A stretch of DNA of 64,000 bases from Candidatus Omnitrophota bacterium (GTDB lineage Bacteria; Omnitrophota; Gorgyraeia; Zapsychrales; Zapsychraceae). Below the pieces are notes generated by a model that was given only the letters and a program-made list of their open reading frames with translations, did not search any database and was not told where the DNA came from. Numbering within the stretch: the stretch's first letter is position 1; the number at the start of each line of letters is the position of its first letter. A program made the translations under genes and the position numbers. The stretch covers positions 132,876 through 196,875 of the forward strand of contig JAJDCB010000030.1 in assembly GCA_029261065.1 (NCBI GenBank), read 5' to 3'. Positions 1 through 64,000 of this stretch are shown here, in pieces.

Positions 1-1443
1 GTTCGTTCGATGGAGAATATCGCGGAGGGAAAAATATTTAGTCGTGATAAGTTGTCTGTGGATATTGCAAGTATACGAAATCTTTATTTTGATCGCGGTT
101 ATATTTTTGCTCAAGTAGAAGAAGCAACTTCTTTAGATCCAGATTCTGGTGAAGTTGAAGTAAAGATTGAAATAGAGGAAGGTGGGCTAGCTTATATAGA
201 ACGTGTCAAAATTCAAGGGAATACACGAACAAGAGATATTGTTATCCGTCGAGAACTTAAGATGTCGCCAGGAGATCGATTTGATGGAGCAAAATTGCGT
301 AGAAGTAAAGAAAGGCTTAATAATTTAGGCTATTTTGAAGAGGTTGGTTTTGATATAGAAGATTCCGATAGTTATGATCGCAAAAATCTAGTCGTTAATG
401 TTAAAGAAGCAAAGACCGGAACCTTTAGTTTTGGTGGTGGTTTTTCTACCGTTGATCAAATTGTCGGTTTTGTTGAAATTGAACAGCGTAATTTTGATTT
501 TACAAATTGGCCTACTTTTACAGGAGGCGGGCAGCAATTATCATTAAGAGCAGAAACAGGTTCAACACGAAATAATCTACGATTAAGTTTTACCGAACCT
601 TGGATTTTCGATCATCCTATATCGGGAGGATTTGATGTTTTTAAATCTGATCGGGACCGAGAAGAAGATATCGGTTTTGCTTATGATGAGCAACGTATTG
701 GTGGGGTTCTTCGTTTTGGAAAACAATTTACAGAATATGTCACAGGTAAAGTGTCGTATAAAAACGAAAAAGTTACCATTGAAAATTTTGAAGACGATGT
801 TTCAGCCGACCTACTGGCTGAAGAAGGCGCCAATCGCGTCAGTGTGGCAGGTTTTAGTGTTACTAGAGATACCCGTGATAGCGTTTTTAGTCCCAAAAAA
901 GGGCTTAAAGTGGGTACAAGTTTCGATCTAGCAGGTGGTTTTTTAGGCGGAGATAAGGATTTTTATCGAGTTGAAACAGAAACATTGTATTACATTCCTC
1001 TCAAATTTAAGTCTGTTGTAGAGCTTCATTTAAGAACAGGTATTATCGATGCCTACGGTGATTCTACAAAGGTGCCTATTTTCGAACGCTTTTTTGCCGG
1101 TGGAGCTAGAACGATAAGAGGTTATGAAGAAAGAGGCGTCGGACCTCTTGATTCCCTTACAACGGATCCTATTGGTGGAGAAAGTATGGTTATTGCCAAT
1201 ATCGAATATACCGTACCTCTCATTGAATTTATCAAATTAGCAGCGTTTTTTGACGTTGGTAATGTTTGGGCTGATTTAAATGATTTTGGCTCTGGCGAAT
1301 TTAAGTCAGGAACAGGTCTTGGTTTGAGAATTAAAACACCGATTGGGCCTGTCAATCTAGACTATGGTTATCCTCTCAACGATGAGCCTGGTGAGGTGGA
1401 TCGAACAGGTAAGTTTTATTTTAGTGTAAGTCGTGGTTTTTAA
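1..1443 (+). CDS. bamA: Outer membrane protein assembly factor BamA (Omp85). The C-terminal POTRA and beta-barrel part is present and the 5' end is cut by the window edge.
   Basis: The reading frame is open from base 1. The protein contains the 'VKIQGNTRTRDIVIRRELKMSPGDRFD' POTRA5 motif and a C-terminal beta-barrel ending '...YFSVSRGF' (terminal aromatic). It sits directly upstream of skp-lpxD as in the classical bamA-skp-lpxD cluster. Confidence 0.9.
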   Translation, partial: VRSMENIAEGKIFSRDKLSVDIASIRNLYFDRGYIFAQVEEATSLDPDSGEVEVKIEIEEGGLAYIERVKIQGNTRTRDIVIRRELKMSPGDRFDGAKLRRSKERLNNLGYFEEVGFDIEDSDSYDRKNLVVNVKEAKTGTFSFGGGFSTVDQIVGFVEIEQRNFDFTNWPTFTGGGQQLSLRAETGSTRNNLRLSFTEPWIFDHPISGGFDVFKSDRDREEDIGFAYDEQRIGGVLRFGKQFTEYVTGKVSYKNEKVTIENFEDDVSADLLAEEGANRVSVAGFSVTRDTRDSVFSPKKGLKVGTSFDLAGGFLGGDKDFYRVETETLYYIPLKFKSVVELHLRTGIIDAYGDSTKVPIFERFFAGGARTIRGYEERGVGPLDSLTTDPIGGESMVIANIEYTVPLIEFIKLAAFFDVGNVWADLNDFGSGEFKSGTGLGLRIKTPIGPVNLDYGYPLNDEPGEVDRTGKFYFSVSRGF

Positions 1444-1551
1444 ACATTATCCGAAAAATTTGCGTTGAATTTATGCTAAAATACAGCCTTTTAGTTCGAC
1501 TTTAGCCTGAACGTAAAAAAGTGTATTTCTTATAAATTTGTGTTAATATGT

Positions 1552-1581
1552 GAACCCTGTACGGGTAACTGTGCAGGGTTC
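1552..1581 (+). promoter_or_regulatory. Stable hairpin with an 11-bp stem (one G-U pair) and an 8-nt loop in the bamA-skp intergenic region. It is not followed by a T-run, so it could be a 5'UTR or regulatory structure for skp.
   Basis: The sequence is gaaccctgtac-gggtaact-gtgcagggttc. It lies about 60 nt upstream of the skp RBS (aaggagg). Confidence 0.35.
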
Positions 1582-1640
1582 ATTACATATGATCGTTATA
1601 GTAATTTAAATTATGGTTTGATAATAAAGGAGGCAGAATT

Positions 1641-2141
1641 ATGAAAAATTTAAGAATTATTTCTATCTTGGTTTTGATGACGTTATTTTGTGTTTCAGGC
1701 GTACAAGCTAAAGATGCGGATAAAATTGGTTATGTCGATTTAAGCCGGTTATTTGATGAGTATTACAAAACAAAAGAGTATGACAAAGTATTAGAGGCAA
1801 AGCATAAAGAATTTGAAAAAGAAAGAAATGTTAAAATAGAGCAGGTTCGAGAGTCTCAAGGAAAATTAGGTGTTTTGACGGATGAAAAGAAACAAGAGCT
1901 AGAAGAAGAAATTGAAAAAATGAAAGCGAATCTTCTAGAGTATGACCGTCAGAATAAAACGGATTTAACAAAAGAAAGAAACGAAAAAATAAGAGAAATT
2001 CTTTTAGAGATTGAAAAAATAGTAAGTGATTATGCGGCTAAGAAAGAATTTACGCTTATCTTGAATGATCGTGTTCTTATTTATGGTGATCAAACAATTA
2101 ATTTAACTGAGTCTATTCTTTCAATTTTGAATGAAAAGTAA
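1641..2141 (+). CDS. skp: Periplasmic chaperone Skp/OmpH family
   Basis: It has a signal peptide, 166 aa, a charged K/E-rich coiled-coil, and lies between bamA and lpxD. Confidence 0.75.
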   Translation: MKNLRIISILVLMTLFCVSGVQAKDADKIGYVDLSRLFDEYYKTKEYDKVLEAKHKEFEKERNVKIEQVRESQGKLGVLTDEKKQELEEEIEKMKANLLEYDRQNKTDLTKERNEKIREILLEIEKIVSDYAAKKEFTLILNDRVLIYGDQTINLTESILSILNEK

Positions 2142-2195
2142 GAATCCTGTCGTTCTGTTGTTTTGGCACAGAAGATTATCATAAGGTAAGTTGTT

Positions 2196-3218
2196 ATGCG
2201 TAAGACCTTAAGTGAAATTGCTGCTATAGTCGGAGGCGAAGTAGACGGTGATGAAGATTTAATTATCACAGGACTAAACAGTATCCAAACTGCCAAAGAA
2301 GGCGAACTCACCTTTCTCTCCAACAATAAATATTTATCATTAGTAAAAGAAACAAAAGCCTCGGCCATCATGATTCCTCGGGATATGTCCATCCCGGGGA
2401 AATCTATTATACGCACCGATAACCCTTCTCTTGCCTTTGCTCAAGTGGCTTCTCAGTTAATTAAAGGGGAAGAAAAACATTTTGAGGGTATTCATCAAAG
2501 TGCTGTTATTGCCAAAGAAGTCTGCTTGGGTAAGAATGTTGCTATGGGTCCTAATGTTGTTATTGACAATAAGGTGACGATAGGCGACAACTCTATTATT
2601 TATGCCGGTTCTTATGTTGGGCATGATGCGCAAATCGGTCAAGATTGTTTGATTTATCCTAATGTAACGATCAGAGAGGAAAGTGTCATAGGCGACAGAG
2701 TTATTATTCACAGCGGAACAGTTATTGGATCAGATGGATTTGGTTATGAAAAGGTTGACGGGAAACATGTTAAGATTCCCCAAATTGGTATCACCGTCAT
2801 CGAAGATGATGTTGAGATAGGATCAAACGTTACTATTGATCGGGCTCGATTTAACAAAACACTTATCGGGCGAGGTTCGAAAATTGATAATCTTGTGCAG
2901 ATTGCGCACAATGTTGTTATTGGCGAATATTGTATCATTATTTCACAGGTAGGGATATCAGGTACTGTTGTCATCGAGAAAAATTCTATTTTGGCGGGGC
3001 AAGCTGGTGTTGCTGGTCATCTTACTATTGGAGAGGGTTCTGTTGTTGCCGCGCAAGCAGGTGTGACTAAGTCATTACCAGCTAACAGCTATGTGATGGG
3101 CTATCCTGCCAAACCGCATACCCAAGCCAAAAAGACGTATGCCTCATTACAAAAACTTCCAGAAAATATGAAAGAACTTCGAGCCTTAAAGAAACGTGTT
3201 GAAGAGTTAGAATCTTAA
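2196..3218 (+). CDS. lpxD: UDP-3-O-acylglucosamine N-acyltransferase LpxD
   Basis: 340 aa with N-terminal LpxD domain, hexapeptide-repeat left-handed beta-helix ('[31 protein letters not shown]...') and a C-terminal helical tail. Confidence 0.9.
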
Positions 3219-3239
3219 ATGAAATAATCATTTATAATT

Positions 3240-4568
3240 ATGAAACAAAAGACTATAGCTAAAGATTTAAAAATATCGGGTATAGGTTTACATACAGGTT
3301 GTGATGTCAATATCGTTATCAAACCATCAGATGTCGATACGGGGATTTCTTTTGTGCGTACAGATTTGCCCAACCATCCTAAGATTCATGTTAAACCTTC
3401 AGAGATTTGTTTTCAGTCTGATATGCAACGGTGCACGAGTATTGGACAAGGTGAGAGTGTTATTCACACCGTCGAGCATTTGATGAGTGTACTAAGTGGT
3501 TTGGGGATTCAAAATGTCATTATAGAAATAGATGCTATTGAATTGCCAGGATTAGATGGGAGTGGTTTAGAGTTTTTAAAAAAGATTAAAAAGGCGGGGG
3601 TTCTTGAGCAGGAAAAAAAGGCGAATGTATTTCGTGTTTATGAGCCCGTCGGCGTTGAAGCTAATGGCTCTTCTATATATATTGTTCCAGCCAATGATCT
3701 TAAAATTTCTTATACACTCGACTATGACCATCCTCAATTAAGATCTCAGTTTTATCAAACAATTGTTACGCCTCAAACATTTGAAAATGACATTGCCCCA
3801 AGTCGGACGTTTTGTATGGAAAGTGAAGCAAATGCGTTAAGAGAACATGGTTTAGGAAAGGGAGCAAATTATCAAAATACACTTGTTGTTGGTGAGAATG
3901 GTGTTTTAGAGAATAAGGTACGTTTTCCTGATGAATTTGCAAGACACAAAGTGTTGGATTTTATTGGAGATTTATATCTGTTGGGGATGCCTATTGTCGG
4001 ACATGTCTTTGCCGTTAAAAGTGGTCATTATCTTAATTTACAGATATTAAAGAAACTAAATCAACAAAAATTGAAATGGGAAAAAAAGCGCGAGGTTTTT
4101 GAATTTGACGAGACGGGTTTAAGAGAGATTTCAGTTGAGGAGATTATGCGAATTTTGCCTCATCGGTATCCCTTTTTGTTAGTGGATCGTGTTATAGAGA
4201 TTGAAAAGGGTAAGAAAGCTATTGGGATCAAAAATGTCACAATTAATGACAATTTTTTCCAAGGCCATTTTCCCTCACGTCCTGTAATGCCAGGGGTTTT
4301 GATGGTTGAGGCTATGGCTCAAACGGCTGGTGTTACTGTCTTGACGAATAAGGCTCATCGTGGTAAAGTAGCTTTTTTTATGGCTGTGGATAAGGTTAAG
4401 TTCCGCAAGGTCGTTAGCCCTGGAGACCAGCTTCTTATGGAGGTAGAGGTCGTTAGGGATCGGGAAAAAACGGCCCAAATTCGTGCGCAAGCTAAAGTGG
4501 GAGAAGAGGTTGTGGCAGAAGCGGATATGGTGTTTTCCTTTACAGATCGTAGCTTTTTGGAAGATTAA
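3240..4568 (+). CDS. lpxC-fabZ: Bifunctional UDP-3-O-acyl-GlcNAc deacetylase LpxC fused to 3-hydroxyacyl-ACP dehydratase FabZ
   Basis: The N-terminal ~280 aa are LpxC-like ('ISGIGLHTG', 'HTVEHLMSVLSGLGI', 'HKVLDFIGDLYLLG'). The C-terminal ~150 aa are a FabZ hotdog fold ('LPHRYPFLLVDRV', 'NDNFFQGHFP..PVMPGVLMVEAMAQ'). Confidence 0.9.
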   Translation: MKQKTIAKDLKISGIGLHTGCDVNIVIKPSDVDTGISFVRTDLPNHPKIHVKPSEICFQSDMQRCTSIGQGESVIHTVEHLMSVLSGLGIQNVIIEIDAIELPGLDGSGLEFLKKIKKAGVLEQEKKANVFRVYEPVGVEANGSSIYIVPANDLKISYTLDYDHPQLRSQFYQTIVTPQTFENDIAPSRTFCMESEANALREHGLGKGANYQNTLVVGENGVLENKVRFPDEFARHKVLDFIGDLYLLGMPIVGHVFAVKSGHYLNLQILKKLNQQKLKWEKKREVFEFDETGLREISVEEIMRILPHRYPFLLVDRVIEIEKGKKAIGIKNVTINDNFFQGHFPSRPVMPGVLMVEAMAQTAGVTVLTNKAHRGKVAFFMAVDKVKFRKVVSPGDQLLMEVEVVRDREKTAQIRAQAKVGEEVVAEADMVFSFTDRSFLED

Positions 4569-4634
4569 ATTAACGAAAAGAATTGTTTCTATTTGTTATT
4601 TTTCTTATAGAATAAGAATAGGTTTTTAGAAACT

Positions 4635-5426
4635 ATGGAAAATCTTAATATAAATATACATAAAACAGCTATCGTTCATCCAGGAGCTAAGCTTTCTCCA
4701 GGAGTTTCGATTGGTCCTTATGCCGTTATTGAAGGTCATGTCCAATTAGGCGAGAACGTAAGGGTTGCCTCTCACTGTGTGATTACCGGGCAGACTACCG
4801 TCGGAAGAAATTGTAAAATTTATTCAGGCGCTGTTATCGGTAGTGCCCCTCAAGATCGTAAGCATTCTGCTGACGATAACGTCTTTCTAAATATTGGTGA
4901 AAATAATATTATGCGCGAATATGTGACTATTAATCCAGGCACAGCGCAGGGTGGTGGTAAGACTGTTATTGGTAATGATAATCTTATTATGGCTTATGCC
5001 CATATTGCCCATGATTGCGTTATTGGTAACAATTGTGTGATGGCTAATGCTGCGACGCTGGGTGGTCATGTGACGCTTGAAGATAATGCTGTTATTGGTG
5101 GTTTAAGTGCCGTACATCAATTTGTTCGCTTGGGACGTTTATCTATTGTGGGTGGTTGCTCTAAAGTTGTCCAAGATGTCCCACCATTCTCGATGTGTGA
5201 TGGTCATCCTGTTAAGGTTATTCGAACGAATACGATTGGTCTTAAGCGTACACAAATTACGGAGGACGCCGCACGTGCTCTCAAACAAGCTTTTAAAATA
5301 TTATTTCGATGTGGCTTATCTAAGTCATCAGCCCTTGAGCGCATTGCTGCCGAATTAAAGCCTTGTCCTGAATTGGAACATTTAATGTTTTTTGTTAAAA
5401 CTTCTGAAAGAGGTTTGTGTAGTTAA
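4635..5426 (+). CDS. lpxA: Acyl-ACP--UDP-GlcNAc O-acyltransferase LpxA
   Basis: 263 aa with hexapeptide repeats and an N-terminus 'IHKTAIVHPGAKLSPGVSIGPYAVIEGHVQLGENV' typical of LpxA. Confidence 0.9.
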   Translation: MENLNINIHKTAIVHPGAKLSPGVSIGPYAVIEGHVQLGENVRVASHCVITGQTTVGRNCKIYSGAVIGSAPQDRKHSADDNVFLNIGENNIMREYVTINPGTAQGGGKTVIGNDNLIMAYAHIAHDCVIGNNCVMANAATLGGHVTLEDNAVIGGLSAVHQFVRLGRLSIVGGCSKVVQDVPPFSMCDGHPVKVIRTNTIGLKRTQITEDAARALKQAFKILFRCGLSKSSALERIAAELKPCPELEHLMFFVKTSERGLCS

Positions 5427-5509
5427 AAAGATTTATTTAGGAGTTTCGAAGCTTTAGCGAAATTCCAGGTTGGCTTAATACCCGGTAGTTCATATTTTTG
5501 TTTTAAGGA

Positions 5510-5552
5510 CCAAAGACTTTATTTTATGTAAAGCTTTGGTTTTTGTTTTTTA
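5510..5552 (+). terminator. Terminator-like hairpin (ccaaag...ctttgg) followed by TTTTTGTTTTTT between lpxA and lpxI. It may act as an attenuator or leaky terminator.
   Basis: Inverted repeat at 5510..5539 followed by a T-rich run at 5540..5552, 15 nt before the lpxI start. Confidence 0.35.
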
Positions 5553-5566
5553 TAAGGAATAATTTT

Positions 5567-6376
5567 ATGGAGAAAAAAGTATTAGGGTTAATTGCAGGTA
5601 ATGGCAAGTTCCCCATTGTGTTTGCTAAAAAAGCAAAACAGCAAGGTTATAAGGTTATTACAGCGGGTGTCAAAGGTGATACACTTTTTTTTCTAAAATA
5701 TATGGTAAATAGCTTTTCTATGTTTGACGTCGGTGATTTAAAGGGGTTGTTTGATTATTTTAAAGCCGAAGGTGTTAGTCAAGTGATTATGGCGGGACAA
5801 GTTAATCCAAAAAATTTATTTAAAAAAGATGTTCAATTAGATCAAGAGTTTCAAACTATTTTTGATGCCATTCGTGATCGTAAAGCTGATACAATTTTTA
5901 GTGCTGTTGCCGATAAATTAAAAAACCATGGCATGGAATTGATTGATTCGACGTTTTTATTGCAGGAATATTTAGCGCCAAAAGGAACAATAACGAAACG
6001 CGGACCGACACTAAGAGAATTAGATGATATCGCTTTTGGCAAAGAGATCGCCAAACAAATGGGTGAGATTGATGTTGGTCAAACGGTTGTCATTAAAGAA
6101 AAAGCGATTGTTGCTATTGAGGCGATGGAGGGAACTGATAAAACGATTGATCGCGGTGGTCGCATGGCCCAAGAAGGGGCTGTTGTGGTTAAAATGAGCA
6201 AGCCGGATCAAGACTTTCGTTTTGATGTTCCTGTTATCGGTCCAAGAACAATTCACACCATGATAAAATCTCAAGCCCAATGCTTAGCCATTGAAGAAGG
6301 TAAAACCATTATCATCGATTATGCGAAATGTGTAAAAATGGCAAATAAAGCCGGTATTTGTGTTGTTTGTGCGTAG
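5567..6376 (+). CDS. lpxI: UDP-2,3-diacylglucosamine hydrolase LpxI (DUF1009 family) rather than LpxH
   Basis: The N-terminus 'KKVLGLIAGNGKFPIVFAKKAKQQG' matches the LpxI signature. It is ~270 aa and follows lpxA. The start was moved to the ATG at 5567, the second in-frame Met of the 5543 ORF. Confidence 0.7.
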   Translation: MEKKVLGLIAGNGKFPIVFAKKAKQQGYKVITAGVKGDTLFFLKYMVNSFSMFDVGDLKGLFDYFKAEGVSQVIMAGQVNPKNLFKKDVQLDQEFQTIFDAIRDRKADTIFSAVADKLKNHGMELIDSTFLLQEYLAPKGTITKRGPTLRELDDIAFGKEIAKQMGEIDVGQTVVIKEKAIVAIEAMEGTDKTIDRGGRMAQEGAVVVKMSKPDQDFRFDVPVIGPRTIHTMIKSQAQCLAIEEGKTIIIDYAKCVKMANKAGICVVCA

Positions 6377-6446
6377 TTGTTTTATAATCAAAAATGCACC
6401 TTTTTATCTTCCCCGCGTTTCCTATTAACCCATAAGCCTATTTGGA

Positions 6447-6475
6447 TTGACACCCCATTTCTTTTTCTATATAAT
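6447..6475 (+). promoter_or_regulatory. Near-consensus sigma70 promoter (TTGACA, 17 nt, TATAAT) upstream of lysS
   Basis: TTGACA at 6447-6452, a 17-nt spacer, TATAAT at 6470-6475, and the lysS ATG 53 nt downstream. Confidence 0.5.
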
Positions 6476-6528
6476 CATTAGATTATAAATTCTATTAATA
6501 TTAGTATTATCCAAGGACGTTATAATTT

Positions 6529-7965
6529 ATGGAAGTTGATGAAATTAAGAGAGTTAGGTTAGATAAGCTGCAAGTTTTTCTCGATCGTGGCCTAACAGGT
6601 TACGGAGGGAAATTTGAGCCTTCCCATTCTATTGAAGAAACCCTTAAAGATTTTAAAGAAGGCGAAGAGGTTACCCTTGCTGGGCGATTAATGGCCGTTC
6701 GCGGTCATGGTAAGGTCTTTTTCGCTGATATCATGGATCAAACAGGAAAGATTCAGATATTCTTGAAATCTGCCATTATAGATATGGACATCATCAAAGC
6801 CTTGGATATTGGAGATATTATCGGTATTACAGGTGAGACATTTCAGACCAAAATGGGTCAAGACAGTGTCCGCGTTTCTGAATTAACCATGCTTTCAAAA
6901 TCATTAATGACATTACCTGAGAAGTGGCATGGCCTAAAGGATGTGGAGATTCGTTACAGACAACGATACGTTGACCTCATTGCCAATCCTGAAGTCCGCG
7001 ATGTTTTTATAACACGAAGTCGCGTTGTCAGCAAAATTAGAAGTTATCTAGATGAAAGAAAGTTTCTCGAAGTAGAAACGCCTATGCTTCAACCCATGGC
7101 AGGAGGCGCGCGAGGTCGACCATTTAAAAGCCATCACAACGCCTATGATTTAGATGTTTATATGCGCATTGCCCCAGAATTATATTTAAAGAGACTTCTT
7201 GTCGGCGGTTTAGAACGTGTTTATGAAATAAACCGAAACTTCCGTAACGAAGGTATCTCCACACGACACAATCCTGAATTTACTATGTTAGAAGTTTATC
7301 AATCTTATGGCGACTATGAAGACATGATGAAGCTAACAGAGGATCTCATTAGTTTATTAGCTAAAGAGTTAACTGGTTCCTACAAAGTTCCTTATCAAGG
7401 CAAAGAAATAGATTTTACGACGCCTTGGGAGCGACGATCATTTGCAAAAGTCATTAAAGATAAGTTTGATATCAATCCAGAAGATGATGCCACAACGATG
7501 TTAGATAAGGTTAAGGCCAAAAAGAAAGGGGCTATTAAGCTTGATAAGTTAACGCGTTCGGCTGTTATGACGATTGTTGAAGATATGCTAGAGGAAGATG
7601 AGATTGTAAATCCCGTTTTCTTTACTGATTACTTCACTTTTCTTTGTCCTTTGGCCAAAACATTACCAGAAAACCCTGCCATTTCTGCTCGTTTTGAATG
7701 TTTTATTGCGGGGATGGAAGTGGGCAATGCATACTCTGAGCTTAATGATCCACTAGAACAACGCCGACGCTTGGAAGAAGATCTAGAAGATGATGTTGAA
7801 ACCGGCAATCGATCTTTAGATGAAGATTTTTTAAATGCTTTGGAATACGGGATGCCACCGGCGGGTGGTTTAGGTATTGGTATTGATCGTTTAGTCATGC
7901 TTCTTACAGATTCTCCGTCGATTCGTGATGTGATTTTGTTTCCCTTATTAAAACCTGTGCAATAA
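6529..7965 (+). CDS. lysS: Lysyl-tRNA synthetase (class II)
   Basis: 478 aa with an OB anticodon-binding N-domain and class II motifs ('[23 protein letters not shown]', '[20 protein letters not shown]'). Confidence 0.95.
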
Positions 7966-7986
7966 AGAAATGATGTATCCTTTTAT

Positions 7987-9180
7987 ATGAGCTACGAAAA
8001 TTGGATTAGTTATCGTTATTTGAAAACAAACAAAGGCCGTTTTATTAGTTTCTTGAACTTTGTTTCTATCTCGGGTATTGCAATTGGTGTTATGGCTTTA
8101 ATTGTTGTGATTGGAGTTATGACCGGTTTTGGAAACAACTTGCGAGAAAAGATTATTGGTACAACGCCACATGTCATGATTGAGAAAGAGACAGGTGTTA
8201 AGAATTATCAGGACATTCTTAATCAAGTCAAATCTATTGAAGGCGTTGAAGGGGCCGCTCCTTATGTGCAAGGAAATATATTTATTGAAAGTTCAGGGCA
8301 AGCGTTAGGGCTCGTTGTTCGTGGTATCGACATTGATCATGAAGCTCAAGTGACCAGTGTTGGGCAATATTTGAAAGAGGGGAAGCTTAGCGATTTAGGT
8401 GCAGAGAAAATTATCATCGGAAGTGAGCTAGCGAGATACTTTGGGTATAGCATTGGCGATCAACTAACACTTATTTCTCCTGGTTCGGGTATAGCAGGAG
8501 AAGGGTGGCGTTATGAGTTAGAGGTGGCAGGAATTTTTTCAACAGGTGTTTCAGATTACGACACCAATTTAGTTATCGTCAATTTAAAACAAGCCCAACA
8601 GATATTTAATTTTGATGAGACAACCTCAACGGGAATTGGTGTTAAGTTAACAAACCCAGATCATGCCAATGATGTGAAGTTAAAAATTAATGAAATGTTA
8701 GGTTTTGGTTTTTTAGTTAAGACATGGGTTGATATGAATCGTAATTTGTTTGAAGCTCTGTTCCTTGAGAAGTGGGGTTTATTTATTATTCTTACACTCA
8801 TGGTTCTTGTTGCGTCATTTAATATAATCAGCACGTTAATTGTAACAGTCACAAGTAAAGTTCATGATATTGGCATTTTGCAATCGATTGGTGTTCCCAA
8901 ACGATCGATACGTACAATATTTATTAAGCAAGGAATTTATATTGGTCTTCTCGGAATTTTTTGGGGGCTGGCTTCAGGGCTTGGAATAAGTTACGTTTTA
9001 CACACCTTTGTTGAAGTTCCTGAACAAATTTATTCTATTGATCGCGTCCCTGTTGATATTCAAGCCTTTGATGTTGCAGCCATTGTCTTTTCTGCCTTTT
9101 TCATATGTTTCTTTGCAACTATTTATCCAGCTTCGAAAGCGGCTGGCTTACAGCCTGTGGATGCATTGCGATATGAGTAA
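7987..9180 (+). CDS. lolC: Lipoprotein-releasing system permease LolC/LolE (FtsX/MacB-type)
   Basis: 397 aa with a TM helix, a periplasmic MacB-like domain and a C-terminal FtsX 3-TM module. It is followed by the lolD-like ATPase. Confidence 0.8.
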   Translation: MSYENWISYRYLKTNKGRFISFLNFVSISGIAIGVMALIVVIGVMTGFGNNLREKIIGTTPHVMIEKETGVKNYQDILNQVKSIEGVEGAAPYVQGNIFIESSGQALGLVVRGIDIDHEAQVTSVGQYLKEGKLSDLGAEKIIIGSELARYFGYSIGDQLTLISPGSGIAGEGWRYELEVAGIFSTGVSDYDTNLVIVNLKQAQQIFNFDETTSTGIGVKLTNPDHANDVKLKINEMLGFGFLVKTWVDMNRNLFEALFLEKWGLFIILTLMVLVASFNIISTLIVTVTSKVHDIGILQSIGVPKRSIRTIFIKQGIYIGLLGIFWGLASGLGISYVLHTFVEVPEQIYSIDRVPVDIQAFDVAAIVFSAFFICFFATIYPASKAAGLQPVDALRYE

Positions 9181-9230
9181 CCCGGCGTCTCTAGACGCTG
9201 AGGACTCGGCCCCGCCAAGACGGGGACGGG
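9181..9230. promoter_or_regulatory. Two short GC-rich hairpins (gcgtc-tcta-gacgc and ccccg-ccaaga-cgggg) in the lolE-lolD intergenic spacer
   Basis: A locally GC-rich palindromic sequence in an otherwise AT-rich genome. Its function is unknown. Confidence 0.25.
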
Positions 9231-9263
9231 TTAAATATTTAGAAGGCTTGGTAAGTTAAAAAA

Positions 9264-9941
9264 ATGTTACTTGAAGCAAATAATATTAGTAAAGCATACA
9301 AATTGCCGCGTAATACTCTTGAGGTTTTAAAAGGAGTAAGTCTTAAGGTTAATGAAGGCGAAATTTTGGCGGTTGTCGGACCATCGGGAGCTGGTAAGTC
9401 GACGTTGTTGCATATTTTAGGTGGGTTAGATAATCCTAGTCAAGGCGAAGTGTTGTTAGATGATGTTGATCTCTATTCATTAAATGATGTTGCCCGAGCA
9501 AAAGTGCGTAATCAGAAATTAGGGTTTGTCTTTCAATTTTATCATTTATTGCCAGAGTTTGATGCTCTTGAAAATGTTTTGTTGCCTCTGATGATTAAAG
9601 AAAACAGCGGTAACACCAAACATGTCGAATCTGTCGCTTTAAGTTTATTGGATCGCGTAGGTCTTAAAGAACGAGCAACACATAAACCTTCGGAGTTATC
9701 AGGAGGGGAGCAGCAAAGGGTAGCGATCGCGCGCGCGTTGGTTAATCAACCTAAGCTGATTCTGTGTGATGAACCAACAGGAAATTTAGATTCGGCCAGT
9801 GGCCAACATATTATAGATTTATTATTTGAACTGAGTTCCAAGAATAACCAGACGCTTGTAATTGTTACACATGATGAGAACATCGCTAAGTTATCTCATC
9901 GAACAATTCATCTTCGAGATGGTCAATTACAAAGTATGTAA
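9264..9941 (+). CDS. lolD: Lipoprotein-releasing ABC transporter ATP-binding protein LolD
   Basis: Walker A 'GPSGAGKST', ABC signature 'LSGGEQQRVAIARAL', Walker B 'ILCDEPTGNLD', 225 aa. Confidence 0.85.
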   Translation: MLLEANNISKAYKLPRNTLEVLKGVSLKVNEGEILAVVGPSGAGKSTLLHILGGLDNPSQGEVLLDDVDLYSLNDVARAKVRNQKLGFVFQFYHLLPEFDALENVLLPLMIKENSGNTKHVESVALSLLDRVGLKERATHKPSELSGGEQQRVAIARALVNQPKLILCDEPTGNLDSASGQHIIDLLFELSSKNNQTLVIVTHDENIAKLSHRTIHLRDGQLQSM

Positions 9942-9956
9942 GAGTAAAGAGAGGAT

Positions 9957-10823
9957 ATGATGAAAATTTATTTAGATGGCAAATTAGTTGATCAAAGCGA
10001 AGCTAAGGTTTCTGTTTTTGATCATGGGTTTCTTTATGGTGATGGGGCTTTTGAAGGGATTCGTAGTTATAATAATCTCGTTTTTAAGTTAAAGGAACAT
10101 CTAGACAGACTTTATGAAACGGCGCACACCATGATGATTGATATTCCTTTAACAAAACAACAACTGTCAAAAGCGGTCATTGATACTCTTAAAGCCAACA
10201 AAATAAAAGATGGTTACATCCGTTTAATTGTTACGCGAGGGGTTGGCGATTTAGGATTAGATCCAACTAAATGTAAAGGGAGACCAAGCGTCATAATTAT
10301 TACTGATAAGATTACACTTTATCCTAAAGAGTTGTATAATAAGGGGATGGAAATCATTACCGTTCCTACAATGCGTAATAATCCAGAGGCTTTAAACCCG
10401 ATGTTAAAGTCTCTTAATTATCTAAATAATATTTTTGCCAAGATTGAAGCCAACAATTCAGGGGTGAGTGAGGCGATTATGTTAGATCATCAAGGGTACG
10501 TTGCTGAATGCACAGGAGATAATATTTTTATATTCAAGAACAAAATGTTATCCACGCCAAGTCAAGGTCGCCTTAAAGGCATCACGCGCGATGTCGTTTT
10601 AGGTATGGCTAAGAAGATAAAAACACCCACACAAGAATGTTTAATAACGCGTCATGAAGTTTATACGGCTGAGGAATGTTTTTTAACGGGAACAGCTGCA
10701 GAGATTATCCCTGTTGTTAAAGTGGATGGGCGCATAATAGGAACGGGCAAGCCGGGTGCGTTTACGAAAAAAATTATGAAGTTGTTTCATGAAGCGACGA
10801 ATAAGGATGGGGTTGGGTATTAA
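9957..10823 (+). CDS. ilvE: Branched-chain amino acid aminotransferase (PLP fold type IV; IlvE/Dat family)
   Basis: 'VFDHGFLYGDGAFEGIRSY' and 'LTGTAAEIIPVVKVDGRIIG' align with E. coli IlvE. Confidence 0.8.
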   Translation: MMKIYLDGKLVDQSEAKVSVFDHGFLYGDGAFEGIRSYNNLVFKLKEHLDRLYETAHTMMIDIPLTKQQLSKAVIDTLKANKIKDGYIRLIVTRGVGDLGLDPTKCKGRPSVIIITDKITLYPKELYNKGMEIITVPTMRNNPEALNPMLKSLNYLNNIFAKIEANNSGVSEAIMLDHQGYVAECTGDNIFIFKNKMLSTPSQGRLKGITRDVVLGMAKKIKTPTQECLITRHEVYTAEECFLTGTAAEIIPVVKVDGRIIGTGKPGAFTKKIMKLFHEATNKDGVGY

Positions 10824-10833
10824 ATTCAGCCTG

Positions 10834-10936
10834 TAATCCCCGCGTCAGCCAAAGGCTGATCAGCCTTTGGCTGAAAAGTAGGGAACCATTAATAATTAAA
10901 ACGACTTCGAAGTCCCCGCTTACGCAAGGATGACAT
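10834..10936. repeat. REP/MITE-like inverted-repeat element. It is a degenerate copy of the GTCATCCCCGCGAAAGCGGGGAT family, with a perfect 30-bp palindrome (10845..10874, tcagccaaaggctga|tcagcctttggctga) nested in the loop of the left hairpin.
   Basis: Left arm gtaatccccgcg-[30-bp palindrome]-aaagtagggaacc. Right arm gtccccgcttacgcaaggatgacat (10912..10936). Compare locus 19063..19152. Confidence 0.5.
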
Positions 10937-10968
10937 GAAGTTGAACATGCTGAAAACAAGGCATCATT

Positions 10969-11478
10969 ATGCAATGCGATATATGCGCTAAGAAAAAAGC
11001 AACCGTTCATTTAACAGAGATTGTTGATGAACAAATGTCTGAGATGCATTTGTGCGAGGAGTGTGCGCGCGAAAAAAGTTCTCAAATGGAACAGCAGTTT
11101 GGTTTGGCTGATTTGTTGGCTGGCTTAGGGGACTTTAGTAAACATGTTAAAAGCCCTGATACAACAACTTTACAATGTAATAATTGTGGCATGACCTATG
11201 ATGATTTTAGAAAGTTTGGTCGACTTGGTTGCAGTCAATGCTATGAAGCCTTTAAATCACATCTCTCGACCTTGCTTAAAAAGATTCATGGATCGAATCA
11301 TCATTTTGGTAAAACACCAACGCAGATTCCATCTTCTGAGAAGAAAAAGATTGAAAGTCTGCAAGATTTTAAAAATCAACTCCTCCAAGCTATTCAGATG
11401 GAAGATTTTGAAAAAGCGGCTGAGCTAAGAGACAAAATTCGTGGTTTTGAAAAAAAGAGTAAAGGTAAGAAAGAGTAA
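10969..11478 (+). CDS. mcsA: Protein-arginine kinase activator McsA (two zinc fingers plus a UvrB/C motif)
   Basis: Two CxxC...CxxC pairs ('CDICAKK...CEECA', 'CNNCGMTYDDF...CSQCY') and a UVR motif 'MEDFEKAAELRDKIRGFE'. It lies directly upstream of mcsB-clpC. Confidence 0.75.
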   Translation: MQCDICAKKKATVHLTEIVDEQMSEMHLCEECAREKSSQMEQQFGLADLLAGLGDFSKHVKSPDTTTLQCNNCGMTYDDFRKFGRLGCSQCYEAFKSHLSTLLKKIHGSNHHFGKTPTQIPSSEKKKIESLQDFKNQLLQAIQMEDFEKAAELRDKIRGFEKKSKGKKE

Positions 11479-11486
11479 TAATTGTT

Positions 11487-12539
11487 ATGGAAATTAACGA
11501 TTTAATAAACAATACAGGGCAATGGTTAAAAGGGACGGGAGAGTTCTCTAACATTGTTATGTCATCACGATTAAGATTGGCGCGTAATTTAGTTTTAAAA
11601 CCATTTCCAAATAAGGCGCGAAAGAAAGACTTAGTTGAGATATTAGAACTTATTGAAGGTGTATTGGGAGCTATGAATTATTTAAAAGGCTCTACTCTGT
11701 TTAAAATTGGCGATTTAGACAATGTTGATAAGCAGTTTTTAATTGAAAGACATTTGATGAGCCACGAGCACGCTACTAACCCAGATGGTAAGGCTCTTGT
11801 GGTTTCTAAGGAAGAAGTATTATCCATTATGATTAACGAAGAAGATCATTTACGTATTCAAGTTATGCAGTCTGGTTTAAATTTAGACGAAGCTCTTCAT
11901 ATTGCAAGTTCCATTGACGATGCCCTGTCAAAGAAGTTAGACTTTGCCTTCTCTATTCATTGGGGATATTTAACAGCGTGTCCGACAAATACAGGTACAG
12001 CCATGAGAGGTTCCGTTATGCTTCACCTTCCAGCCTTGGTTATGACCAAACAAATTAATAAAGTGTTGGCTGCCGTATCAAAATTAAGTTTTGCCTCAAG
12101 AGGTTTTTACGGGGAAGGGACGCAGGCGAGTGGTAATTTTTATCAAATTTCAAATCAAGTTTCACTTGGACAAAGCGAGACGGATGTTATTCAAAATATT
12201 AATGGTCTTATTCGACAAATTATCGAGCAGGAAGAACAAGCACGACAAGCGTTGTTGTTGCAAAACAAATTAATGGTTGAAGATAAAATTTATCGTTCTT
12301 TTGGGATTCTTCAAAATGCCCATGTCATCTCAAGTCAAGAAACAGTGGAATTGCTTTCGATGTTACGCTTAGGGATTGATTTAGGTATTATTAAAAATGT
12401 TGACCGAGGAGATATCAATGAGCTTTTTATTATGATTCAACCCGCTCATTTACAAAAGATTGAAACAAAAAAATTAACAGCAGCTGAACGAGATCGAAAA
12501 AGGGCAAGCCTTATTCGGCAAAAGATAGGAGGAAAATAA
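11487..12539 (+). CDS. mcsB: Protein-arginine kinase McsB (ATP:guanido phosphotransferase family)
   Basis: 350 aa with phosphagen-kinase C-domain motifs ('EEDHLRIQVMQSG', 'GYLTACPTNTGTAMRGSVMLHLPAL'). Confidence 0.85.
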   Translation: MEINDLINNTGQWLKGTGEFSNIVMSSRLRLARNLVLKPFPNKARKKDLVEILELIEGVLGAMNYLKGSTLFKIGDLDNVDKQFLIERHLMSHEHATNPDGKALVVSKEEVLSIMINEEDHLRIQVMQSGLNLDEALHIASSIDDALSKKLDFAFSIHWGYLTACPTNTGTAMRGSVMLHLPALVMTKQINKVLAAVSKLSFASRGFYGEGTQASGNFYQISNQVSLGQSETDVIQNINGLIRQIIEQEEQARQALLLQNKLMVEDKIYRSFGILQNAHVISSQETVELLSMLRLGIDLGIIKNVDRGDINELFIMIQPAHLQKIETKKLTAAERDRKRASLIRQKIGGK

Positions 12540-12542
12540 ATC

Positions 12543-14984
12543 ATGTTTAATCGATTTACAGAAAGAGCCAGAAAAGTAATCGTCTATGCTAAAGAAGAAG
12601 CTCGACGGTTTAATCATGATTATATCGGGACAGAACATTTGCTTTTAGGTTTGGTGCGAGAAGGCGAAGGGGTTGCGGCGGCTGTGTTACAAAAATTAGG
12701 ATTGGATTTAGAGGCGATAAGAATTGAAGTGGAAAAATTAGTTCAACCAGGTCCTCAAACACAAGTATTAGGAGATATTCCTTTTACTCCTCGATCAAAA
12801 AAGGCATTGGAACTTTCCGCGGAAGAGGCGCGTGCCTTAGGCCATAATTATATCGGAACGGAACATCTTCTTCTTGGTTTAGTTAAAGAGGGTGAAGGAA
12901 TGGCCTACCGTGTCTTGCTTAATCTTGGATTAGATTTAGGAAAGTTGCGTAATGAAGTTATGGAGCTATTAGGTTCTGGTATTCCAGGTTATGGGTCACA
13001 AGAACCTGTTAAGACAGATAAAACGCCAGCCATCGATGCTTATGGTCGTAATTTAAATAAGTATGCCAAAGATGGTAAGCTTGATCCTGTTATTGGACGA
13101 GCGGAAGAAATTGAACGTATTTTGCAAATCCTTTCTCGTCGAACAAAAAACAATCCTGTGCTTCTCGGAGAAGCAGGTGTTGGTAAAACGGCAATAGTTG
13201 AGGGGTTAGCTCAAAAGATCATTAATGGCGAGGTGCCAGAGCTATTACGAGAAAAAACAATTGTTGTTCTTGATTTAGCTTTGATGATTGCTGGAACGAA
13301 ATATCGTGGACAGTTTGAAGAACGTATCAAAGCGATCATGGATGAAATTAAACGAAATGGAAAAATCATTTTGTTTATTGATGAGTTACACACTCTTGTT
13401 GGTGCGGGTGCCGCTGAAGGAGCCATTGATGCGGCCAACATTTTAAAACCTGCCCTAGCCCGTGGAGAAGTTCAATGTATTGGGGCGACCACTTTAGATG
13501 AATATCGTAAACATATTGAAAAAGATGCCGCTTTAGAAAGACGTTTTCAAACGATTACGGTTGAGCAGCCATCTATTGATGAAGCCATTCAAATTCTAAA
13601 AGGTCTTCGAGATAAATATGAAGCCCATCATCGCGTTAAGTTTTCCGATGAAGCCCTAGATGCTGCTGTGAGACTTTCAGAGCGATACATCTCTGGACGA
13701 GCTTTGCCAGATAAAGCTGTTGATATCCTTGATGAGGCGGGTTCCCGCGCGCGTTTAAAAGCGATGGTTGTTCCTCCAGGGATGAAAGAGTTGGAAGAGG
13801 AGATTGAAAGTTTAAAGAAGGAAAAGGAATCTCATATCAAGAGTCAAGATTTTGAAAAAGCAGCTAAGATGCGAGATCTTGAACGAGAAAATCGTGACAA
13901 GCTTGAAAAAATTAAAAGCGAATGGTCTCAAGAAAGAGATAAGGTCACCTTAACTTTGGGTTATGAAGATATCGCACGTGTCGTTTCTCAATGGACCAAA
14001 ATTCCTTTAGTGCGTTTAGAAGAAAAAGAAACACAAAAGCTTCTTGAGATGGAAAAGCACATGCAAAAAGATGTGGTTGGTCAAGAAGAAGCTATTAGTG
14101 CGATAGCTCGTGCTGTTCGACGCTCTCGAGCTGGTATTAAAGATCCTAGTCGTCCGATTGGATCTTTTATTTTCTTAGGACCAACGGGTGTTGGTAAAAC
14201 ATTGTTGGCTCAAATGTTGGCTGAGTTTATGTTTGGGAGCAAAGATGCTCTTATTCAAATTGATATGTCAGAGTATATGGATAAGTTTAACGTCTCCCGC
14301 CTTATTGGTGCGCCACCTGGGTATGTTGGTTATGAAGAGGGTGGACAGTTAACCGAAAAAGTAAGACGGAAACCTTATTCTGTTGTTTTGTTGGATGAAA
14401 TTGAAAAAGCTCACCCAGATGTTTTTAATTTATTACTTCAAGTTTTTGAAGAAGGCCGTCTAACAGATAGTTTGGCGAGGAAAGTTGACTTTCGAAATAC
14501 AATTATCCTTATGACGTCAAATGTCGGGGCCAGTATGTTAAGAAAACAAGGGTCTTTGGGTTTTAAAGCTCAAACAGATACAGCTGTCACTTATGGCGAC
14601 ATGAAACTCCATTTGCTTGAAGAGGTTAAGAAAACATTTAAACCAGAGTTTCTCAATCGGGTTGATGAAATCATCGTATTTCAATCTTTAACGAAAGAGA
14701 ACTTACGAGACATTGTTAAACTAGAAATTCAGTCTGTCTTTAAGAGGTTAGAGGATAAAGAAATAACCATTCAGTTGTCGGATGACGCGTTAGAGCTGCT
14801 GATCGAAAAAGGATTTGATCCTGTTTACGGCGCTCGTCCTCTGAAAAGAACAATTCAACGGTTATTAGAAGATCCTTTAGCCGAAGAAATTATTTCCGGT
14901 GCGTTTAAAGAAGGAAGTAAAGTTAAGGCAGACCGTGATGGTGATCAAATAGTCTTTAAAGAGAAGAATGCCGCAGCTAAATGA
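12543..14984 (+). CDS. clpC: ATP-dependent Clp protease ATP-binding subunit ClpC
   Basis: 813 aa with Clp-N repeats, two AAA+ modules with Walker A 'GEAGVGKT' and 'GPTGVGKT', and a UVR motif between them ('[16 protein letters not shown]'). Confidence 0.95.
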
Positions 14985-15949
14985 TTTTTCGTATTCTCAT
15001 TTTAGGTTTTCTTTATTTTACAGCATTTACTCGTGTCTGTGACGCGTTAGAAGTCTATCCTTTTAAGGGTAATATTGATTTTGAAAAAAGACAATTTCAA
15101 CTCTCAGTCGATCTTAAAGACGAGGGAACCTTTACAGCGCAATGTGATCAAACATCACCCAAAGATTTTCATCTCTCTCTAGATTTTGATCACTTTCAAA
15201 CCCCTCGATTTAATCTTACCAGTCGTATTGAAAGTTCATTGGAAATTGATATGAATGAGACCTTTGGCCTCAAGGGACAGGTGTGGAGTCAAAATTCTCT
15301 TTTAAATTTTAAACCTGTTCATGATTTAAAAGGAAAATTTGCACTTAAAGATAACAGATTAACCCTTCATTCTTTTAGTTTTGGGAATATGTCGTTAAAA
15401 GGTTTTATGGATGTGGTTAAGCCGTATAAGTTAGATGTGGGTGTAAAATTACTTTCCATGGAAATGGATGAATTTTTAGGTTTCTGGATTAAAGATAAAG
15501 ATTTTAATTCTTCAGGTGATGTTGTTGGCAATATTAAGGTTACCGGAAATCTAGGAAACATGCAGATGCGGGGAGATTTACAAAGTTTAAATGGGTTTGT
15601 TAAAAGATTGGAGTTTGATAGTATTCATCTCAATCTTGCAGGCATTTATCCTCATTTGGAAATTGATGATTCTACAATAACCAAAGCAGATGGTATGAGT
15701 TTTACAATTGCCGGGCCCATCGATTTGGATAATCGATCAAAATTAAAGAAACAAATTAAAGCGTTAAATATAGCTCCTCTTGTTGTGGTGAATGATACGC
15801 AAAAAGAATGGACGATAAAACGATCGAATGAAGATGAATTTGGTGGAAAGACAGAATTGAAATATTTGTTACGTAAGAGAGAAGACGCAATTTCTAAAGG
15901 TGATGAAGAGTCTGATATGCTTGGTGTGCAACGAACGGTTGAATTTTAA
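14981..15949 (+). CDS. Hypothetical secreted protein (signal peptide) lying between clpC and radA
   Basis: 322 aa with a hydrophobic N-terminus and an ATGA overlap with the clpC stop. No family was recognised. Confidence 0.5.
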
Positions 15950-15959
15950 GGAATAAATA

Positions 15960-17321
15960 ATGAAAACAAAGACCATATTTGTTTGTCAAGAATGCGGAAC
16001 AGAGTCTCCCCGATGGGTCGGAAAATGTTCTGGGTGTGAAAGTTGGAATTCTTATGTTGAGGAGCATACATCATCAACGTTAGAGAAAAAAGGCGGCGTT
16101 GTTTTTAAAGAAGATCCGGTATTGTTGTCTGATATTTCAGTAATCAATGAAAAACGATATACAACAGAAATATCAGAACTTGATCGTGTGCTTGGGGGTG
16201 GTGTGGTTCCTGATTCTGTGACACTCATTGGTGGGGATCCAGGAATTGGGAAATCTACATTGTCGTTGCAGATTGCTTGTCGACTGAGTGAAAAAAATTT
16301 TAAAGTTCTTTATGTGAGCGGTGAGGAGTCTGTTAAACAAACAAGTTTGCGGGCGCAACGGATTAGCGCTAATGAGAATAAATTTCTTTATATCGTTAAT
16401 CAAGTCGATATCAACGTGGTCATGAATTATATCCATAAGATGAAGCCTGATGTTGTTATCGTGGATTCCATTCAAGTTGTTTATAACCCTGAGATGTCAT
16501 CAACACCTGGGAGTGTTAGTCAGGTTAGAGAGTGTGCAGCCCTTTTAACTCAAATGGCTAAAACGCGAGGCATTGCGTTATTTATTATTGGTCATGTGAC
16601 TAAAGAAGGGACGCTCGCGGGTCCACGCGTTTTAGAACATATTGTCGATTGTGTTTTGTATTTTGAGGGAGAACGTTATTCGACTTATCGTGTTTTGCGT
16701 GCTACAAAAAACAGATTTGGATCGACTAATGAGATTGGTGTGTTTGAGATGACTTCTATGGGTTTGCAGGAAGTCGTTAATCCATCTGAAATTTTTTTAT
16801 CTGAAAGGCCTGAGAACGCATCAGGTTCTGTCGTGGTTCCTATTATGGAGGGAACGCGTCCCTTTCTTGTTGAGATTCAAGGGTTGGTTAGTCGTTCTAG
16901 TTTTGGTATTGCCCGACAAAAAGCACAAGGGTTTGATGCCAATCGCTTGGCTTTGCTGATTGCTGTCTTAGAAAAACGTATTGGGCTTAATTTACAGGAT
17001 AAGGATATCTTCTTAAATGTTGTAGGAGGGGTCAAGGTTATGGATCCGGCCGCAGATTTAGCTGTTGCTTTAGCCATCGCATCAGCTTTTCTAGATAAAA
17101 ATTTAAGTTTTGAAACGGTTGTGTTAGGTGAAGTAGGGTTATCAGCAGAAGTAAGAAGCGTTAGTCAGATTGCCTTACGTATTATGGAAGCGGATAAGTT
17201 AGGGTTTAAGAGGTGTATACTGCCAAAGAATAATTTAAAATCGAATGTTGATATACGCACCAAAAATATTGAAGTGATAGCCGTAGAGAATGTAAAGCAG
17301 GCCTTGGATTTGTTAAATTAA
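15960..17321 (+). CDS. radA: DNA repair protein RadA/Sms
   Basis: N-terminal C4 zinc finger 'CQECGTESPRWVGKCSGCESWN', RecA-like Walker A 'GGDPGIGKST', 'KNRFG' motif and a C-terminal Lon-like domain. Confidence 0.95.
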   Translation: MKTKTIFVCQECGTESPRWVGKCSGCESWNSYVEEHTSSTLEKKGGVVFKEDPVLLSDISVINEKRYTTEISELDRVLGGGVVPDSVTLIGGDPGIGKSTLSLQIACRLSEKNFKVLYVSGEESVKQTSLRAQRISANENKFLYIVNQVDINVVMNYIHKMKPDVVIVDSIQVVYNPEMSSTPGSVSQVRECAALLTQMAKTRGIALFIIGHVTKEGTLAGPRVLEHIVDCVLYFEGERYSTYRVLRATKNRFGSTNEIGVFEMTSMGLQEVVNPSEIFLSERPENASGSVVVPIMEGTRPFLVEIQGLVSRSSFGIARQKAQGFDANRLALLIAVLEKRIGLNLQDKDIFLNVVGGVKVMDPAADLAVALAIASAFLDKNLSFETVVLGEVGLSAEVRSVSQIALRIMEADKLGFKRCILPKNNLKSNVDIRTKNIEVIAVENVKQALDLLN

Positions 17322-17363
17322 AATGCGTGTGAGAATTAAGAGAAGTGTTTTTAGGAGATACTC

Positions 17364-18371
17364 ATGACCTTATCTTTTATTCGATCGTTCTTTGTTATTG
17401 TTAGTGGTGTCGTGGGATATTATGTCGGCACATTAATTGAGATTCAAAATCATATTGCAGGTTTAGAAGTTGCAACCATGGGTGCCATGGTTGGTTGTTT
17501 AGGGGCCTTGATTTTGATCTTACTTGAAATGCAATTGCGCAGTGTCTCTGTGCGTGGTCTTTCAAGTGTTGTGTTTGGTTTGTTGTTGGGTTTATTTATG
17601 GCCAAACTTATGTCTAGTATTCTTGGGCTACTGCCTTTGGATCCTTTTGTTGTGTCGATTTCTGAAATTGTCTTGATCTTGATTTTCTCCTATCTTGGAG
17701 CTGTTATGGCTATGCGAGGGAAGGATGAATTTAGTCTTATTATTCCTTATGTACGTTTTCGCCGGCAAGATACCAGGGAAGAAGATATTTTACTTGATAC
17801 GAGTGCCATCATTGATGGGCGTATCTATGATATTTATAGATCTCGTTTTCTTAACGGACGACTTGTGGTGCCAAAGTTTGTTCTTTCGGAGTTACAACAG
17901 TTAGGTGATTCCCAGAATGATATCAAACGGGAACGTGGCCGTCGTGGGATGGAGATGTTGCGTCATATGCAAGAAGATCCTAAGGTTGATATTCGTATTC
18001 AAGATAATGATGTTCTTGATGGGTTAGGCGCTGATGAAATGCTTGTGCGAACAGCGAAGATGATGGATGCTCGTGTGTGTACTACAGATTTTAATCTTGA
18101 TCGTGTCGCTGTCTTACAAGGTGTTGAAACGCTTAATATCAACGCTCTTGCCAGTGCTGTTAAGGCAGTTGTTCTTAATGGCGAGGTGTTAACGATTCGT
18201 TTGATTAAGGAAGGTAAAGAGTCTGATCAAGCGATTGGTTTTCTTGAGGATGGGACCATGGTTGTCGTTGGGCAAGCCCGAAGTTTGATTGGCCAAGTGG
18301 TTAGTGTGGCAGTGACATCTTTTTTACAAACACAGTCAGGAAAAATGGTATTTGCCAAAATTGTAAAATAA
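17364..18371 (+). CDS. Membrane-anchored PIN-domain plus TRAM-domain protein (YacL-like)
   Basis: It has N-terminal TM helices, a PIN-like core ('ILLDTSAIIDGRI...') and a C-terminal TRAM-like beta domain. It occupies the same position (radA-x-ispD) as B. subtilis yacL. Confidence 0.75.
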   Translation: MTLSFIRSFFVIVSGVVGYYVGTLIEIQNHIAGLEVATMGAMVGCLGALILILLEMQLRSVSVRGLSSVVFGLLLGLFMAKLMSSILGLLPLDPFVVSISEIVLILIFSYLGAVMAMRGKDEFSLIIPYVRFRRQDTREEDILLDTSAIIDGRIYDIYRSRFLNGRLVVPKFVLSELQQLGDSQNDIKRERGRRGMEMLRHMQEDPKVDIRIQDNDVLDGLGADEMLVRTAKMMDARVCTTDFNLDRVAVLQGVETLNINALASAVKAVVLNGEVLTIRLIKEGKESDQAIGFLEDGTMVVVGQARSLIGQVVSVAVTSFLQTQSGKMVFAKIVK

Positions 18372-18377
18372 ATCATT

Positions 18378-19058
18378 ATGAAAGTTCAAGCCATTATCCC
18401 GAGCGCTGGAACAGGGACGCGTTTAAAAGCATCGAAGCATAAACCATTTGTTGAAATCAATGGCGTCCCGTTAATTGCTTACACTTTAATAGCTTTTGAA
18501 GAAAGTAATTTGGTAAATTCTGTTATTGTTGTTGCTCATAAAGATGCGATTAAAGATATTGAAGATATTGTTGCTGATCAAAAGTTTAAGAAGGTGGCCC
18601 AGGTTGTTGAAGGTGGGGCAACACGTTGTGAGTCGGTTTTTTGTGGTTTAGCCCAAGTTGAGAAAGAAACAGATGTTGTTGTTGTTCATGACGGGGCGCG
18701 AGCGCTTGTGACACCTGAAATTATTGATGGTGCTGTTAGTTTGTGTGAAAGCCAAGGCTCAGTAGTTGTTGCTGTTCCGGTTAAGTCGACGATCAAACAG
18801 GTTGATCAAAAACAGTTAACAATTACCAAAACTTTGGATCGTGCATCACTCTGGGAGATTCAAACACCTCAGGTTTTTAAAAGAGATGTTCTCATAAAGG
18901 CGCATGAACAAAGTGTAGAAGCAACACCTACAGATGATGCGATGTTGGTTGAGATGATGGGAGAGACGGTTAAGATATTTCAAGGCGATTATCGTAATAT
19001 CAAAGTGACAACTCAAGAAGATCTTATTGTGGCGAAGGCGTTTTTGGATGCGAGATAA
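18378..19058 (+). CDS. ispD: 2-C-methyl-D-erythritol 4-phosphate cytidylyltransferase IspD
   Basis: 'AIIPSAGTGTRL' nucleotidyltransferase motif, 226 aa. Confidence 0.9.
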   Translation: MKVQAIIPSAGTGTRLKASKHKPFVEINGVPLIAYTLIAFEESNLVNSVIVVAHKDAIKDIEDIVADQKFKKVAQVVEGGATRCESVFCGLAQVEKETDVVVVHDGARALVTPEIIDGAVSLCESQGSVVVAVPVKSTIKQVDQKQLTITKTLDRASLWEIQTPQVFKRDVLIKAHEQSVEATPTDDAMLVEMMGETVKIFQGDYRNIKVTTQEDLIVAKAFLDAR

Positions 19059-19062
19059 CGAT

Positions 19063-19152
19063 GTCATCCCCGCGAAAGCGGGGATCCATGGGGTAAGGGG
19101 ATTAAGTAGTAGTATTATTATATTGAGGTCCCCGCTTCCGCGGGGATGACAT
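19063..19152. repeat. REP/MITE-like element made of two inverted copies of gtcatccccgcg(a/g)aagcgggga(t/c)c flanking an AT-rich spacer
   Basis: Left arm 19063..19087 (gtcatccccgcgaaagcggggatcc). Right arm 19127..19152 (ggtccccgcttccgcggggatgacat) is its reverse complement with two changes. Each arm is itself a hairpin (atccccgc-gaaa-gcggggat). Confidence 0.6.
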
Positions 19153-19175
19153 TATTTCTTTTATGGATTAAAATT

Positions 19176-19655
19176 ATGACACAACACCGCATAGGAATTG
19201 GTTACGATATTCACCGACTTGTAGAGGGGCGCAAGTTAATTCTCGGAGGCGTTGAGATTCCTTATGAAAAAGGTCTTGATGGGCACTCTGATGCAGATGT
19301 ATTGTTACACGCTATTTGTGATGCCATTTTAGGTGCGATGTGTAAGGGCGATATCGGCGAACATTTTCCTAATACGGACCCCGCTTACAAAGATATTTCA
19401 AGTATCGTATTGTTAGAGAAGGTGGGTGATCTTTTAAAAGAAGAAGGCTATTGCATTACCAACATCGATACCATGCTTCAAGCTGAAGAACCAAATATCA
19501 AATCATTTAAAGCGGCCATGAAAGAAAATATCGCCAAAGCGTTATCCTTAGATGTTGAGACCATCAACATCAAAGCCACCACACAAGAACGTTTAGGAGC
19601 TCTTGGTAACAAAGAAGGCATCGCCGCTTTTGCGAGTGTATTATTAATTAAATAA
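19176..19655 (+). CDS. ispF: 2-C-methyl-D-erythritol 2,4-cyclodiphosphate synthase IspF
   Basis: '[12 protein letters not shown]...[19 protein letters not shown]' matches IspF. The start was set at the internal ATG 19176 because the 19146 ATG lies inside the repeat element. Confidence 0.9.
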
Positions 19656-19670
19656 CATAGGACAAAGTAT

Positions 19671-20354
19671 ATGGGTTTCTTAGGTTTTATATTTACAGTC
19701 TTAACACTCATCATTGCTTTTGCACTGCTTGTGGCTGTTTTCTTTCCACAAGAAGTTAAGTCAACACGCGAAAAAGATCCAGCGGCTAAAGGGTACTTGG
19801 AGATTGTGTTGTTGTACCCAGGCTTACATGCCTTAATTTCTCATCGGATATGTCATTGCCTTTGGAATATGAAAATTCCTTTAATACCACGTATCTTCTC
19901 TCAAATAACACGCCTTTTTACAGGTATTGAAATCCATCCTGGCGCGCAAATTGGTAAGGGTTTGTTTATTGATCATGGGATGGGTGTTGTGATTGGGGAG
20001 ACTGTGATTATTGGATCTGATGTCACTTTATTTCAAGGCGTCACGTTAGGTGGGACAGGTAAACAAACGGGGAAGCGTCATCCAACATTAGAAGACAATG
20101 TTGTTGTTGGAGCGGGAGCTAAAGTGCTTGGTAATATTACGATTGGTACAGGTTCTTATGTTGGGGCCAATGCCGTTGTGATTCGAGATGTTCCAGCACA
20201 GTCAACAGTTGTTGGTGTGCCTGGGCATGTGACAAAGAAAGATGGTAAGAAAGTCGATATTATGGATCACGTGCATGTATCTGATCCTATCATGCAGCAT
20301 ATGAAAGATGTGTTAAAACGTATTAAGAGTCTTGAAGATAAAAAAGAAAATTAA
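19671..20354 (+). CDS. cysE: Serine O-acetyltransferase CysE (start codon uncertain)
   Basis: 'DPAAKGYLEIVLLYPGLHALISHRICHCLW...GIEIHPGAQIGKGLFIDHGMGVVIGETVIIG' is colinear with B. subtilis CysE. The 25 hydrophobic residues after the ATG at 19671 are atypical. An in-frame GTG near 19734 may be the true start. Confidence 0.85.
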   Translation: MGFLGFIFTVLTLIIAFALLVAVFFPQEVKSTREKDPAAKGYLEIVLLYPGLHALISHRICHCLWNMKIPLIPRIFSQITRLFTGIEIHPGAQIGKGLFIDHGMGVVIGETVIIGSDVTLFQGVTLGGTGKQTGKRHPTLEDNVVVGAGAKVLGNITIGTGSYVGANAVVIRDVPAQSTVVGVPGHVTKKDGKKVDIMDHVHVSDPIMQHMKDVLKRIKSLEDKKEN

Positions 20355-20383
20355 GCCCAATTGGGATATCATAAATTTGTATT

Positions 20384-21787
20384 ATGTCTGTTTCCATTTA
20401 CAATTCTCTCACCAAAAAAAAAGAACCGCTGGTTCCTATTGATGGTAAAACGATAAAGATGTACTCCTGTGGCGTGACGGTTTACGACCATTGTCATATA
20501 GGACATGCCCGCAGTCTTTACATATTTAATGTTATCATTACCTACCTTAGATATCGAAAATATGATGTGCATTTCGTGCGTAACATTACAGATGTCGATG
20601 ACAAAATTATTAATAAAGCGATCGAATTAAAAAAAGAAGCTCGTGTTGTTTCGGAGGAGAATATTGAATCTTATTATCAAGACTTAAAGTCTTTAGGGAT
20701 TGCCAAAGCTGATAAGGAGCCTAAGGCTACAGAGAATATTGATGGCATGATTACGATGATTGAATCCCTTATCGAAAAAGGCTTTGCTTATGATGTGGAT
20801 GGTGATGTGTATTTTAATATTCGTCAGTTTAAAACATATGGAAAGCTCTCCGGTCAGAGTATTGAGAAAATGATGGATGCGGTGCGTATTGAGGCGGATG
20901 CTAAGAAAAAAGATCCTCTTGATTTTGCGTTATGGAAAAAATCTAAACAGGGTGAACCATCCTGGGAGAGTCCTTGGGGAGCTGGTCGGCCTGGGTGGCA
21001 TATTGAGTGTTCATGTATGAGTTTAAAACACTTAAATTGTGAAACGTTAGATATTCATGCGGGGGGGCGCGATTTAATCTTTCCCCATCATGAAAATGAA
21101 ATTGCTCAAGCGGAAGCCGCAACAGGGAAACCGTTCGCCAAATATTGGATTCATCATGGTTTGCTAACCATCCGTGGACAAAAAATGGCTAAGTCGTTGG
21201 GTAATTTTATTACAATTAAGGATGCTTTAGAAAAATATAGCGTTGATCAATTAAAGATGTTTTATCTTACATCTCATTATGCGAGTCCTATTGATTTTAC
21301 TGAAGAGAAAATGGAGGAAGCAAATAAGGTTTTAGAGCGATTTCAAATATTGTTTCACAAAACGAAGAACATTGTTTCAGATCCTGCGTTAAATCCTGTT
21401 ACCGCTGACTTTATAGATCAGCATAAAAAAAGTTTCATTGAAGCGATGGACGATGACTTTAACACCGCACGCGGTTTGGCTTCTTTATTTGAGTTGCTCA
21501 ATGATACGAATAAGTTTCTTGATCAAAAGAAAGATAATGATAAGTATCAAGAAATTGTCCTTTGTGCTGTTTTGGCTATTAAAGAGTTTGCTACTGAAGT
21601 CTTTGGTTTGTTTGCATCAGAAAAAGAAGAACAGCTTACGGAAGAAGAAGCTCGTTTGATTGATGAGAGAAAAGCAGCTAGAGAAGATAAAGATTTTAAA
21701 CGATCCGATGAGTTGCGTGATCTGCTTAAGTCTAAAGGTATTAGCGTCGAGGATACGAAAGAAGGGCAAATTTGGAGAAGGGGATGA
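20384..21787 (+). CDS. cysS: Cysteinyl-tRNA synthetase
   Basis: HIGH motif 'CHIGHARSL', KMSKS motif 'KMAKSLGN' and zinc-binding Cys residues, 467 aa. Confidence 0.95.
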   Translation: MSVSIYNSLTKKKEPLVPIDGKTIKMYSCGVTVYDHCHIGHARSLYIFNVIITYLRYRKYDVHFVRNITDVDDKIINKAIELKKEARVVSEENIESYYQDLKSLGIAKADKEPKATENIDGMITMIESLIEKGFAYDVDGDVYFNIRQFKTYGKLSGQSIEKMMDAVRIEADAKKKDPLDFALWKKSKQGEPSWESPWGAGRPGWHIECSCMSLKHLNCETLDIHAGGRDLIFPHHENEIAQAEAATGKPFAKYWIHHGLLTIRGQKMAKSLGNFITIKDALEKYSVDQLKMFYLTSHYASPIDFTEEKMEEANKVLERFQILFHKTKNIVSDPALNPVTADFIDQHKKSFIEAMDDDFNTARGLASLFELLNDTNKFLDQKKDNDKYQEIVLCAVLAIKEFATEVFGLFASEKEEQLTEEEARLIDERKAAREDKDFKRSDELRDLLKSKGISVEDTKEGQIWRRG

Positions 21788-22404
21788 AAGGGTATTTTAT
21801 CACGTTTGAAGGATCAGAAGGGTCTGGGAAAAGTACACAGATTAATCTAATCCACAAATATTTAAAGAAAAGGGAAGTCCCTGTCGTCTTTGTGCGTGAG
21901 CCTGGTGGTGTAAAAATTAGTGAGAAGATTCGTAATCTGTTATTAGATGTGAAGAATGAGGTGATGTGTCAACAATCAGAAACGTTATTGTATATGGCGG
22001 CTCGTGCACAATTGGTTTGCGAAATTATTGAACCTGCGTTAAAAAAAGGGGAGGTTGTTTTGTGCGATCGTTATCTTGATTCAACGGTTGTGTATCAAGG
22101 TTATGGTAGTGGTGTTGATATTGATTTTATTAAAACAATCGGTGCCTTTGCTACACGTTCTATTACACCAGACTTAACATTTATTTTTGATATTGATGCC
22201 AAGGAAGGATTATCCAGAATTAATCGAGCCAAAGATCGCATTGAACAGCGTAATATTAGTTATCACAATCGTGTGCGCAAAGGCTATCAAGAGCTCGCGC
22301 GTTTAGAGCCACAAAGAGTCAAGTTGTTAAAGGGAAATGATAAAAAAGAAGATATTCAACAGCAGGTCTGCGCGCATGTTAGCGCATTGTTGGGATTAAA
22401 ATGA
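21784..22404 (+). CDS. tmk: Thymidylate kinase
   Basis: P-loop 'EGSEGSGKSTQ', 'DRY' motif, about 206 aa. It has an ATGA overlap with the cysS stop. Confidence 0.85.
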   Translation: MKGYFITFEGSEGSGKSTQINLIHKYLKKREVPVVFVREPGGVKISEKIRNLLLDVKNEVMCQQSETLLYMAARAQLVCEIIEPALKKGEVVLCDRYLDSTVVYQGYGSGVDIDFIKTIGAFATRSITPDLTFIFDIDAKEGLSRINRAKDRIEQRNISYHNRVRKGYQELARLEPQRVKLLKGNDKKEDIQQQVCAHVSALLGLK

Positions 22405-23375
22405 TCAAACAAGAGTTTCTCATCGAACAATCCGTAATCCAGAAGTTTAAAACGTTGAAAAAAAACAACCGTATGGCACACGCTTATCTATTTGTCGGCC
22501 CAAGAGGCTCTGGTAAAAAAGAGACGTCTGTTGCTTTGGCTAAAGCCTTAAATTGCGAAGAGCATGCAAAGAGGGATGATTTTTTATTCTGTGATCGTTG
22601 TCCTGCTTGTATGAAAATGAACACAGAACAGCACCCTGATGTTCATATGATTGATAATGGATTTAAAGAAAAGATTAAAATAGAACAAATTAGGGGTATT
22701 ATTAGCCAAATGCGATTAATGCCTTTTATGTCAGAACGGAAGATGTTTATTATCAACCATATAGAGAACTTCACGTTGGAAAGCTCAAACGCTCTATTAA
22801 AGACATTAGAGGAGCCCTCAGCTAAGACATTGTTAATTTTAACAACATCTGTGCCTGAGAAGATTTTAGCGACTATTAAATCCAGGTGTCATCCCGTGGC
22901 TTTTCACGCGCTACCCAACTCTGAGCTTGCTAAGCGGCTTAATCAGTACTATGATGAGAGCATTCTAGACGCTAAAATGTTGTCTCATTTTAGTGATGGT
23001 TCTTTGGGAAAAGCCGTAGAATTGAAAGAAAAGAACTTTTTAGCGTTAAAAGATAGTTATCTTGATGAATTTTTGTTTTCTTATGACAGTGAGAATTTTA
23101 TTAAAAAATTGTTAGCTGATAAAGAAAACATTTATGATTTTTTAAATGTGCTATTTAGTTGGGTTCGAGATGCGATTTTGGTTAAGGCTGGTGTTGAAGA
23201 TGAGCGGCTTATTCATCAAAATCGTATTCAAGATATTCATATGTTTCAGATCAAGTTTACGTTTCAAGAGTTGAATGATCTCAGTCATGAAATCACACGT
23301 GTTTATAAATTAGTTGAAGACAACTTTAATCTAAAAATACCACTTCTTATTATTAAAGAGAAATTGCATAAATAG
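22401..23375 (+). CDS. holB: DNA polymerase III delta' subunit HolB
   Basis: AAA+ clamp-loader fold with 'GPRGSGKK', a zinc module 'CEEH..CDRCPAC' and 'LKTLEEP' (SRC-like). It lies between tmk and the PSP1 gene as in Firmicutes. Confidence 0.8.
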   Translation: MIKQEFLIEQSVIQKFKTLKKNNRMAHAYLFVGPRGSGKKETSVALAKALNCEEHAKRDDFLFCDRCPACMKMNTEQHPDVHMIDNGFKEKIKIEQIRGIISQMRLMPFMSERKMFIINHIENFTLESSNALLKTLEEPSAKTLLILTTSVPEKILATIKSRCHPVAFHALPNSELAKRLNQYYDESILDAKMLSHFSDGSLGKAVELKEKNFLALKDSYLDEFLFSYDSENFIKKLLADKENIYDFLNVLFSWVRDAILVKAGVEDERLIHQNRIQDIHMFQIKFTFQELNDLSHEITRVYKLVEDNFNLKIPLLIIKEKLHK

Positions 23376-23408
23376 CAGAAGATGGTTTTATAAAAATAGG
23401 AGCCGTTT

Positions 23409-24200
23409 ATGGGAAAAGCTGTTCAAGTAAGACTTGGAGAATACCGTCCGGCTACATTATTTGATCTTAATAACATAGAATGTGATCGAGGCGATTTTGT
23501 CGTTTTAGAAGTGGATCGCGGTTCGGAATATGGTTTGGTGATTACAGATGTTAAAAGCACTTGTAAGGGAAAGATAGAAAATACAAAGGGAAGAATTTTA
23601 CGTAAAGCCACAGAAGGCGATTTAAAACAAATAGATAATAATTCCAGTAAAGCAAAAGAAGCGTTAAGTGCCTGTGTGCGCAAAGTTACAGATCGTAAAC
23701 TTGATATGCAGATCGTAAAGGCTGAGTACACTTTTGATAGTAGCAAGATTATATTTTTTTTCACCGCTGATGGTCGTGTTGACTTTCGTAATCTTGTTAA
23801 AGATTTAGCGCGTATTTTTCGCGTTCGTATTGAGCTTAAACAAATAGGTGTCCGTGACAAAGCCAAAATTGTAAGTGGTTATGGTGTTTGTGGTCGAGAA
23901 TTGTGCTGTTCTTCTTATATGAAAGGTTTTCATCCTTTGTCGATCAAGATGGCCAAAGAGCAGGGTTTACCCCTTAATCCATCACGAATTTCTGGGGTCT
24001 GCGGGCGTATAAAATGTTGCATGGCTTATGAATTTAACGTCTATAAAGAGTTTTCGAAATCATTACCTCGTGTTGGTGAAAAAATCACTTGGACGGAGGG
24101 AAAGGGCCGCGTTATTGAGGTTAATATCCTTAAGCGGCTTGTAAGTGCGGAGATGGCGGAAGGTCATATTGTCAAAAAAGAATTTGAGATGAATGCATAG
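23409..24200 (+). CDS. PSP1 C-terminal domain protein (YaaT/RicT-like)
   Basis: 263 aa with a Cys-rich segment 'GVCGRELCCSSYM...GVCGRIKCCMAYE' typical of YaaT. It lies downstream of holB. Confidence 0.8.
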   Translation: MGKAVQVRLGEYRPATLFDLNNIECDRGDFVVLEVDRGSEYGLVITDVKSTCKGKIENTKGRILRKATEGDLKQIDNNSSKAKEALSACVRKVTDRKLDMQIVKAEYTFDSSKIIFFFTADGRVDFRNLVKDLARIFRVRIELKQIGVRDKAKIVSGYGVCGRELCCSSYMKGFHPLSIKMAKEQGLPLNPSRISGVCGRIKCCMAYEFNVYKEFSKSLPRVGEKITWTEGKGRVIEVNILKRLVSAEMAEGHIVKKEFEMNA

Positions 24201-24287
24201 TCTTTTTAGTAGGGTTACTATTGGTGTTTTAATTATATAAAACAATCTATAGTAACCTTTTTTCGTGTCAGTTGAAGAATAGAAATA

Positions 24288-24377
24288 GATTCCCGCTTTC
24301 GCGGGAACGACAGTCATTTGTCATGCGCGTTTTCACAAGAGCGACAATCACTTGTCATTCCCGCGAAAGCGGGAATC
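24288..24377. repeat. REP/MITE-like element, the T-variant of the same family, with two inverted copies of gtcattcccgcgaaagcgggaatc
   Basis: Left arm 24288..24317 is the reverse complement of (atgactgtcgttcccgcgaaagcgggaatc). Right arm 24353..24377 is gtcattcccgcgaaagcgggaatc. The stem change c->t is compensated by g->a relative to locus 19063. Confidence 0.6.
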
Positions 24378-24410
24378 AAATAATAATTTTATTACAAATT
24401 TTACTCAAAT

Positions 24411-25916
24411 ATGAAAAAGAAATTTTACATCACAACTCCCATCTACTACGTAAATGACAAACCTCACATTGGGCATGCCTACACAACGATTTTGGCTGAT
24501 GTTCTAACACGTTTTCATAAGTCTCAAGGGCAAGAAACTTTTTTTCTAACAGGACTTGATGAGCATGGGCAAAAGGTTGAACAAGCCGCTCGTGCGCGTA
24601 ATCTATCCCCCAAAGAACATTGCGACGATTTGGCTCCTCGATTCTTACAACTCTGGGAAAAATTAGAAATTCAATATGACGATTTTATTCGTACCACCGA
24701 AGCCCGTCACGTGAAGGTCGTCCAATCTGCGCTTCAACAAGCCTATGATTCTGGTGATATATATTCCGATGAATATGAAGGTTGGTATTCCGTTGCTGAG
24801 GAGCGTTTTATTACAGAGACTGAAAAAGAGTCAGGCGATTTTCGAGATGTGAAGAAGCTAAAGGAATGTAATTGGTTTTTCCGTATGAGTAAGTATCAAC
24901 AAAAGCTCCTCGATTACATAGAAGATAATCCTAGTTATATCCTACCCGAACATAGAAAGAATGAAATTCTAGGTTTTTTAAGACAACCATTATCAGATTT
25001 ATGTATTTCTCGCCCTAAAGAGCGTTTAAATTGGGGGATTGAGCTTCCTTTTGATCAGGATTATGTGACGTATGTTTGGTTTGATGCATTACTCAATTAT
25101 GTTTCTGGCTCTGGCTATTTATCAGACGATAAAAAATTTAAAGAATGTTGGCCGGCTGATATTCATCTTATTGGAAAAGATATTCTGACAACGCACGCCG
25201 TTTATTGGAGCACGATGTTGTTTTCTCTAAATATCCCGTTACCTAAATCCATTTTTGCTCACGGTTGGTGGATGCTAGATAAATCAAAGATGAGTAAGTC
25301 TTTAGGCAATGTGGTTAATCCTTTAGATTTAATTGATGAATATGGAGTCGATCCTGTTCGGTATTATTTAATGCGAGAGATGGTTTTAGGACAAGATGCG
25401 AATTTTACAATGGAATCGTTTATCAAACGTTTTAATAGTGATTTAGCTAATGATTTTGGAAATCTGCTTAATCGATTAAGTGGGTTAATAGGAAAAAATT
25501 TTGATGGATGTGTTCCAGAAGAAGGTAGTTTGACAGACGACGATCAATTGATAAAACAAGCAGCTGAGAAACTGGATAAGTCTGTAACGGAGATGGTCAA
25601 TCAATTAAAGATTAATGATGCGATTGAAGCGGTTTTGCAATTAGTGCGTATGGTAAACAAATATATGGAGGTACAAGCCCCATGGAAAGTTGCTAAAACA
25701 GATTTATCACGTGCTGGAACCATTCTTTATACAGCCGCAGAAGCCTTACGGATTTCAGCCGTACATCTTCTTCCTGTTATGCCTATAAGAGCTCAGAAAG
25801 TGTTGGATGTTTTAGGCGCTCCTAAGAGTTTGGCACAGTGGGGAGGCCTAAAAGCTGGCACCAAATTAAAAGAACACGAAGCCTTGTTTCCAAGGCTTGA
25901 GATAGATAAAGAGTAA
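24411..25916 (+). CDS. metG: Methionyl-tRNA synthetase, short form lacking the C-terminal tRNA-binding appended domain
   Basis: 'PIYYVNDKPHIGHAYTTILADV' HIGH region and 'KMSKSLGN', 501 aa. Confidence 0.95.
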   Translation: MKKKFYITTPIYYVNDKPHIGHAYTTILADVLTRFHKSQGQETFFLTGLDEHGQKVEQAARARNLSPKEHCDDLAPRFLQLWEKLEIQYDDFIRTTEARHVKVVQSALQQAYDSGDIYSDEYEGWYSVAEERFITETEKESGDFRDVKKLKECNWFFRMSKYQQKLLDYIEDNPSYILPEHRKNEILGFLRQPLSDLCISRPKERLNWGIELPFDQDYVTYVWFDALLNYVSGSGYLSDDKKFKECWPADIHLIGKDILTTHAVYWSTMLFSLNIPLPKSIFAHGWWMLDKSKMSKSLGNVVNPLDLIDEYGVDPVRYYLMREMVLGQDANFTMESFIKRFNSDLANDFGNLLNRLSGLIGKNFDGCVPEEGSLTDDDQLIKQAAEKLDKSVTEMVNQLKINDAIEAVLQLVRMVNKYMEVQAPWKVAKTDLSRAGTILYTAAEALRISAVHLLPVMPIRAQKVLDVLGAPKSLAQWGGLKAGTKLKEHEALFPRLEIDKE

Positions 25917-25932
25917 GAGGGAGAAAGGGTAG

Positions 25933-26970
25933 ATGAATTCACCTACGATTTGTTGGCAAAGAGGATGTGTTAAGTTAATTGATCAAACGAAGTTGCCAAA
26001 TAAATGTGAGTATATTATTTGTCGCGATGTAAAAACGCTTTGGAAAGCGATTAAAGTGTTAAGCGTGCGTGGAGCTCCAGCCATTGGGGTCGCGGCAGGT
26101 TTTGGTGTGTTGTTGGGGATGAAGACATTTAAGGGGGATGACTCAAAGAAGTTTCGTAAACACATTTATAAGGTGTCTGATTACATCGCAACGTCGCGTC
26201 CTACAGCCGTGAATTTGTTTAATGTTTTGGATCGTATGAAAACAGTGCTGGCGCGACACATGGATTTGTCAGTCTCTCAGTTAAAGAAAATACTTACAGA
26301 TGAAGCCTTAGCAATCTATGAAGAAGACCGTCGTGTCTGTCGCGAGATGGGGAAACATGGTGCCAGTTTAATTAAATCTGGTCAAAGTGTGATGACGGTT
26401 TGTAATGCCGGGGCTTTAGCTACCGTCGATTATGGAACGGCGTTGGGTGTGTTCTATAGTGCTAAGGAAAGTAAAAAGAAGTTTAAGGTTTATGCCTGTG
26501 AAACACGACCGCTCCTGCAAGGGGCGCGTTTAACAACATGGGAACTGCTTCGGGCAAAAATTGATACGACTCTAATTTGTGATAACATGGCCGCATCTTT
26601 AATGAAAAAGCAGCAGATAGATGCTATTTTTACAGGAGCTGATCGTATTGCCATGAATGGAGATTCCGCTAATAAAATTGGAACGTATAGTCTAGCTGTA
26701 TTAGCCAAACATCATCGTATTCCTTTCTACATCGTAGCGCCTCGATCAACATTTGATCGAAAGATTAAAACAGGTCGTGATATTCCTATCGAAGAACGTG
26801 GGCGTGAGGAAGTTATTTCTTTTGGAAATCGTCCTACAGCACCAAAAGGTGTTAAAGTTTATAATCCAGCCTTTGATGTGACGGAGAATAAGTTGATAAC
26901 GGCAATAATTACTGAGAAGGGTATTATCCACGCCCCCAATAAGCTTAAAGTTAATCAGTTGTTTTTTTGA
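25933..26970 (+). CDS. mtnA: Methylthioribose-1-phosphate isomerase / eIF-2B alpha-beta-delta family protein (MtnA-like)
   Basis: 345 aa with 'RGAPAIGVAAGFGV' and 'TGADRIAMNGDSANKIGTYSLAVLAKHHRIPFYIVAP' typical of the family. Confidence 0.7.
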   Translation: MNSPTICWQRGCVKLIDQTKLPNKCEYIICRDVKTLWKAIKVLSVRGAPAIGVAAGFGVLLGMKTFKGDDSKKFRKHIYKVSDYIATSRPTAVNLFNVLDRMKTVLARHMDLSVSQLKKILTDEALAIYEEDRRVCREMGKHGASLIKSGQSVMTVCNAGALATVDYGTALGVFYSAKESKKKFKVYACETRPLLQGARLTTWELLRAKIDTTLICDNMAASLMKKQQIDAIFTGADRIAMNGDSANKIGTYSLAVLAKHHRIPFYIVAPRSTFDRKIKTGRDIPIEERGREEVISFGNRPTAPKGVKVYNPAFDVTENKLITAIITEKGIIHAPNKLKVNQLFF

Positions 26971-27003
26971 TGCCTCATAAAAAAAGATTTATAACTTCTT
27001 ATC

Positions 27004-27918
27004 ATGCCTCAAACACTATCTCAATTCGGTGAATTTCCTTTAATAGATTTTCTTAAGAAACAAACCTTTAGAAAAAATAAAGATGTTTTAGAAGGTATCG
27101 GAGATGATACGGCAGTCGTTTCTTATACGAATGATAAGTATCTTTTATTAACGACGGATATGCTTATTGAAGGTGTCCATTTTAAAAAATCGATGGATGC
27201 TTTTTATATTGGTCATAAAGCTTTGGCTTGTAGTATCAGTGACATAGCAGCTATGGGGGGAATGCCTAAATACGCTCTAATTTCGATTGGTTTACCGGCA
27301 GGGTTAGATGTTGCGTTTGTAAAAAAAATATATGAGGGGATGAATCAATTGGCTAAGATGTTTGGCGTGAATATCGTCGGTGGAGATACGGTAAAAGGAA
27401 ATAAGATTATCATTAATGTTTCTCTCACGGGCGAGGTTAAAAAGAAAAATCTCGTTAGACGCAGTACGGCAAAGTTGGGTGATAATATTTATGTGACAGG
27501 TGCTTTGGGACGGTCTTATATAAATGGAGGGCATTTAACGTTTATTCCTCGTATTAACGATTCGCAATATCTTATTAAGCACATTAAGCCAACCGCGATG
27601 ATTGATATCTCGGATGGACTTGTGGCAGATTTAAGGCATGTGGCTAAAGCTTCAAGGCTTAAAGCAAGATTGGATCAGAGTAGAATTCCGCGCACGAAGA
27701 ATGCGACTATTAGTCATGCTTTATATGATGGAGAAGATTTTGAATTACTCTTTACTGCTTCTGCCTACAAAGATGAAAAGTTAATGCGGGCACAAACGAG
27801 GGGGATTGCATTTTTTAAAATAGGAGAAATGATAGCAGGCCGTGGGGGAGAAGTTGATATGATAGATACGAATGGAAAAATAAAAAAAGTTTTAAAAAAA
27901 GGATACATACATTTTTAA
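27004..27918 (+). CDS. thiL: Thiamine-monophosphate kinase ThiL (AIR synthase-related fold)
   Basis: 'FGEFPLIDFL...GIGDDTAVV' N-terminus, 'DISDGLVADLRHV', 304 aa. Confidence 0.85.
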   Translation: MPQTLSQFGEFPLIDFLKKQTFRKNKDVLEGIGDDTAVVSYTNDKYLLLTTDMLIEGVHFKKSMDAFYIGHKALACSISDIAAMGGMPKYALISIGLPAGLDVAFVKKIYEGMNQLAKMFGVNIVGGDTVKGNKIIINVSLTGEVKKKNLVRRSTAKLGDNIYVTGALGRSYINGGHLTFIPRINDSQYLIKHIKPTAMIDISDGLVADLRHVAKASRLKARLDQSRIPRTKNATISHALYDGEDFELLFTASAYKDEKLMRAQTRGIAFFKIGEMIAGRGGEVDMIDTNGKIKKVLKKGYIHF

Positions 27919-28379
27919 TGAAACAAACTGTTCATCATTCGAAAAGTGAGAAAGAAACGCAAAGTTTGGCAGCCAAGCTAGCAAAATTGTTAAAGGGCTC
28001 TGAGATAATTTGTTTATTTGGCGATTTAGGAGCAGGTAAGACCACCTTTGTTAAAGGCATGGCGAAAGCCTTTAAAATTGATCCCAAAACGGTTTCGAGT
28101 CCCACGTTTGTATTTTTAAATATTTATAAAGGAAAGCTACCCTTATATCATTTTGATCTCTATCGCGTGGAAGATATTGAAGATTTAGGAGGCATTGGGT
28201 ATGATGAGTTTCTATACGGCGAAGGTGTTGCTCTTGTGGAATGGGCGGATAAGTTGGGTGAATTGATGCCAAAAGAGTATCTCTCTATTGAAATTTGTCA
28301 TAAGGGAGCGGACACCCGTGATCTTAAGATTAATGCGGTAGGAGAAAAATATGATAAGCTTATCAAAGGTTTAAAGTGA
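27918..28379 (+). CDS. tsaE: tRNA threonylcarbamoyladenosine biosynthesis protein TsaE (YjeE ATPase)
   Basis: 'LFGDLGAGKTTFVKG', 'SPTFVFLNIY', 153 aa. It is followed by tsaB. Confidence 0.85.
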   Translation: MKQTVHHSKSEKETQSLAAKLAKLLKGSEIICLFGDLGAGKTTFVKGMAKAFKIDPKTVSSPTFVFLNIYKGKLPLYHFDLYRVEDIEDLGGIGYDEFLYGEGVALVEWADKLGELMPKEYLSIEICHKGADTRDLKINAVGEKYDKLIKGLK

Positions 28380-29056
28380 TGAAACTTTTAAGCATCGATA
28401 CATCATCAAAAACGTTATCTCTTGCCATTTCAAAGGGAGAGGTTATCCTTGCATACAAAAATACAGCAATCAAAAAAAATTTAGCCGATGTGTTAATGCC
28501 AAATATTTTATCTTTGTTAAAGAAAGCTGGGATGACTTTAAAGAAGTTGGATGGTTTTGTTGTCGGTTTAGGCCCGGGAAGTTTTACCGGTTTGCGTGTG
28601 GGGGTTGCTACTATTAAAGGTTTGGCGTTTGCAACAGAAAAACCTGTTGTTGGGATTTCTAGTCTAGATGTGATTGCCCAAGATGTTAAGCCTTCGGTTT
28701 CTCAAGTTTGTGTCATGGTTGATGCCCGGCGAAATTTGGTGTATTCGGCAATATTTACAAGAAAGAACGGAGTTTTAAAGAAGAGTGGTAAGTATTTATT
28801 AGCTAATTTAGAAGAGACCATTAAGCGCGTTAAAAGTCCAACGGTTTTTGTGGGAGATGGTGCTACGTTATATGAAGAGGGTATTCTAAAAGCTTTAACG
28901 AGTAATGCAGTTTGTGTTGATAAGAAAATTGTTTACCCAGATGCGCGTCGTTTAAGTTTATTGGGATTAGAACGGTTTTTGTTAAAGAATACCGATGATG
29001 TATCAAAACTTGAACCTTTATATCTTTATCCAGAGGATTGCCAAGTGAGACGGTAA
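28376..29056 (+). CDS. tsaB: tRNA threonylcarbamoyladenosine biosynthesis protein TsaB (YeaZ)
   Basis: Inactive Kae1-like ASKHA fold 'LSIDTSSKTLSLAI...GLGPGSFTGLRVGVATIKGLA', 226 aa. Confidence 0.85.
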   Translation: MMKLLSIDTSSKTLSLAISKGEVILAYKNTAIKKNLADVLMPNILSLLKKAGMTLKKLDGFVVGLGPGSFTGLRVGVATIKGLAFATEKPVVGISSLDVIAQDVKPSVSQVCVMVDARRNLVYSAIFTRKNGVLKKSGKYLLANLEETIKRVKSPTVFVGDGATLYEEGILKALTSNAVCVDKKIVYPDARRLSLLGLERFLLKNTDDVSKLEPLYLYPEDCQVRR

Positions 29057-29057
29057 T

Positions 29058-30227
29058 ATGAGTAAATCTAAAGATCATTTGACCTGGGCCCAAGTTGACA
29101 CCAAAGCTATTAAACATAATATAGCTGTGTTGAATCGATTAGCCCAAAAAAATAAGTTTCTCCTTCCAACGCGTCCTAACAATTACAAAAGAAAGAACTC
29201 TGTTGAATTAATGCCTGTTATTAAAGCAGATGCTTATGGTCATGGGATGAAAGAAGTTGCTGCTATTTTGGATCAACAAGGCATTAAACGTTTTGCTGTT
29301 TCCGATCTCAAAGAAGGGAAGTTATTACGGAATCTTGGATTCAAACAACACATTCTTTTGTTTGAAAGCACTCTACCAACCTTTGCTCAAGATATTCTTG
29401 ATTATCAGTTAACACCAACTGTCTGCACGCTTGAGTTAGCACAGAGTCTCAATCGATTAGCTAAAAAGAGTAAAAGGCGTCTCTCTATTCATATTAAAAT
29501 AGATACGGGCATGGGGCGTCTTGGCGTTTGGTATGAGCAGGCACATGATTTTGTTAGACAATTACAAAAGTTACATCATCTCGTTATTACAGGGATTTAT
29601 ACCCATTTTCCTGTTGCTGATACAAACAAAACTTTTACGAGCAATCAAATCAAAAAGCTTTTTCAACTCATACTAACCCTAGATCAGAACGCCTTAGTTA
29701 TTCCTTATATTCATGCATCAAACAGTATGGGATTGATGGGGTATAAGACAAGTGTGCTTAATTTAGCTAGACCTGGTCTCTTGCTTTATGGATTATCTCC
29801 CTCGGTAAATAAAAAAAATGTGCTTAATCTTAAACCTGCATTAAGTGTGAAGTCCACGGTTATTTATATCAAAACATTGGAACGAGGGCGTGGGGTGAGT
29901 TATGGACAGAAGTTTATTGCTAAAAAAAGAATGAAGGTTGCTACCATTCCCATTGGCTATCAAGATGGTTATTTTCGGTCTCTTTCTAATAAAGCTTATG
30001 TTCTTATCGGTGGGTGTCGATGCCCGTTGCTAGGACATGTAACGATGGATCAGATTGTAGTTGATATCACAAAAGTTAAAGATTCTTATTTAGGAATGCC
30101 TGTTGTTATTTTAGGGTCTCAGAAAAAACAAACCATTACAGCAGAAGAACTCGCCAAACATGCCGACACGATCAATTATGAAATTGTCTGTGCTCTTGGG
30201 GCTCGCTTACCTAAAGTTCATCGTTGA
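29058..30227 (+). CDS. alr: Alanine racemase
   Basis: PLP-Lys motif 'MPVIKADAYGHGM', 389 aa, TIM-barrel plus C-terminal beta domain. Confidence 0.9.
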   Translation: MSKSKDHLTWAQVDTKAIKHNIAVLNRLAQKNKFLLPTRPNNYKRKNSVELMPVIKADAYGHGMKEVAAILDQQGIKRFAVSDLKEGKLLRNLGFKQHILLFESTLPTFAQDILDYQLTPTVCTLELAQSLNRLAKKSKRRLSIHIKIDTGMGRLGVWYEQAHDFVRQLQKLHHLVITGIYTHFPVADTNKTFTSNQIKKLFQLILTLDQNALVIPYIHASNSMGLMGYKTSVLNLARPGLLLYGLSPSVNKKNVLNLKPALSVKSTVIYIKTLERGRGVSYGQKFIAKKRMKVATIPIGYQDGYFRSLSNKAYVLIGGCRCPLLGHVTMDQIVVDITKVKDSYLGMPVVILGSQKKQTITAEELAKHADTINYEIVCALGARLPKVHR

Positions 30228-30998
30228 TGTTTTTGTGTCCACATCTGTTTTCTCTACCTTTATTTCTTTCCGTGCTTTTGTTTCTTCCTCTGCCCATTTA
30301 TCAAGAATTTCTGCTCGAGTTGATTGCTGAGTCGATTTTGCCTTTGGTGTCGCAAGTGCAGGTGTGATTGTTTCTACTTCTTTGCTGAGTATTTTCTTTT
30401 TAGGTGAGCTGGTTGTTGCTAGCGTCTTTGATTTTGTTGTATCCGTTTTTGTTACTTTTGCTGGTGTTGTCGCTTTTATTTGGGGTAAAGGTGTTTTTTT
30501 CTGCGCTAAGTTGTTCGTTGTCTTTTTTTTCTTTTGCAGGGTTGTTGCTGCCTTAGGAGGAGTTATTTTTTTCACGGTCGTTGTGGGTGTTATGGTTTCA
30601 CCTTTAGCTAATTGAGAAAGTTGTTTTAATTCTTCCGCTGAGGCCGATAGATCAGATGTGCGCGAGCATTGACTTGCTGTAATTTTACCTTTTTCATCCT
30701 TAGCATAAACCAAATATTTAGCACTTACCTGAAGTTCTTTGCTACAAATGTCATTAGTTTCTGCTAGATCTAGCGTTGTTGAAAAATTACCTTTAAATTT
30801 TTGAAAAACTTTCATTGATACAGTTGTTTCACCAAAGGCATTTTTTGTTTTATTCATAACCTTACCACTAAAGATGATGTCAGATTCAGAAAAGGCTTTT
30901 GAGACATCTAACGATTGGGCGCAACTGCATGCGGCGAAACTTTGAGTTGATGCAAAAAGTAATGTGACAAGTGTTAGTAATCCTATAATATTTTTCAT
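30207..30998 (-). CDS. Hypothetical secreted/lipoprotein with a Cys-containing N-domain and a ~120-aa T/K/P-rich low-complexity tail
   Basis: Signal peptide 'MKNIIGLLTLVTLLFASTQSFAACSC' and a tail 'TPTTTVKKITPPKAATTLQKKKKTTNN...TTPAKVTKTDTTKSKTLATTSSPKKK'. It is convergent with alr and overlaps its 3' end by 21 nt. Confidence 0.55.
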   Translation of the reverse strand: MKNIIGLLTLVTLLFASTQSFAACSCAQSLDVSKAFSESDIIFSGKVMNKTKNAFGETTVSMKVFQKFKGNFSTTLDLAETNDICSKELQVSAKYLVYAKDEKGKITASQCSRTSDLSASAEELKQLSQLAKGETITPTTTVKKITPPKAATTLQKKKKTTNNLAQKKTPLPQIKATTPAKVTKTDTTKSKTLATTSSPKKKILSKEVETITPALATPKAKSTQQSTRAEILDKWAEEETKARKEIKVEKTDVDTKTSTMNFR

Positions 30999-31013
30999 GA
31001 ATAAGTCTCCTTG

Positions 31014-32120
31014 TTAAAAGTTGTATTCAATAACGGAAATAGCAATCCCCGTAAAAATAACCGGTATCATCCAGGCAGAAAGGATAGGAGGAAAGAGTCC
31101 TCCTTTACCAAACGCCAGACAAACCGCATTAGCCACGTAGTACAAAAATCCAATAAGCATAGCAATCCCAAGGGATGTAAAAGTCGTTCCTTTGCGAGAT
31201 CTGATCATCAAAGCAAAGGGGAGGCCTGCTAAAACGATTACAAAATTTCCTATAGGATAAGCAATCTTTTGATGAAAATCGACGCGTAAGTTGTTTAGAG
31301 CCTTGGTCGCTCCACTGTTCGCGAAGCGGTCAATATAGCTTTTGAGTTGTTTGATGTTCATGGATGTGACATTAAGTTGTTGTTTAAGAAAATCTGTGGG
31401 GGTTTCTTTAATGTCCATGAGCTTTTCATCATATATTCTAATTTTATCTGGCCTGTTGATATATTCAGCGTTAAATGTTGTTACTTGAACGGTTGAGAAT
31501 TTCCAAGCGATACCAGTCCAGATACCTTTCAGAGCTACAATTTTTTGTTTAATGTTTTGATCTGTGTCGTGTTCGATAATAGTGATGCCTTCTAATTCTG
31601 TTGTATTAGGCATATAAGAATCAATAAAATAAAGACGGTTTCTAAGGCCATAGAAGGTAAGATTTTTAATTTTATTTTTTTTCTTAGATATGCGATCGAC
31701 AAGGAGAATCATATTTTCATTTCTAATCTGTTTGGTGGTCTCAGTGGCTTGCGGGATGAGTTTTTCATTAAACCAAAAAGCAACGGCGCTAATAATTAAT
31801 CCAAAGCAAAGAGCCGGTTTAGCGATTTGCCAAAAATTTAAGCCACTGGCGCGCATGGCAATGATTTCATTACTGTTGTTCATACTGCTGTATGTCAGAA
31901 GTGTGGCAATAAGGCAGGCAATGGAGGAGGTTTGGGCGATGATGATGGGTAAAAATGATAAATAATATTTTAAGAGAATTTCTAAAGGGACTTTTCTGTC
32001 AATAAACTCATCCAATTGAGTTGTGATATCAATAAGAAGGTATAAAAAGACGAAGATAAACATCGTCAGAAAGAAGATCTTAAGGATAGAGGTATTTATA
32101 TATCGTTCTATGATACGCAT
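31014..32120 (-). CDS. lptG: LPS export ABC permease LptG (YjgP/YjgQ family)
   Basis: 'RIIERYINTSILKIFFLTMFIFVFLYLLID' and 6 TM helices with a periplasmic beta-jellyroll insert. The start was set at the internal Met (MRIIERY). Confidence 0.8.
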   Translation of the reverse strand: MRIIERYINTSILKIFFLTMFIFVFLYLLIDITTQLDEFIDRKVPLEILLKYYLSFLPIIIAQTSSIACLIATLLTYSSMNNSNEIIAMRASGLNFWQIAKPALCFGLIISAVAFWFNEKLIPQATETTKQIRNENMILLVDRISKKKNKIKNLTFYGLRNRLYFIDSYMPNTTELEGITIIEHDTDQNIKQKIVALKGIWTGIAWKFSTVQVTTFNAEYINRPDKIRIYDEKLMDIKETPTDFLKQQLNVTSMNIKQLKSYIDRFANSGATKALNNLRVDFHQKIAYPIGNFVIVLAGLPFALMIRSRKGTTFTSLGIAMLIGFLYYVANAVCLAFGKGGLFPPILSAWMIPVIFTGIAISVIEYNF

Positions 32121-33193
32121 TTTATATTTAGATAAAGGGCTATGGACCCAGATATTGTGTTTGGCACCCACATGATGATCGCGGGGGGTGCAATGTTTTT
32201 AATACTTAACGCTTCGCATCCAATAGATATTAAATAATAAAAAGCCGCACAAAGAATAGCAAAAACGACATTAGCAGATTTTTCGCGACGATGCGTAATA
32301 ACAGCTATGGGAAAGCCCAACATCATAAATATAAGTGTGGCAAAAGACCATGTAATCTTACGATGGAACTCTGTTTCCAGGCGTCCCGTATCAACAAGTA
32401 AACGTTCTAAATTATGAATTTCATCCTTTAATTCCGCTAAACTCATCCCCTTTGGTTTCTTCTCAACCTTTTTCTTTTTGTTAGAAAGGTCAAGAGTCAT
32501 AAAGAAGTTGTCAAAATTCAGTTTATAAAAACTGTTAGGATTTGTTAAATTAGGCTCATCCGATGTCCCGTTGATCAGTTTTAATTTAATCTGATCCTTA
32601 CCAGGAACGGGAGTAAACTCACCTTCCTTAGCGATGATGGTTCGTGTCGGTTTGCCTTCTTGAGGCTGATAGATGGTTACATTATACATCTTATTGCCAT
32701 CAATTTTGTGAATAAATAAAATTTGATTATCAAAAGAATGAATAAACATTCCCGCCTCAATAAGGGCTGTAGGATTTTGCACACCTAATGTTTTAAGAAG
32801 TTTATGTCGTTTATGATGCGTATCAGGAATGATGCGATCGTTGATGATGAGGGCGACTAAACTAAGGATGATGCCAATAATGAGAAGAGGGGTAAGAAGT
32901 TTTGTAAGATGAATACCGTTGGCGCGTAGGGCCAGGATTTCGTTATCAGCCGATAATCGACTAAACCCAAGAATGACCGCCGCCAAACAAGAAAATGGCA
33001 AAATGTAACCAAGCCACAAAGGAATCGAATAAAGAAAAACTTCGCCAATAACAGAGAGATGGACACCCTTATTTATGACGAGATTAGTCAGTTGAATAAG
33101 ATTTCCTAACATAAAGATGCCAACAAGAATCGACATCGCCAGGAAAAAAGGAACGATGCATTCGATGAGGATGTAGTTTCTTATAATTTTCAT
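32108..33193 (-). CDS. lptF: LPS export ABC permease LptF (YjgP/YjgQ family)
   Basis: 'MKIIRNYILIECIVPFFLAMSILVGIFMLGN' matches the LptF/G N-terminus. It is tandem with a second copy and is the upstream gene of the pair. The start was set at MKIIRNY. Confidence 0.8.
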   Translation of the reverse strand: MKIIRNYILIECIVPFFLAMSILVGIFMLGNLIQLTNLVINKGVHLSVIGEVFLYSIPLWLGYILPFSCLAAVILGFSRLSADNEILALRANGIHLTKLLTPLLIIGIILSLVALIINDRIIPDTHHKRHKLLKTLGVQNPTALIEAGMFIHSFDNQILFIHKIDGNKMYNVTIYQPQEGKPTRTIIAKEGEFTPVPGKDQIKLKLINGTSDEPNLTNPNSFYKLNFDNFFMTLDLSNKKKKVEKKPKGMSLAELKDEIHNLERLLVDTGRLETEFHRKITWSFATLIFMMLGFPIAVITHRREKSANVVFAILCAAFYYLISIGCEALSIKNIAPPAIIMWVPNTISGSIALYLNIKCVS

Positions 33194-33206
33194 GGTATAA
33201 AAGTTT

Positions 33207-33262
33207 GTCATTCCCGCGAACACGGGAATCTATATGGATACCTGTTGTCACGGGTATGACAG
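33207..33262. repeat. REP/MITE-like element (gtcattcccgcgaacacgggaatc plus a degenerate inverted copy) between comFC and lptF
   Basis: Left arm 33207..33230. Right arm 33241..33262 (cctgttgtcacgggtatgacag) reverse-complements to ctgtcatacccgtgacaacagg. It belongs to the same family as loci 10.8 kb, 19.1 kb and 24.3 kb. Confidence 0.5.
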
Positions 33263-33272
33263 TTTTAAATCA

Positions 33273-33998
33273 TTAACGAATCGCTAGCGTCAAAACTCCA
33301 ACAGTGTTAGCCCCTGCTTCTTTCAGTGTTTGTGCTGCTTGCGAAGAGGTTGCCCCTGTTGTTAGTAAATCGTCTATAAGAAGAATAGATTTGTTATTTA
33401 CATTTGAAGGAGTACTCATTTTAAAAGCCGATGTGAGGTTTGTCCAGCGATCTTTTCGACTTAATGATGTTTGATTCTTTGTGTGTTCTACGCGTTTTAA
33501 AATATTTGGCTTTAGGGGAATCTTGTAATACTTAGATAATCCTTGGGCCAGACAAAAAGCCTGATTATACCCCCTTTCCCGTTGTCGCGTTGGATGGAGG
33601 GGGATGGGAATAAGCAAATCAAATTGTTGGATATCTAGACTGTATTTTTTGACATGGGAAATCATTAGATTCGCTAATGTGTGGCGTAGCATAGTCTTTT
33701 GACCATATTTAAAGGAATGAATCATTTTTTTTAAATGAGCTGTATAAAGACAAGCTCCCCAAGCAAAATCAAAATGGGGCTTGTAGGTGCGGCAATTATG
33801 GCAAAGGGCAGCCACATAGGGCCCCTGTAGGTGTCTGTTACACTTTTGACAGAAAGGCGGGAAGTTCATCCTCATGCATCTCAAACAATCCGGACACACT
33901 CCTTCCTGGGAATTTTGGGTAGGTATTTGATTATGGCAAATAAAACAATTACGGGGGAAGACCAGATCACATAATCCGGTAATGATGTGTTGAATCAT
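33273..33998 (-). CDS. comFC: ComF family protein (ComFC-like; double zinc ribbon plus phosphoribosyltransferase domain)
   Basis: N-terminal CxxC...CxxC ribbons ('CFICHNQ...CPDCL...CQKCNRHL...CHNC') and a C-terminal PRTase motif 'ILLIDDLLTTGATSSQAAQTLKEAGA'. Confidence 0.8.
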   Translation of the reverse strand: MIQHIITGLCDLVFPRNCFICHNQIPTQNSQEGVCPDCLRCMRMNFPPFCQKCNRHLQGPYVAALCHNCRTYKPHFDFAWGACLYTAHLKKMIHSFKYGQKTMLRHTLANLMISHVKKYSLDIQQFDLLIPIPLHPTRQRERGYNQAFCLAQGLSKYYKIPLKPNILKRVEHTKNQTSLSRKDRWTNLTSAFKMSTPSNVNNKSILLIDDLLTTGATSSQAAQTLKEAGANTVGVLTLAIR

Positions 33999-34005
33999 TG
34001 GGGTT
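33878..34005. repeat. Direct repeat copy 1 (128 bp) covering comFC codons 1-40 plus 7 nt of leader
   Basis: 124 of 128 nt are identical to 34727..34854. Confidence 0.85.
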
Positions 34006-34570
34006 TATGAAATCCGATTTTGTTTTTAGATTTTATTGGTGGTTCCAGTAGTTTTTTAATGGCTTCAAAGACAATTTTAAATTGATGATCATATTTATTC
34101 TCCATCATTTCTATTTTTTGTCTCAACTGTTTGTGTGTAGACATCAATTCACGTAATTTGGTAAATGTCCGCATAATTTGGATGTTGACCTGAATGGCGC
34201 GTTTGCTTTTAAGGACGCTGGAAAGCATTGCAATACCTTGCTCGGTAAAGGCATATGGGACGTATTTTAAATTGTGTCCTCTTTTCAAGGTCACAATTTG
34301 TGACCTTGAAGAGGCAGGATTAGCCTTCTCGGAAGTTAGAATTTGTGATCTCCAAATTTTGATTTCTTCTTTTGTCATTTGGAACATAAAATCTTTTGGA
34401 AAACGTTCTAGGTTTCGTTTAACGGCTTGATTAAGGGCTTTTGTTTCGACACCATAAAGCAGGGCTAAGTCTTTGTCTAGCATTACTTTATGATTTCTCA
34501 GGAACAGTATTTTATTTTCAATAATTTCAGATGATGAGATGTTTGTTGATGCTGATGATTTTTTTGTCAT
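33995..34570 (-). CDS. ORF6N-domain protein (KilA-N-related, phage/mobile-element associated DNA-binding family)
   Basis: 'LDKDLALLYGVETKALNQAVKRNLERFPKDFMFQMTKEE...SQIVTLKRGHNLKYVPYAFTEQGIAMLSSVLKSKRAIQVNIQIMRTF' matches the conserved ORF6N core. Its stop overlaps the comFC start (ATGA). Confidence 0.7.
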   Translation of the reverse strand: MTKKSSASTNISSSEIIENKILFLRNHKVMLDKDLALLYGVETKALNQAVKRNLERFPKDFMFQMTKEEIKIWRSQILTSEKANPASSRSQIVTLKRGHNLKYVPYAFTEQGIAMLSSVLKSKRAIQVNIQIMRTFTKLRELMSTHKQLRQKIEMMENKYDHQFKIVFEAIKKLLEPPIKSKNKIGFHKPQ

Positions 34571-34623
34571 TATTTCCCCTCATGTCACATGGATTATCTT
34601 TAATTTATACTGGGGGAAATTTT

Positions 34624-34893
34624 TTATGAAGGGGGAAATACGAATAGAAATAACATAGCATACAAAATATTAAGGGTCAATCTGCAATTATCGTCTGATA
34701 GATAATTGTTAAGGTGGAAAATTTTTTGTTGAATCAATCTCAAACAATCCGGACATACTCTTTCCTGGGACTTTTGGGTAGGTATTTGATTATGGCAAAT
34801 AAAACAATTACGGGGGAAGACCAGATCACTTAATCCGGTAATGATGTGTTGAATCATTGGGGTTATCGTAGCCTTGACTTTAGGGATAGTCAA
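34624..34893 (-). pseudogene. Duplicated 5' fragment of comFC (first about 40 codons) that diverges to an early stop
   Basis: It encodes 'MIQHIITGLSDLVFPRNCFICHNQIPTQKSQERVCPDCL', near-identical to the ComFC N-terminus, followed by unrelated sequence. Confidence 0.6.
34727..34854. repeat. Direct repeat copy 2 (128 bp) of the comFC 5' end
   Basis: See copy 1. The two copies flank a ~720-bp segment carrying the ORF6N gene. Confidence 0.85.
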
Positions 34894-34985
34894 ATAAAGG
34901 GTTTTTTTGAAAAGGGTATTAAATAATTTTTTTTAAGTTAAACTAAATGAGTTGAAGGTTATGTCATGTATGAATAGGAGAAAAA

Positions 34986-36185
34986 TTGAAAATTAAAATA
35001 ATTATTACTTTAGGATTTTTTGTGTTTTTATTGGGCGGTATTTTAGAGGCTGATCCTGCTTTAATAAAACAGTTGTCTGAGCTTTATAAGGCCAAATTAA
35101 CGAGTCCGGCATACCAAGATTGGAAGCAGGTTAACCATCGTACGATGGAAGGCCAGTCCTTTGAAGAAGAGAGGCAAATAAAAAAAGTTATTTCTCAAAT
35201 GACTAAGCAGGTTAATGTTCCCGAGGGTAAGCCTGTCTCAGTTATTCCGATCAAAACGAGTAATTTTCCTAATGTTGATGGTAAGATTCAAGAAGGGGAG
35301 TGGGAGGGGGCATTAGAAATAGATATTGGGTATGGTGATGTCTATACGCCAATTTATTTGCTCTCTGATTCAAAAAGGCTTTATGTGGCAGCCGATGTTA
35401 TTCAGGGAAAGACTAGAAAGACTTCTTTTTTCTTTAAGTATCATATTGATTTAACTCCGTTCTTACGTCGAGAACAAGTCAATCTTTATCCTGGCTCAAC
35501 GCAGCTTCAAAGTTCCCGCTTGGTCTATCAAAAAGAGTTTGGTATCTCTTTTTATTGGAATTATGATTCACATATCTATCGAAATGCACGGGGTGCAGGA
35601 AGTAGGGCCAGTGGGCATCAGCAATATGAACTTGTTATTGATTTAAGCGAAGCGAATATTCATAGGGATGTTCCCTTCTCTAGTTTTATTCAGATCGGAA
35701 CGGATTCCAAAAAAATGGTTTTAAGCAATGGGCGAGAATATCAAAAACCAATGTTTTTAGGACTCTTGGGTTCTAATATTCGACCGCATTGGTTTGTGAT
35801 CAGTGATTCGTATATCTCTGACCCCAATAATGTTGTTGCAAAAGAAGTTATTGAGCATCCGCATATTTCTAAGATTAATCCTGGTAGGAAAGTCATTGAT
35901 TATGAGAAATATGTTGTGAAAGGCGCATACACCATTTTTTATTTTTACACAGATTGGTGTAAACCTTGCCATGTGTTAGGGCCGAGATTGGAGAATCTAG
36001 CCAAAAGCCGTGAAGATGTCTACGTGCGCAAAATTGATTGTGATGTCATCGATTCTCCTGAAAACATGGCCAACGATATCGCTGGATATCCAACTGTCAC
36101 TATATTTGGAAAAAATGGACAGATTCTTCATGATAAAGTCATTTATTTAGAACCTATTGAAAAAATATTGGACGAGATGTTTTAG
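34986..36185 (+). CDS. Secreted protein with a C-terminal thioredoxin domain (WCKPC active site) and an uncharacterised ~270-aa N-terminal domain. It appears to use a TTG start.
   Basis: Signal peptide 'KIKIIITLGFFVFLLGGILEA', C-terminus 'YFYTDWCKPCHVLGPRLENLAKS...AGYPTVTIFGKNGQ', and RBS aggag 5 nt before the TTG. Confidence 0.55.
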   Translation: MKIKIIITLGFFVFLLGGILEADPALIKQLSELYKAKLTSPAYQDWKQVNHRTMEGQSFEEERQIKKVISQMTKQVNVPEGKPVSVIPIKTSNFPNVDGKIQEGEWEGALEIDIGYGDVYTPIYLLSDSKRLYVAADVIQGKTRKTSFFFKYHIDLTPFLRREQVNLYPGSTQLQSSRLVYQKEFGISFYWNYDSHIYRNARGAGSRASGHQQYELVIDLSEANIHRDVPFSSFIQIGTDSKKMVLSNGREYQKPMFLGLLGSNIRPHWFVISDSYISDPNNVVAKEVIEHPHISKINPGRKVIDYEKYVVKGAYTIFYFYTDWCKPCHVLGPRLENLAKSREDVYVRKIDCDVIDSPENMANDIAGYPTVTIFGKNGQILHDKVIYLEPIEKILDEMF

Positions 36186-36200
36186 TGTTTTCAATGACAA

Positions 36201-39200
36201 TTATTTTCTTCTCTTCATTAAAAAAACACTTCCGTAAGTATCAATTACCCACACACCGTCTTTGGCATTCGTCATAAATACAATACCGTTACCATATTTA
36301 ATGGAAGGGTCTTTAACCTCCTGTGTAAATGTTTTTTTGATTTGATCGTGGATATTGATATTGGCCATGGTCCATTGAAATGTCAGAAGACGATTCCCAT
36401 CTGTTGCCATAGGAATTAAACGCGTTTGAGGGTGTCCCATGATGGGTTCACCGGTTAAATTATTTGGAGGTCGAGGAATTTCTATTCCCGTGTATCCGGA
36501 AGGTTTATAACCAATCAGCCAAGTTTTAACGTTTGTCTTTGGATCATAACGTGATATGCCTGACTTAGGCATGTAGTAAGTAATCCTACCATCAGAAAAA
36601 ATTAATTTCTCAACATCTAGGTTTTCTTTAACACGTTGGGTTAATACTTTGCTTTTAAAATTGTATTGCCAAAGGCCATTTCGAGAAACATCTCCTGCGA
36701 TGCTTAACCATAGATTATCGTTTTGCTCATCAATGGCAATGGATTTAATTTGATAACTTCTTCCTGCATCTAAGGCGTTGTCAGCTGACAGATTGGTTGT
36801 TGAAGCAAGAATTTCATAATCCCAATTTTGAGTGTTAAGAGCAATCAAACCAGATTTCCCTTTCAGTCCAAACTTTTGATCTTTACTCAGCGGACCGACA
36901 CCGACATAAAGTAAGTCTTTATGACTGGCTAAGGATAAAATGTTATCAAAGGGGAAGGTGGTCGTTGTGTTTAATATTTTTGCTTGGTTTGCAGAAGTTG
37001 TAGGCTCTGTGACAAGGTAGTATCCCTGATAATTTGAACCAGATTTAAGGGCATGTTGAGAGGGAATAATTGTTCCTGTTTGTTTCTTAACGGCAATGAT
37101 ACCGACATTTGTGCCTACAAATATAAATTGATCATTGGTAGCCATGGCTGTAACTTCTAGCGGTTTTTTGGGTGAGCTTTGTACTTTTATAAACCCAACT
37201 TTACGAATTTTATCTGGATAATTTAATGGATACTCATAAAAGTTAACAAGATTTAACCCTTGACCTTGCACATGAATATCTACAGTGTAGAAGGTATTGT
37301 CATGAATAAAGAATTTTTCAAAGAAGAAGTTTGATCGTGTTTCAATTCTACCTAAACTGCTTTGCGCATCACCTAGTTGGTAGCCAACGCGAGTTGGCAT
37401 CTTTTCGAGTGTATAGTCTGAAACCGATTCATTTGATTTGCTTTTATTAGGAGATCCTGTTGTGTACACCTCATCAACAAGGGTATAGGCGCTACTACGT
37501 GCGCTAATGGCTCCATCTGTATTGTGTGATTGAGATGATTTTGGAGAGTTATAAGCTACAAATACGGCGGTACCTTGATTATTATGTCCTCTGACAACGC
37601 TATTTTTAAAAGAGTCGCTGCCATCATCTGGAAACATAGTACTGTAATCAACATCTTCGCCTAAGCGAGGTGGTTCTAACTCGGGACTCATTCGTAAATA
37701 GTAAGGGCTTTTGTCCAATTCAAGGTAAGCTTGATATTTGGGTTCGAAATTTTTTTTGACTCCAAGTTTAACTAATTTTAGTTCCAGTCGTCCTCGAAGA
37801 AGTTTTGCATCTGAAGAACTGTTTTTATAATTGTTTTGTTCAAGCACAGCGATCATTTTATTTAATGTTTGCACAAGCTGCGCCTTTTTTTTCGCTATTT
37901 CAAGAGCATTAAGATAAGGCCAAACATGCTGCCGCCAGGCAACTAAATTATTAGCATCATTGGATCGAATCATCCCCGCAAACACGGATTGCAAAGTTTG
38001 GATTAGCTCAGGGCTGTGATTCAAAGCGGCATGGGTAGTGGCTGTCCTTATTAAATTAGGTAAAATCGAGAGATCTTCTAGTTGCCAAATCGGATGGGAG
38101 TAAGGGAAACTATTTGTTAGGATTTGTAATTGAGCGATTGAAGATGCATTTTTTTCGTATGGTATTAAATGATTGAAACTGACAAGACGTACAAAATCGT
38201 TTGTGCTTTTAGTGTAAGCTTGAAATAATTTTTTTAATTTTGGATAAAGTCTATGATGGTTATCAATTGCTGTGCAATACAATAAACCTTTAAAGCGTGC
38301 GGGATGATAATCATTCTCCGTCTCAATAAATGCTGTGATGATATTTTTTAAAAATGGAACAATTTTACTCGAATCTTTAGGCTTGCTATCCATAATAAGA
38401 TCCTTCTTGTCGCGCCATGATTGCCAATAGGCTTTTGAATTAGTAAGATTTTTATAATGGTTTTTATAAAAGTCTTCTTGAAATTTAAGAAGCTGTTTAC
38501 GCATATTCATGAACTGATCATTGAGTTTTTTAACATGATATTCATCGTCATGAATTTGAACCGGTAAAGGCCATTCGCCACGTTCATGATAATAACGGCT
38601 TGTGTTGGGATACTTTATGGGATTCGGAATTTCAAGGCTAACTTCTAATCCTGTATCGACACGTCTGGCGTGTTCGCGTGCTAATTCGTAGTAAAGCGTG
38701 TAGCTGCGTAAAAAGGCGGAGACGGTACGTTTTTTCTTTTCTAAATTGTCATAAGAGGTATGAGGTCTACTGGAAGCTTTTTTTAAAATCGTTGAGGTGT
38801 CTCCCCAAAAACTTCTATTAACGTTAATTTTATTTTTTGACGGAAGAGTATTATCCGTTTTAGATTTGATCTGCACAACGGTGACGGCTTTCGTATTGCC
38901 TGGATGAAACGAGCTTGAGAGACCTGCTGTCATTCCACCAAATCCATCTGCTAACGTCCAACCCATCTCATACCAACTACGGGCTAACCAATAACGTGCT
39001 TTTTGTGTAGGGTTTAAACTAAAGGCAACCTCGGCATGTTGAATGGCTAGATCATGTTCGGCGCTTGATAAGAACAGAGGAACACGTTTGAGAAAGAGTT
39101 TGGCTTCCTCTACAGGGGAAATTTGTTTTACATCGGTTGTTTTAACATTAATAGCATTAAGGATTTTTTTATTTAAGATATTACGCGCTTTTTGAATATT

Positions 39201-40304
39201 TTGTGTTGGAATGTTAAATTTAATTTTTTTGGTTGAAAGATCTTTCATGGAATGAATATTAAGCGAGACGGCTAATTCCGTTTGTCCTTGAGTATATTTC
39301 AAACTTCCATCAAGTAATAGTAGAGATGACTTTAGCTGTTGATCCATCTGTGTTAATCGTAATTCTTCGTTGAGGTAACGAAGATGCTCTCGGTCTAAAA
39401 CTATGACTTGCGAAGATTTTGACAAATCTGCTGTCAGAAACATTTTTAAGGCTTCAATGTGGCCATCTAAGGCGACGGTCGGTTCTTCACTTTTAAAATC
39501 CAAAAAAGCAATATGATGTCTTTGGGGAGCTGGTGTTTTAAGAGTTTGATTCGTTTGGACAATAGCCTCGACAATCCAATCAAGATTTTTTTTCACATGG
39601 GCTTGTTCTAGAAGAACAGTATTTAATGTTATGGCTGTTGTACTTTCTACAAAACGTAAACGTATCATGGGTGGCTCAGATGTTGGCACTTTTTCTACAA
39701 TAAGCAAAACATCCGCCGATAATAAATTCCCTAACTTTGCCGATTGTTTTGGATCGATAAAGCCTCCAGCACTTAGAGATAGCTCATCAATGGCGTTCCA
39801 GATCTGTGTTCTTTCTAAAAGGACAAGATTATCGAGTTGAGAAAGTTGAACTTCTAGTAGATCGATGACGGGCTCATAGACATTGCGCTGATTTTGACCG
39901 GGGATGATGGCTATTTGAATGGAGGGAAGATTTGAAGGCGGGATGTAAGTACTTTCTGTTAACCCATCTTTGAATGGAGCTGCAGATTTAAATTCGCTAA
40001 TGTGTTGTATCTGTTGAGGTGTGTCATTGTAATTTGGTACTGTTCCAATAGTGCTTTTGGATAATGATGCAGGGTCGATCCCTCTTTTGCGCAATTCATT
40101 ATGGGATTTCTTTAGTTGCCTTTTATAATCCTTGGATTTCATCCATTGGGAATAATCGTTATAAAAGTCAGTCGAACCTTGAGATTTTGCCATCTTAGTA
40201 TTCCAATATATCCTCTCATAGTGATAAGGACTAGAAGGCCGCAGGAATATAACAAACATACCTGTGAGAATGAGGGAATAAATGAGTAATCTTTTTGCGT
40301 TCAT
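36201..40304 (-). CDS. Giant (1367 aa) secreted multidomain protein: N-terminal TM/signal, two CsgG/LpoB-like periplasmic modules, a long TPR/helical region and a C-terminal beta-propeller. It is a paralogue of 54800..57892.
   Basis: Hydrophobic N-terminus 'LLIYSLILTGMFVIFL'. The modules 'IQIAIIPGQN...LVLLERTQIWNAIDELSL' and 'HIAFLDFKSEE...VIVLDREHLRYLNEEL' fit a CsgG-like pattern. The C-terminal region 'ILSLASHKDLLYVGVGP...GKSGLIALN...NLWLSIAGDVSRNGLWQYNFKSK' is colinear with the C-terminus of the 1030-aa protein. Confidence 0.7.
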   Translation of the reverse strand: MNAKRLLIYSLILTGMFVIFLRPSSPYHYERIYWNTKMAKSQGSTDFYNDYSQWMKSKDYKRQLKKSHNELRKRGIDPASLSKSTIGTVPNYNDTPQQIQHISEFKSAAPFKDGLTESTYIPPSNLPSIQIAIIPGQNQRNVYEPVIDLLEVQLSQLDNLVLLERTQIWNAIDELSLSAGGFIDPKQSAKLGNLLSADVLLIVEKVPTSEPPMIRLRFVESTTAITLNTVLLEQAHVKKNLDWIVEAIVQTNQTLKTPAPQRHHIAFLDFKSEEPTVALDGHIEALKMFLTADLSKSSQVIVLDREHLRYLNEELRLTQMDQQLKSSLLLLDGSLKYTQGQTELAVSLNIHSMKDLSTKKIKFNIPTQNIQKARNILNKKILNAINVKTTDVKQISPVEEAKLFLKRVPLFLSSAEHDLAIQHAEVAFSLNPTQKARYWLARSWYEMGWTLADGFGGMTAGLSSSFHPGNTKAVTVVQIKSKTDNTLPSKNKINVNRSFWGDTSTILKKASSRPHTSYDNLEKKKRTVSAFLRSYTLYYELAREHARRVDTGLEVSLEIPNPIKYPNTSRYYHERGEWPLPVQIHDDEYHVKKLNDQFMNMRKQLLKFQEDFYKNHYKNLTNSKAYWQSWRDKKDLIMDSKPKDSSKIVPFLKNIITAFIETENDYHPARFKGLLYCTAIDNHHRLYPKLKKLFQAYTKSTNDFVRLVSFNHLIPYEKNASSIAQLQILTNSFPYSHPIWQLEDLSILPNLIRTATTHAALNHSPELIQTLQSVFAGMIRSNDANNLVAWRQHVWPYLNALEIAKKKAQLVQTLNKMIAVLEQNNYKNSSSDAKLLRGRLELKLVKLGVKKNFEPKYQAYLELDKSPYYLRMSPELEPPRLGEDVDYSTMFPDDGSDSFKNSVVRGHNNQGTAVFVAYNSPKSSQSHNTDGAISARSSAYTLVDEVYTTGSPNKSKSNESVSDYTLEKMPTRVGYQLGDAQSSLGRIETRSNFFFEKFFIHDNTFYTVDIHVQGQGLNLVNFYEYPLNYPDKIRKVGFIKVQSSPKKPLEVTAMATNDQFIFVGTNVGIIAVKKQTGTIIPSQHALKSGSNYQGYYLVTEPTTSANQAKILNTTTTFPFDNILSLASHKDLLYVGVGPLSKDQKFGLKGKSGLIALNTQNWDYEILASTTNLSADNALDAGRSYQIKSIAIDEQNDNLWLSIAGDVSRNGLWQYNFKSKVLTQRVKENLDVEKLIFSDGRITYYMPKSGISRYDPKTNVKTWLIGYKPSGYTGIEIPRPPNNLTGEPIMGHPQTRLIPMATDGNRLLTFQWTMANINIHDQIKKTFTQEVKDPSIKYGNGIVFMTNAKDGVWVIDTYGSVFLMKRRK

Positions 40305-40520
40305 GGCTTTGTATTATAGGGTAGTATTGGATTTTTGACAAGTTTGGTAGAAGATTACCGCAGGTGTATGTGGTTTTTATAGCATGTATATATAACCTGT
40401 TTATTTACAACTATTTATGTAAAAAGTGAGTCTTTGAGAATATCATTATTAATTTTTATTCATACGTAACTTGTTTATTAACAATGTTTTAAGAAAAATA
40501 AATTAATCCCTCTCCCTCCC

Positions 40521-40553
40521 TTGCATCTAGGTGTACTATGTTCTATAATACAC
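40521..40553 (+). promoter_or_regulatory. Predicted sigma70 promoter (TTGCAT, 17 nt, TATAAT) overlapped by the palindrome GTGTA-N13-TACAC, a candidate operator for the downstream GntR regulator
   Basis: TTGCAT at 40521-40526, TATAAT at 40544-40549, inverted repeat at 40531-40535 and 40549-40553. It lies 74 nt upstream of the first DUF3592 gene. Confidence 0.4.
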
Positions 40554-40626
40554 TTAGGACATCAAACGAGGTTAAGGTGTTCGAAGCTGTGGTTAGGCTT
40601 GATGGGTATATAAGGAGGGCGTTATT

Positions 40627-41070
40627 ATGTTGTTTCGTATTAATAAATTTGAAGGTTTTATCATTTTGGTCATTGGGTGTTTTATCATGTTTTCTTGTTA
40701 TAACAAGGCTCAATTGACTAAGGAAAGTAAGGGTTGGCCAACTGTTGAGGCTCAAGTGATCTCAACTAATATGATAGAGGAGGAGTTTTTTCCTTTAAAT
40801 TACTTGGGTTTGAAATGGAAGTCTCAGGTGACATATTCTTATGATGTTGCTGGAACGAATTACACCAAGGATATAGAGAAGAGTTTGATGAATCACGCTC
40901 GTGCTGAGAAATTTATTCAAAAATATCCTGTGAATGAAAAGTTAAATATTCACTATAATCCAGAAAACCCAGATGAAATGGTCTTTGATCAGGGCATCCA
41001 TAGAGAATTGTATCTGAGTTCAATTTTGGGTATTGGTATTGTGGTGGCTGGGTTGTTGTTGTGTTTGTAG
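40627..41070 (+). CDS. DUF3592-family membrane protein
   Basis: N-terminal TM helix, 'KGWPTVEAQVIS...LKWKSQVTYSYDVAGTNYT', C-terminal TM helix. It is a paralogue of the next gene. Confidence 0.55.
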   Translation: MLFRINKFEGFIILVIGCFIMFSCYNKAQLTKESKGWPTVEAQVISTNMIEEEFFPLNYLGLKWKSQVTYSYDVAGTNYTKDIEKSLMNHARAEKFIQKYPVNEKLNIHYNPENPDEMVFDQGIHRELYLSSILGIGIVVAGLLLCL

Positions 41071-41089
41071 TATTAAGGAGCGCATTAAA

Positions 41090-41542
41090 ATGAGGTTACA
41101 TATTAATAAATTTGATAGTTTAATTATTCTTGTCATTGTCTCTTTTTTCATGATTTCCTATTTTAAAAAGGCTAATCTTACGCAAGCACGTAAAACATGG
41201 CCAACGGTTGAAGGCCGAGTGGTAGCAACAGAAATAATAAAGGAAGAATACTTTCCTTTAGGTTACTTTGGGCTGAAATGGAGGGCTCAAGTAACATATT
41301 CTTATGATATAGGTGGTATTAAATATACAGATGATATAAAAACATGTTTTATGAGTAGTTCAGACGTTCAAGAATTTGTTAACGGTTATAATACAAATGT
41401 TTATGTGAATGTTAATTATAATCCAGAAAATTCGAGCGAGACAAATTTGGGTCATGTAAATGGTTATGACAATTTTCTTTGTAATTTGCCTATTTTTATG
41501 TTTGTTTCATTTGGGGATTCAAATATTTTCTTTTGGGACTAA
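41090..41542 (+). CDS. DUF3592-family membrane protein (tandem paralogue)
   Basis: 'KTWPTVEGRVVATE...LKWRAQVTYSYDIGGIKYT', about 45% identical to the previous ORF. The start was set at the ATG preceded by RBS aggag. Confidence 0.55.
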   Translation: MRLHINKFDSLIILVIVSFFMISYFKKANLTQARKTWPTVEGRVVATEIIKEEYFPLGYFGLKWRAQVTYSYDIGGIKYTDDIKTCFMSSSDVQEFVNGYNTNVYVNVNYNPENSSETNLGHVNGYDNFLCNLPIFMFVSFGDSNIFFWD

Positions 41543-41568
41543 AGAAAAAAAGAGGAAAAGAGCACATT

Positions 41569-41952
41569 ATGCTGGCATTTTCTGTAGAATTTAAATCAGG
41601 GGTTCCCATGTATGAGCAGGTGGTGTTTGCTGTGAAGAAAGCGATGATTAGTGGGCAATTAAGGGCTGGGGAGAAGTTTCCTTCGGTAAGAGAGATGAGT
41701 AAGGAATTAAAGATTAATCCTAACACCGCTCAAAAGGTTGTTGCTCATTTAGTTAGAGAAAAGCTCTTAACGATTGAACCGGGGAAGGGAAGCTTTGTTA
41801 ATGATTTTACGCGCGCCACAGATGAGAAGTTTGATGAAGTATTAGTGCCTCAAATTGAGCAGCTGGTTGTAGAGGCTAAGCGATTATCGATTGATCAAGA
41901 TGAAATCTTAAAGGCCATTCAAAATTTGTGGAATAAAGAGCAAGGAGAGTAG
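41569..41952 (+). CDS. GntR-family transcriptional regulator (short YtrA-like type)
   Basis: wHTH 'EKFPSVREMSKELKINPNTAQKVVAHLVREKLLTIEPGKGSFV', about 127 aa. It is followed by an ABC ATPase and permease, as in ytrA-type operons. Confidence 0.8.
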   Translation: MLAFSVEFKSGVPMYEQVVFAVKKAMISGQLRAGEKFPSVREMSKELKINPNTAQKVVAHLVREKLLTIEPGKGSFVNDFTRATDEKFDEVLVPQIEQLVVEAKRLSIDQDEILKAIQNLWNKEQGE

Positions 41953-41956
41953 AGAT

Positions 41957-42877
41957 ATGGCAAACGTCATTGAAATCCAGGGGTTAAGCAAAAGCTTTGC
42001 AAAGATTCAAACGGTAAAAGATGTGAGTCTCACGATTCCTAGGGGAAGTATTTTTGCTCTTCTAGGTCCTAATGGGGCTGGCAAATCGACAACGATTAAG
42101 ATGTTGATGAATTTTATTCAACCGAATCAAGGAAAAATATCAGTGTTAGGTGTTGATGGGCAGAAACTAGGGCCCAAACAATTAGAACAGATCGGTTATG
42201 TATCGGAAAATCAAGAAATGTTGCCGTGGATGACGGTGGATCAGTTTCTTAAATTTTGCAGCACAATGTATCCAACGTGGAATCAGGGGTATTGTCAGCA
42301 GCTAATGGAGAAGTTTCGCCTGCCGGGGAATCAAAAAATCAAAGATTTATCACGCGGGATGAAGATGAAGGTGGCTTTGATTTCATCTATCGCTTATCGT
42401 CCGCAATTACTTATCTTAGATGAACCGTTTAGCGGCCTTGATCCCCTGGTTCGTGAAGAGTTGATCACAGGGGTTTTAGATCTGACTGAAAATGAAAATT
42501 GGACGATTCTACTTTCTTCACATGATATGGAAGAGGTGGAGCGGTTAGCGGATCATGTCGGTATCATGAATAACGGTGAGCTTGTTTTGAATGAAGAAAT
42601 AGAATCTCTACAACAGCGGTTTCGTCAGATAGAGATCGTGCTAGAACAACCATCTGTCGGTACGATCCCCGAAAAGGATGACTTGTATTTGATAGAGAAT
42701 CAGGATCGTCTCATTCGTTTTGTTGATAGTCAATATCAAGCGCTGCAAAGGGAAGAACTCTATAAGCAACTATTTCCATCGTTAGTAAGCGTGAACGTTA
42801 AGGTGATGACATTAAGAGAAGTCTTTATTGCACTTGCCAAACATTATTCTATTCAAGGATTAAAGGCCGCCTCATGA
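41957..42877 (+). CDS. ABC transporter ATP-binding protein
   Basis: Walker A 'GPNGAGKST', signature 'LSRGMKMKVAL', Walker B 'LILDEP', 306 aa with a C-terminal extension. Confidence 0.9.
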   Translation: MANVIEIQGLSKSFAKIQTVKDVSLTIPRGSIFALLGPNGAGKSTTIKMLMNFIQPNQGKISVLGVDGQKLGPKQLEQIGYVSENQEMLPWMTVDQFLKFCSTMYPTWNQGYCQQLMEKFRLPGNQKIKDLSRGMKMKVALISSIAYRPQLLILDEPFSGLDPLVREELITGVLDLTENENWTILLSSHDMEEVERLADHVGIMNNGELVLNEEIESLQQRFRQIEIVLEQPSVGTIPEKDDLYLIENQDRLIRFVDSQYQALQREELYKQLFPSLVSVNVKVMTLREVFIALAKHYSIQGLKAAS

Positions 42878-42934
42878 AATGGGCGAGCCTCGTCATTTTT
42901 ATGAAAATAAAGAGACAACGACGGGAGAAATAGT

Positions 42935-44683
42935 ATGGCCATGGTTTTTCAAATATTGAAAAAAGATGTGTATCGATTACGGATGTGGATCTTTGTTTGG
43001 TTCGTTTTTCTGGGTTTGCAAATGGTGTTGGGGTTGAAGGCGACACATTTATCTATTCATAATTTATATTTTCAATTATCTTTGCCTATGATTTTTGGGG
43101 TTGTTGGTATCTCACAGATTTTGCTTATGGCCATTATCATTTCTTTTCTTATCCACGAGGATGCTTTAGTAGGTACAACATCTTTCTGGATGTCTCGTCC
43201 CATTGCTCGGTCATCTTTATTCATGTCAAAATTTACGTTTGTGTGTTTAGTACTAATCTTGCCTTCTCTTATTATGGAGATGATCGTATTGGCAGCTAAT
43301 CATTTTAGCTTCCAACTTCTTTTATTAGGTGTTCCTGAAATTTTACTAGAGAAATTAATTCTGATCGTTCCTTTGATGGTTTTAGCCTCTGTAACCATTC
43401 GATTATCACAATATACGTTTATTGGTATTAGTTTTTTGTTTGTCTATGTGCTCCTGATGCCAGGTATGGTACATAGTAGTATTTTTTTGCCAATATTTCG
43501 AACACACAGTTTCACACATTATGTGGATATCACTACATTTCATTTTTATTCGTTACGTTTGTCTTCTCAGTTAATTGCCCAAATTTTATTTTTAATACTA
43601 AGTATGATAGTACTCATTCATCAATTTTTGACGCGACGTACAAAAAGAACATTTTGTTTTATTGTTATTGCCTTTGTGATGGCTAATGGTGTTGGTTATC
43701 AATGGAAGATTGATTTTTTGAAAGAGAATTCCTCTAAACAAGTTCAAGAAGTTGTGGATCCCGTTATTAAGGTTTCTCTGGATTTAAATCATGTTTTTAT
43801 CGATAACATGCCTAGAGCGGGGGCCAAGGCTAAGAAGATAAAAGTTATCCAAGTTAAACAAGACGTTAAAGGTCTTTCAGACAAATATTTAACGTTTTTA
43901 AAAGAAACAAAGAATGCTCGCATGATTTACGATGATGGGTTCACTCTAACATCTGAAACAATGGGTGCCAGAATTTCAAAAGATTCCTATGGAGATTACA
44001 GAATTATGAAGTCTTTACAAATCGTTTTGAAAGATTATGAATTGATGAATCCTTTTGAGAAAGAATTTTCATATTCACATATTTTTCAACTTCCCGAACA
44101 AACATTTAATCTTCATAAAGGTAAAATTGGACGGTTTGAGGCGCGATTAATTTACGATATCTATGAATATCAACTAGACGTAGCCCTTTCAGCTAAAGCT
44201 TTTCAAAGATACTCTAATAATTCAGAAGATTTAGCCATTTTAGATGTAAACAAACGTCAGGATGGGGTTACGATTTTTGTTGTTGAGAAAAATAGTAACT
44301 TTTTATTCGATAGAAGCAAACCTTATGTTAGTCAAGGGTATCACGATATGCTGTCAGCTAATAGTTTTGAGCAAGTGTATTTACTGCGCAATAAACGTTT
44401 GAAACAAGCCTATTTGGCAGAAATATCTAATGATAGGATTGTTTTAAATCAGAATGTTATGCGGTCACATTCACAACGGATGACGCAAAAAATTAAACCC
44501 CTAGATTTTCTTCACATCAATGAACGCAATGAAGATATGCCTGTGATTGATGAGGATTGGTTGAAAGATGCTGAACTGATACGGTTACGTGCAAAGAAAG
44601 TTGGTTCTGTAGAGAAGGATGTTTCATATTCAAGATTTTACTTGCCAGCTCAATCAAGCGAGCTTAAGGCAAGGGGGAAGTAA
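42935..44683 (+). CDS. ABC-2-type transporter permease with a large C-terminal extracytoplasmic domain
   Basis: It has about 6 N-terminal TM helices and a ~330-aa soluble C-terminal region, and is co-operonic with the ATPase. Confidence 0.6.
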   Translation: MAMVFQILKKDVYRLRMWIFVWFVFLGLQMVLGLKATHLSIHNLYFQLSLPMIFGVVGISQILLMAIIISFLIHEDALVGTTSFWMSRPIARSSLFMSKFTFVCLVLILPSLIMEMIVLAANHFSFQLLLLGVPEILLEKLILIVPLMVLASVTIRLSQYTFIGISFLFVYVLLMPGMVHSSIFLPIFRTHSFTHYVDITTFHFYSLRLSSQLIAQILFLILSMIVLIHQFLTRRTKRTFCFIVIAFVMANGVGYQWKIDFLKENSSKQVQEVVDPVIKVSLDLNHVFIDNMPRAGAKAKKIKVIQVKQDVKGLSDKYLTFLKETKNARMIYDDGFTLTSETMGARISKDSYGDYRIMKSLQIVLKDYELMNPFEKEFSYSHIFQLPEQTFNLHKGKIGRFEARLIYDIYEYQLDVALSAKAFQRYSNNSEDLAILDVNKRQDGVTIFVVEKNSNFLFDRSKPYVSQGYHDMLSANSFEQVYLLRNKRLKQAYLAEISNDRIVLNQNVMRSHSQRMTQKIKPLDFLHINERNEDMPVIDEDWLKDAELIRLRAKKVGSVEKDVSYSRFYLPAQSSELKARGK

Positions 44684-44701
44684 GGGAAGGAGGGGGTAAA
44701 G

Positions 44702-44887
44702 ATGATGTTAAATCAAATGTCTGATGAAAAATTAATAGAAAAAGTTAATACTTTAGAAGAGGCCGAGCGCCGCGTTTATTTAGAATTAAAAAAGCGCAAA
44801 ATTCCGTTAATTCGTAAGAATGGAAAAGTCATTATTTTGAATCCAGATTCAAAATTATGGTTAAAAAAATATTGTGCGATGCTTTAA
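44702..44887 (+). CDS. Small hypothetical protein (61 aa)
   Basis: An ORF with RBS-like 'ggaggggg' upstream. No family was recognised. Confidence 0.3.
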   Translation: MMLNQMSDEKLIEKVNTLEEAERRVYLELKKRKIPLIRKNGKVIILNPDSKLWLKKYCAML

Positions 44888-44926
44888 TTTTTGTGAATTT
44901 CGCATAAACCTTGAAAGGAAACAAAG

Positions 44927-45973
44927 ATGAGAAAAATATTACTACTTATTATTATGATGGCCATGTCTTTACCGGCTATGGCGCAGGAGATGACGGCACA
45001 GGAGATTGTGCAAAAGGCGAAAGAGAAATATCAATCTATGAAAAGTTACTCTTCAAAGGTTCGTAGTATCTCAGAGGGGGCTATTTCGGGGCGACCATTT
45101 AAGGATTCAAGGAAGGCCGAGGTTATAATGGCTCGTCCTAATCTCTATAAAATTACGTGGAGCAATGTGAAGCCTTATCAAGGGAAGGAAGATGTTGTTT
45201 GGAATAGTGGCGAAGGGGCTTATATGTATAGTTCTATGACGAACGGTTATTCTAAATATAATTCCGATGTTATGATTTTTGGTGCAGCAACAGGGATCTC
45301 TTCAAACGCCACATTAACGATGCCTTCAATCTTTTATGCCTTGCCGGAAATGCCGTCATTTTTTGATTCATTAAAAAAATTGGAATATTTAGGGGTTGAG
45401 AATGTGGCTGGCAAAGATTGTTATAAGTTAAAGGGCAAAACGCTTTATTCATCCGAGCATTATATCTGGATTGAGGTGGGGCAGTTTTTGTTAATTAAAA
45501 ATCAATATGTTCATGATGTTGATTCTTCTATGGCTGAGAAAGTTGAGATGAGCGACGAACAATATGCAGAATCTGTTCGGGCAATGGGGGTTGAGGTGAC
45601 AGATGAGAAAATTGCTTTTATGAAAAAAATGTCTGATTTTGGACAGGAAATGACAGAAAATGTAGAAATAGATTTGCAGCGTAAAGAAATTTTTACAAAT
45701 ATTAAGGTTGATGAGTCGGTTGAGAATTATAATTTTGATTTTAAAGTGCCAGCCAGTGCCAAACTAGAAACTAATTATTTTGATGCAATGTTTTCTGGTG
45801 ATATTGATTTGGATAAGCTCCAAGAATCTCAAGAAGCTCTCATGGAGATGATGGGCAAGGAAGACTTTGATCCAAAGGAAACTCAGAAAATAATGAAAGA
45901 TTTGGAAGATTCAATGAACGTAGATTCAAAGAATGAGAAAAATAAAGAACATATGCAAGATGATGCTTATTAG
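44927..45973 (+). CDS. Secreted LolA-fold-like (outer-membrane lipoprotein carrier/sorting-like) protein with an acidic C-terminal extension
   Basis: Signal peptide 'LLLIIMMAMSLPAMAQE' and an N-terminal pattern 'QEIVQKAKEKYQSMKSYSSKV...PNLYKITW' resembling LolA/LolB/DUF4367-type unclosed barrels. This is a weak assignment. Confidence 0.45.
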   Translation: MRKILLLIIMMAMSLPAMAQEMTAQEIVQKAKEKYQSMKSYSSKVRSISEGAISGRPFKDSRKAEVIMARPNLYKITWSNVKPYQGKEDVVWNSGEGAYMYSSMTNGYSKYNSDVMIFGAATGISSNATLTMPSIFYALPEMPSFFDSLKKLEYLGVENVAGKDCYKLKGKTLYSSEHYIWIEVGQFLLIKNQYVHDVDSSMAEKVEMSDEQYAESVRAMGVEVTDEKIAFMKKMSDFGQEMTENVEIDLQRKEIFTNIKVDESVENYNFDFKVPASAKLETNYFDAMFSGDIDLDKLQESQEALMEMMGKEDFDPKETQKIMKDLEDSMNVDSKNEKNKEHMQDDAY

Positions 45974-45991
45974 CAAGGAGTTTAATAATAA

Positions 45992-46813
45992 ATGAGGATA
46001 CGAAATATTACTATTATGGGAGTGTTGTGTTTGCTGCTGACGAGTTTCGCTTCTTCTCAAGAAGTTGTTTCAAACGAGAACGATTCTTCTTTTGAGTTAG
46101 TTGTATTTCCAGCGCAGTTTTTTGAAAATAAAGAGCAGCAGGCTGGAGAACATCATTATTTTGGTGGTCAGACGATATATTTACCGTTTGTGACAAATGG
46201 ATCGAAACCTTCAGTGCTAAAGGTTGAGCTGGTGCAAAAAGCATTTTCGTTAACTGCGCAGTATGAAACAAATGCGCAGGTTGATTTGGATGCAAATCAG
46301 ATTGTCATAGATCTTCCCATTGTTAAAAGAGAAGTTGTATTTGAAATGATCATCAAACAGCAAGACATGACGGAAAAAAGTTGGATGGATGTTGTTCGTG
46401 TTGACATTCATGTCTATCCCAACGATATCCTTAAGCCCATGCAAGAGTGGGCCAAAGAGGTTCAATTGCGGATTAAAGATCGAGAAGGGGTTTTGACGCA
46501 AGTATTGGAGGAAAAAGAAATTGAATATGTCGATTACAGGGCGGCTTACCCTAAGAAGGAAGATATTAAAGCTGTGACGATTGTGGTGGGGGATCCTGAT
46601 GAAAAATTTTTAGAGGAGAAGACGTGGCATGCCACGGAGAGTTTGATTATATTACGCAACAAAGAGGGGGGATTGCCCAAGGTTTTGGTGCGTCCCATTA
46701 AGACGGGGATGTTGATTGACTCTTCAGTGCCCACGGTTGGGAAGCTTAAGAATAATCCGCGAAATCAAAAAATGTTGTTGGAGACCATACGATTATCCAA
46801 CACGCTTAATTAA
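45992..46813 (+). CDS. Hypothetical secreted protein
   Basis: Signal peptide, 273 aa. No family was recognised. Confidence 0.5.
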   Translation: MRIRNITIMGVLCLLLTSFASSQEVVSNENDSSFELVVFPAQFFENKEQQAGEHHYFGGQTIYLPFVTNGSKPSVLKVELVQKAFSLTAQYETNAQVDLDANQIVIDLPIVKREVVFEMIIKQQDMTEKSWMDVVRVDIHVYPNDILKPMQEWAKEVQLRIKDREGVLTQVLEEKEIEYVDYRAAYPKKEDIKAVTIVVGDPDEKFLEEKTWHATESLIILRNKEGGLPKVLVRPIKTGMLIDSSVPTVGKLKNNPRNQKMLLETIRLSNTLN

Positions 46814-46828
46814 ATAGGAGGAAGTAAA

Positions 46829-47863
46829 ATGAAATTAGTCGAAAAAATGAAATGTGTTGTAACGATGATTTTGGTAGGAGGGGTAATGTTAGTGTTCTCA
46901 ACATCATCTTTCGCTCAAGAAGTCGTCAAAGAAAGTGAAGGTGAAAGTAAAAGTGAAGTGGTTACCCCATCTTACACAGTCGCTGTATTACCTTTTGAAG
47001 CCAGCGGCAATGAGTTAAAGGATGTGGCCCCAGAGGTGTCGCTTCTTATGAATACTTGTCTTTCTGGGAAAGATGGGATTGCCTTGGTCGAACGGGACAA
47101 GTTGGATAAAGCGATCTCAGAGATGGAGATTGGGATTTCAGGAACAGTGGATCCCCAAATAGCGGCTCAAATTGGACAAATTACGGGTGCTAAAATTCTG
47201 ATTACAGGTCGCGTGTTTGTTGTCCAGAATGAATTGTTTTTGGTCGCCAAGATTATTGGTTCTGAAACAAGCCAGGTGTTTGCTGAAACAGTTAGTATTT
47301 CTTTTAAAGAGTCTCACGCGGATGCGACGAAACAACTGGCTCAAAAAGTTGCCAGAACAATTGCTGCTAAAGGTGAAACATTAATCGCGAAGAAAAAGCA
47401 AACGCATGATTCTCTGGAAGATTTAAAGTACATGTTAGAAGGACGAGAGAATCTTCCTGTTATTTCTGTAGCCATTATTGAACGTCATGTGAGCCAACTC
47501 ACATTAGATCCTGCGGCAGAAACAGAAATTAATATGACATTAGCCAGTGTCGGCTTCCCCATAGTTGATCCTAATACAACTGTCGAACAACCAGACATTG
47601 AAATTACAGGCGAAGCCTTTAGCGAATTCGGCATGAGAAACGGCAATCTTGTTTCCACCAAAGCACGCGTAGAAGTCAAAGTCATCGAACGCACAACCGG
47701 CAAAATCCTCGCCGTCGATCGCGAAACAGGTGTCGCTGTCGATTTATCCGAACAAATAGCCGGCAAGACAGCCATTCAAGAAGCCGCTAAGAAAATTGCT
47801 ATTCGTATCATTCCAAAGATTGTTGATTCTATGGAAGATTCTAAGGTGTTTGTTTCGGAATAG
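46829..47863 (+). CDS. Secreted protein with tandem CsgG/LpoB-like periplasmic modules
   Basis: Signal peptide, 'SYTVAVLPFEASGNELKD...IALVERDKLDKAISEMEIGISG...GAKILITGRVF' and a second related module 'LPVISVAIIERHVSQL...'. Confidence 0.55.
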   Translation: MKLVEKMKCVVTMILVGGVMLVFSTSSFAQEVVKESEGESKSEVVTPSYTVAVLPFEASGNELKDVAPEVSLLMNTCLSGKDGIALVERDKLDKAISEMEIGISGTVDPQIAAQIGQITGAKILITGRVFVVQNELFLVAKIIGSETSQVFAETVSISFKESHADATKQLAQKVARTIAAKGETLIAKKKQTHDSLEDLKYMLEGRENLPVISVAIIERHVSQLTLDPAAETEINMTLASVGFPIVDPNTTVEQPDIEITGEAFSEFGMRNGNLVSTKARVEVKVIERTTGKILAVDRETGVAVDLSEQIAGKTAIQEAAKKIAIRIIPKIVDSMEDSKVFVSE

Positions 47864-47898
47864 AGGAATTCATGTTTTGTAAAGAGGAGAATAATTAT

Positions 47899-49125
47899 AT
47901 GAATAAGAAAATGATGTTGATATGCCTTATGTGTGCTTTTGTAGGCTGTTTCTTTAATACGAATTATATTCATGCCGCTGATGATCCTTACTTAAATGAT
48001 TTAAGGATAAGAGATCAATATAAAGAAAACATTCATAATCTTTTTGTGCAGGGAGATTTTAATCAGCTCGAACAAATTATGAAGCAAGCCAAAGAACTCA
48101 ATGACAGGTTTGCATCCGGTAGTTTTAAGCTTGATTATTTTTATAGAGGGATCGCATTGAATATTGACGATTTTTATATTGAAGATTTTGATGAACCTAT
48201 TGCTTTGTTAAAAGAATGGATTGAGGAATTCCCAAACTCTGTGACTCCGAAAATTGCGTTGAGTCATATGTATAGGAATCTTGCCTGGAAGCATCGAGGT
48301 TCAACTGTCTCAGCGGATGTCACGGAGAGTGGGTATGATAATTTTAATACTATTTTAGGACAATCAGAAGATCTGCTTAAGGAAGCTCAAAAATTAGATG
48401 ACAAAGATCCAGCTCTTTACGTTGTTTGGATAGGAGTCAATACAGGCTTGGGTGGTTTAAATGCTAAGGACAATGTCTATGACTTAGTTAAAAAGACGAT
48501 GGCAATCGATTCACAATATTACATGTCCTATATTTATGCGTCCACGACACTGTTGCCTCGTTGGCATGGTGATAAAGGGGAGGTAGAAACCTTTGCAGCC
48601 TCCATTGCGGATCAAACCAGTGATGAGATGTATATGCGTATAGCGGTTGCTGTTAGAGAATATACGGGCGAAGATGGTTTTTTAAAATTTAATTTTGATT
48701 GGAAGCGAGTTCATAACGGGTTTAAGGAAGTGCATTCGCAGTATAAAAGTTTGTATTACTTAAACAATTATGCCTGGTATTCCGCTTACGAGAAAGATCA
48801 AGATTTAGCAAAGAGTTTGTTTGCCGTGATTGGCGATAAATGGGACAGCGATGCCCAAAAGTTATGGAAAAGTAAAAAACGATTTGCTGCCTATAAACAC
48901 TGGGCCTCAACAGGTCAAGATTATCCAAAGAAAGAGGTTACGACCAAGAACGGCAAGTACGAAGGTATTTATGAAACGTATGACGATAAAACAAAAAAAA
49001 CAACCATGTGGTTGTATGAAGATGGCAAGTTAAATGGAAATACAAAAGCCTATAATGAAGATGGTTCGATTTATGGATCTTGGATGTATAAAGATGGAGT
49101 ATATGTGGGGCAAGGGCCGTACTAA
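47899..49125 (+). CDS. Hypothetical secreted protein with C-terminal MORN-like repeats. It is a paralogue of 61750..62781.
   Basis: Signal peptide. 'FASGSFKLDYFYRGI' aligns with 'FPSGSWKLDYYYRGL' in the paralogue. The C-terminus 'KNGKYEGIYETYDDKTKKTTMWLYEDGKLNGNTKAYNEDGS' is MORN-like. Confidence 0.55.
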   Translation: MNKKMMLICLMCAFVGCFFNTNYIHAADDPYLNDLRIRDQYKENIHNLFVQGDFNQLEQIMKQAKELNDRFASGSFKLDYFYRGIALNIDDFYIEDFDEPIALLKEWIEEFPNSVTPKIALSHMYRNLAWKHRGSTVSADVTESGYDNFNTILGQSEDLLKEAQKLDDKDPALYVVWIGVNTGLGGLNAKDNVYDLVKKTMAIDSQYYMSYIYASTTLLPRWHGDKGEVETFAASIADQTSDEMYMRIAVAVREYTGEDGFLKFNFDWKRVHNGFKEVHSQYKSLYYLNNYAWYSAYEKDQDLAKSLFAVIGDKWDSDAQKLWKSKKRFAAYKHWASTGQDYPKKEVTTKNGKYEGIYETYDDKTKKTTMWLYEDGKLNGNTKAYNEDGSIYGSWMYKDGVYVGQGPY

Positions 49126-49145
49126 GAAAGTAATATTATTTTATT

Positions 49146-52100
49146 ATGAATAAAAATTTTTTATTAACTGTAATCATGTTTATTGGCATCACGTGTTTGT
49201 TGCAACCTGATTTATGCGCGCAGGATGCTCAACAGAAGATTGCGGTTATTAACATTCCACAATCTGATGTCACAACCATGACTGTCGGTCCGTTGGTCGC
49301 GAAGCGGGGGGATCAGGCTTGGTTGAGTAAGGCGATTGCGGATCTTTTGATTAAGAATTTATCTGAGGTGCAGTCTCTTGTGATTCTTGAGCGTGAGCGG
49401 ATGCAGGCCTTTTCGGATGAGGTGGGGTTAACGGATTCGGCGTTATTCAATCAAGAAAAAGCGTTGCGGGTTGGACGTGTGGCCCGTGTGGATCAGGTTG
49501 TTTATGGGAGTTATGAGTTAAAGGGTGGCATAATTACGGTATCCATTTTTTTGATGGATTTGGAAACTCAAAATATTGTACTGACAGATCAGATTTCAGG
49601 TTCTTATGATCAACTGCGTTCTTTGATGAAACAATTGGTATTTCGGTTTCTTCAAGAGAAGCAGGTGGTGTTAAGTGAGGTGGAGAAGAAAAATATTCAG
49701 TTTCAAGTGACGGATTCCATTACAGCCACGGAGTATTTTTATCGCGGAGTTGACTCTTATGATCAAGGACAATACCCCGAAGCCTTTGGAAAATTCCTAA
49801 AAGCTTCTCATCAAGATTCAAGTTATGTTGAAGCATTACTTTGGGTAGGACGAATGTTTGAGGCGCAAGGATTTTATAATCATGCAGTGATTGCGTATCA
49901 AAAACTCTATGATTCTTATCCGCAAAGTGTTGAAGGGCGTGATGCGTTATTGTTCGCGGGGAAGGTCTTGGAATTTAAGCTGGAAGATTTTAAACGCGCG
50001 GTGGATACCTACCGTAGTCTAACAGCCATCAAACCCGTTAATCCCCACAGTTTGTATGCATCATTTCGATTAGGCCATGTGTTACAAAAGCAGGGAGATG
50101 CATTAGAAGCCTATCATCATTTTCAAAAGATTGATGATTTTCGTGAGAGCTGGAATAAAGGTTCTGCCCGTATTTTAAAGAATAATCAACGCACATCACG
50201 TTTTGTCAGTTGGCGAGAAGTGTTAGCTCTTTATAAAGAATCTATTGTGTCTATGATTTCCGTTTACAAAAATCTTTTGAATCAAAATCAACTTGAAAAT
50301 ATTCCAAAACCACCTCGAGGTGTGATCGTTTTAGATGCGGATAATCCAGTATTTGAAGAAAACGTTTTTGATCACACGCCTTCTTTATTTCCTAATGAAC
50401 AGGACCGTGCAACTTGGAGGGAAAGAATTTATGTTGTGATTGTTCCAAAAGGGAGGAGAGCCGTGGGAGTTGACTTTAGTATTACAGGCCAAATTCAGGC
50501 GATGAACCCAGGTTATGATTATACAATGCGTATTCTTCCCTTTCCATTACCAAGAGATTTTGATCGTTATTGGTATGGTGTCATCTTTGGTCAAACAAGA
50601 GAGAAAACAACATTGCGAAAATCTGTTTCGTTTTTTGGGGATCAATTGGATGTGTTTGCCATTCAATTGATAGAAAATCCGTCCAAGATTTTTGATTGGA
50701 GGTTAAAAGCCAAATTAATTAATGAGAGTGATGTCGATGATGATACAGAGGTTGTCGAAGTTGTAGAAAAAGAGGAGTTCTGGGAAGGCAAGCCGTTGGC
50801 GCAAATTCCTTTGCAAGGAAATAAATTGGCAGGAGCCACCCGTTTGTTGCAACAGGCGTGGTATCAGTCGAAGAAGGAATTGGATATCTTGTATGATCCA
50901 GCAAGTGGTTATCATTTGGTTGTGACGCAAGGTGAGATTGATGGGGAACAAATAGATTTGTGGTATGCACATAGTCAAGACGGAGTGGTGTGGTCGGATT
51001 TAGAGAGACTTGATATTAATTCTTCGAGTGAAGAATTTAATCCTCGCCTATTACGCGCAGAGGATGGGCGTATTCATTTGGCATGGAATTCAAACAGACA
51101 AGGAAATGGGTGGGAGTTGTGGATGAGTTCATTGAACGATAATAAAACGTGGGCAAGTCCTCATCGCATTGCATTAGAAAAGATTGCGGAGTCTGGTATG
51201 GAGAAAAGAAGATCGAGCATGATGTATGATCTTCTAGATTATGATCTCCTTCAAGATATCCGTGGTCAATGGATTTTGGCTTATTATTCGTATGATGCGC
51301 ATGCCATGGTGTTGTTAAAATCTTTAGATACCAAAGATTGGAGTCATCTAGCTAGCGTGCCTACAAAAGGAGCTTATGGAGCTTCGCTTACTCAGGATAG
51401 TTCTGGCGTTTACCGTTTAGGTTTTGTTGGTCATGGCGGAAAAATTTATCTTTTAAGTTCCAATGATGCCATTGATTGGCATACGCGTCCGATTAAAATT
51501 AGTTTTTGGAATCAGTCATTTTCTCCTACCCCTACCATTCATCGCATGCGTTTGTTTCCTTTGGAAATAGGAAATCTGTTGATGTTAATTTCCGATAATC
51601 AATACGGTTTGCAATTTGCTCGTTTTCAAGCAGACACCGAAGACCCTGTTTTAGACTTAGTTAGTCGTGTTGGTCTTCAACCTTATGGCGTAGCACGCAT
51701 GGGTCCTAACAATTATTTAGTTGCCATAAAAGAAGATGAAGAAATCATTTTGAAACAATACAAAAAGTTTAATGTTAGTGGGAAGGAAATTAAAAAAGAT
51801 ACGCGCAATTGGCCAATCTATGAGGAGACAGAAAAAGATGCAGAAGGTCATGTTTGGACACGTACGTTTGCCCAAGAGCGACGCCGTGTATCAGATGTGA
51901 CCGCATTGGGTCTTGAAGCAAACGGTCGTTTGTGGTGGGGGATTGAGACGGGGGTTATGTATAAACATGGCCAACACTTTTATGCGACGGATGTTTCTTT
52001 AGGGTTCTTTTATCATTTCGTCACCGATATTACGAGTTGTTCGGATGAACGTGTTTGGTTTTCCTCACATTTTTTAAATAAACCAGAATTAGGTGTTATT

Positions 52101-52787
52101 CAACAAAGACACATTAAACCAAACGGGCGGCCTCGTATTGCAACGGTGATGGTTCCAGAAGTGCGTGGTGCTATTACGGATGTCACGTGTGGCCTAAATG
52201 AAGATCATCTTTATGTAGGGACATCTAAAGGAAACATCGTTGGATTTAATGGCAAAGATATTTTTTGGAATGAGATTTTAGAGCTTGATGATTATGTCAC
52301 GGCGTTAGACTATAACAAAAAGACGAGGGACCTTTGGGTGGGGACAAAATCAAACGGCGTTTATCAATATCATAATGGAAAGCTTAAACAACATTTTTAT
52401 TTAAGATATGGTTTGCCTTCAAACGAAGTCGCTGACCTTGTTGTTGATCAACAAGGAACGGTGTGGGTCGCTCTTTATGGAAATGGTCTTATGCAATATA
52501 AAAAGGGTGAGTGGTATCAATTTACACCGAACAATTCGCATGTGTTGTATTGGTCTATGAATCATTTGGCAGCTGATAGTAAAAAAGGGATTTGGTATTT
52601 GCCACACGATGATGTTAGGTCAAAAGGTTTAGGTTTTTTTGATGGGGCCAAATTTGAGACATATAACCCACCGCATCATATTTTACCAAGCCCGAGTTCC
52701 TTAGTTGTCTCCCCAAAAGGAACGGTGTGGGTTGGAACGTGGTTTGAAGGAGTTTATCAATTAGAAAGGAAAGCAGGCACGCGATGA
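49146..52787 (+). CDS. Large (1213 aa) secreted protein: CsgG-like module, TPR, BNR/Asp-box-like propeller and C-terminal Reg_prop-like beta-propeller repeats
   Basis: Signal peptide. 'QKIAVINIPQSD...LVILERERMQAFSDEVGL'. TPR 'YFYRGVDSYDQGQYPEAFGKFLKA'. Asp-box-like 'SQDGVVWS', 'NDNKTWAS', 'SNDAIDWHT'. Propeller repeats 'TRDLWVGTKSNGVYQYHNGKLKQHF...GTVWVALYGNGLMQYKKGEWYQF'. Confidence 0.7.
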   Translation: MNKNFLLTVIMFIGITCLLQPDLCAQDAQQKIAVINIPQSDVTTMTVGPLVAKRGDQAWLSKAIADLLIKNLSEVQSLVILERERMQAFSDEVGLTDSALFNQEKALRVGRVARVDQVVYGSYELKGGIITVSIFLMDLETQNIVLTDQISGSYDQLRSLMKQLVFRFLQEKQVVLSEVEKKNIQFQVTDSITATEYFYRGVDSYDQGQYPEAFGKFLKASHQDSSYVEALLWVGRMFEAQGFYNHAVIAYQKLYDSYPQSVEGRDALLFAGKVLEFKLEDFKRAVDTYRSLTAIKPVNPHSLYASFRLGHVLQKQGDALEAYHHFQKIDDFRESWNKGSARILKNNQRTSRFVSWREVLALYKESIVSMISVYKNLLNQNQLENIPKPPRGVIVLDADNPVFEENVFDHTPSLFPNEQDRATWRERIYVVIVPKGRRAVGVDFSITGQIQAMNPGYDYTMRILPFPLPRDFDRYWYGVIFGQTREKTTLRKSVSFFGDQLDVFAIQLIENPSKIFDWRLKAKLINESDVDDDTEVVEVVEKEEFWEGKPLAQIPLQGNKLAGATRLLQQAWYQSKKELDILYDPASGYHLVVTQGEIDGEQIDLWYAHSQDGVVWSDLERLDINSSSEEFNPRLLRAEDGRIHLAWNSNRQGNGWELWMSSLNDNKTWASPHRIALEKIAESGMEKRRSSMMYDLLDYDLLQDIRGQWILAYYSYDAHAMVLLKSLDTKDWSHLASVPTKGAYGASLTQDSSGVYRLGFVGHGGKIYLLSSNDAIDWHTRPIKISFWNQSFSPTPTIHRMRLFPLEIGNLLMLISDNQYGLQFARFQADTEDPVLDLVSRVGLQPYGVARMGPNNYLVAIKEDEEIILKQYKKFNVSGKEIKKDTRNWPIYEETEKDAEGHVWTRTFAQERRRVSDVTALGLEANGRLWWGIETGVMYKHGQHFYATDVSLGFFYHFVTDITSCSDERVWFSSHFLNKPELGVIQQRHIKPNGRPRIATVMVPEVRGAITDVTCGLNEDHLYVGTSKGNIVGFNGKDIFWNEILELDDYVTALDYNKKTRDLWVGTKSNGVYQYHNGKLKQHFYLRYGLPSNEVADLVVDQQGTVWVALYGNGLMQYKKGEWYQFTPNNSHVLYWSMNHLAADSKKGIWYLPHDDVRSKGLGFFDGAKFETYNPPHHILPSPSSLVVSPKGTVWVGTWFEGVYQLERKAGTR

Positions 52788-53602
52788 GAAAGTTTATTTT
52801 TATGATAGGCGTGTTGGCGTTGTTGATACCAACACAAGGTTTAGCGGATAGTAAAGAGAAGCCCGTGATTGTGATTATTCCTTTTGAGAATGCGACAGGA
52901 AAAGAGGCGTATGAATCTCTATCGACAGGCCTGCCTGATTTGTTAACTGCTTTTCTTTCTCCCTATGATGAGAGGGTAACGATCATTGATCGAGGTTTAT
53001 TAGAATCGGTCTTCTCAGAGAAAAGTTTATCATGGGAAGGTTTTACCAGCGAGAAATCTTGGACGCAGTTAGGTCAGTTATCTCAAGCCGATTATATTTT
53101 ACGGGGAAGCGTGTTATTTTCAGATAATAAATTTACGATTAATGCATCACTTTATGAGCTCGAGTCCACACAGTTGTTAAAAGCATTTGAAAGTTATGGG
53201 AGCTCAAAAAATTTATCTCATCTTGTTCAAAAGATAACAGTACAATTAGCCGAATATTTAAAAACAGATATCAAATTAATTGAGGATCTCCCCATCGATG
53301 ATAACCCTGAGAAAAGTTTTAATTTTATATCAGGAGTTGGATATTATTACAACGGTCAGTTTGAGTTGGCGTTAACATATTTTATGAAAGTTTTGGAATC
53401 GCATCCTGATGATGAATTAGCACAATATTGGTTGGCTAAAACTTTTCAAGAGGCAGGGATGGTGGATCATGCGCAATTGGAGTTTAGGGTGTTTTTAAAG
53501 AAACATCCTAAGAGTGAAAAATTTTCAGAGGTTAAAGGTTATCTCATTATCCCAAAAGAAGAAAAGGAGAAGGGGCATGAAGAAGTTAAAGTTACCGATT
53601 AA
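52784..53602 (+). CDS. Secreted CsgG/LpoB-like module fused to a TPR domain
   Basis: Signal peptide. 'KPVIVIIPFENATGKEAYESLSTGLPDLLTAFLSPYDERVTIIDRGLLESVFSEKSL'. The C-terminal TPR 'YYYNGQFELALTYFMKVLESHPDDELAQYWLAKTFQEAG'. Confidence 0.6.
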   Translation: MRKFIFMIGVLALLIPTQGLADSKEKPVIVIIPFENATGKEAYESLSTGLPDLLTAFLSPYDERVTIIDRGLLESVFSEKSLSWEGFTSEKSWTQLGQLSQADYILRGSVLFSDNKFTINASLYELESTQLLKAFESYGSSKNLSHLVQKITVQLAEYLKTDIKLIEDLPIDDNPEKSFNFISGVGYYYNGQFELALTYFMKVLESHPDDELAQYWLAKTFQEAGMVDHAQLEFRVFLKKHPKSEKFSEVKGYLIIPKEEKEKGHEEVKVTD

Positions 53603-54236
53603 TTTTGCTTTGCTGGGCTTATTTACAGGAGAAATTTTGATTCTTGGAGCTCTTATATTTGTATCGATATTTGTTAATCCTACTGAAGCATCCTGGCCTC
53701 CTCAAAAGGGAGAAGTTTTTCCTAATGTTGAATTTATTGATCAAAAGGGGAATAAAACATTTATGTCGGAGTTTAAAGGAGATGTTGTGTTGGTCGAGTA
53801 TGTTGGTATGAATTGTCCAGCTTGCCAGGCTTTTTCTGGTGGTAATGATCCAGCCATTGGTCCTTATCAGAATAATGCTTTGCAAAAAGGTCTGCCATCC
53901 ATTGAAAAATTACTTCCTAAGTATTCTGGAGGTGTTGGCCTTTCTGATAAAAGAATTACGTATGTGGCGATACTGCTCTATGACATGTCATTAAAGGATA
54001 CGAATTCTGATGAAGCGGCTCAGTGGGCGAAGCATTTTCGATTTAATCGGGAGGAAAAGGAAGTTGTTCTTGTTCCGGTTAAAGATTTACGCGGCAATGC
54101 CAGTTTTAACTTAATCCCGGGATTTTGTGTGTTAGATAAAAATTTAGTTGTCCGCTCAGAGAGCGCCGGACATCACCCAAAAGAAAATCTTTATACCGAG
54201 ACGTTACCAATGGTGGGGAGGCTGATCAATGAATAG
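53574..54236 (+). CDS. Secreted thiol-disulfide oxidoreductase (redoxin/TlpA-like thioredoxin fold, CPAC motif)
   Basis: 'GEVFPNVEFIDQKGNKTFMSEFKGDVVLVEYVGMNCPACQAF'. The start was set at the ATG with RBS aaggag, overlapping the upstream gene by 29 nt. Confidence 0.6.
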   Translation, partial: GMKKLKLPINFALLGLFTGEILILGALIFVSIFVNPTEASWPPQKGEVFPNVEFIDQKGNKTFMSEFKGDVVLVEYVGMNCPACQAFSGGNDPAIGPYQNNALQKGLPSIEKLLPKYSGGVGLSDKRITYVAILLYDMSLKDTNSDEAAQWAKHFRFNREEKEVVLVPVKDLRGNASFNLIPGFCVLDKNLVVRSESAGHHPKENLYTETLPMVGRLINE

Positions 54237-54771
54237 AGTTGTCGTCACAAGTTTTATTTTAATCATTTCGTCATTTGTTGTTTCTTTTAGCAACGCTTGG
54301 GCGTTAAGCGTAGAAGAAGCGTACAGGGCCATTCCTCATCAAAGAACTCTTTTTAATGAAGATAAAGCTAAGATGTCTTTGACAGAGAAAGAATTCTTAG
54401 ATGAATTTTTTGCCCTAACAGACTTAGCTGTTATCCAACGTGTTGAATTGCTTTTATGGACCACAACCCATGGCAAGAAGGGAAAAAATTCAAAGAATTA
54501 CGATAATATCCTCTCGCAATTAGAAGATTTAAATGAGCCAACGAATTTGAGGGAAGTGCATCAATTAATTATTGGCGCCATCAAAGATCAGCAATCTTTT
54601 TATCAAGAGTGGGATAAACAATATAAAAGTCTCCCGTCACACCCAAAAGTTCGTAGCGCTAGTCAGAAATTACGACAAGCCTACAGTATTCTCATGCGAC
54701 TTTATCCACAGGAAGGCCCGCATAATAAGGCTGCCTTATTTGATCATTTGTGTGCGTTGGATTTTTTGTAG
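54229..54771 (+). CDS. Hypothetical secreted protein
   Basis: Signal peptide 'VVVTSFILIISSFVVSFSNAWA', 180 aa. Confidence 0.45.
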   Translation: MNRVVVTSFILIISSFVVSFSNAWALSVEEAYRAIPHQRTLFNEDKAKMSLTEKEFLDEFFALTDLAVIQRVELLLWTTTHGKKGKNSKNYDNILSQLEDLNEPTNLREVHQLIIGAIKDQQSFYQEWDKQYKSLPSHPKVRSASQKLRQAYSILMRLYPQEGPHNKAALFDHLCALDFL

Positions 54772-54799
54772 GACAATATTATAAAAATCGAAAATAATT

Positions 54800-57700
54800 A
54801 TGTTAATGAAGTATTTTAAATTCAAAATTCCATTCTTTGTTGTGTGTGCCTTATTTTGCATGCAGAACGTATGGATTGCAAACTCAGAAGCGAATTTAGA
54901 TAAGGTCAGAACTGTTGCGATAGTTCCAGGGGTTCTGGATAAAGCTCCTTCCGAGTTGTTATTAGTTAAGATGGAGGAGGCTTTATCGCATTTAGATCAA
55001 GTGCGTTTATTAGAGAGGGCGCAGGTTTATAAGGTTTTAGATGAGCGAGAGCTTAGATTGTCCGGACTTGTCGATGATAATCGGGCGTTGGGTGGGTGGT
55101 TATCGGCGAGTTTGATGGTATTTGTTGAGAAGCTGCCGGATGCCCAAGATGCGGTGATTCGTATCCGTGTCGTTGAAAGTGAGACAGGAATTATTATGAG
55201 TTCGGCATTACACTTAGCTAGCGCGTTAACGCAGGATATTAATGTTGTCATAGAACTGCTACAAAAGGCGATTGATAAAAATAATGTGCCTTTAGAAGAT
55301 AGGGTGTATGTAAGTGTATTAGGGTTTGAGAGTGAAGAGTTAGGAACATCATTAGATGGTCTTGCGCGTGCTTTGACGTTATTTGTAACACATGATTTAG
55401 CGAGTTTGGATAAGGTTATTGTTCTTGAACGGGAGCAGGTAGCACATCTTAATAGTGAACAAGAGTGGATGGGGTTAAATTTGAGGTTAAAGGGTTCGGG
55501 TGTTTTGATAGAGGGGGGTTTAAGTTATTCAGTGGGAAAGAAGGAAGAGGTAAATGTGGATGTCGTACTAAGGCCCACTGGTGGCGGGGACAGGCAACAA
55601 ATGTCTTTAGTGATGAAGCCAAAAGATGTTTCTTTGTTGCGCCAAGGGCTTCTTGACTTTGTTCGTCAGAAATTAGATATACAGTCTTCAAAAGATTTTA
55701 CTGCTAATCCGAAGCAAGAAGGGGCGATGTTTTTATCCCAGATTCCATTTTTGATGTCAATCGGTGACTATGAAACAGCTGTTCAAAATGCAGAGGTGGC
55801 TTATGCGTTATTAGGGAATCAAGAGTCAAGGTATTGGGCTGCGCGAGCCTGGTATCTTTTGGGAAGAACGTTTGCTAAAGATTTTAAAACGACATTGTGG
55901 CACCCTGGTTGGTCTAATGTTGGGTATTCTATAAGTGTCGCCCATATTAAAAGAGAAGATTTTTATGTTAATATCACGAGAGACAGTAGTATATCAAGAT
56001 CTGGTTATTCCTCTGCAAATCCGAATCGAGGTTATGATTTACCAAATGACGATAAGGTTCGCGCCTTGTTAGCTATCAGTCGGTGTTATAACTTTATCCA
56101 TCAGATGCTTCGTGTGCATATAGATCAATTTGCACAAGGCCAGGTAACGGAGATTGAGTTTCCAGATCCTCTCAAATCTAAAATACTACCAACATTGCCT
56201 GTTTATGGAAGGGATGATCGTAAGTTGACATATGAGGTATTGGGCGAATCAGATAGTTTTATGAAATATTACGAACAGATTATTGATATGGAATTAGAGC
56301 AGCATAAAATGTTGAGCACCTTTTACGGTAAACATTACGATCATTCAAAGAAAGCAAAATATTTGTATTGGACATCTTGGATGCGAAGAAAAAATACACT
56401 TAACCGTTATTATGGAAGTAGTGATGAGTATCTTATGGCGTATATGGTCGATGCTGTTAAAAGTTTTATATTGCTTCCTAAGGATGATGATATAAAGTTT
56501 GATGCCTTAAGAAAAATGATCAAACCTCATGGTCGTATTTTAGATAAGCAGAAGAAACTTTATGGGGATTTGCTTCATCATAAAAGCCCTGATGCCCGTA
56601 AAATGGGGAAAATAATGTTTAAGTTGCTTGAGCGCAAAGAAGAATCTCGGGGGACTTGGTCTCAGGGAAAAACGCAGCGTAGTGGTGCAAAGAAAACAAC
56701 AGCTGCTTCTGTTTCAAAGAACAATAAAAGCTTTGGCAAATACAAAATTGATAGTTTTGGTCCTATTGGAAAGCAGGTCTCAATGGAGTCGCTCTATATT
56801 AACTGGAGCAATTCTCTTTTTGGTGAGGGAAAGCCCATCATGAATAATATTTGTATGGATGGAACAGCCCTTTATTATTTTGAAACATTTAAAGTTTCTA
56901 AAACGTCATTCAAAGTTGTTGCCCATAAACATGATTTTTCAAAAAGTAATGATTATCAAAAATTAGGTGAGGCCATTATTAATGTGCGTAAAACAGATCC
57001 AAAAATGATAACGGCATGTGCGGTGGGTAAGGATTATGTTTATGTTGGGACACCTGGGGGATTAATTGTAGTCCCAAAGGTTCCTGATGAAAAATTAAAT
57101 GTTGTTAAAGTTTTTACGGAAGATAATGGGCTTGCTGATAACAGAATTCTATCGTTAGCTTATCATGGCGAAAAAGTTTATATAGGTGTTGGGCCAACGT
57201 TTGCCAATGAATATGGGTGGGTAGGAAAGTCAGGTCTTGTTGAATTCGATCCAAATAATGCTCGATATAAATTAATCGCAACAAACGGCGCGTTTGAAAA
57301 TGTGGATGGACTTAACGGCGGAGGAAATTATCAAATCTCTGCCATATTAACAGATAAGAAGCGCAATTGTCTTTGGTTAGCTGTTACGGCCAATCAAGAT
57401 CGAAGTGGTATTTGGCGTTATGATTTAAACACAAAGGAGATTAGTCTTGTTGCTAAAGAACATTCAGGTATCAAAGCAATGGCGTGGAGCAGAGCGGATA
57501 TTATTTATCCTTTGTATAACGTAGGGTTAGTTCATTTTGATCCAGACACAAAGAAGAAAACATGGCTTGCCTCAAATGTTAATGCTGAATGGCATAAAGC
57601 TTATAATCAAAAAACTCCTCTTGGAGTAACAGGTGAGCCAACATTTGGATTTCATACAGCACGCTTATGGCCCATGGCCTATGATCAAGATTATGTTTTT

Positions 57701-57892
57701 GCCGTAACTCAAAGGGGGAGTATTTTTGAATTATATAGCAAAAAAAATCTTAAAACCAACTCCAATGGCATTAGCCAAAACGCCGTACCCAGACCAAATT
57801 TTCTAACAAACATTAGCCATGTGATTCATAATCCGTTTGGAGTTTGGGTGGTTAATGATAATGCTCAAGTTTATTTGTTGAGGAGGAAATAA
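54800..57892 (+). CDS. Large (1030 aa) secreted protein, a paralogue of the 1367-aa protein, with two CsgG-like modules, a TPR/helical region and a C-terminal beta-propeller
   Basis: Signal peptide. 'VRTVAIVPGVLDKAPSELLLVKMEEALSHLDQVRLLERAQVYKVLDEREL'. 'VYVSVLGFESEELGTSLDGLARALTLFVTHDLASLDKVIVLEREQVAHL'. The C-terminal region 'ILSLAYHGEKVYIGVGP...GKSGLVEFD...CLWLAVTANQDRSGIWRYDLNTKE' is colinear with the 1367-aa protein. Confidence 0.7.
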   Translation: MLMKYFKFKIPFFVVCALFCMQNVWIANSEANLDKVRTVAIVPGVLDKAPSELLLVKMEEALSHLDQVRLLERAQVYKVLDERELRLSGLVDDNRALGGWLSASLMVFVEKLPDAQDAVIRIRVVESETGIIMSSALHLASALTQDINVVIELLQKAIDKNNVPLEDRVYVSVLGFESEELGTSLDGLARALTLFVTHDLASLDKVIVLEREQVAHLNSEQEWMGLNLRLKGSGVLIEGGLSYSVGKKEEVNVDVVLRPTGGGDRQQMSLVMKPKDVSLLRQGLLDFVRQKLDIQSSKDFTANPKQEGAMFLSQIPFLMSIGDYETAVQNAEVAYALLGNQESRYWAARAWYLLGRTFAKDFKTTLWHPGWSNVGYSISVAHIKREDFYVNITRDSSISRSGYSSANPNRGYDLPNDDKVRALLAISRCYNFIHQMLRVHIDQFAQGQVTEIEFPDPLKSKILPTLPVYGRDDRKLTYEVLGESDSFMKYYEQIIDMELEQHKMLSTFYGKHYDHSKKAKYLYWTSWMRRKNTLNRYYGSSDEYLMAYMVDAVKSFILLPKDDDIKFDALRKMIKPHGRILDKQKKLYGDLLHHKSPDARKMGKIMFKLLERKEESRGTWSQGKTQRSGAKKTTAASVSKNNKSFGKYKIDSFGPIGKQVSMESLYINWSNSLFGEGKPIMNNICMDGTALYYFETFKVSKTSFKVVAHKHDFSKSNDYQKLGEAIINVRKTDPKMITACAVGKDYVYVGTPGGLIVVPKVPDEKLNVVKVFTEDNGLADNRILSLAYHGEKVYIGVGPTFANEYGWVGKSGLVEFDPNNARYKLIATNGAFENVDGLNGGGNYQISAILTDKKRNCLWLAVTANQDRSGIWRYDLNTKEISLVAKEHSGIKAMAWSRADIIYPLYNVGLVHFDPDTKKKTWLASNVNAEWHKAYNQKTPLGVTGEPTFGFHTARLWPMAYDQDYVFAVTQRGSIFELYSKKNLKTNSNGISQNAVPRPNFLTNISHVIHNPFGVWVVNDNAQVYLLRRK

Positions 57893-59421
57893 TGATGAAA
57901 AAAGTTGTGACTTTATTACTCATTCTCTGCTTTAGTCAAATGGTATATACAGAAGTATCAATATCTAATGTTGAAGTTGTTAAGGATGCGACGTATGAAG
58001 AGGCGCTAAGGTATATTGAAGAAGAGGAGTATGAGAAGGCTGTGGAGATACTCAAAGAAGCTATTGTGGACGACGAAGATAATGCTTCGTATCATTCCTC
58101 TATAGGTTGGGCTTATCATTCCCTTGAGAAAACGAATAAAGCAAAAGAACATTATGAAAAGGCAATTGAATTGGATACGGAAGATTATATAGTTTATTTT
58201 TATCTTTCGATCATGTCTAGTAATTTTGAAGAAAGGGTTGGTTGGCTTAAACGGGCTGCAAAGAGGTTTCCTAGACAACCTGTGTTTTTTGAATCTTTGT
58301 TTATTTATTATGAAGCTGAGGCGATCGCAGAAAGTTACAAAGGTAATACGGAGGTTGCGATCAAACTTTTGCAAGAGTATAGAAGTGTGGTTGATCATTA
58401 TTTTAAGACAATTGAAAGTCAATCTGAACCTTTAAGTGATGCTGTTCAAGTTATTAATTCAGGTATTAGAGAGCGTGTTGATCAATCGTTGGGTTTGGAA
58501 GAAATGTTTAAAAAAGACGCGGAACAGTATAAGGCATTGGGAGAAGCTAATCGTTTAAGAAATACTGGTGAGCTTCAGGATGCGATCAAGCATTATGATA
58601 GTGCCCTTGGAATCAGTGATGCTGTTGATCATTTTGTTTATAACAATCGTGGCAAAATTTATCAACAGTTAGGAAATCTTGATCAAGCTTTGGCAGATTT
58701 TAATAGCGCTATTGAAATAAGTCCCAAGGACTCTGTATTTATTAGGCACCGCGCCCAAGTGTATTTAGCGAAAGGGGATGAAGAGAAAGCTTTTGAAGGT
58801 TTTCAATCGGTTATTGATTTAGATCCTGAATCAGGAAAAGGATACGTTGTTAGAGGATGGGCGTACGAAACTTTAGGGCAGTTTGATAAAGCGATATTAG
58901 ATTATAGCAAAGCCATAGAGATTAATGATAAGCATGTTTATAACGCGTATAGTAATCGTAGTAGAGCGTACAGAAGAATAGATAGGTTGGAGGAATCGAT
59001 GGTGGATATTAAGAAAGCGATTGAACTTAACCCGGGGGCGTCAGTTTATTTCACGGATGTTGGTTTTATTTATTTGGATCAAGGAAAGTTTGAAGAAGCC
59101 ATTGAGGCGTTTAATAAAACAAATTTGGATTTTCATAAGTTTGCTAATTCCTATTTCGGACGGTATTTAGCTTTAAAGGCAAAGGGTCATATTGAGCAAG
59201 CCAATGACGATTTAAAGAAAGTTCGCGAGCTTGATATTGGTTTAGCGGAAAACACCGTTATAACAGCCAAACAATTTGAGAAGGCGAATAGGATACGGCA
59301 AGCCTTACAGTATATGAATTATGCCTTTGAAATCAATCCAGAGTTGGAAGTTAAGTATAAAGATTTTGTGGATGTCTTAAAATCAAAATTAGTTGATTCG
59401 AAGGAAGGGAGAGTGGAATGA
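57892..59421 (+). CDS. Secreted TPR-repeat protein (tandem paralogue 1)
   Basis: Signal peptide and multiple TPR units ('ALADFNSAIEISPKDSVFIRHRAQVYLAKGDEEKAFEGFQSVIDLDPESGKGYVVRGWAYETLGQFDKAILDYSKAIEIN'). Confidence 0.75.
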   Translation: MMKKVVTLLLILCFSQMVYTEVSISNVEVVKDATYEEALRYIEEEEYEKAVEILKEAIVDDEDNASYHSSIGWAYHSLEKTNKAKEHYEKAIELDTEDYIVYFYLSIMSSNFEERVGWLKRAAKRFPRQPVFFESLFIYYEAEAIAESYKGNTEVAIKLLQEYRSVVDHYFKTIESQSEPLSDAVQVINSGIRERVDQSLGLEEMFKKDAEQYKALGEANRLRNTGELQDAIKHYDSALGISDAVDHFVYNNRGKIYQQLGNLDQALADFNSAIEISPKDSVFIRHRAQVYLAKGDEEKAFEGFQSVIDLDPESGKGYVVRGWAYETLGQFDKAILDYSKAIEINDKHVYNAYSNRSRAYRRIDRLEESMVDIKKAIELNPGASVYFTDVGFIYLDQGKFEEAIEAFNKTNLDFHKFANSYFGRYLALKAKGHIEQANDDLKKVRELDIGLAENTVITAKQFEKANRIRQALQYMNYAFEINPELEVKYKDFVDVLKSKLVDSKEGRVE

Positions 59422-60929
59422 GAAAAATAGCTTTGTTATTAATAATTTTAGGCGTCAGTCAAATAGCCTTGGCACAGGTCGATGTGCTAGAAGTTGAAGA
59501 AGTTAAGGATGCGATCTATGAGGAGGCGGAAAATTATTTCGATGACGAAGAGTATGAGAAGGCTGTGGAGATACTTAAAACTGCCCTCACGGAGAATGAA
59601 AACAATGCTTCATATCATGTCTTAATAGGTGGAGCTTATTCATTACTTGATAAGAAAGATGAAGCTAAAGAACATATTGAGCGGGCCATTACGTTGAATC
59701 CAGATGATATGGAGGTTTATCTCAGTCGATTTTTTTTAACAGATGACTTTGAAGAACAGATGGACGGGCTTAAACAGGCTATAAAGAAATTTCCTAGGGA
59801 ACCTGCGTTTTATGCTTTAGCGTTTACTTTCTATAAGGCTAATGCTATTTCTGAAGGCTCTATTGGAAATACAGACATTGCCATAAAATATTTGGAAGAA
59901 TATAGAAGTTTAGCTGAGAATTATTTCAAGGTCATTGAAAGTCAATCCGAACCATTAAGTGAAGAAATTCAATTATTAAATTCAATGACTAAGGAAAGTC
60001 TAGAGACAATGGGGGCATGGGTAGCCAGGTTGAAAAAAGATGGGGAGCAGTTTAAGGCATTGAATGAAGCCAATCGTTTAAGAGATAAGGGCGAGTTAGA
60101 AGAGGCTATAAAACATTATGACATGGCCATTAACATAAGTGATGCGTTTGATCATTGGATTTATAACCATCAAGGTCATGTTTATAAGCAGTTAGGAAAT
60201 TTTGATCAAGCGTTGCTAGTTTTTAGTAAAGCTATTGAAATAACTCCTCAGGACGCTTCTTTATATAGGCACCGTGCTCAAGTTCATTTAGCTAAAGGGA
60301 ATGAACAAAAAGCCTTTGAAGATTTTCAAGCGGCTATTGATTTAGATCCTAAGGATGGGCGAGCTTATATCTACAGGGGATTGGTGTATAAATCTTTAGG
60401 GCAGTTTGATAAAGCGATATTGGATTTTAGTAAGGCTATAGAAATTAATGATGAGTATGCTTATGCAGCGTATGGTAACCGCAGTGAAGTGTATAGAAGA
60501 TTAGATAAATTCGAGGAGTCGAAGGTAGATATTAATAAAGCCTTTGAACTTAAACCAGAGGCTGTAGATTATCTTATGAATGTTGGCTTAATTTATCTAG
60601 ATCAAGGAAAATTTGAAGAAGCCATTGCAGAGTTTAACAAAAGAATTAATGATGATTTGCACTTTGCTTCTGCTTATGTAGGACGATATTTTGCCTTAAA
60701 AGCAAAGGGCGATATTTCACAAGCTCAAGATGATTTAGAAAAAGTTCGAGAACTCGACATAGGTCAAGCGGAATATATAGTAGAAATAGCAAAACTATTT
60801 GAAAAGGCGAATATGATTCACAAATCTTTAAAATACATGAATTATGCCATTGAAATCAATCCGGAGTTAGAAGTTAAGTACGAAGATTACATAGATGTAT
60901 TAAAGTCTAAATTAGCTGATTCAAAATAA
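59418..60929 (+). CDS. Secreted TPR-repeat protein (tandem paralogue 2, about 50% identical to paralogue 1, ATGA overlap)
   Basis: It is colinear with the previous ORF along its whole length ('...KYMNYAIEINPELEVKYEDYIDVLKSKLADSK' versus '...QYMNYAFEINPELEVKYKDFVDVLKSKLVDSK'). Confidence 0.75.
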   Translation: MRKIALLLIILGVSQIALAQVDVLEVEEVKDAIYEEAENYFDDEEYEKAVEILKTALTENENNASYHVLIGGAYSLLDKKDEAKEHIERAITLNPDDMEVYLSRFFLTDDFEEQMDGLKQAIKKFPREPAFYALAFTFYKANAISEGSIGNTDIAIKYLEEYRSLAENYFKVIESQSEPLSEEIQLLNSMTKESLETMGAWVARLKKDGEQFKALNEANRLRDKGELEEAIKHYDMAINISDAFDHWIYNHQGHVYKQLGNFDQALLVFSKAIEITPQDASLYRHRAQVHLAKGNEQKAFEDFQAAIDLDPKDGRAYIYRGLVYKSLGQFDKAILDFSKAIEINDEYAYAAYGNRSEVYRRLDKFEESKVDINKAFELKPEAVDYLMNVGLIYLDQGKFEEAIAEFNKRINDDLHFASAYVGRYFALKAKGDISQAQDDLEKVRELDIGQAEYIVEIAKLFEKANMIHKSLKYMNYAIEINPELEVKYEDYIDVLKSKLADSK

Positions 60930-60941
60930 ACGGAGGTAAGG

Positions 60942-61433
60942 ATGAAAGGACAAATGAAATTTGGATTGTTATTATTAGCCGCATTTTTAGGAGGCGTGGT
61001 TTCAAATCTAATTTTTAAACCGACAACATTAAGCGCCGATGATTTGCGTTTGTTGCGCACTTATCATTTTCAATTGTGGGATAAATCGGCAGATAGAATG
61101 ACGGCTGAGCTTTTAACTCCTAAGGGGAATGGGGCGATTATGAATTTAAATGGGAGTGATGGTCGGGAGCGGGTGCAATTAGGTTCTTATGCTGGCAATT
61201 ATTCTAAGGCTGAGCGGGGACAACCTTTTATTGGGTTGTCTGATAACTCTAACCGTTTACGTATGCTTCATCGGTTGGCCGGTGGCAACGAGGCTCCCGT
61301 TATTATTTTTAAAGATACTAAAAAACGTGATCGTATTGTTTTTGGTTTAGCTCTTAACGGAGAGGAAGAAGAACCTTTTTTTGCTTATTTTGATAATGAT
61401 GGAAAGAAACATATGGTGTTTGGGTCGTATTAG
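60942..61433 (+). CDS. Hypothetical secreted or membrane-anchored protein
   Basis: Hydrophobic N-terminus 'FGLLLLAAFLGGVVSNLIF', 163 aa. Confidence 0.45.
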   Translation: MKGQMKFGLLLLAAFLGGVVSNLIFKPTTLSADDLRLLRTYHFQLWDKSADRMTAELLTPKGNGAIMNLNGSDGRERVQLGSYAGNYSKAERGQPFIGLSDNSNRLRMLHRLAGGNEAPVIIFKDTKKRDRIVFGLALNGEEEEPFFAYFDNDGKKHMVFGSY

Positions 61434-61458
61434 TGATTACAGAGAGGGAGGTTTAATT

Positions 61459-61710
61459 ATGCATCCATTGGGAGTTTTTACACCTATACTATTAATAGTC
61501 AGCTTTGCTCTTTTGATCTGGGCGGCTTGGGAAATTTTTACGTCAAAAAATGATGTGGCTTGGAAAGCATTGTGGATATTGGAAATGATCGTGTGTTTTT
61601 ATATTTTACCGTTTGGGGCATTGATAGGGGTTGCGATATATTTTTATGTGGGAAGAAAAGGAGTCAAACAACAGCAGAGCAGGACTTATGAGAAGGAAGA
61701 TTTGCAGTAG
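61459..61710 (+). CDS. Small two-TM membrane protein of the PLDc_N type (cardiolipin synthase N-terminal-like)
   Basis: 'FTPILLIVSFALLIWAAWEIFTSKN...WILEMIVCFYILPFGALIGVAIYFYVGRKG'. The start was set at the ATG with RBS gggagg. Confidence 0.45.
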   Translation: MHPLGVFTPILLIVSFALLIWAAWEIFTSKNDVAWKALWILEMIVCFYILPFGALIGVAIYFYVGRKGVKQQQSRTYEKEDLQ

Positions 61711-61749
61711 GTGTGTCTTTTAAAAATGTATCAAATTAAGGGGTTGGTA

Positions 61750-62781
61750 ATGAAGAGGTTTATAACGATAGCGTTATTTTGTTTGTTAAATGTAACTTGT
61801 TTTATCTCGATATCGAGTGGGGCCGCGGTAGATCCGATGTATGTGGATGAGATGCAAAGGAGCGAGCTTAAGAATCAGGTGAAGGAGTTATTAGTTGATG
61901 AGGATTTTATAAGTTTGGAACATATGGCCCAAGATTTTCGAGATAACAAAGTGTTGTTTCCTTCGGGGAGTTGGAAATTGGATTATTATTATCGAGGATT
62001 ATCAAAGGCGTTGGGGGATGTGAATCATGAGAGTTATAAGTCTTATATGCAAATACTAAAAAGGTGGGGGAAGGCTTATCCAAAATCTGTGACGCAAAGG
62101 ATCGTATTGGCGAATCTTTATTCAGATTATGGATGGTTTCATCGAGGTTCGGGATATTCTGAAACAGTCACGGATGATGGGGCTAAAAAATTAAAGAAGT
62201 ATCTTTCCCTGTCACAAAAGGTGTTAAAGAAGGTGTCAAAATCTGAAATCAAAGATCCGTATGTGTATACAACATGGGTTTTAGTGGGGATGGGTTTAAG
62301 CTTATCTAAGGAAGAGTTGTACGACATCGTTGAACAAGGCAATAAAGTTGAGCCAACCTTCTACGCTACTTATTTGTGGATGGCCGAGGCGATGTTACCT
62401 CGATGGGGTGCCGCATTTAATGACATTTATGAATATGTGGATTGGTTGGATGATCGGATACCAAGTGAGCAAAAGGATGAGATTTATACGCGTGTCATGA
62501 TAAAGGTTTTTGCCGTGGTAGGTGGTCGGGTTTATAAAGATGTTTATGAGTTTCCTTGGGAAAGAACCAAAAATGGATTTTTACAATTAAGAAAAAAATA
62601 TCCACAAGGATTTTGGATTCTAAATCAGTTTGCTTTGTTCTCCTGCATTCTTAAAGACGATGATGTGGGCTATGGTCTCATCAACGAAATTGGAGACCTC
62701 TGGAATCAAGACTCCGTAGATGTCTGGCGATCAGCAAGTTATTTTTTAAAATGGCAGTTGTATTATGAGTCTTATAAATGA
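61750..62781 (+). CDS. Hypothetical secreted protein (paralogue of 47899..49125)
   Basis: Signal peptide. 'LFPSGSWKLDYYYRGL', 'ANLYSDYGWFHRGSGYSETVTDDG' and 'MLPRWG' are shared with the paralogue. Confidence 0.55.
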   Translation: MKRFITIALFCLLNVTCFISISSGAAVDPMYVDEMQRSELKNQVKELLVDEDFISLEHMAQDFRDNKVLFPSGSWKLDYYYRGLSKALGDVNHESYKSYMQILKRWGKAYPKSVTQRIVLANLYSDYGWFHRGSGYSETVTDDGAKKLKKYLSLSQKVLKKVSKSEIKDPYVYTTWVLVGMGLSLSKEELYDIVEQGNKVEPTFYATYLWMAEAMLPRWGAAFNDIYEYVDWLDDRIPSEQKDEIYTRVMIKVFAVVGGRVYKDVYEFPWERTKNGFLQLRKKYPQGFWILNQFALFSCILKDDDVGYGLINEIGDLWNQDSVDVWRSASYFLKWQLYYESYK

Positions 62782-63431
62782 TGACGAACCGTAGAATAAG
62801 ATATAGCAGCATTTTAATTATTTCATTATCAGTTGTTTTTGGGTCTTTTTATTCTCGTCAGAGTACAGTTGCCGCCAATCAAGAAGATTATTTGCAGCTT
62901 TGGGCTAAAAATAGGGCGTTGATGTTTTCTTTGCATGCTGAGGGAAAAAAGGTGGAGTCTTTGAAAGTGGCTGAAGATAATTTTGAGTTTATCAAACAAT
63001 ATACAAATAGAGAACATCCTAAGTATATGATGTCCTTGCATCATGTGGCCTACATTAATTATGATTTACGACGTTATGATATTGCTGAGAAACAATTTTT
63101 GGAAACACTTAAGATGTATCAAGATTACGAACGTTATAGGGACAGTTTAGCGCCTAACGAGAGGAAAAAAGTTGGCCTTGGATTCGGCTCAGGCAATGAG
63201 CAGGTCCTATTAGGATTAATCTATCAAGCAACGAACCGTCCAGCCTTAGCAGAAGAATACTTGTTAGCGTCGATTAAATATTATGAAGGCAGATATCCGG
63301 AGTATGCCTGGTACTATAAAGACATTCTATTTATTATGGCTGATTATTATTCAAACATGGGACGCATGGCGAAATCTCGAGAATACATTAAGAAAGGGAA
63401 AGCTCTAAAGGCTCAAAAGAAAGGGAGTTGA
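62778..63431 (+). CDS. Secreted TPR-like protein (paralogue of the next ORF)
   Basis: 'SLKVAEDNFEFIKQYTNREHPKYMMSLHHVAYINYDLRRYDIAEKQFLETL...PEYAWYYKDILFIMADYY'. Confidence 0.5.
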   Translation: MMTNRRIRYSSILIISLSVVFGSFYSRQSTVAANQEDYLQLWAKNRALMFSLHAEGKKVESLKVAEDNFEFIKQYTNREHPKYMMSLHHVAYINYDLRRYDIAEKQFLETLKMYQDYERYRDSLAPNERKKVGLGFGSGNEQVLLGLIYQATNRPALAEEYLLASIKYYEGRYPEYAWYYKDILFIMADYYSNMGRMAKSREYIKKGKALKAQKKGS

Positions 63432-63440
63432 TATTATATT

Positions 63441-64000
63441 ATGATCATTTTATTGAGAAGATTAACAATTTTCATTCTTACCATTATGTTATTAGTTTTT
63501 GTTGTTCGTTCGGGCTCAACAAATAAAGAGAAGATGTCTATAGGTCAGGAATGGCATCAAAGAAAACAGAATATGTTTGCCTTGCACAAAGAAGGACAGA
63601 AAAAGGCTTCACTGAAGGTTGCAGAAGACACTTTTGAATGGATCAAACAATTTGCAACTCAAGAAAATTTGATTTATGTGGAATCTTTAAATCATATCGC
63701 GTGGTTGTTGTTTGATTTAAAGCGCTATGAAAAAGCTGAGAAACTTTTTTTAGAAGTCTATCCTTTGTATGAAGCGATCGAAACGCTCAATCTAACATTG
63801 CCAGAAGATAAAAAGGTTCGTATTCCTAGTGTTCATGGCCTTGGAAATACGATGGTATTATTAGGAAATGTTTATGAATATACAGGCCGTTATGAGTTAG
63901 CGCTAGAACAGTATTTAGATGCCAAAGACTATTTTAAGGCCAAATTGCCTGATCATGCGTGGTATTACAAGATCATACTCAATAATGTTTCTAATATGTA
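63441..64000 (+). CDS. Secreted TPR-like protein (paralogue of 62778..63431), 3' truncated by the window edge
   Basis: The frame is open to the window end. 'SLKVAEDTFEWIKQFATQENLIYVESLNHIAWLLFDLKRYEKAEKLFLEVY...PDHAWYYKIILNNVSNM' is colinear with the previous ORF. Confidence 0.5.
   Translation, partial: MIILLRRLTIFILTIMLLVFVVRSGSTNKEKMSIGQEWHQRKQNMFALHKEGQKKASLKVAEDTFEWIKQFATQENLIYVESLNHIAWLLFDLKRYEKAEKLFLEVYPLYEAIETLNLTLPEDKKVRIPSVHGLGNTMVLLGNVYEYTGRYELALEQYLDAKDYFKAKLPDHAWYYKIILNNVSNM

Follow-up and report, generated by a model that had tools for sequence, protein, structure and literature searches.

A rare exported protein combining a TolB-N-like domain, TPRs and two beta-propellers is a candidate periplasmic scaffold or receptor encoded in a multi-gene cassette

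What would a bacterium use an exported protein for that joins a CsgG-like module, TPRs and two different kinds of beta-propeller? The question arises from a 64,000-nucleotide stretch of DNA from an Omnitrophota bacterium (the window), for which an earlier note had proposed just such a combination in a 1213-residue protein and had suggested a carbohydrate-recognising surface or periplasmic scaffold. The open reading frame lies exactly where that note placed it (Table 1), and an identical protein record (P0001) is present in both NCBI and Logan. The strings quoted as motifs are all found in the translation: SQDGVVWS at 610, NDNKTWAS at 664, LDTKDWSH at 727, SNDAIDWHT at 772, GVYQYHNGKL at 1071 and GLMQYKKGEWYQF at 1114. 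The order of domains is signal peptide, TolB/CsgG-type fold, TPR, beta-sandwich, BNR propeller and Reg_prop propeller. All four of the modules listed in the note are therein, though the CsgG module is only the alpha/beta half, the Asp-boxes are degenerate and the beta-sandwich had been missed. AF2 models of the two halves have a pLDDT of 82.0 and pTM of 0.76 (N-terminal) and a pLDDT of 83.5 and pTM of 0.82 (C-terminal).

The full-length homologues are 32-58% identical to the protein and keep this architecture throughout. The fraction of majority residues is 0.56-0.65 in each of the five domains, and this even conservation shows that the whole architecture has been selected as one unit. The combination is, as had been claimed, unusual: in very large collections of proteins the family amounts to about 19 clusters at 90% identity and about 35 representative clusters at 50%, the latter among 1.84 billion.

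Table 1. Features of the 1213-aa protein and of its neighbouring genes, with positions in the window.
Feature	Residues	Position	Strand	Basis or remark
Cassette gene 1: exported 273-aa protein, unknown fold		45992..46813	+	
Cassette gene 2: exported 344-aa TolB-N/CsgG-like protein		46829..47863	+	
417-aa DUF4034/TPR-like gene, between cassette genes 2 and 3		47872..49125	+	weak DUF4034 match
Cassette gene 3: 1213-aa propeller protein		49146..52787 (stop codon included)	+	ATG start
Sec-type signal peptide, MNKNFLLTVIMFIGITCLLQPDLCA followed by QD	1-25	49146..49220	+	no conserved lipobox
TolB-N/LpoB/CsgG-clan alpha/beta domain	43-171	49272..49658	+	Pfam, AF2, Foldseek
TPR superhelix	178-380	49677..50285	+	Pfam, NCBIfam, AF2, Foldseek
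Orphan beta-sandwich (about 140 residues)	390-530	50313..50735	+	AF2, family sub-profile
Six-bladed BNR (sialidase-superfamily) beta-propeller	549-875	50790..51770	+	Pfam, AF2, distant relatives
Seven-bladed Reg_prop beta-propeller	885-1213	51798..52784	+	Pfam, family profile, AF2, Foldseek
Cassette gene 4: 272-aa TolB-N-like and TPR paralogue		52784..53602	+	
Cassette gene 5: membrane-anchored TlpA/ResA-like thioredoxin-fold protein, CPAC motif		53577..54236	+	
Cassette gene 6: exported 180-aa helical protein, conserved terminal motif FDHLCALDF		54229..54771	+	

Export of the protein agrees with its N-terminus, which has the features of a Sec-type signal peptide: a positive n-region, a hydrophobic core and a cleavage-like site between LCA and Q, with AF2 placing a helix over residues 3-18 followed by disorder. 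Neither Cys17 nor Cys24 in this region is conserved among family members, so the family has no lipobox in common. The alpha/beta domain that follows is modelled with a beta-alpha-beta-alpha-beta-beta-beta-alpha topology. Pfam places CsgG and the TolB N-domain in the same clan (PMC3173608), and the CsgG model (PF03783) matches 15 of 15 family members, in the 1213-aa protein over residues 30-122 with 23.7 bits against a cut-off of 20.8. This match above the cut-off, the three CsgG-clan proteins encoded side by side in the window and the NCBI name of a partial homologue (P0012, "CsgG/HfaB family protein") might suggest an outer-membrane secretion channel of the CsgG/HfaB type, for curli-like or holdfast-anchor proteins. 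However, the match spans only positions 10-97 of the 210 in the profile, and the modelled domain leads directly into the TPR helices, leaving no room for the transmembrane hairpins. The best fold matches in Foldseek are LpoB (4q6z) and the TolB N-domain (4r40 and 3iax) rather than CsgG, with CadC (3ly9) also matched, and no csgA/B/E/F-like or hfaA/D-like genes were found at any locus. The pore-forming half of CsgG is absent from the protein. Together with the lack of a lipobox this largely refutes the channel, which we consider extremely unlikely. What stands of the CsgG-like module is an alpha/beta domain of the TolB-N/LpoB type, which has the fold of that clan but neither the membrane-spanning half of CsgG nor a lipid anchor, shows no link to genes of tol-pal, PBP1B or curli and has no bearing on curli or secretion.

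The TPRs had been recognised correctly. Pfam TPR_2, TPR_11, TPR_16, TPR_12 and TPR_6 all match the protein, with several models falling on residues 195-300, and AF2 predicts helix pairs over the entire superhelix with a pLDDT above 90. Foldseek matches this region to consensus TPR proteins, while NCBIfam gives weak matches to YbgF/CpoB and MamA. Periplasmic TPR superhelices act as interaction platforms in CpoB/YbgF, in the arms of PelB, PgaA and BcsC and in PorW of the T9SS; the profile similarity to these is weak, far under the family cut-offs, and unlike them the protein has no porin, glycosyltransferase or Tol partner here. The best specific TPR matches are to YbgF/CpoB (TIGR02795, E = 1.1e-7; PDB 6g5s). 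Taken with the TolB-N and LpoB fold matches, the JGI name "TolB-like protein" given to two homologues and the joining of an alpha/beta domain to a propeller, which is the overall logic of TolB (PMC12204202), they would fit a Tol-Pal/Lpo-like envelope-integrity factor, an analogue of TolB, CpoB or LpoB that would use protein-protein contacts, not the binding of a free glycan, to tether or coordinate the outer membrane and peptidoglycan. We think this unlikely. The TPR likeness is generic, scoring 32.5 bits against a family cut-off of 90.1, there are no Pfam matches to PD40/TolB propellers and no tolQRA, pal or PBP genes occur in or near the cassette at any locus. The cassette's patchy, HGT-like occurrence would also be easier to reconcile with an accessory role than with a core one in the envelope.

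Between the TPRs and the propellers AF2 predicts nine strands from residue 393 to 526 with a pLDDT of 84-97. The sub-profile of this beta-sandwich has no match in Pfam or in the PDB (best E 1.5) and, like two of the cassette proteins, it is without recognisable relatives. It carries the densest invariant residues of the protein, with 14.2 invariant columns per 100 residues.

The first propeller had been described as an Asp-box propeller resembling sialidases. A propeller of BNR type is indeed predicted, the AF2 strand map giving six four-stranded blades, and the distant relatives of the region are bona fide BNR_2/BNR_4 proteins. The Pfam BNR_2 score in the 1213-aa protein is, however, below the cut-off (residues 602-787, 23.1 bits against 31.4), though 6 of 15 homologues have a BNR_2 match with E of 0.01 or less, the lowest value being 9.7e-12. 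Asp-box-like motifs at residues 610, 662, 726 and 772 all lie at the canonical place, in the strand 3-4 (C-D) turns of blades 1-4. They are degenerate: none of the four fits S-x-D-x-G-x-x-W strictly, three are one residue short (S-x-D-x-x-x-W) and the second shows hardly any conservation across the family. For the loose pattern S.[DN].{3,4}W there are four sites, compared with 0.47 expected, and this count was not reached in any of 2000 shuffles.

Might the protein then be an enzyme tethered in the periplasm, either an active exo-alpha-sialidase or a glycoside hydrolase related to one? Homologue P0010 is named "exo-alpha-sialidase" by NCBI, and the better BNR_2 scores of the family point the same way. 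In the PDB the first-propeller profile matches a single sequence, that of the sialidase NanB (2vw0), where a one-residue gap brings Asp-box onto Asp-box, and the propeller has several invariant Arg, Asp and His residues; the conserved charged residues R651, R652, R674, H799 and D817 could form an active site. On the other hand the NanB match, at E 0.41, falls short of significance, no NCBIfam sialidase model matches at E <= 0.1 and propellers of the BNR_2/BNR_4 kind are common among non-enzymes. No F/Y-R-I-P motif precedes the first Asp-box, and the sole R-[IV]-P in the family follows the second Asp-box and is R-I-A in the 1213-aa protein. The position of NanB Arg557, which we take to be part of the Arg triad, is hydrophobic in 15 of 15 family members. 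Glu541, the general base of NanB (PMC6377674), aligns with Gly or Ser in all 15, and the sialidase catalytic Glu is absent at the aligned position. The protein shares the six four-stranded blades and the S-x-D...W turns of these propellers, but its Asp-boxes are degenerate, and we regard activity as a sialidase or related hydrolase as very unlikely.

The second propeller, also anticipated in the note, is well supported. Pfam Reg_prop scores 30.7 bits (cut-off 20.4) and is present in 14 of 15 members, and the family profile matches the periplasmic sensor BT4663 (4a2l) at E 5.9e-27, followed by 3v9f (1.2e-18), BT4673 (3ott, 8e-11) and PorZ (5m11, 1e-4). Profile searches did not therefore assign the C-terminal repeats to an unrelated fold, and an Asp-box-type propeller precedes them. 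AF2 predicts 29 strands here. Two cysteines of this propeller, Cys965 and Cys1015, co-vary, with both present in 11 and both absent in 4 of the 15 members. Foldseek matches the C-terminal half to tandem propellers including BT4663 and GH74, and the high pTM of the 684-residue model containing both propellers argues for a fixed arrangement of one relative to the other. The protein thus shares with BT4663 and BT4673, which are periplasmic sensors of Bacteroides hybrid two-component systems, and with PorZ of the T9SS a seven-bladed Reg_prop propeller and tandem propellers in the cell envelope. It differs in that only the second propeller is of Reg_prop type, the first being of BNR type, and in that it lacks the Y_Y_Y domain, transmembrane helix, kinase/response-regulator part and T9SS C-terminal domain and has instead the TolB-N-like domain, TPRs and beta-sandwich at its N-terminus.

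It is in sensor kinases that Reg_prop propellers are best known. The protein could accordingly be imagined as a periplasmic co-sensor, in which the propellers bind an environmental ligand and signal to a separate histidine kinase or cyclase, much like a Bacteroides hybrid two-component sensor divided over separate proteins. Besides the strength of the BT4663 match, the domain-annotated matches of the full protein outside the family are all Reg_prop proteins, mostly sensor kinases, and the N-terminal alpha/beta domain and helices resemble the periplasmic sensor domain of CadC (target-normalised TM-score 0.51-0.52). Histidine kinases, response regulators and a response-regulator-cyclase are found within a few kb of the cassette at three loci (L006, L007 and L012), and ORFs clustering with these by BLAST lie near it at two others (L010 and L011). 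These genes vary in type and orientation, however, such genes are frequent in these genomes anyway, and none is beside the cassette in the window or at the remaining related loci. Since the protein also lacks a Y_Y_Y domain, a transmitter domain and any transmembrane segment past the signal peptide, a co-sensor seems unlikely.

The strongest clue to function is the multi-gene cassette with its two paralogues and thioredoxin, which the earlier note had overlooked. In the window the cassette genes are tightly packed or overlap, and their products all begin with a signal-peptide-like or membrane-anchor-like segment. The first, of 273 residues, has no match in Pfam or NCBIfam and no meaningful match in the PDB; its gene is upstream and syntenic at 12 of 13 related loci. 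The 344-aa protein is the best-conserved partner, being present at every locus with 41-67% identity and duplicated at some. Pfam CsgG matches its residues 51-129 (34.4 bits), and a second TolB-N-like domain can be read, from the sequence, in its C-terminal half. The gene for the 272-aa protein, which starts within the 1213-aa gene with an overlap of 4 nt at the stop, is syntenic at all loci whose sequence extends that far. Its product (Pfam CsgG, 28 bits, and a TPR_6 match) is paralogous to the first 260 residues of the 1213-aa protein, as seen in tblastn cross-matches to the N-termini of homologues. The thioredoxin gene is taken to start at 53577, following the Logan gene call, the longest ORF running from 53514. 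Weak Redoxin/AhpC-TSA matches were obtained for 9 of 13 aligned sequences, GMxCPACQAF is conserved and the profile matches ResA, TlpA and other thioredoxin-family chains in the PDB (E 3e-4 to 2e-2). The 180-aa protein is fused to the thioredoxin at 6 of 13 loci (L002, L003, L004, L006, L010 and L012; ORFs of 393-532 aa). It belongs to no Pfam family, and its own family of 99 clusters is also found alone elsewhere. The 417-aa gene is at this position only in the window and at none of the 13 related loci, though relatives of it adjoin the cassette at L005 and L010.

We favour, with a probability of about 0.55, a Sec-exported soluble periplasmic scaffold or receptor that is non-catalytic and neither a curli channel nor a sialidase. 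The TolB-N/LpoB-type domain and TPR superhelix would be the assembly end, which probably docks onto the 344-aa and 272-aa paralogues bearing the same module and perhaps onto the envelope. The beta-sandwich and the rigidly packed propeller pair would form the ligand-binding end. The protein would then serve as central subunit in an envelope module of five to six genes that is self-contained and horizontally mobile and that may also supply, besides a small helical partner, a TlpA-like thiol-disulfide oxidoreductase anchored in the membrane. The entry faces of the BT4663 propellers bind disaccharides, and PorZ, a Reg_prop double propeller that binds A-LPS, shows that double propellers can be non-kinase binding proteins (PMC5121618; PMC8545088). 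By analogy with these, a glycan or other envelope polymer might be bound at the entry faces of the propellers or in the cleft between them, and glycan binding is plausible. The statement that both propellers are glycan-binding architectures was, however, a generalisation, as neither a glycan-binding residue nor a glycan gene is tied to the protein across the 13 loci. No glycosyltransferase, hydrolase, exporter, sugar transporter or carbohydrate-active enzyme gene is conserved beside the cassette at these loci, and therefore a protein or lipid ligand is equally possible. The earlier interpretation thus holds for the domain inventory, export and unusual combination, but not for the CsgG reading or the glycan generalisation.

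The cassette is found in at least seven bacterial phyla, with loci from Acidobacteriota, Phycisphaerae, other Planctomycetota, Nitrospinaceae, Methylococcaceae, another proteobacterium and Methylomirabilota. At 12 of 13 related loci the genes for the 273-aa, 344-aa, 1213-aa, 272-aa, thioredoxin and 180-aa proteins follow in this order on one strand; at L005 the cassette is partial, the first two genes being displaced and inverted, and the last two were not detected there. The flanking regions show no conservation among the 13 loci. The host belongs to the Omnitrophota and the closest homologues are from Acidobacteriota, so that horizontal transfer is implied. Planctomycetia and Kiritimatiellia have a shorter variant that lacks the Reg_prop propeller but is still accompanied by the 272-aa and 344-aa partners.

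The protein is encoded by an ATG-started open reading frame of 1213 codons, whose coordinates agree exactly with those of the earlier note, and the sequence strings quoted there were located at residues 610, 664, 727, 772, 1071 and 1114. An identical protein is on record, in an NCBI assembly and in the Logan assembly of SRR15505515; it is already deposited and automatically annotated, and it is uncharacterised. A literature search found no papers combining these domains or describing the cassette of genes in which it lies. By its sequence the N-terminus (MNKNFLLTVIMFIGITCLLQPDLCA/QD) is a predicted Sec signal peptide. Neither of the two cysteines of this peptide, Cys17 or Cys24, is conserved in the family alignment, with several members having no signal-peptide cysteine, and because of this the protein was not taken to be a lipoprotein.

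The structure was predicted with AF2 as two halves, each from an alignment of 18-19 homologues. The N-terminal half (pLDDT 82.0, pTM 0.76) is modelled as an alpha/beta domain (residues 43-171), paired helices (178-380) and a nine-stranded beta-sandwich (393-526), the last of which the earlier note did not mention. The Pfam CsgG profile matches residues 30-122 with 23.7 bits against a cut-off of 20.8, spanning only positions 10-97 of 210, and this match is found in 15/15 full-length family members; several Pfam TPR models match residues 195-300. A Foldseek search of the PDB with this half returned consensus TPRs, the C-domain of LpoB (4q6z, TM-score 0.60 normalised to the target), the N-domain of TolB (4r40, 3iax and 2ivz) and the two-part periplasmic domain of the sensor CadC (3ly9). 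By both profile and structure the first domain is a two-layer alpha/beta domain of ~130 residues of the TolB-N/LpoB/CsgG clan. The Pfam CsgG match arises because CsgG and the TolB N-domain belong to one Pfam clan (PMC3173608).

A curli-type CsgG/HfaB channel is considered very improbable, as the full-length profile, including the transmembrane beta-hairpin region, is not matched, the modelled alpha/beta domain runs directly into the TPR helices with no space for membrane hairpins, and the lipobox cysteine is not conserved in the family alignment. With Pfam, no csgA/B/E/F or hfaA/D families were found amongst the window neighbours, the extra conserved gene families or the sampled flanking genes of related loci. 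The earlier note, which had described a CsgG-like module, TPR, an Asp-box propeller and a Reg_prop propeller, was right in the architecture but over-read the CsgG label, since the periplasmic alpha/beta half of the profile alone is matched. Identity with TolB of the Tol-Pal system was also rejected, there being neither a PD40/WD40-like propeller (no PD40 or TolB Pfam matches in the protein or its family) nor a tolQRA-tolB-pal-cpoB context, with no tol or pal genes in the window neighbourhood or among the genes examined in related loci. A looser role as a Tol-Pal/Lpo-like envelope factor, with which the fold matches and weak CpoB-type TPR similarities are consistent, is a possible refinement.

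The C-terminal half (pLDDT 83.5, pTM 0.82; model numbering plus 529 gives the residue number) is predicted to form two propellers, and its Foldseek matches in the PDB are tandem-propeller proteins including BT4663, BT4673 and a GH74 enzyme. In the strand map of the model, propeller 1 has six four-stranded blades closed by an N-terminal strand (549-555). In sialidase-type propellers the Asp-boxes lie where the third strand of a blade turns into the fourth. The strict Asp-box, S-x-D-x-G-x-x-W, fits none of the four sites in propeller 1; these sites, at 610, 662, 726 and 772, match the relaxed pattern S.[DN].{3,4}W, a count reached in 0/2000 shuffles (mean 0.47), and in the model all four sites lie in the strand 3-4 (C-D) turns of blades 1-4. 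Across the family blades 1, 3 and 4 keep S-x-D-[G/A]-x-x-W, which falls one residue short of the canonical box, and little except the Trp is conserved at the blade-2 site. Pfam BNR_2 matches residues 602-787 with 23.1 bits, under the cut-off of 31.4, and is matched in 6/15 full-length members (best E 9.7e-12). The sole match of the propeller-1 profile amongst PDB sequences is the sialidase NanB (E 0.41), with two family motifs falling on two NanB Asp-boxes with a one-residue gap each; it was used to set an Asp-box-anchored register and does not prove homology. Residues 386-885, searched exhaustively against 1.84 billion representatives, gave 503 matches at E <= 1e-3, and those beyond the family are multi-stretch matches onto blades 1-2. 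Ten of these were scanned with Pfam, giving BNR_2 and/or BNR_4 for eight, Reg_prop alone for one and no match for one. On the Asp-box pattern, its placement in the turns, the NanB register and the BNR_2/BNR_4 relatives, propeller 1 is predicted to be a diverged member of the BNR/sialidase-fold superfamily.

A six-bladed propeller with Asp-box repeats is expected of a GH33 exo-alpha-sialidase, and propeller 1 has this form, with four Asp-box-like motifs of which none is strict. No F/Y-R-I-P motif upstream of the first Asp-box was found between residues 545 and 610 in any member, a stretch that is partly disordered in the model. In the Asp-box-anchored alignment, for which the underlying match is weak (E 0.41), Arg557 of NanB, which we take to be part of the Arg triad, aligns to a hydrophobic residue in 15/15 members; Tyr653 and Asp270 of NanB fall outside the stretch aligned to the family. 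In the same weak register (E 0.41) Glu541, the general base of NanB (PMC6377674), aligns to Gly or Ser in 15/15. These alignments lean against a sialidase catalytic set (Tyr/Glu nucleophile pair, Asp acid/base and Arg triad). No NCBIfam sialidase model matched the protein at E <= 0.1, and the BNR_2 score lies below the curated threshold of that Pfam family.

Propeller 2 matches Reg_prop (PF07494) with 30.7 bits against a cut-off of 20.4, as do 14/15 family members, and the family profile matches the periplasmic sensor domain of BT4663 (4a2l) at E 5.9e-27, with further matches to 3v9f and BT4673 and a weak one to PorZ. The 29 predicted strands fit seven blades and a closure strand, and the repeated W-x-G-T-x-x-G-L blade motifs of Reg_prop are conserved. 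An HTCS or other Reg_prop sensor kinase was rejected, as the protein ends right after blade 7; no Y_Y_Y, transmembrane helix or HisKA/HATPase was found after the propellers by Pfam or in the AF2 model. A role as co-sensor for a separate two-component system is a possible refinement: 3/13 loci have kinase, regulator or cyclase genes close to the cassette and two more have ORFs clustering with them, but signalling genes are not consistently present across the loci. Cys965 and Cys1015 of propeller 2 co-vary perfectly, both being present in 11/15 homologues and neither in 4/15, and this pattern suggests a disulfide that was lost in some lineages. The idea that the cassette thioredoxin exists solely to service this pair was rejected, as members that lack both cysteines (such as P0007, the homologue in locus L003) still keep the thioredoxin.

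The automatic names of the relatives, "exo-alpha-sialidase", "CsgG/HfaB family protein" and "TolB-like protein", are mutually incompatible. The first two find no support here as statements of function, nor does the third stand as family membership; all three are domain-level echoes.

Conservation in the family alignment is even across all five domains, which implies that the protein is selected as one unit. The density of invariant residues peaks in the beta-sandwich, a profile of which found no relative in the PDB or Pfam. We propose that the protein may be a two-ended periplasmic scaffold or receptor, in which the TolB-N/TPR end, common to two cassette paralogues, would be the likely assembly interface and the beta-sandwich with the rigid propeller pair would be the binding end. 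In the published accounts, the propeller entry faces of BT4663 bind disaccharides (PMC5121618), and PorZ, a Reg_prop double propeller with no kinase, carries A-LPS (PMC8545088). Because of these two precedents a glycan or lipoglycan is the most natural guess for the ligand, and by the same analogy the glycan binding put forward in the earlier note is plausible.

Comparison by tblastn and ORF clustering across 13 related loci revealed one conserved co-directional cassette with unconserved flanks. L005 departs from this in part: its genes 1 and 2 are found a few kb upstream, on the other strand, and its genes 5 and 6 were not detected. Packing of the genes is tight in the window, the start of gene 4 overlapping the stop of gene 3 by 4 nt, and a 417-aa gene is inserted between genes 2 and 3 in the window only.

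Positions of the cassette genes and other features in the window
Feature	Position	Description
Cassette gene 1	45992..46813	273-aa exported protein; no known relatives
Cassette gene 2	46829..47863	344-aa protein; TolB-N/CsgG-like; 41-67% identical; sometimes duplicated
Cassette gene 3	49146..52787 (+)	The 1213-aa protein
Cassette gene 4	52784..53602	272-aa protein; TolB-N-like and TPR; paralogue of the first ~260 residues of the 1213-aa protein
Cassette gene 5	53577..54236	Membrane-anchored thioredoxin-fold protein; CPAC motif conserved; ResA/TlpA-related
Cassette gene 6	54229..54771	180-aa helical exported protein; C-terminal FDHLCALDF
Cys965 codon	52038-52040	
Cys1015 codon	52188-52190	
417-aa gene	47872-49125	DUF4034/TPR-like
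Paralogue of 417-aa gene	61711-62781	DUF4034/TPR-like
Giant paralogue	54800-57892 (+)	1030 aa, exported
Giant paralogue	36201-40304 (-)	1367 aa, exported
399-aa gene	34986-36185	C-terminal thioredoxin domain
163-aa gene	60942-61433	No Pfam family
Upstream module	41533-45973	GntR-type regulator, ABC ATPase, 582-aa multi-pass membrane protein without Pfam match, DUF2092 (LolA-like) periplasmic protein
LpxC-FabZ fusion gene	3240-4568	

We read a second TolB-N/CsgG-like domain in the C-terminal half of the 344-aa sequence. The 273-aa protein gave only chance-level matches in the PDB (Ig light chains, MS2 coat protein). The TlpA-like thioredoxin and the 180-aa protein are encoded by separate overlapping genes in the window and in Nitrospinaceae, and are fused into one ORF of 393-532 aa in six loci (L002, L003, L004, L006, L010 and L012). 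The 180-aa family comprises 99 clusters, with every member annotated as hypothetical and with an AYRxIPH motif and the C-terminal motif conserved, and it also occurs alone in unrelated neighbourhoods (L062-L064); being wider than the cassette and wholly hypothetical, this family gave no lead to a function. None of the genes conserved near the cassette in the related loci encodes a carbohydrate-active enzyme, an exporter or a sugar transporter. A role in anti-phage defence was rejected, with zero PADLOC matches for eight proteins of the locus, and a scan of 44-64 kb for promoters and terminators gave counts at chance level.

A more distant variant family of 955-990 aa in Planctomycetia and Kiritimatiellia (L022, L024, L026, L029 and L030) has the TolB-N-like, TPR and BNR parts without the Reg_prop propeller. 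It follows that the core of the wider family is TolB-N-like, TPR and BNR propeller, and that the Reg_prop propeller is an addition defining the window subfamily. The 272-aa partner is kept beside the variant on the longer contigs (L022, L024 and L026), L024 having the 344-aa partner as well, and in Planctomycetia (L024, L025 and L030) the variant adjoins relatives of the giant paralogues of the window. These giants are 28% identical to each other over the N-terminal part and 25% over the C-terminal part, and each shows tandem TolB-N/CsgG-like motifs, a helical middle and a propeller-looking C-terminal repeat region; neither has a significant Pfam, NCBIfam or PDB match. The 399-aa gene adjoins and converges on the 1367-aa giant, its product being a second thioredoxin-fold protein near TolB-N-like giants.

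Full-length relatives of the 1213-aa protein form only ~19 clusters at 90% identity, and ~35 representatives at 50% identity reach E <= 1e-30. Amongst species-representative genomes, MAGs of Acidobacteriota, Phycisphaeraceae, other Planctomycetota, Nitrospinaceae, Methylococcaceae, the proteobacterium UBA981 and Methylomirabilota carry them. One contig (L006, DATIWG010000081.1) is binned as the archaeon Nitrosotalea, most likely in error, since it carries the whole cassette in its bacterial form, next to genes for a hybrid histidine kinase and a response-regulator-cyclase. The window is a stretch of bacterial chromosome, with BamA, an LpxC-FabZ fusion, LysS, Clp ATPase, RadA, CysS, MetG, Alr and LptF/G, and the CysS encoded there is most similar to named Candidatus Omnitrophota proteins (63-68% identity), so that the host is probably a member of that phylum. 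The best relatives of the 1213-aa protein are 56-58% identical and include Acidobacteriota MAG proteins; Acidobacteriota also hold a relative at 32%. The family does not track organismal phylogeny, which implies horizontal transfer, as judged from these sequence relationships.

The 1213-aa protein is built from known kinds of domain, and its interest lies mainly in the conserved portable cassette. Conservation of this compact set of exported proteins extends over seven phyla (Omnitrophota, Acidobacteriota, Planctomycetota, Nitrospinota, Methylomirabilota, Pseudomonadota and, as the variant, Kiritimatiellia), mostly in uncultured environmental bacteria. The six products may together be a horizontally mobile periplasmic machine, to which, with all the parts sketched here, we give a probability of about one in four. 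In this picture a ring or lattice beneath the outer membrane would be built from four TolB-N/CsgG-clan domains, and the 1213-aa subunit would use its twin propeller as a receptor to capture one particular polymer, either of the envelope or extracellular. A thiol-disulfide oxidoreductase dedicated to the complex would service it, and the giant TolB-N-like/propeller paralogues would extend the cassette in Omnitrophota and Planctomycetia. Such a machine would be a new class of envelope system and not one more version of Tol-Pal, curli, T9SS or HTCS sensing. Should the cassette prove to form a functional complex, the few known periplasmic and outer-membrane assemblies would gain a new building plan, and a function would be found for the orphan beta-sandwich and for two orphan protein families. 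On the practical side the annotation is corrected, and the ~8 kb cassette is a tractable target that could be expressed heterologously.

Several further features of the window were observed. The upstream module is separated from cassette gene 1 by an 18-nt gap and is not conserved beside the cassette in other genomes. Relatives of the DUF4034/TPR-like pair adjoin the cassette in two other loci (L005 and L010). The 163-aa protein may be an accessory cassette component; a homologue lies between the 272-aa gene and the thioredoxin in L004, and others lie upstream of the cassette on the opposite strand in L007 and L011. No tRNA genes were found in window positions 1-64000. GC content is 35-41%, GC skew is positive throughout, and nearly all genes are on the + strand.
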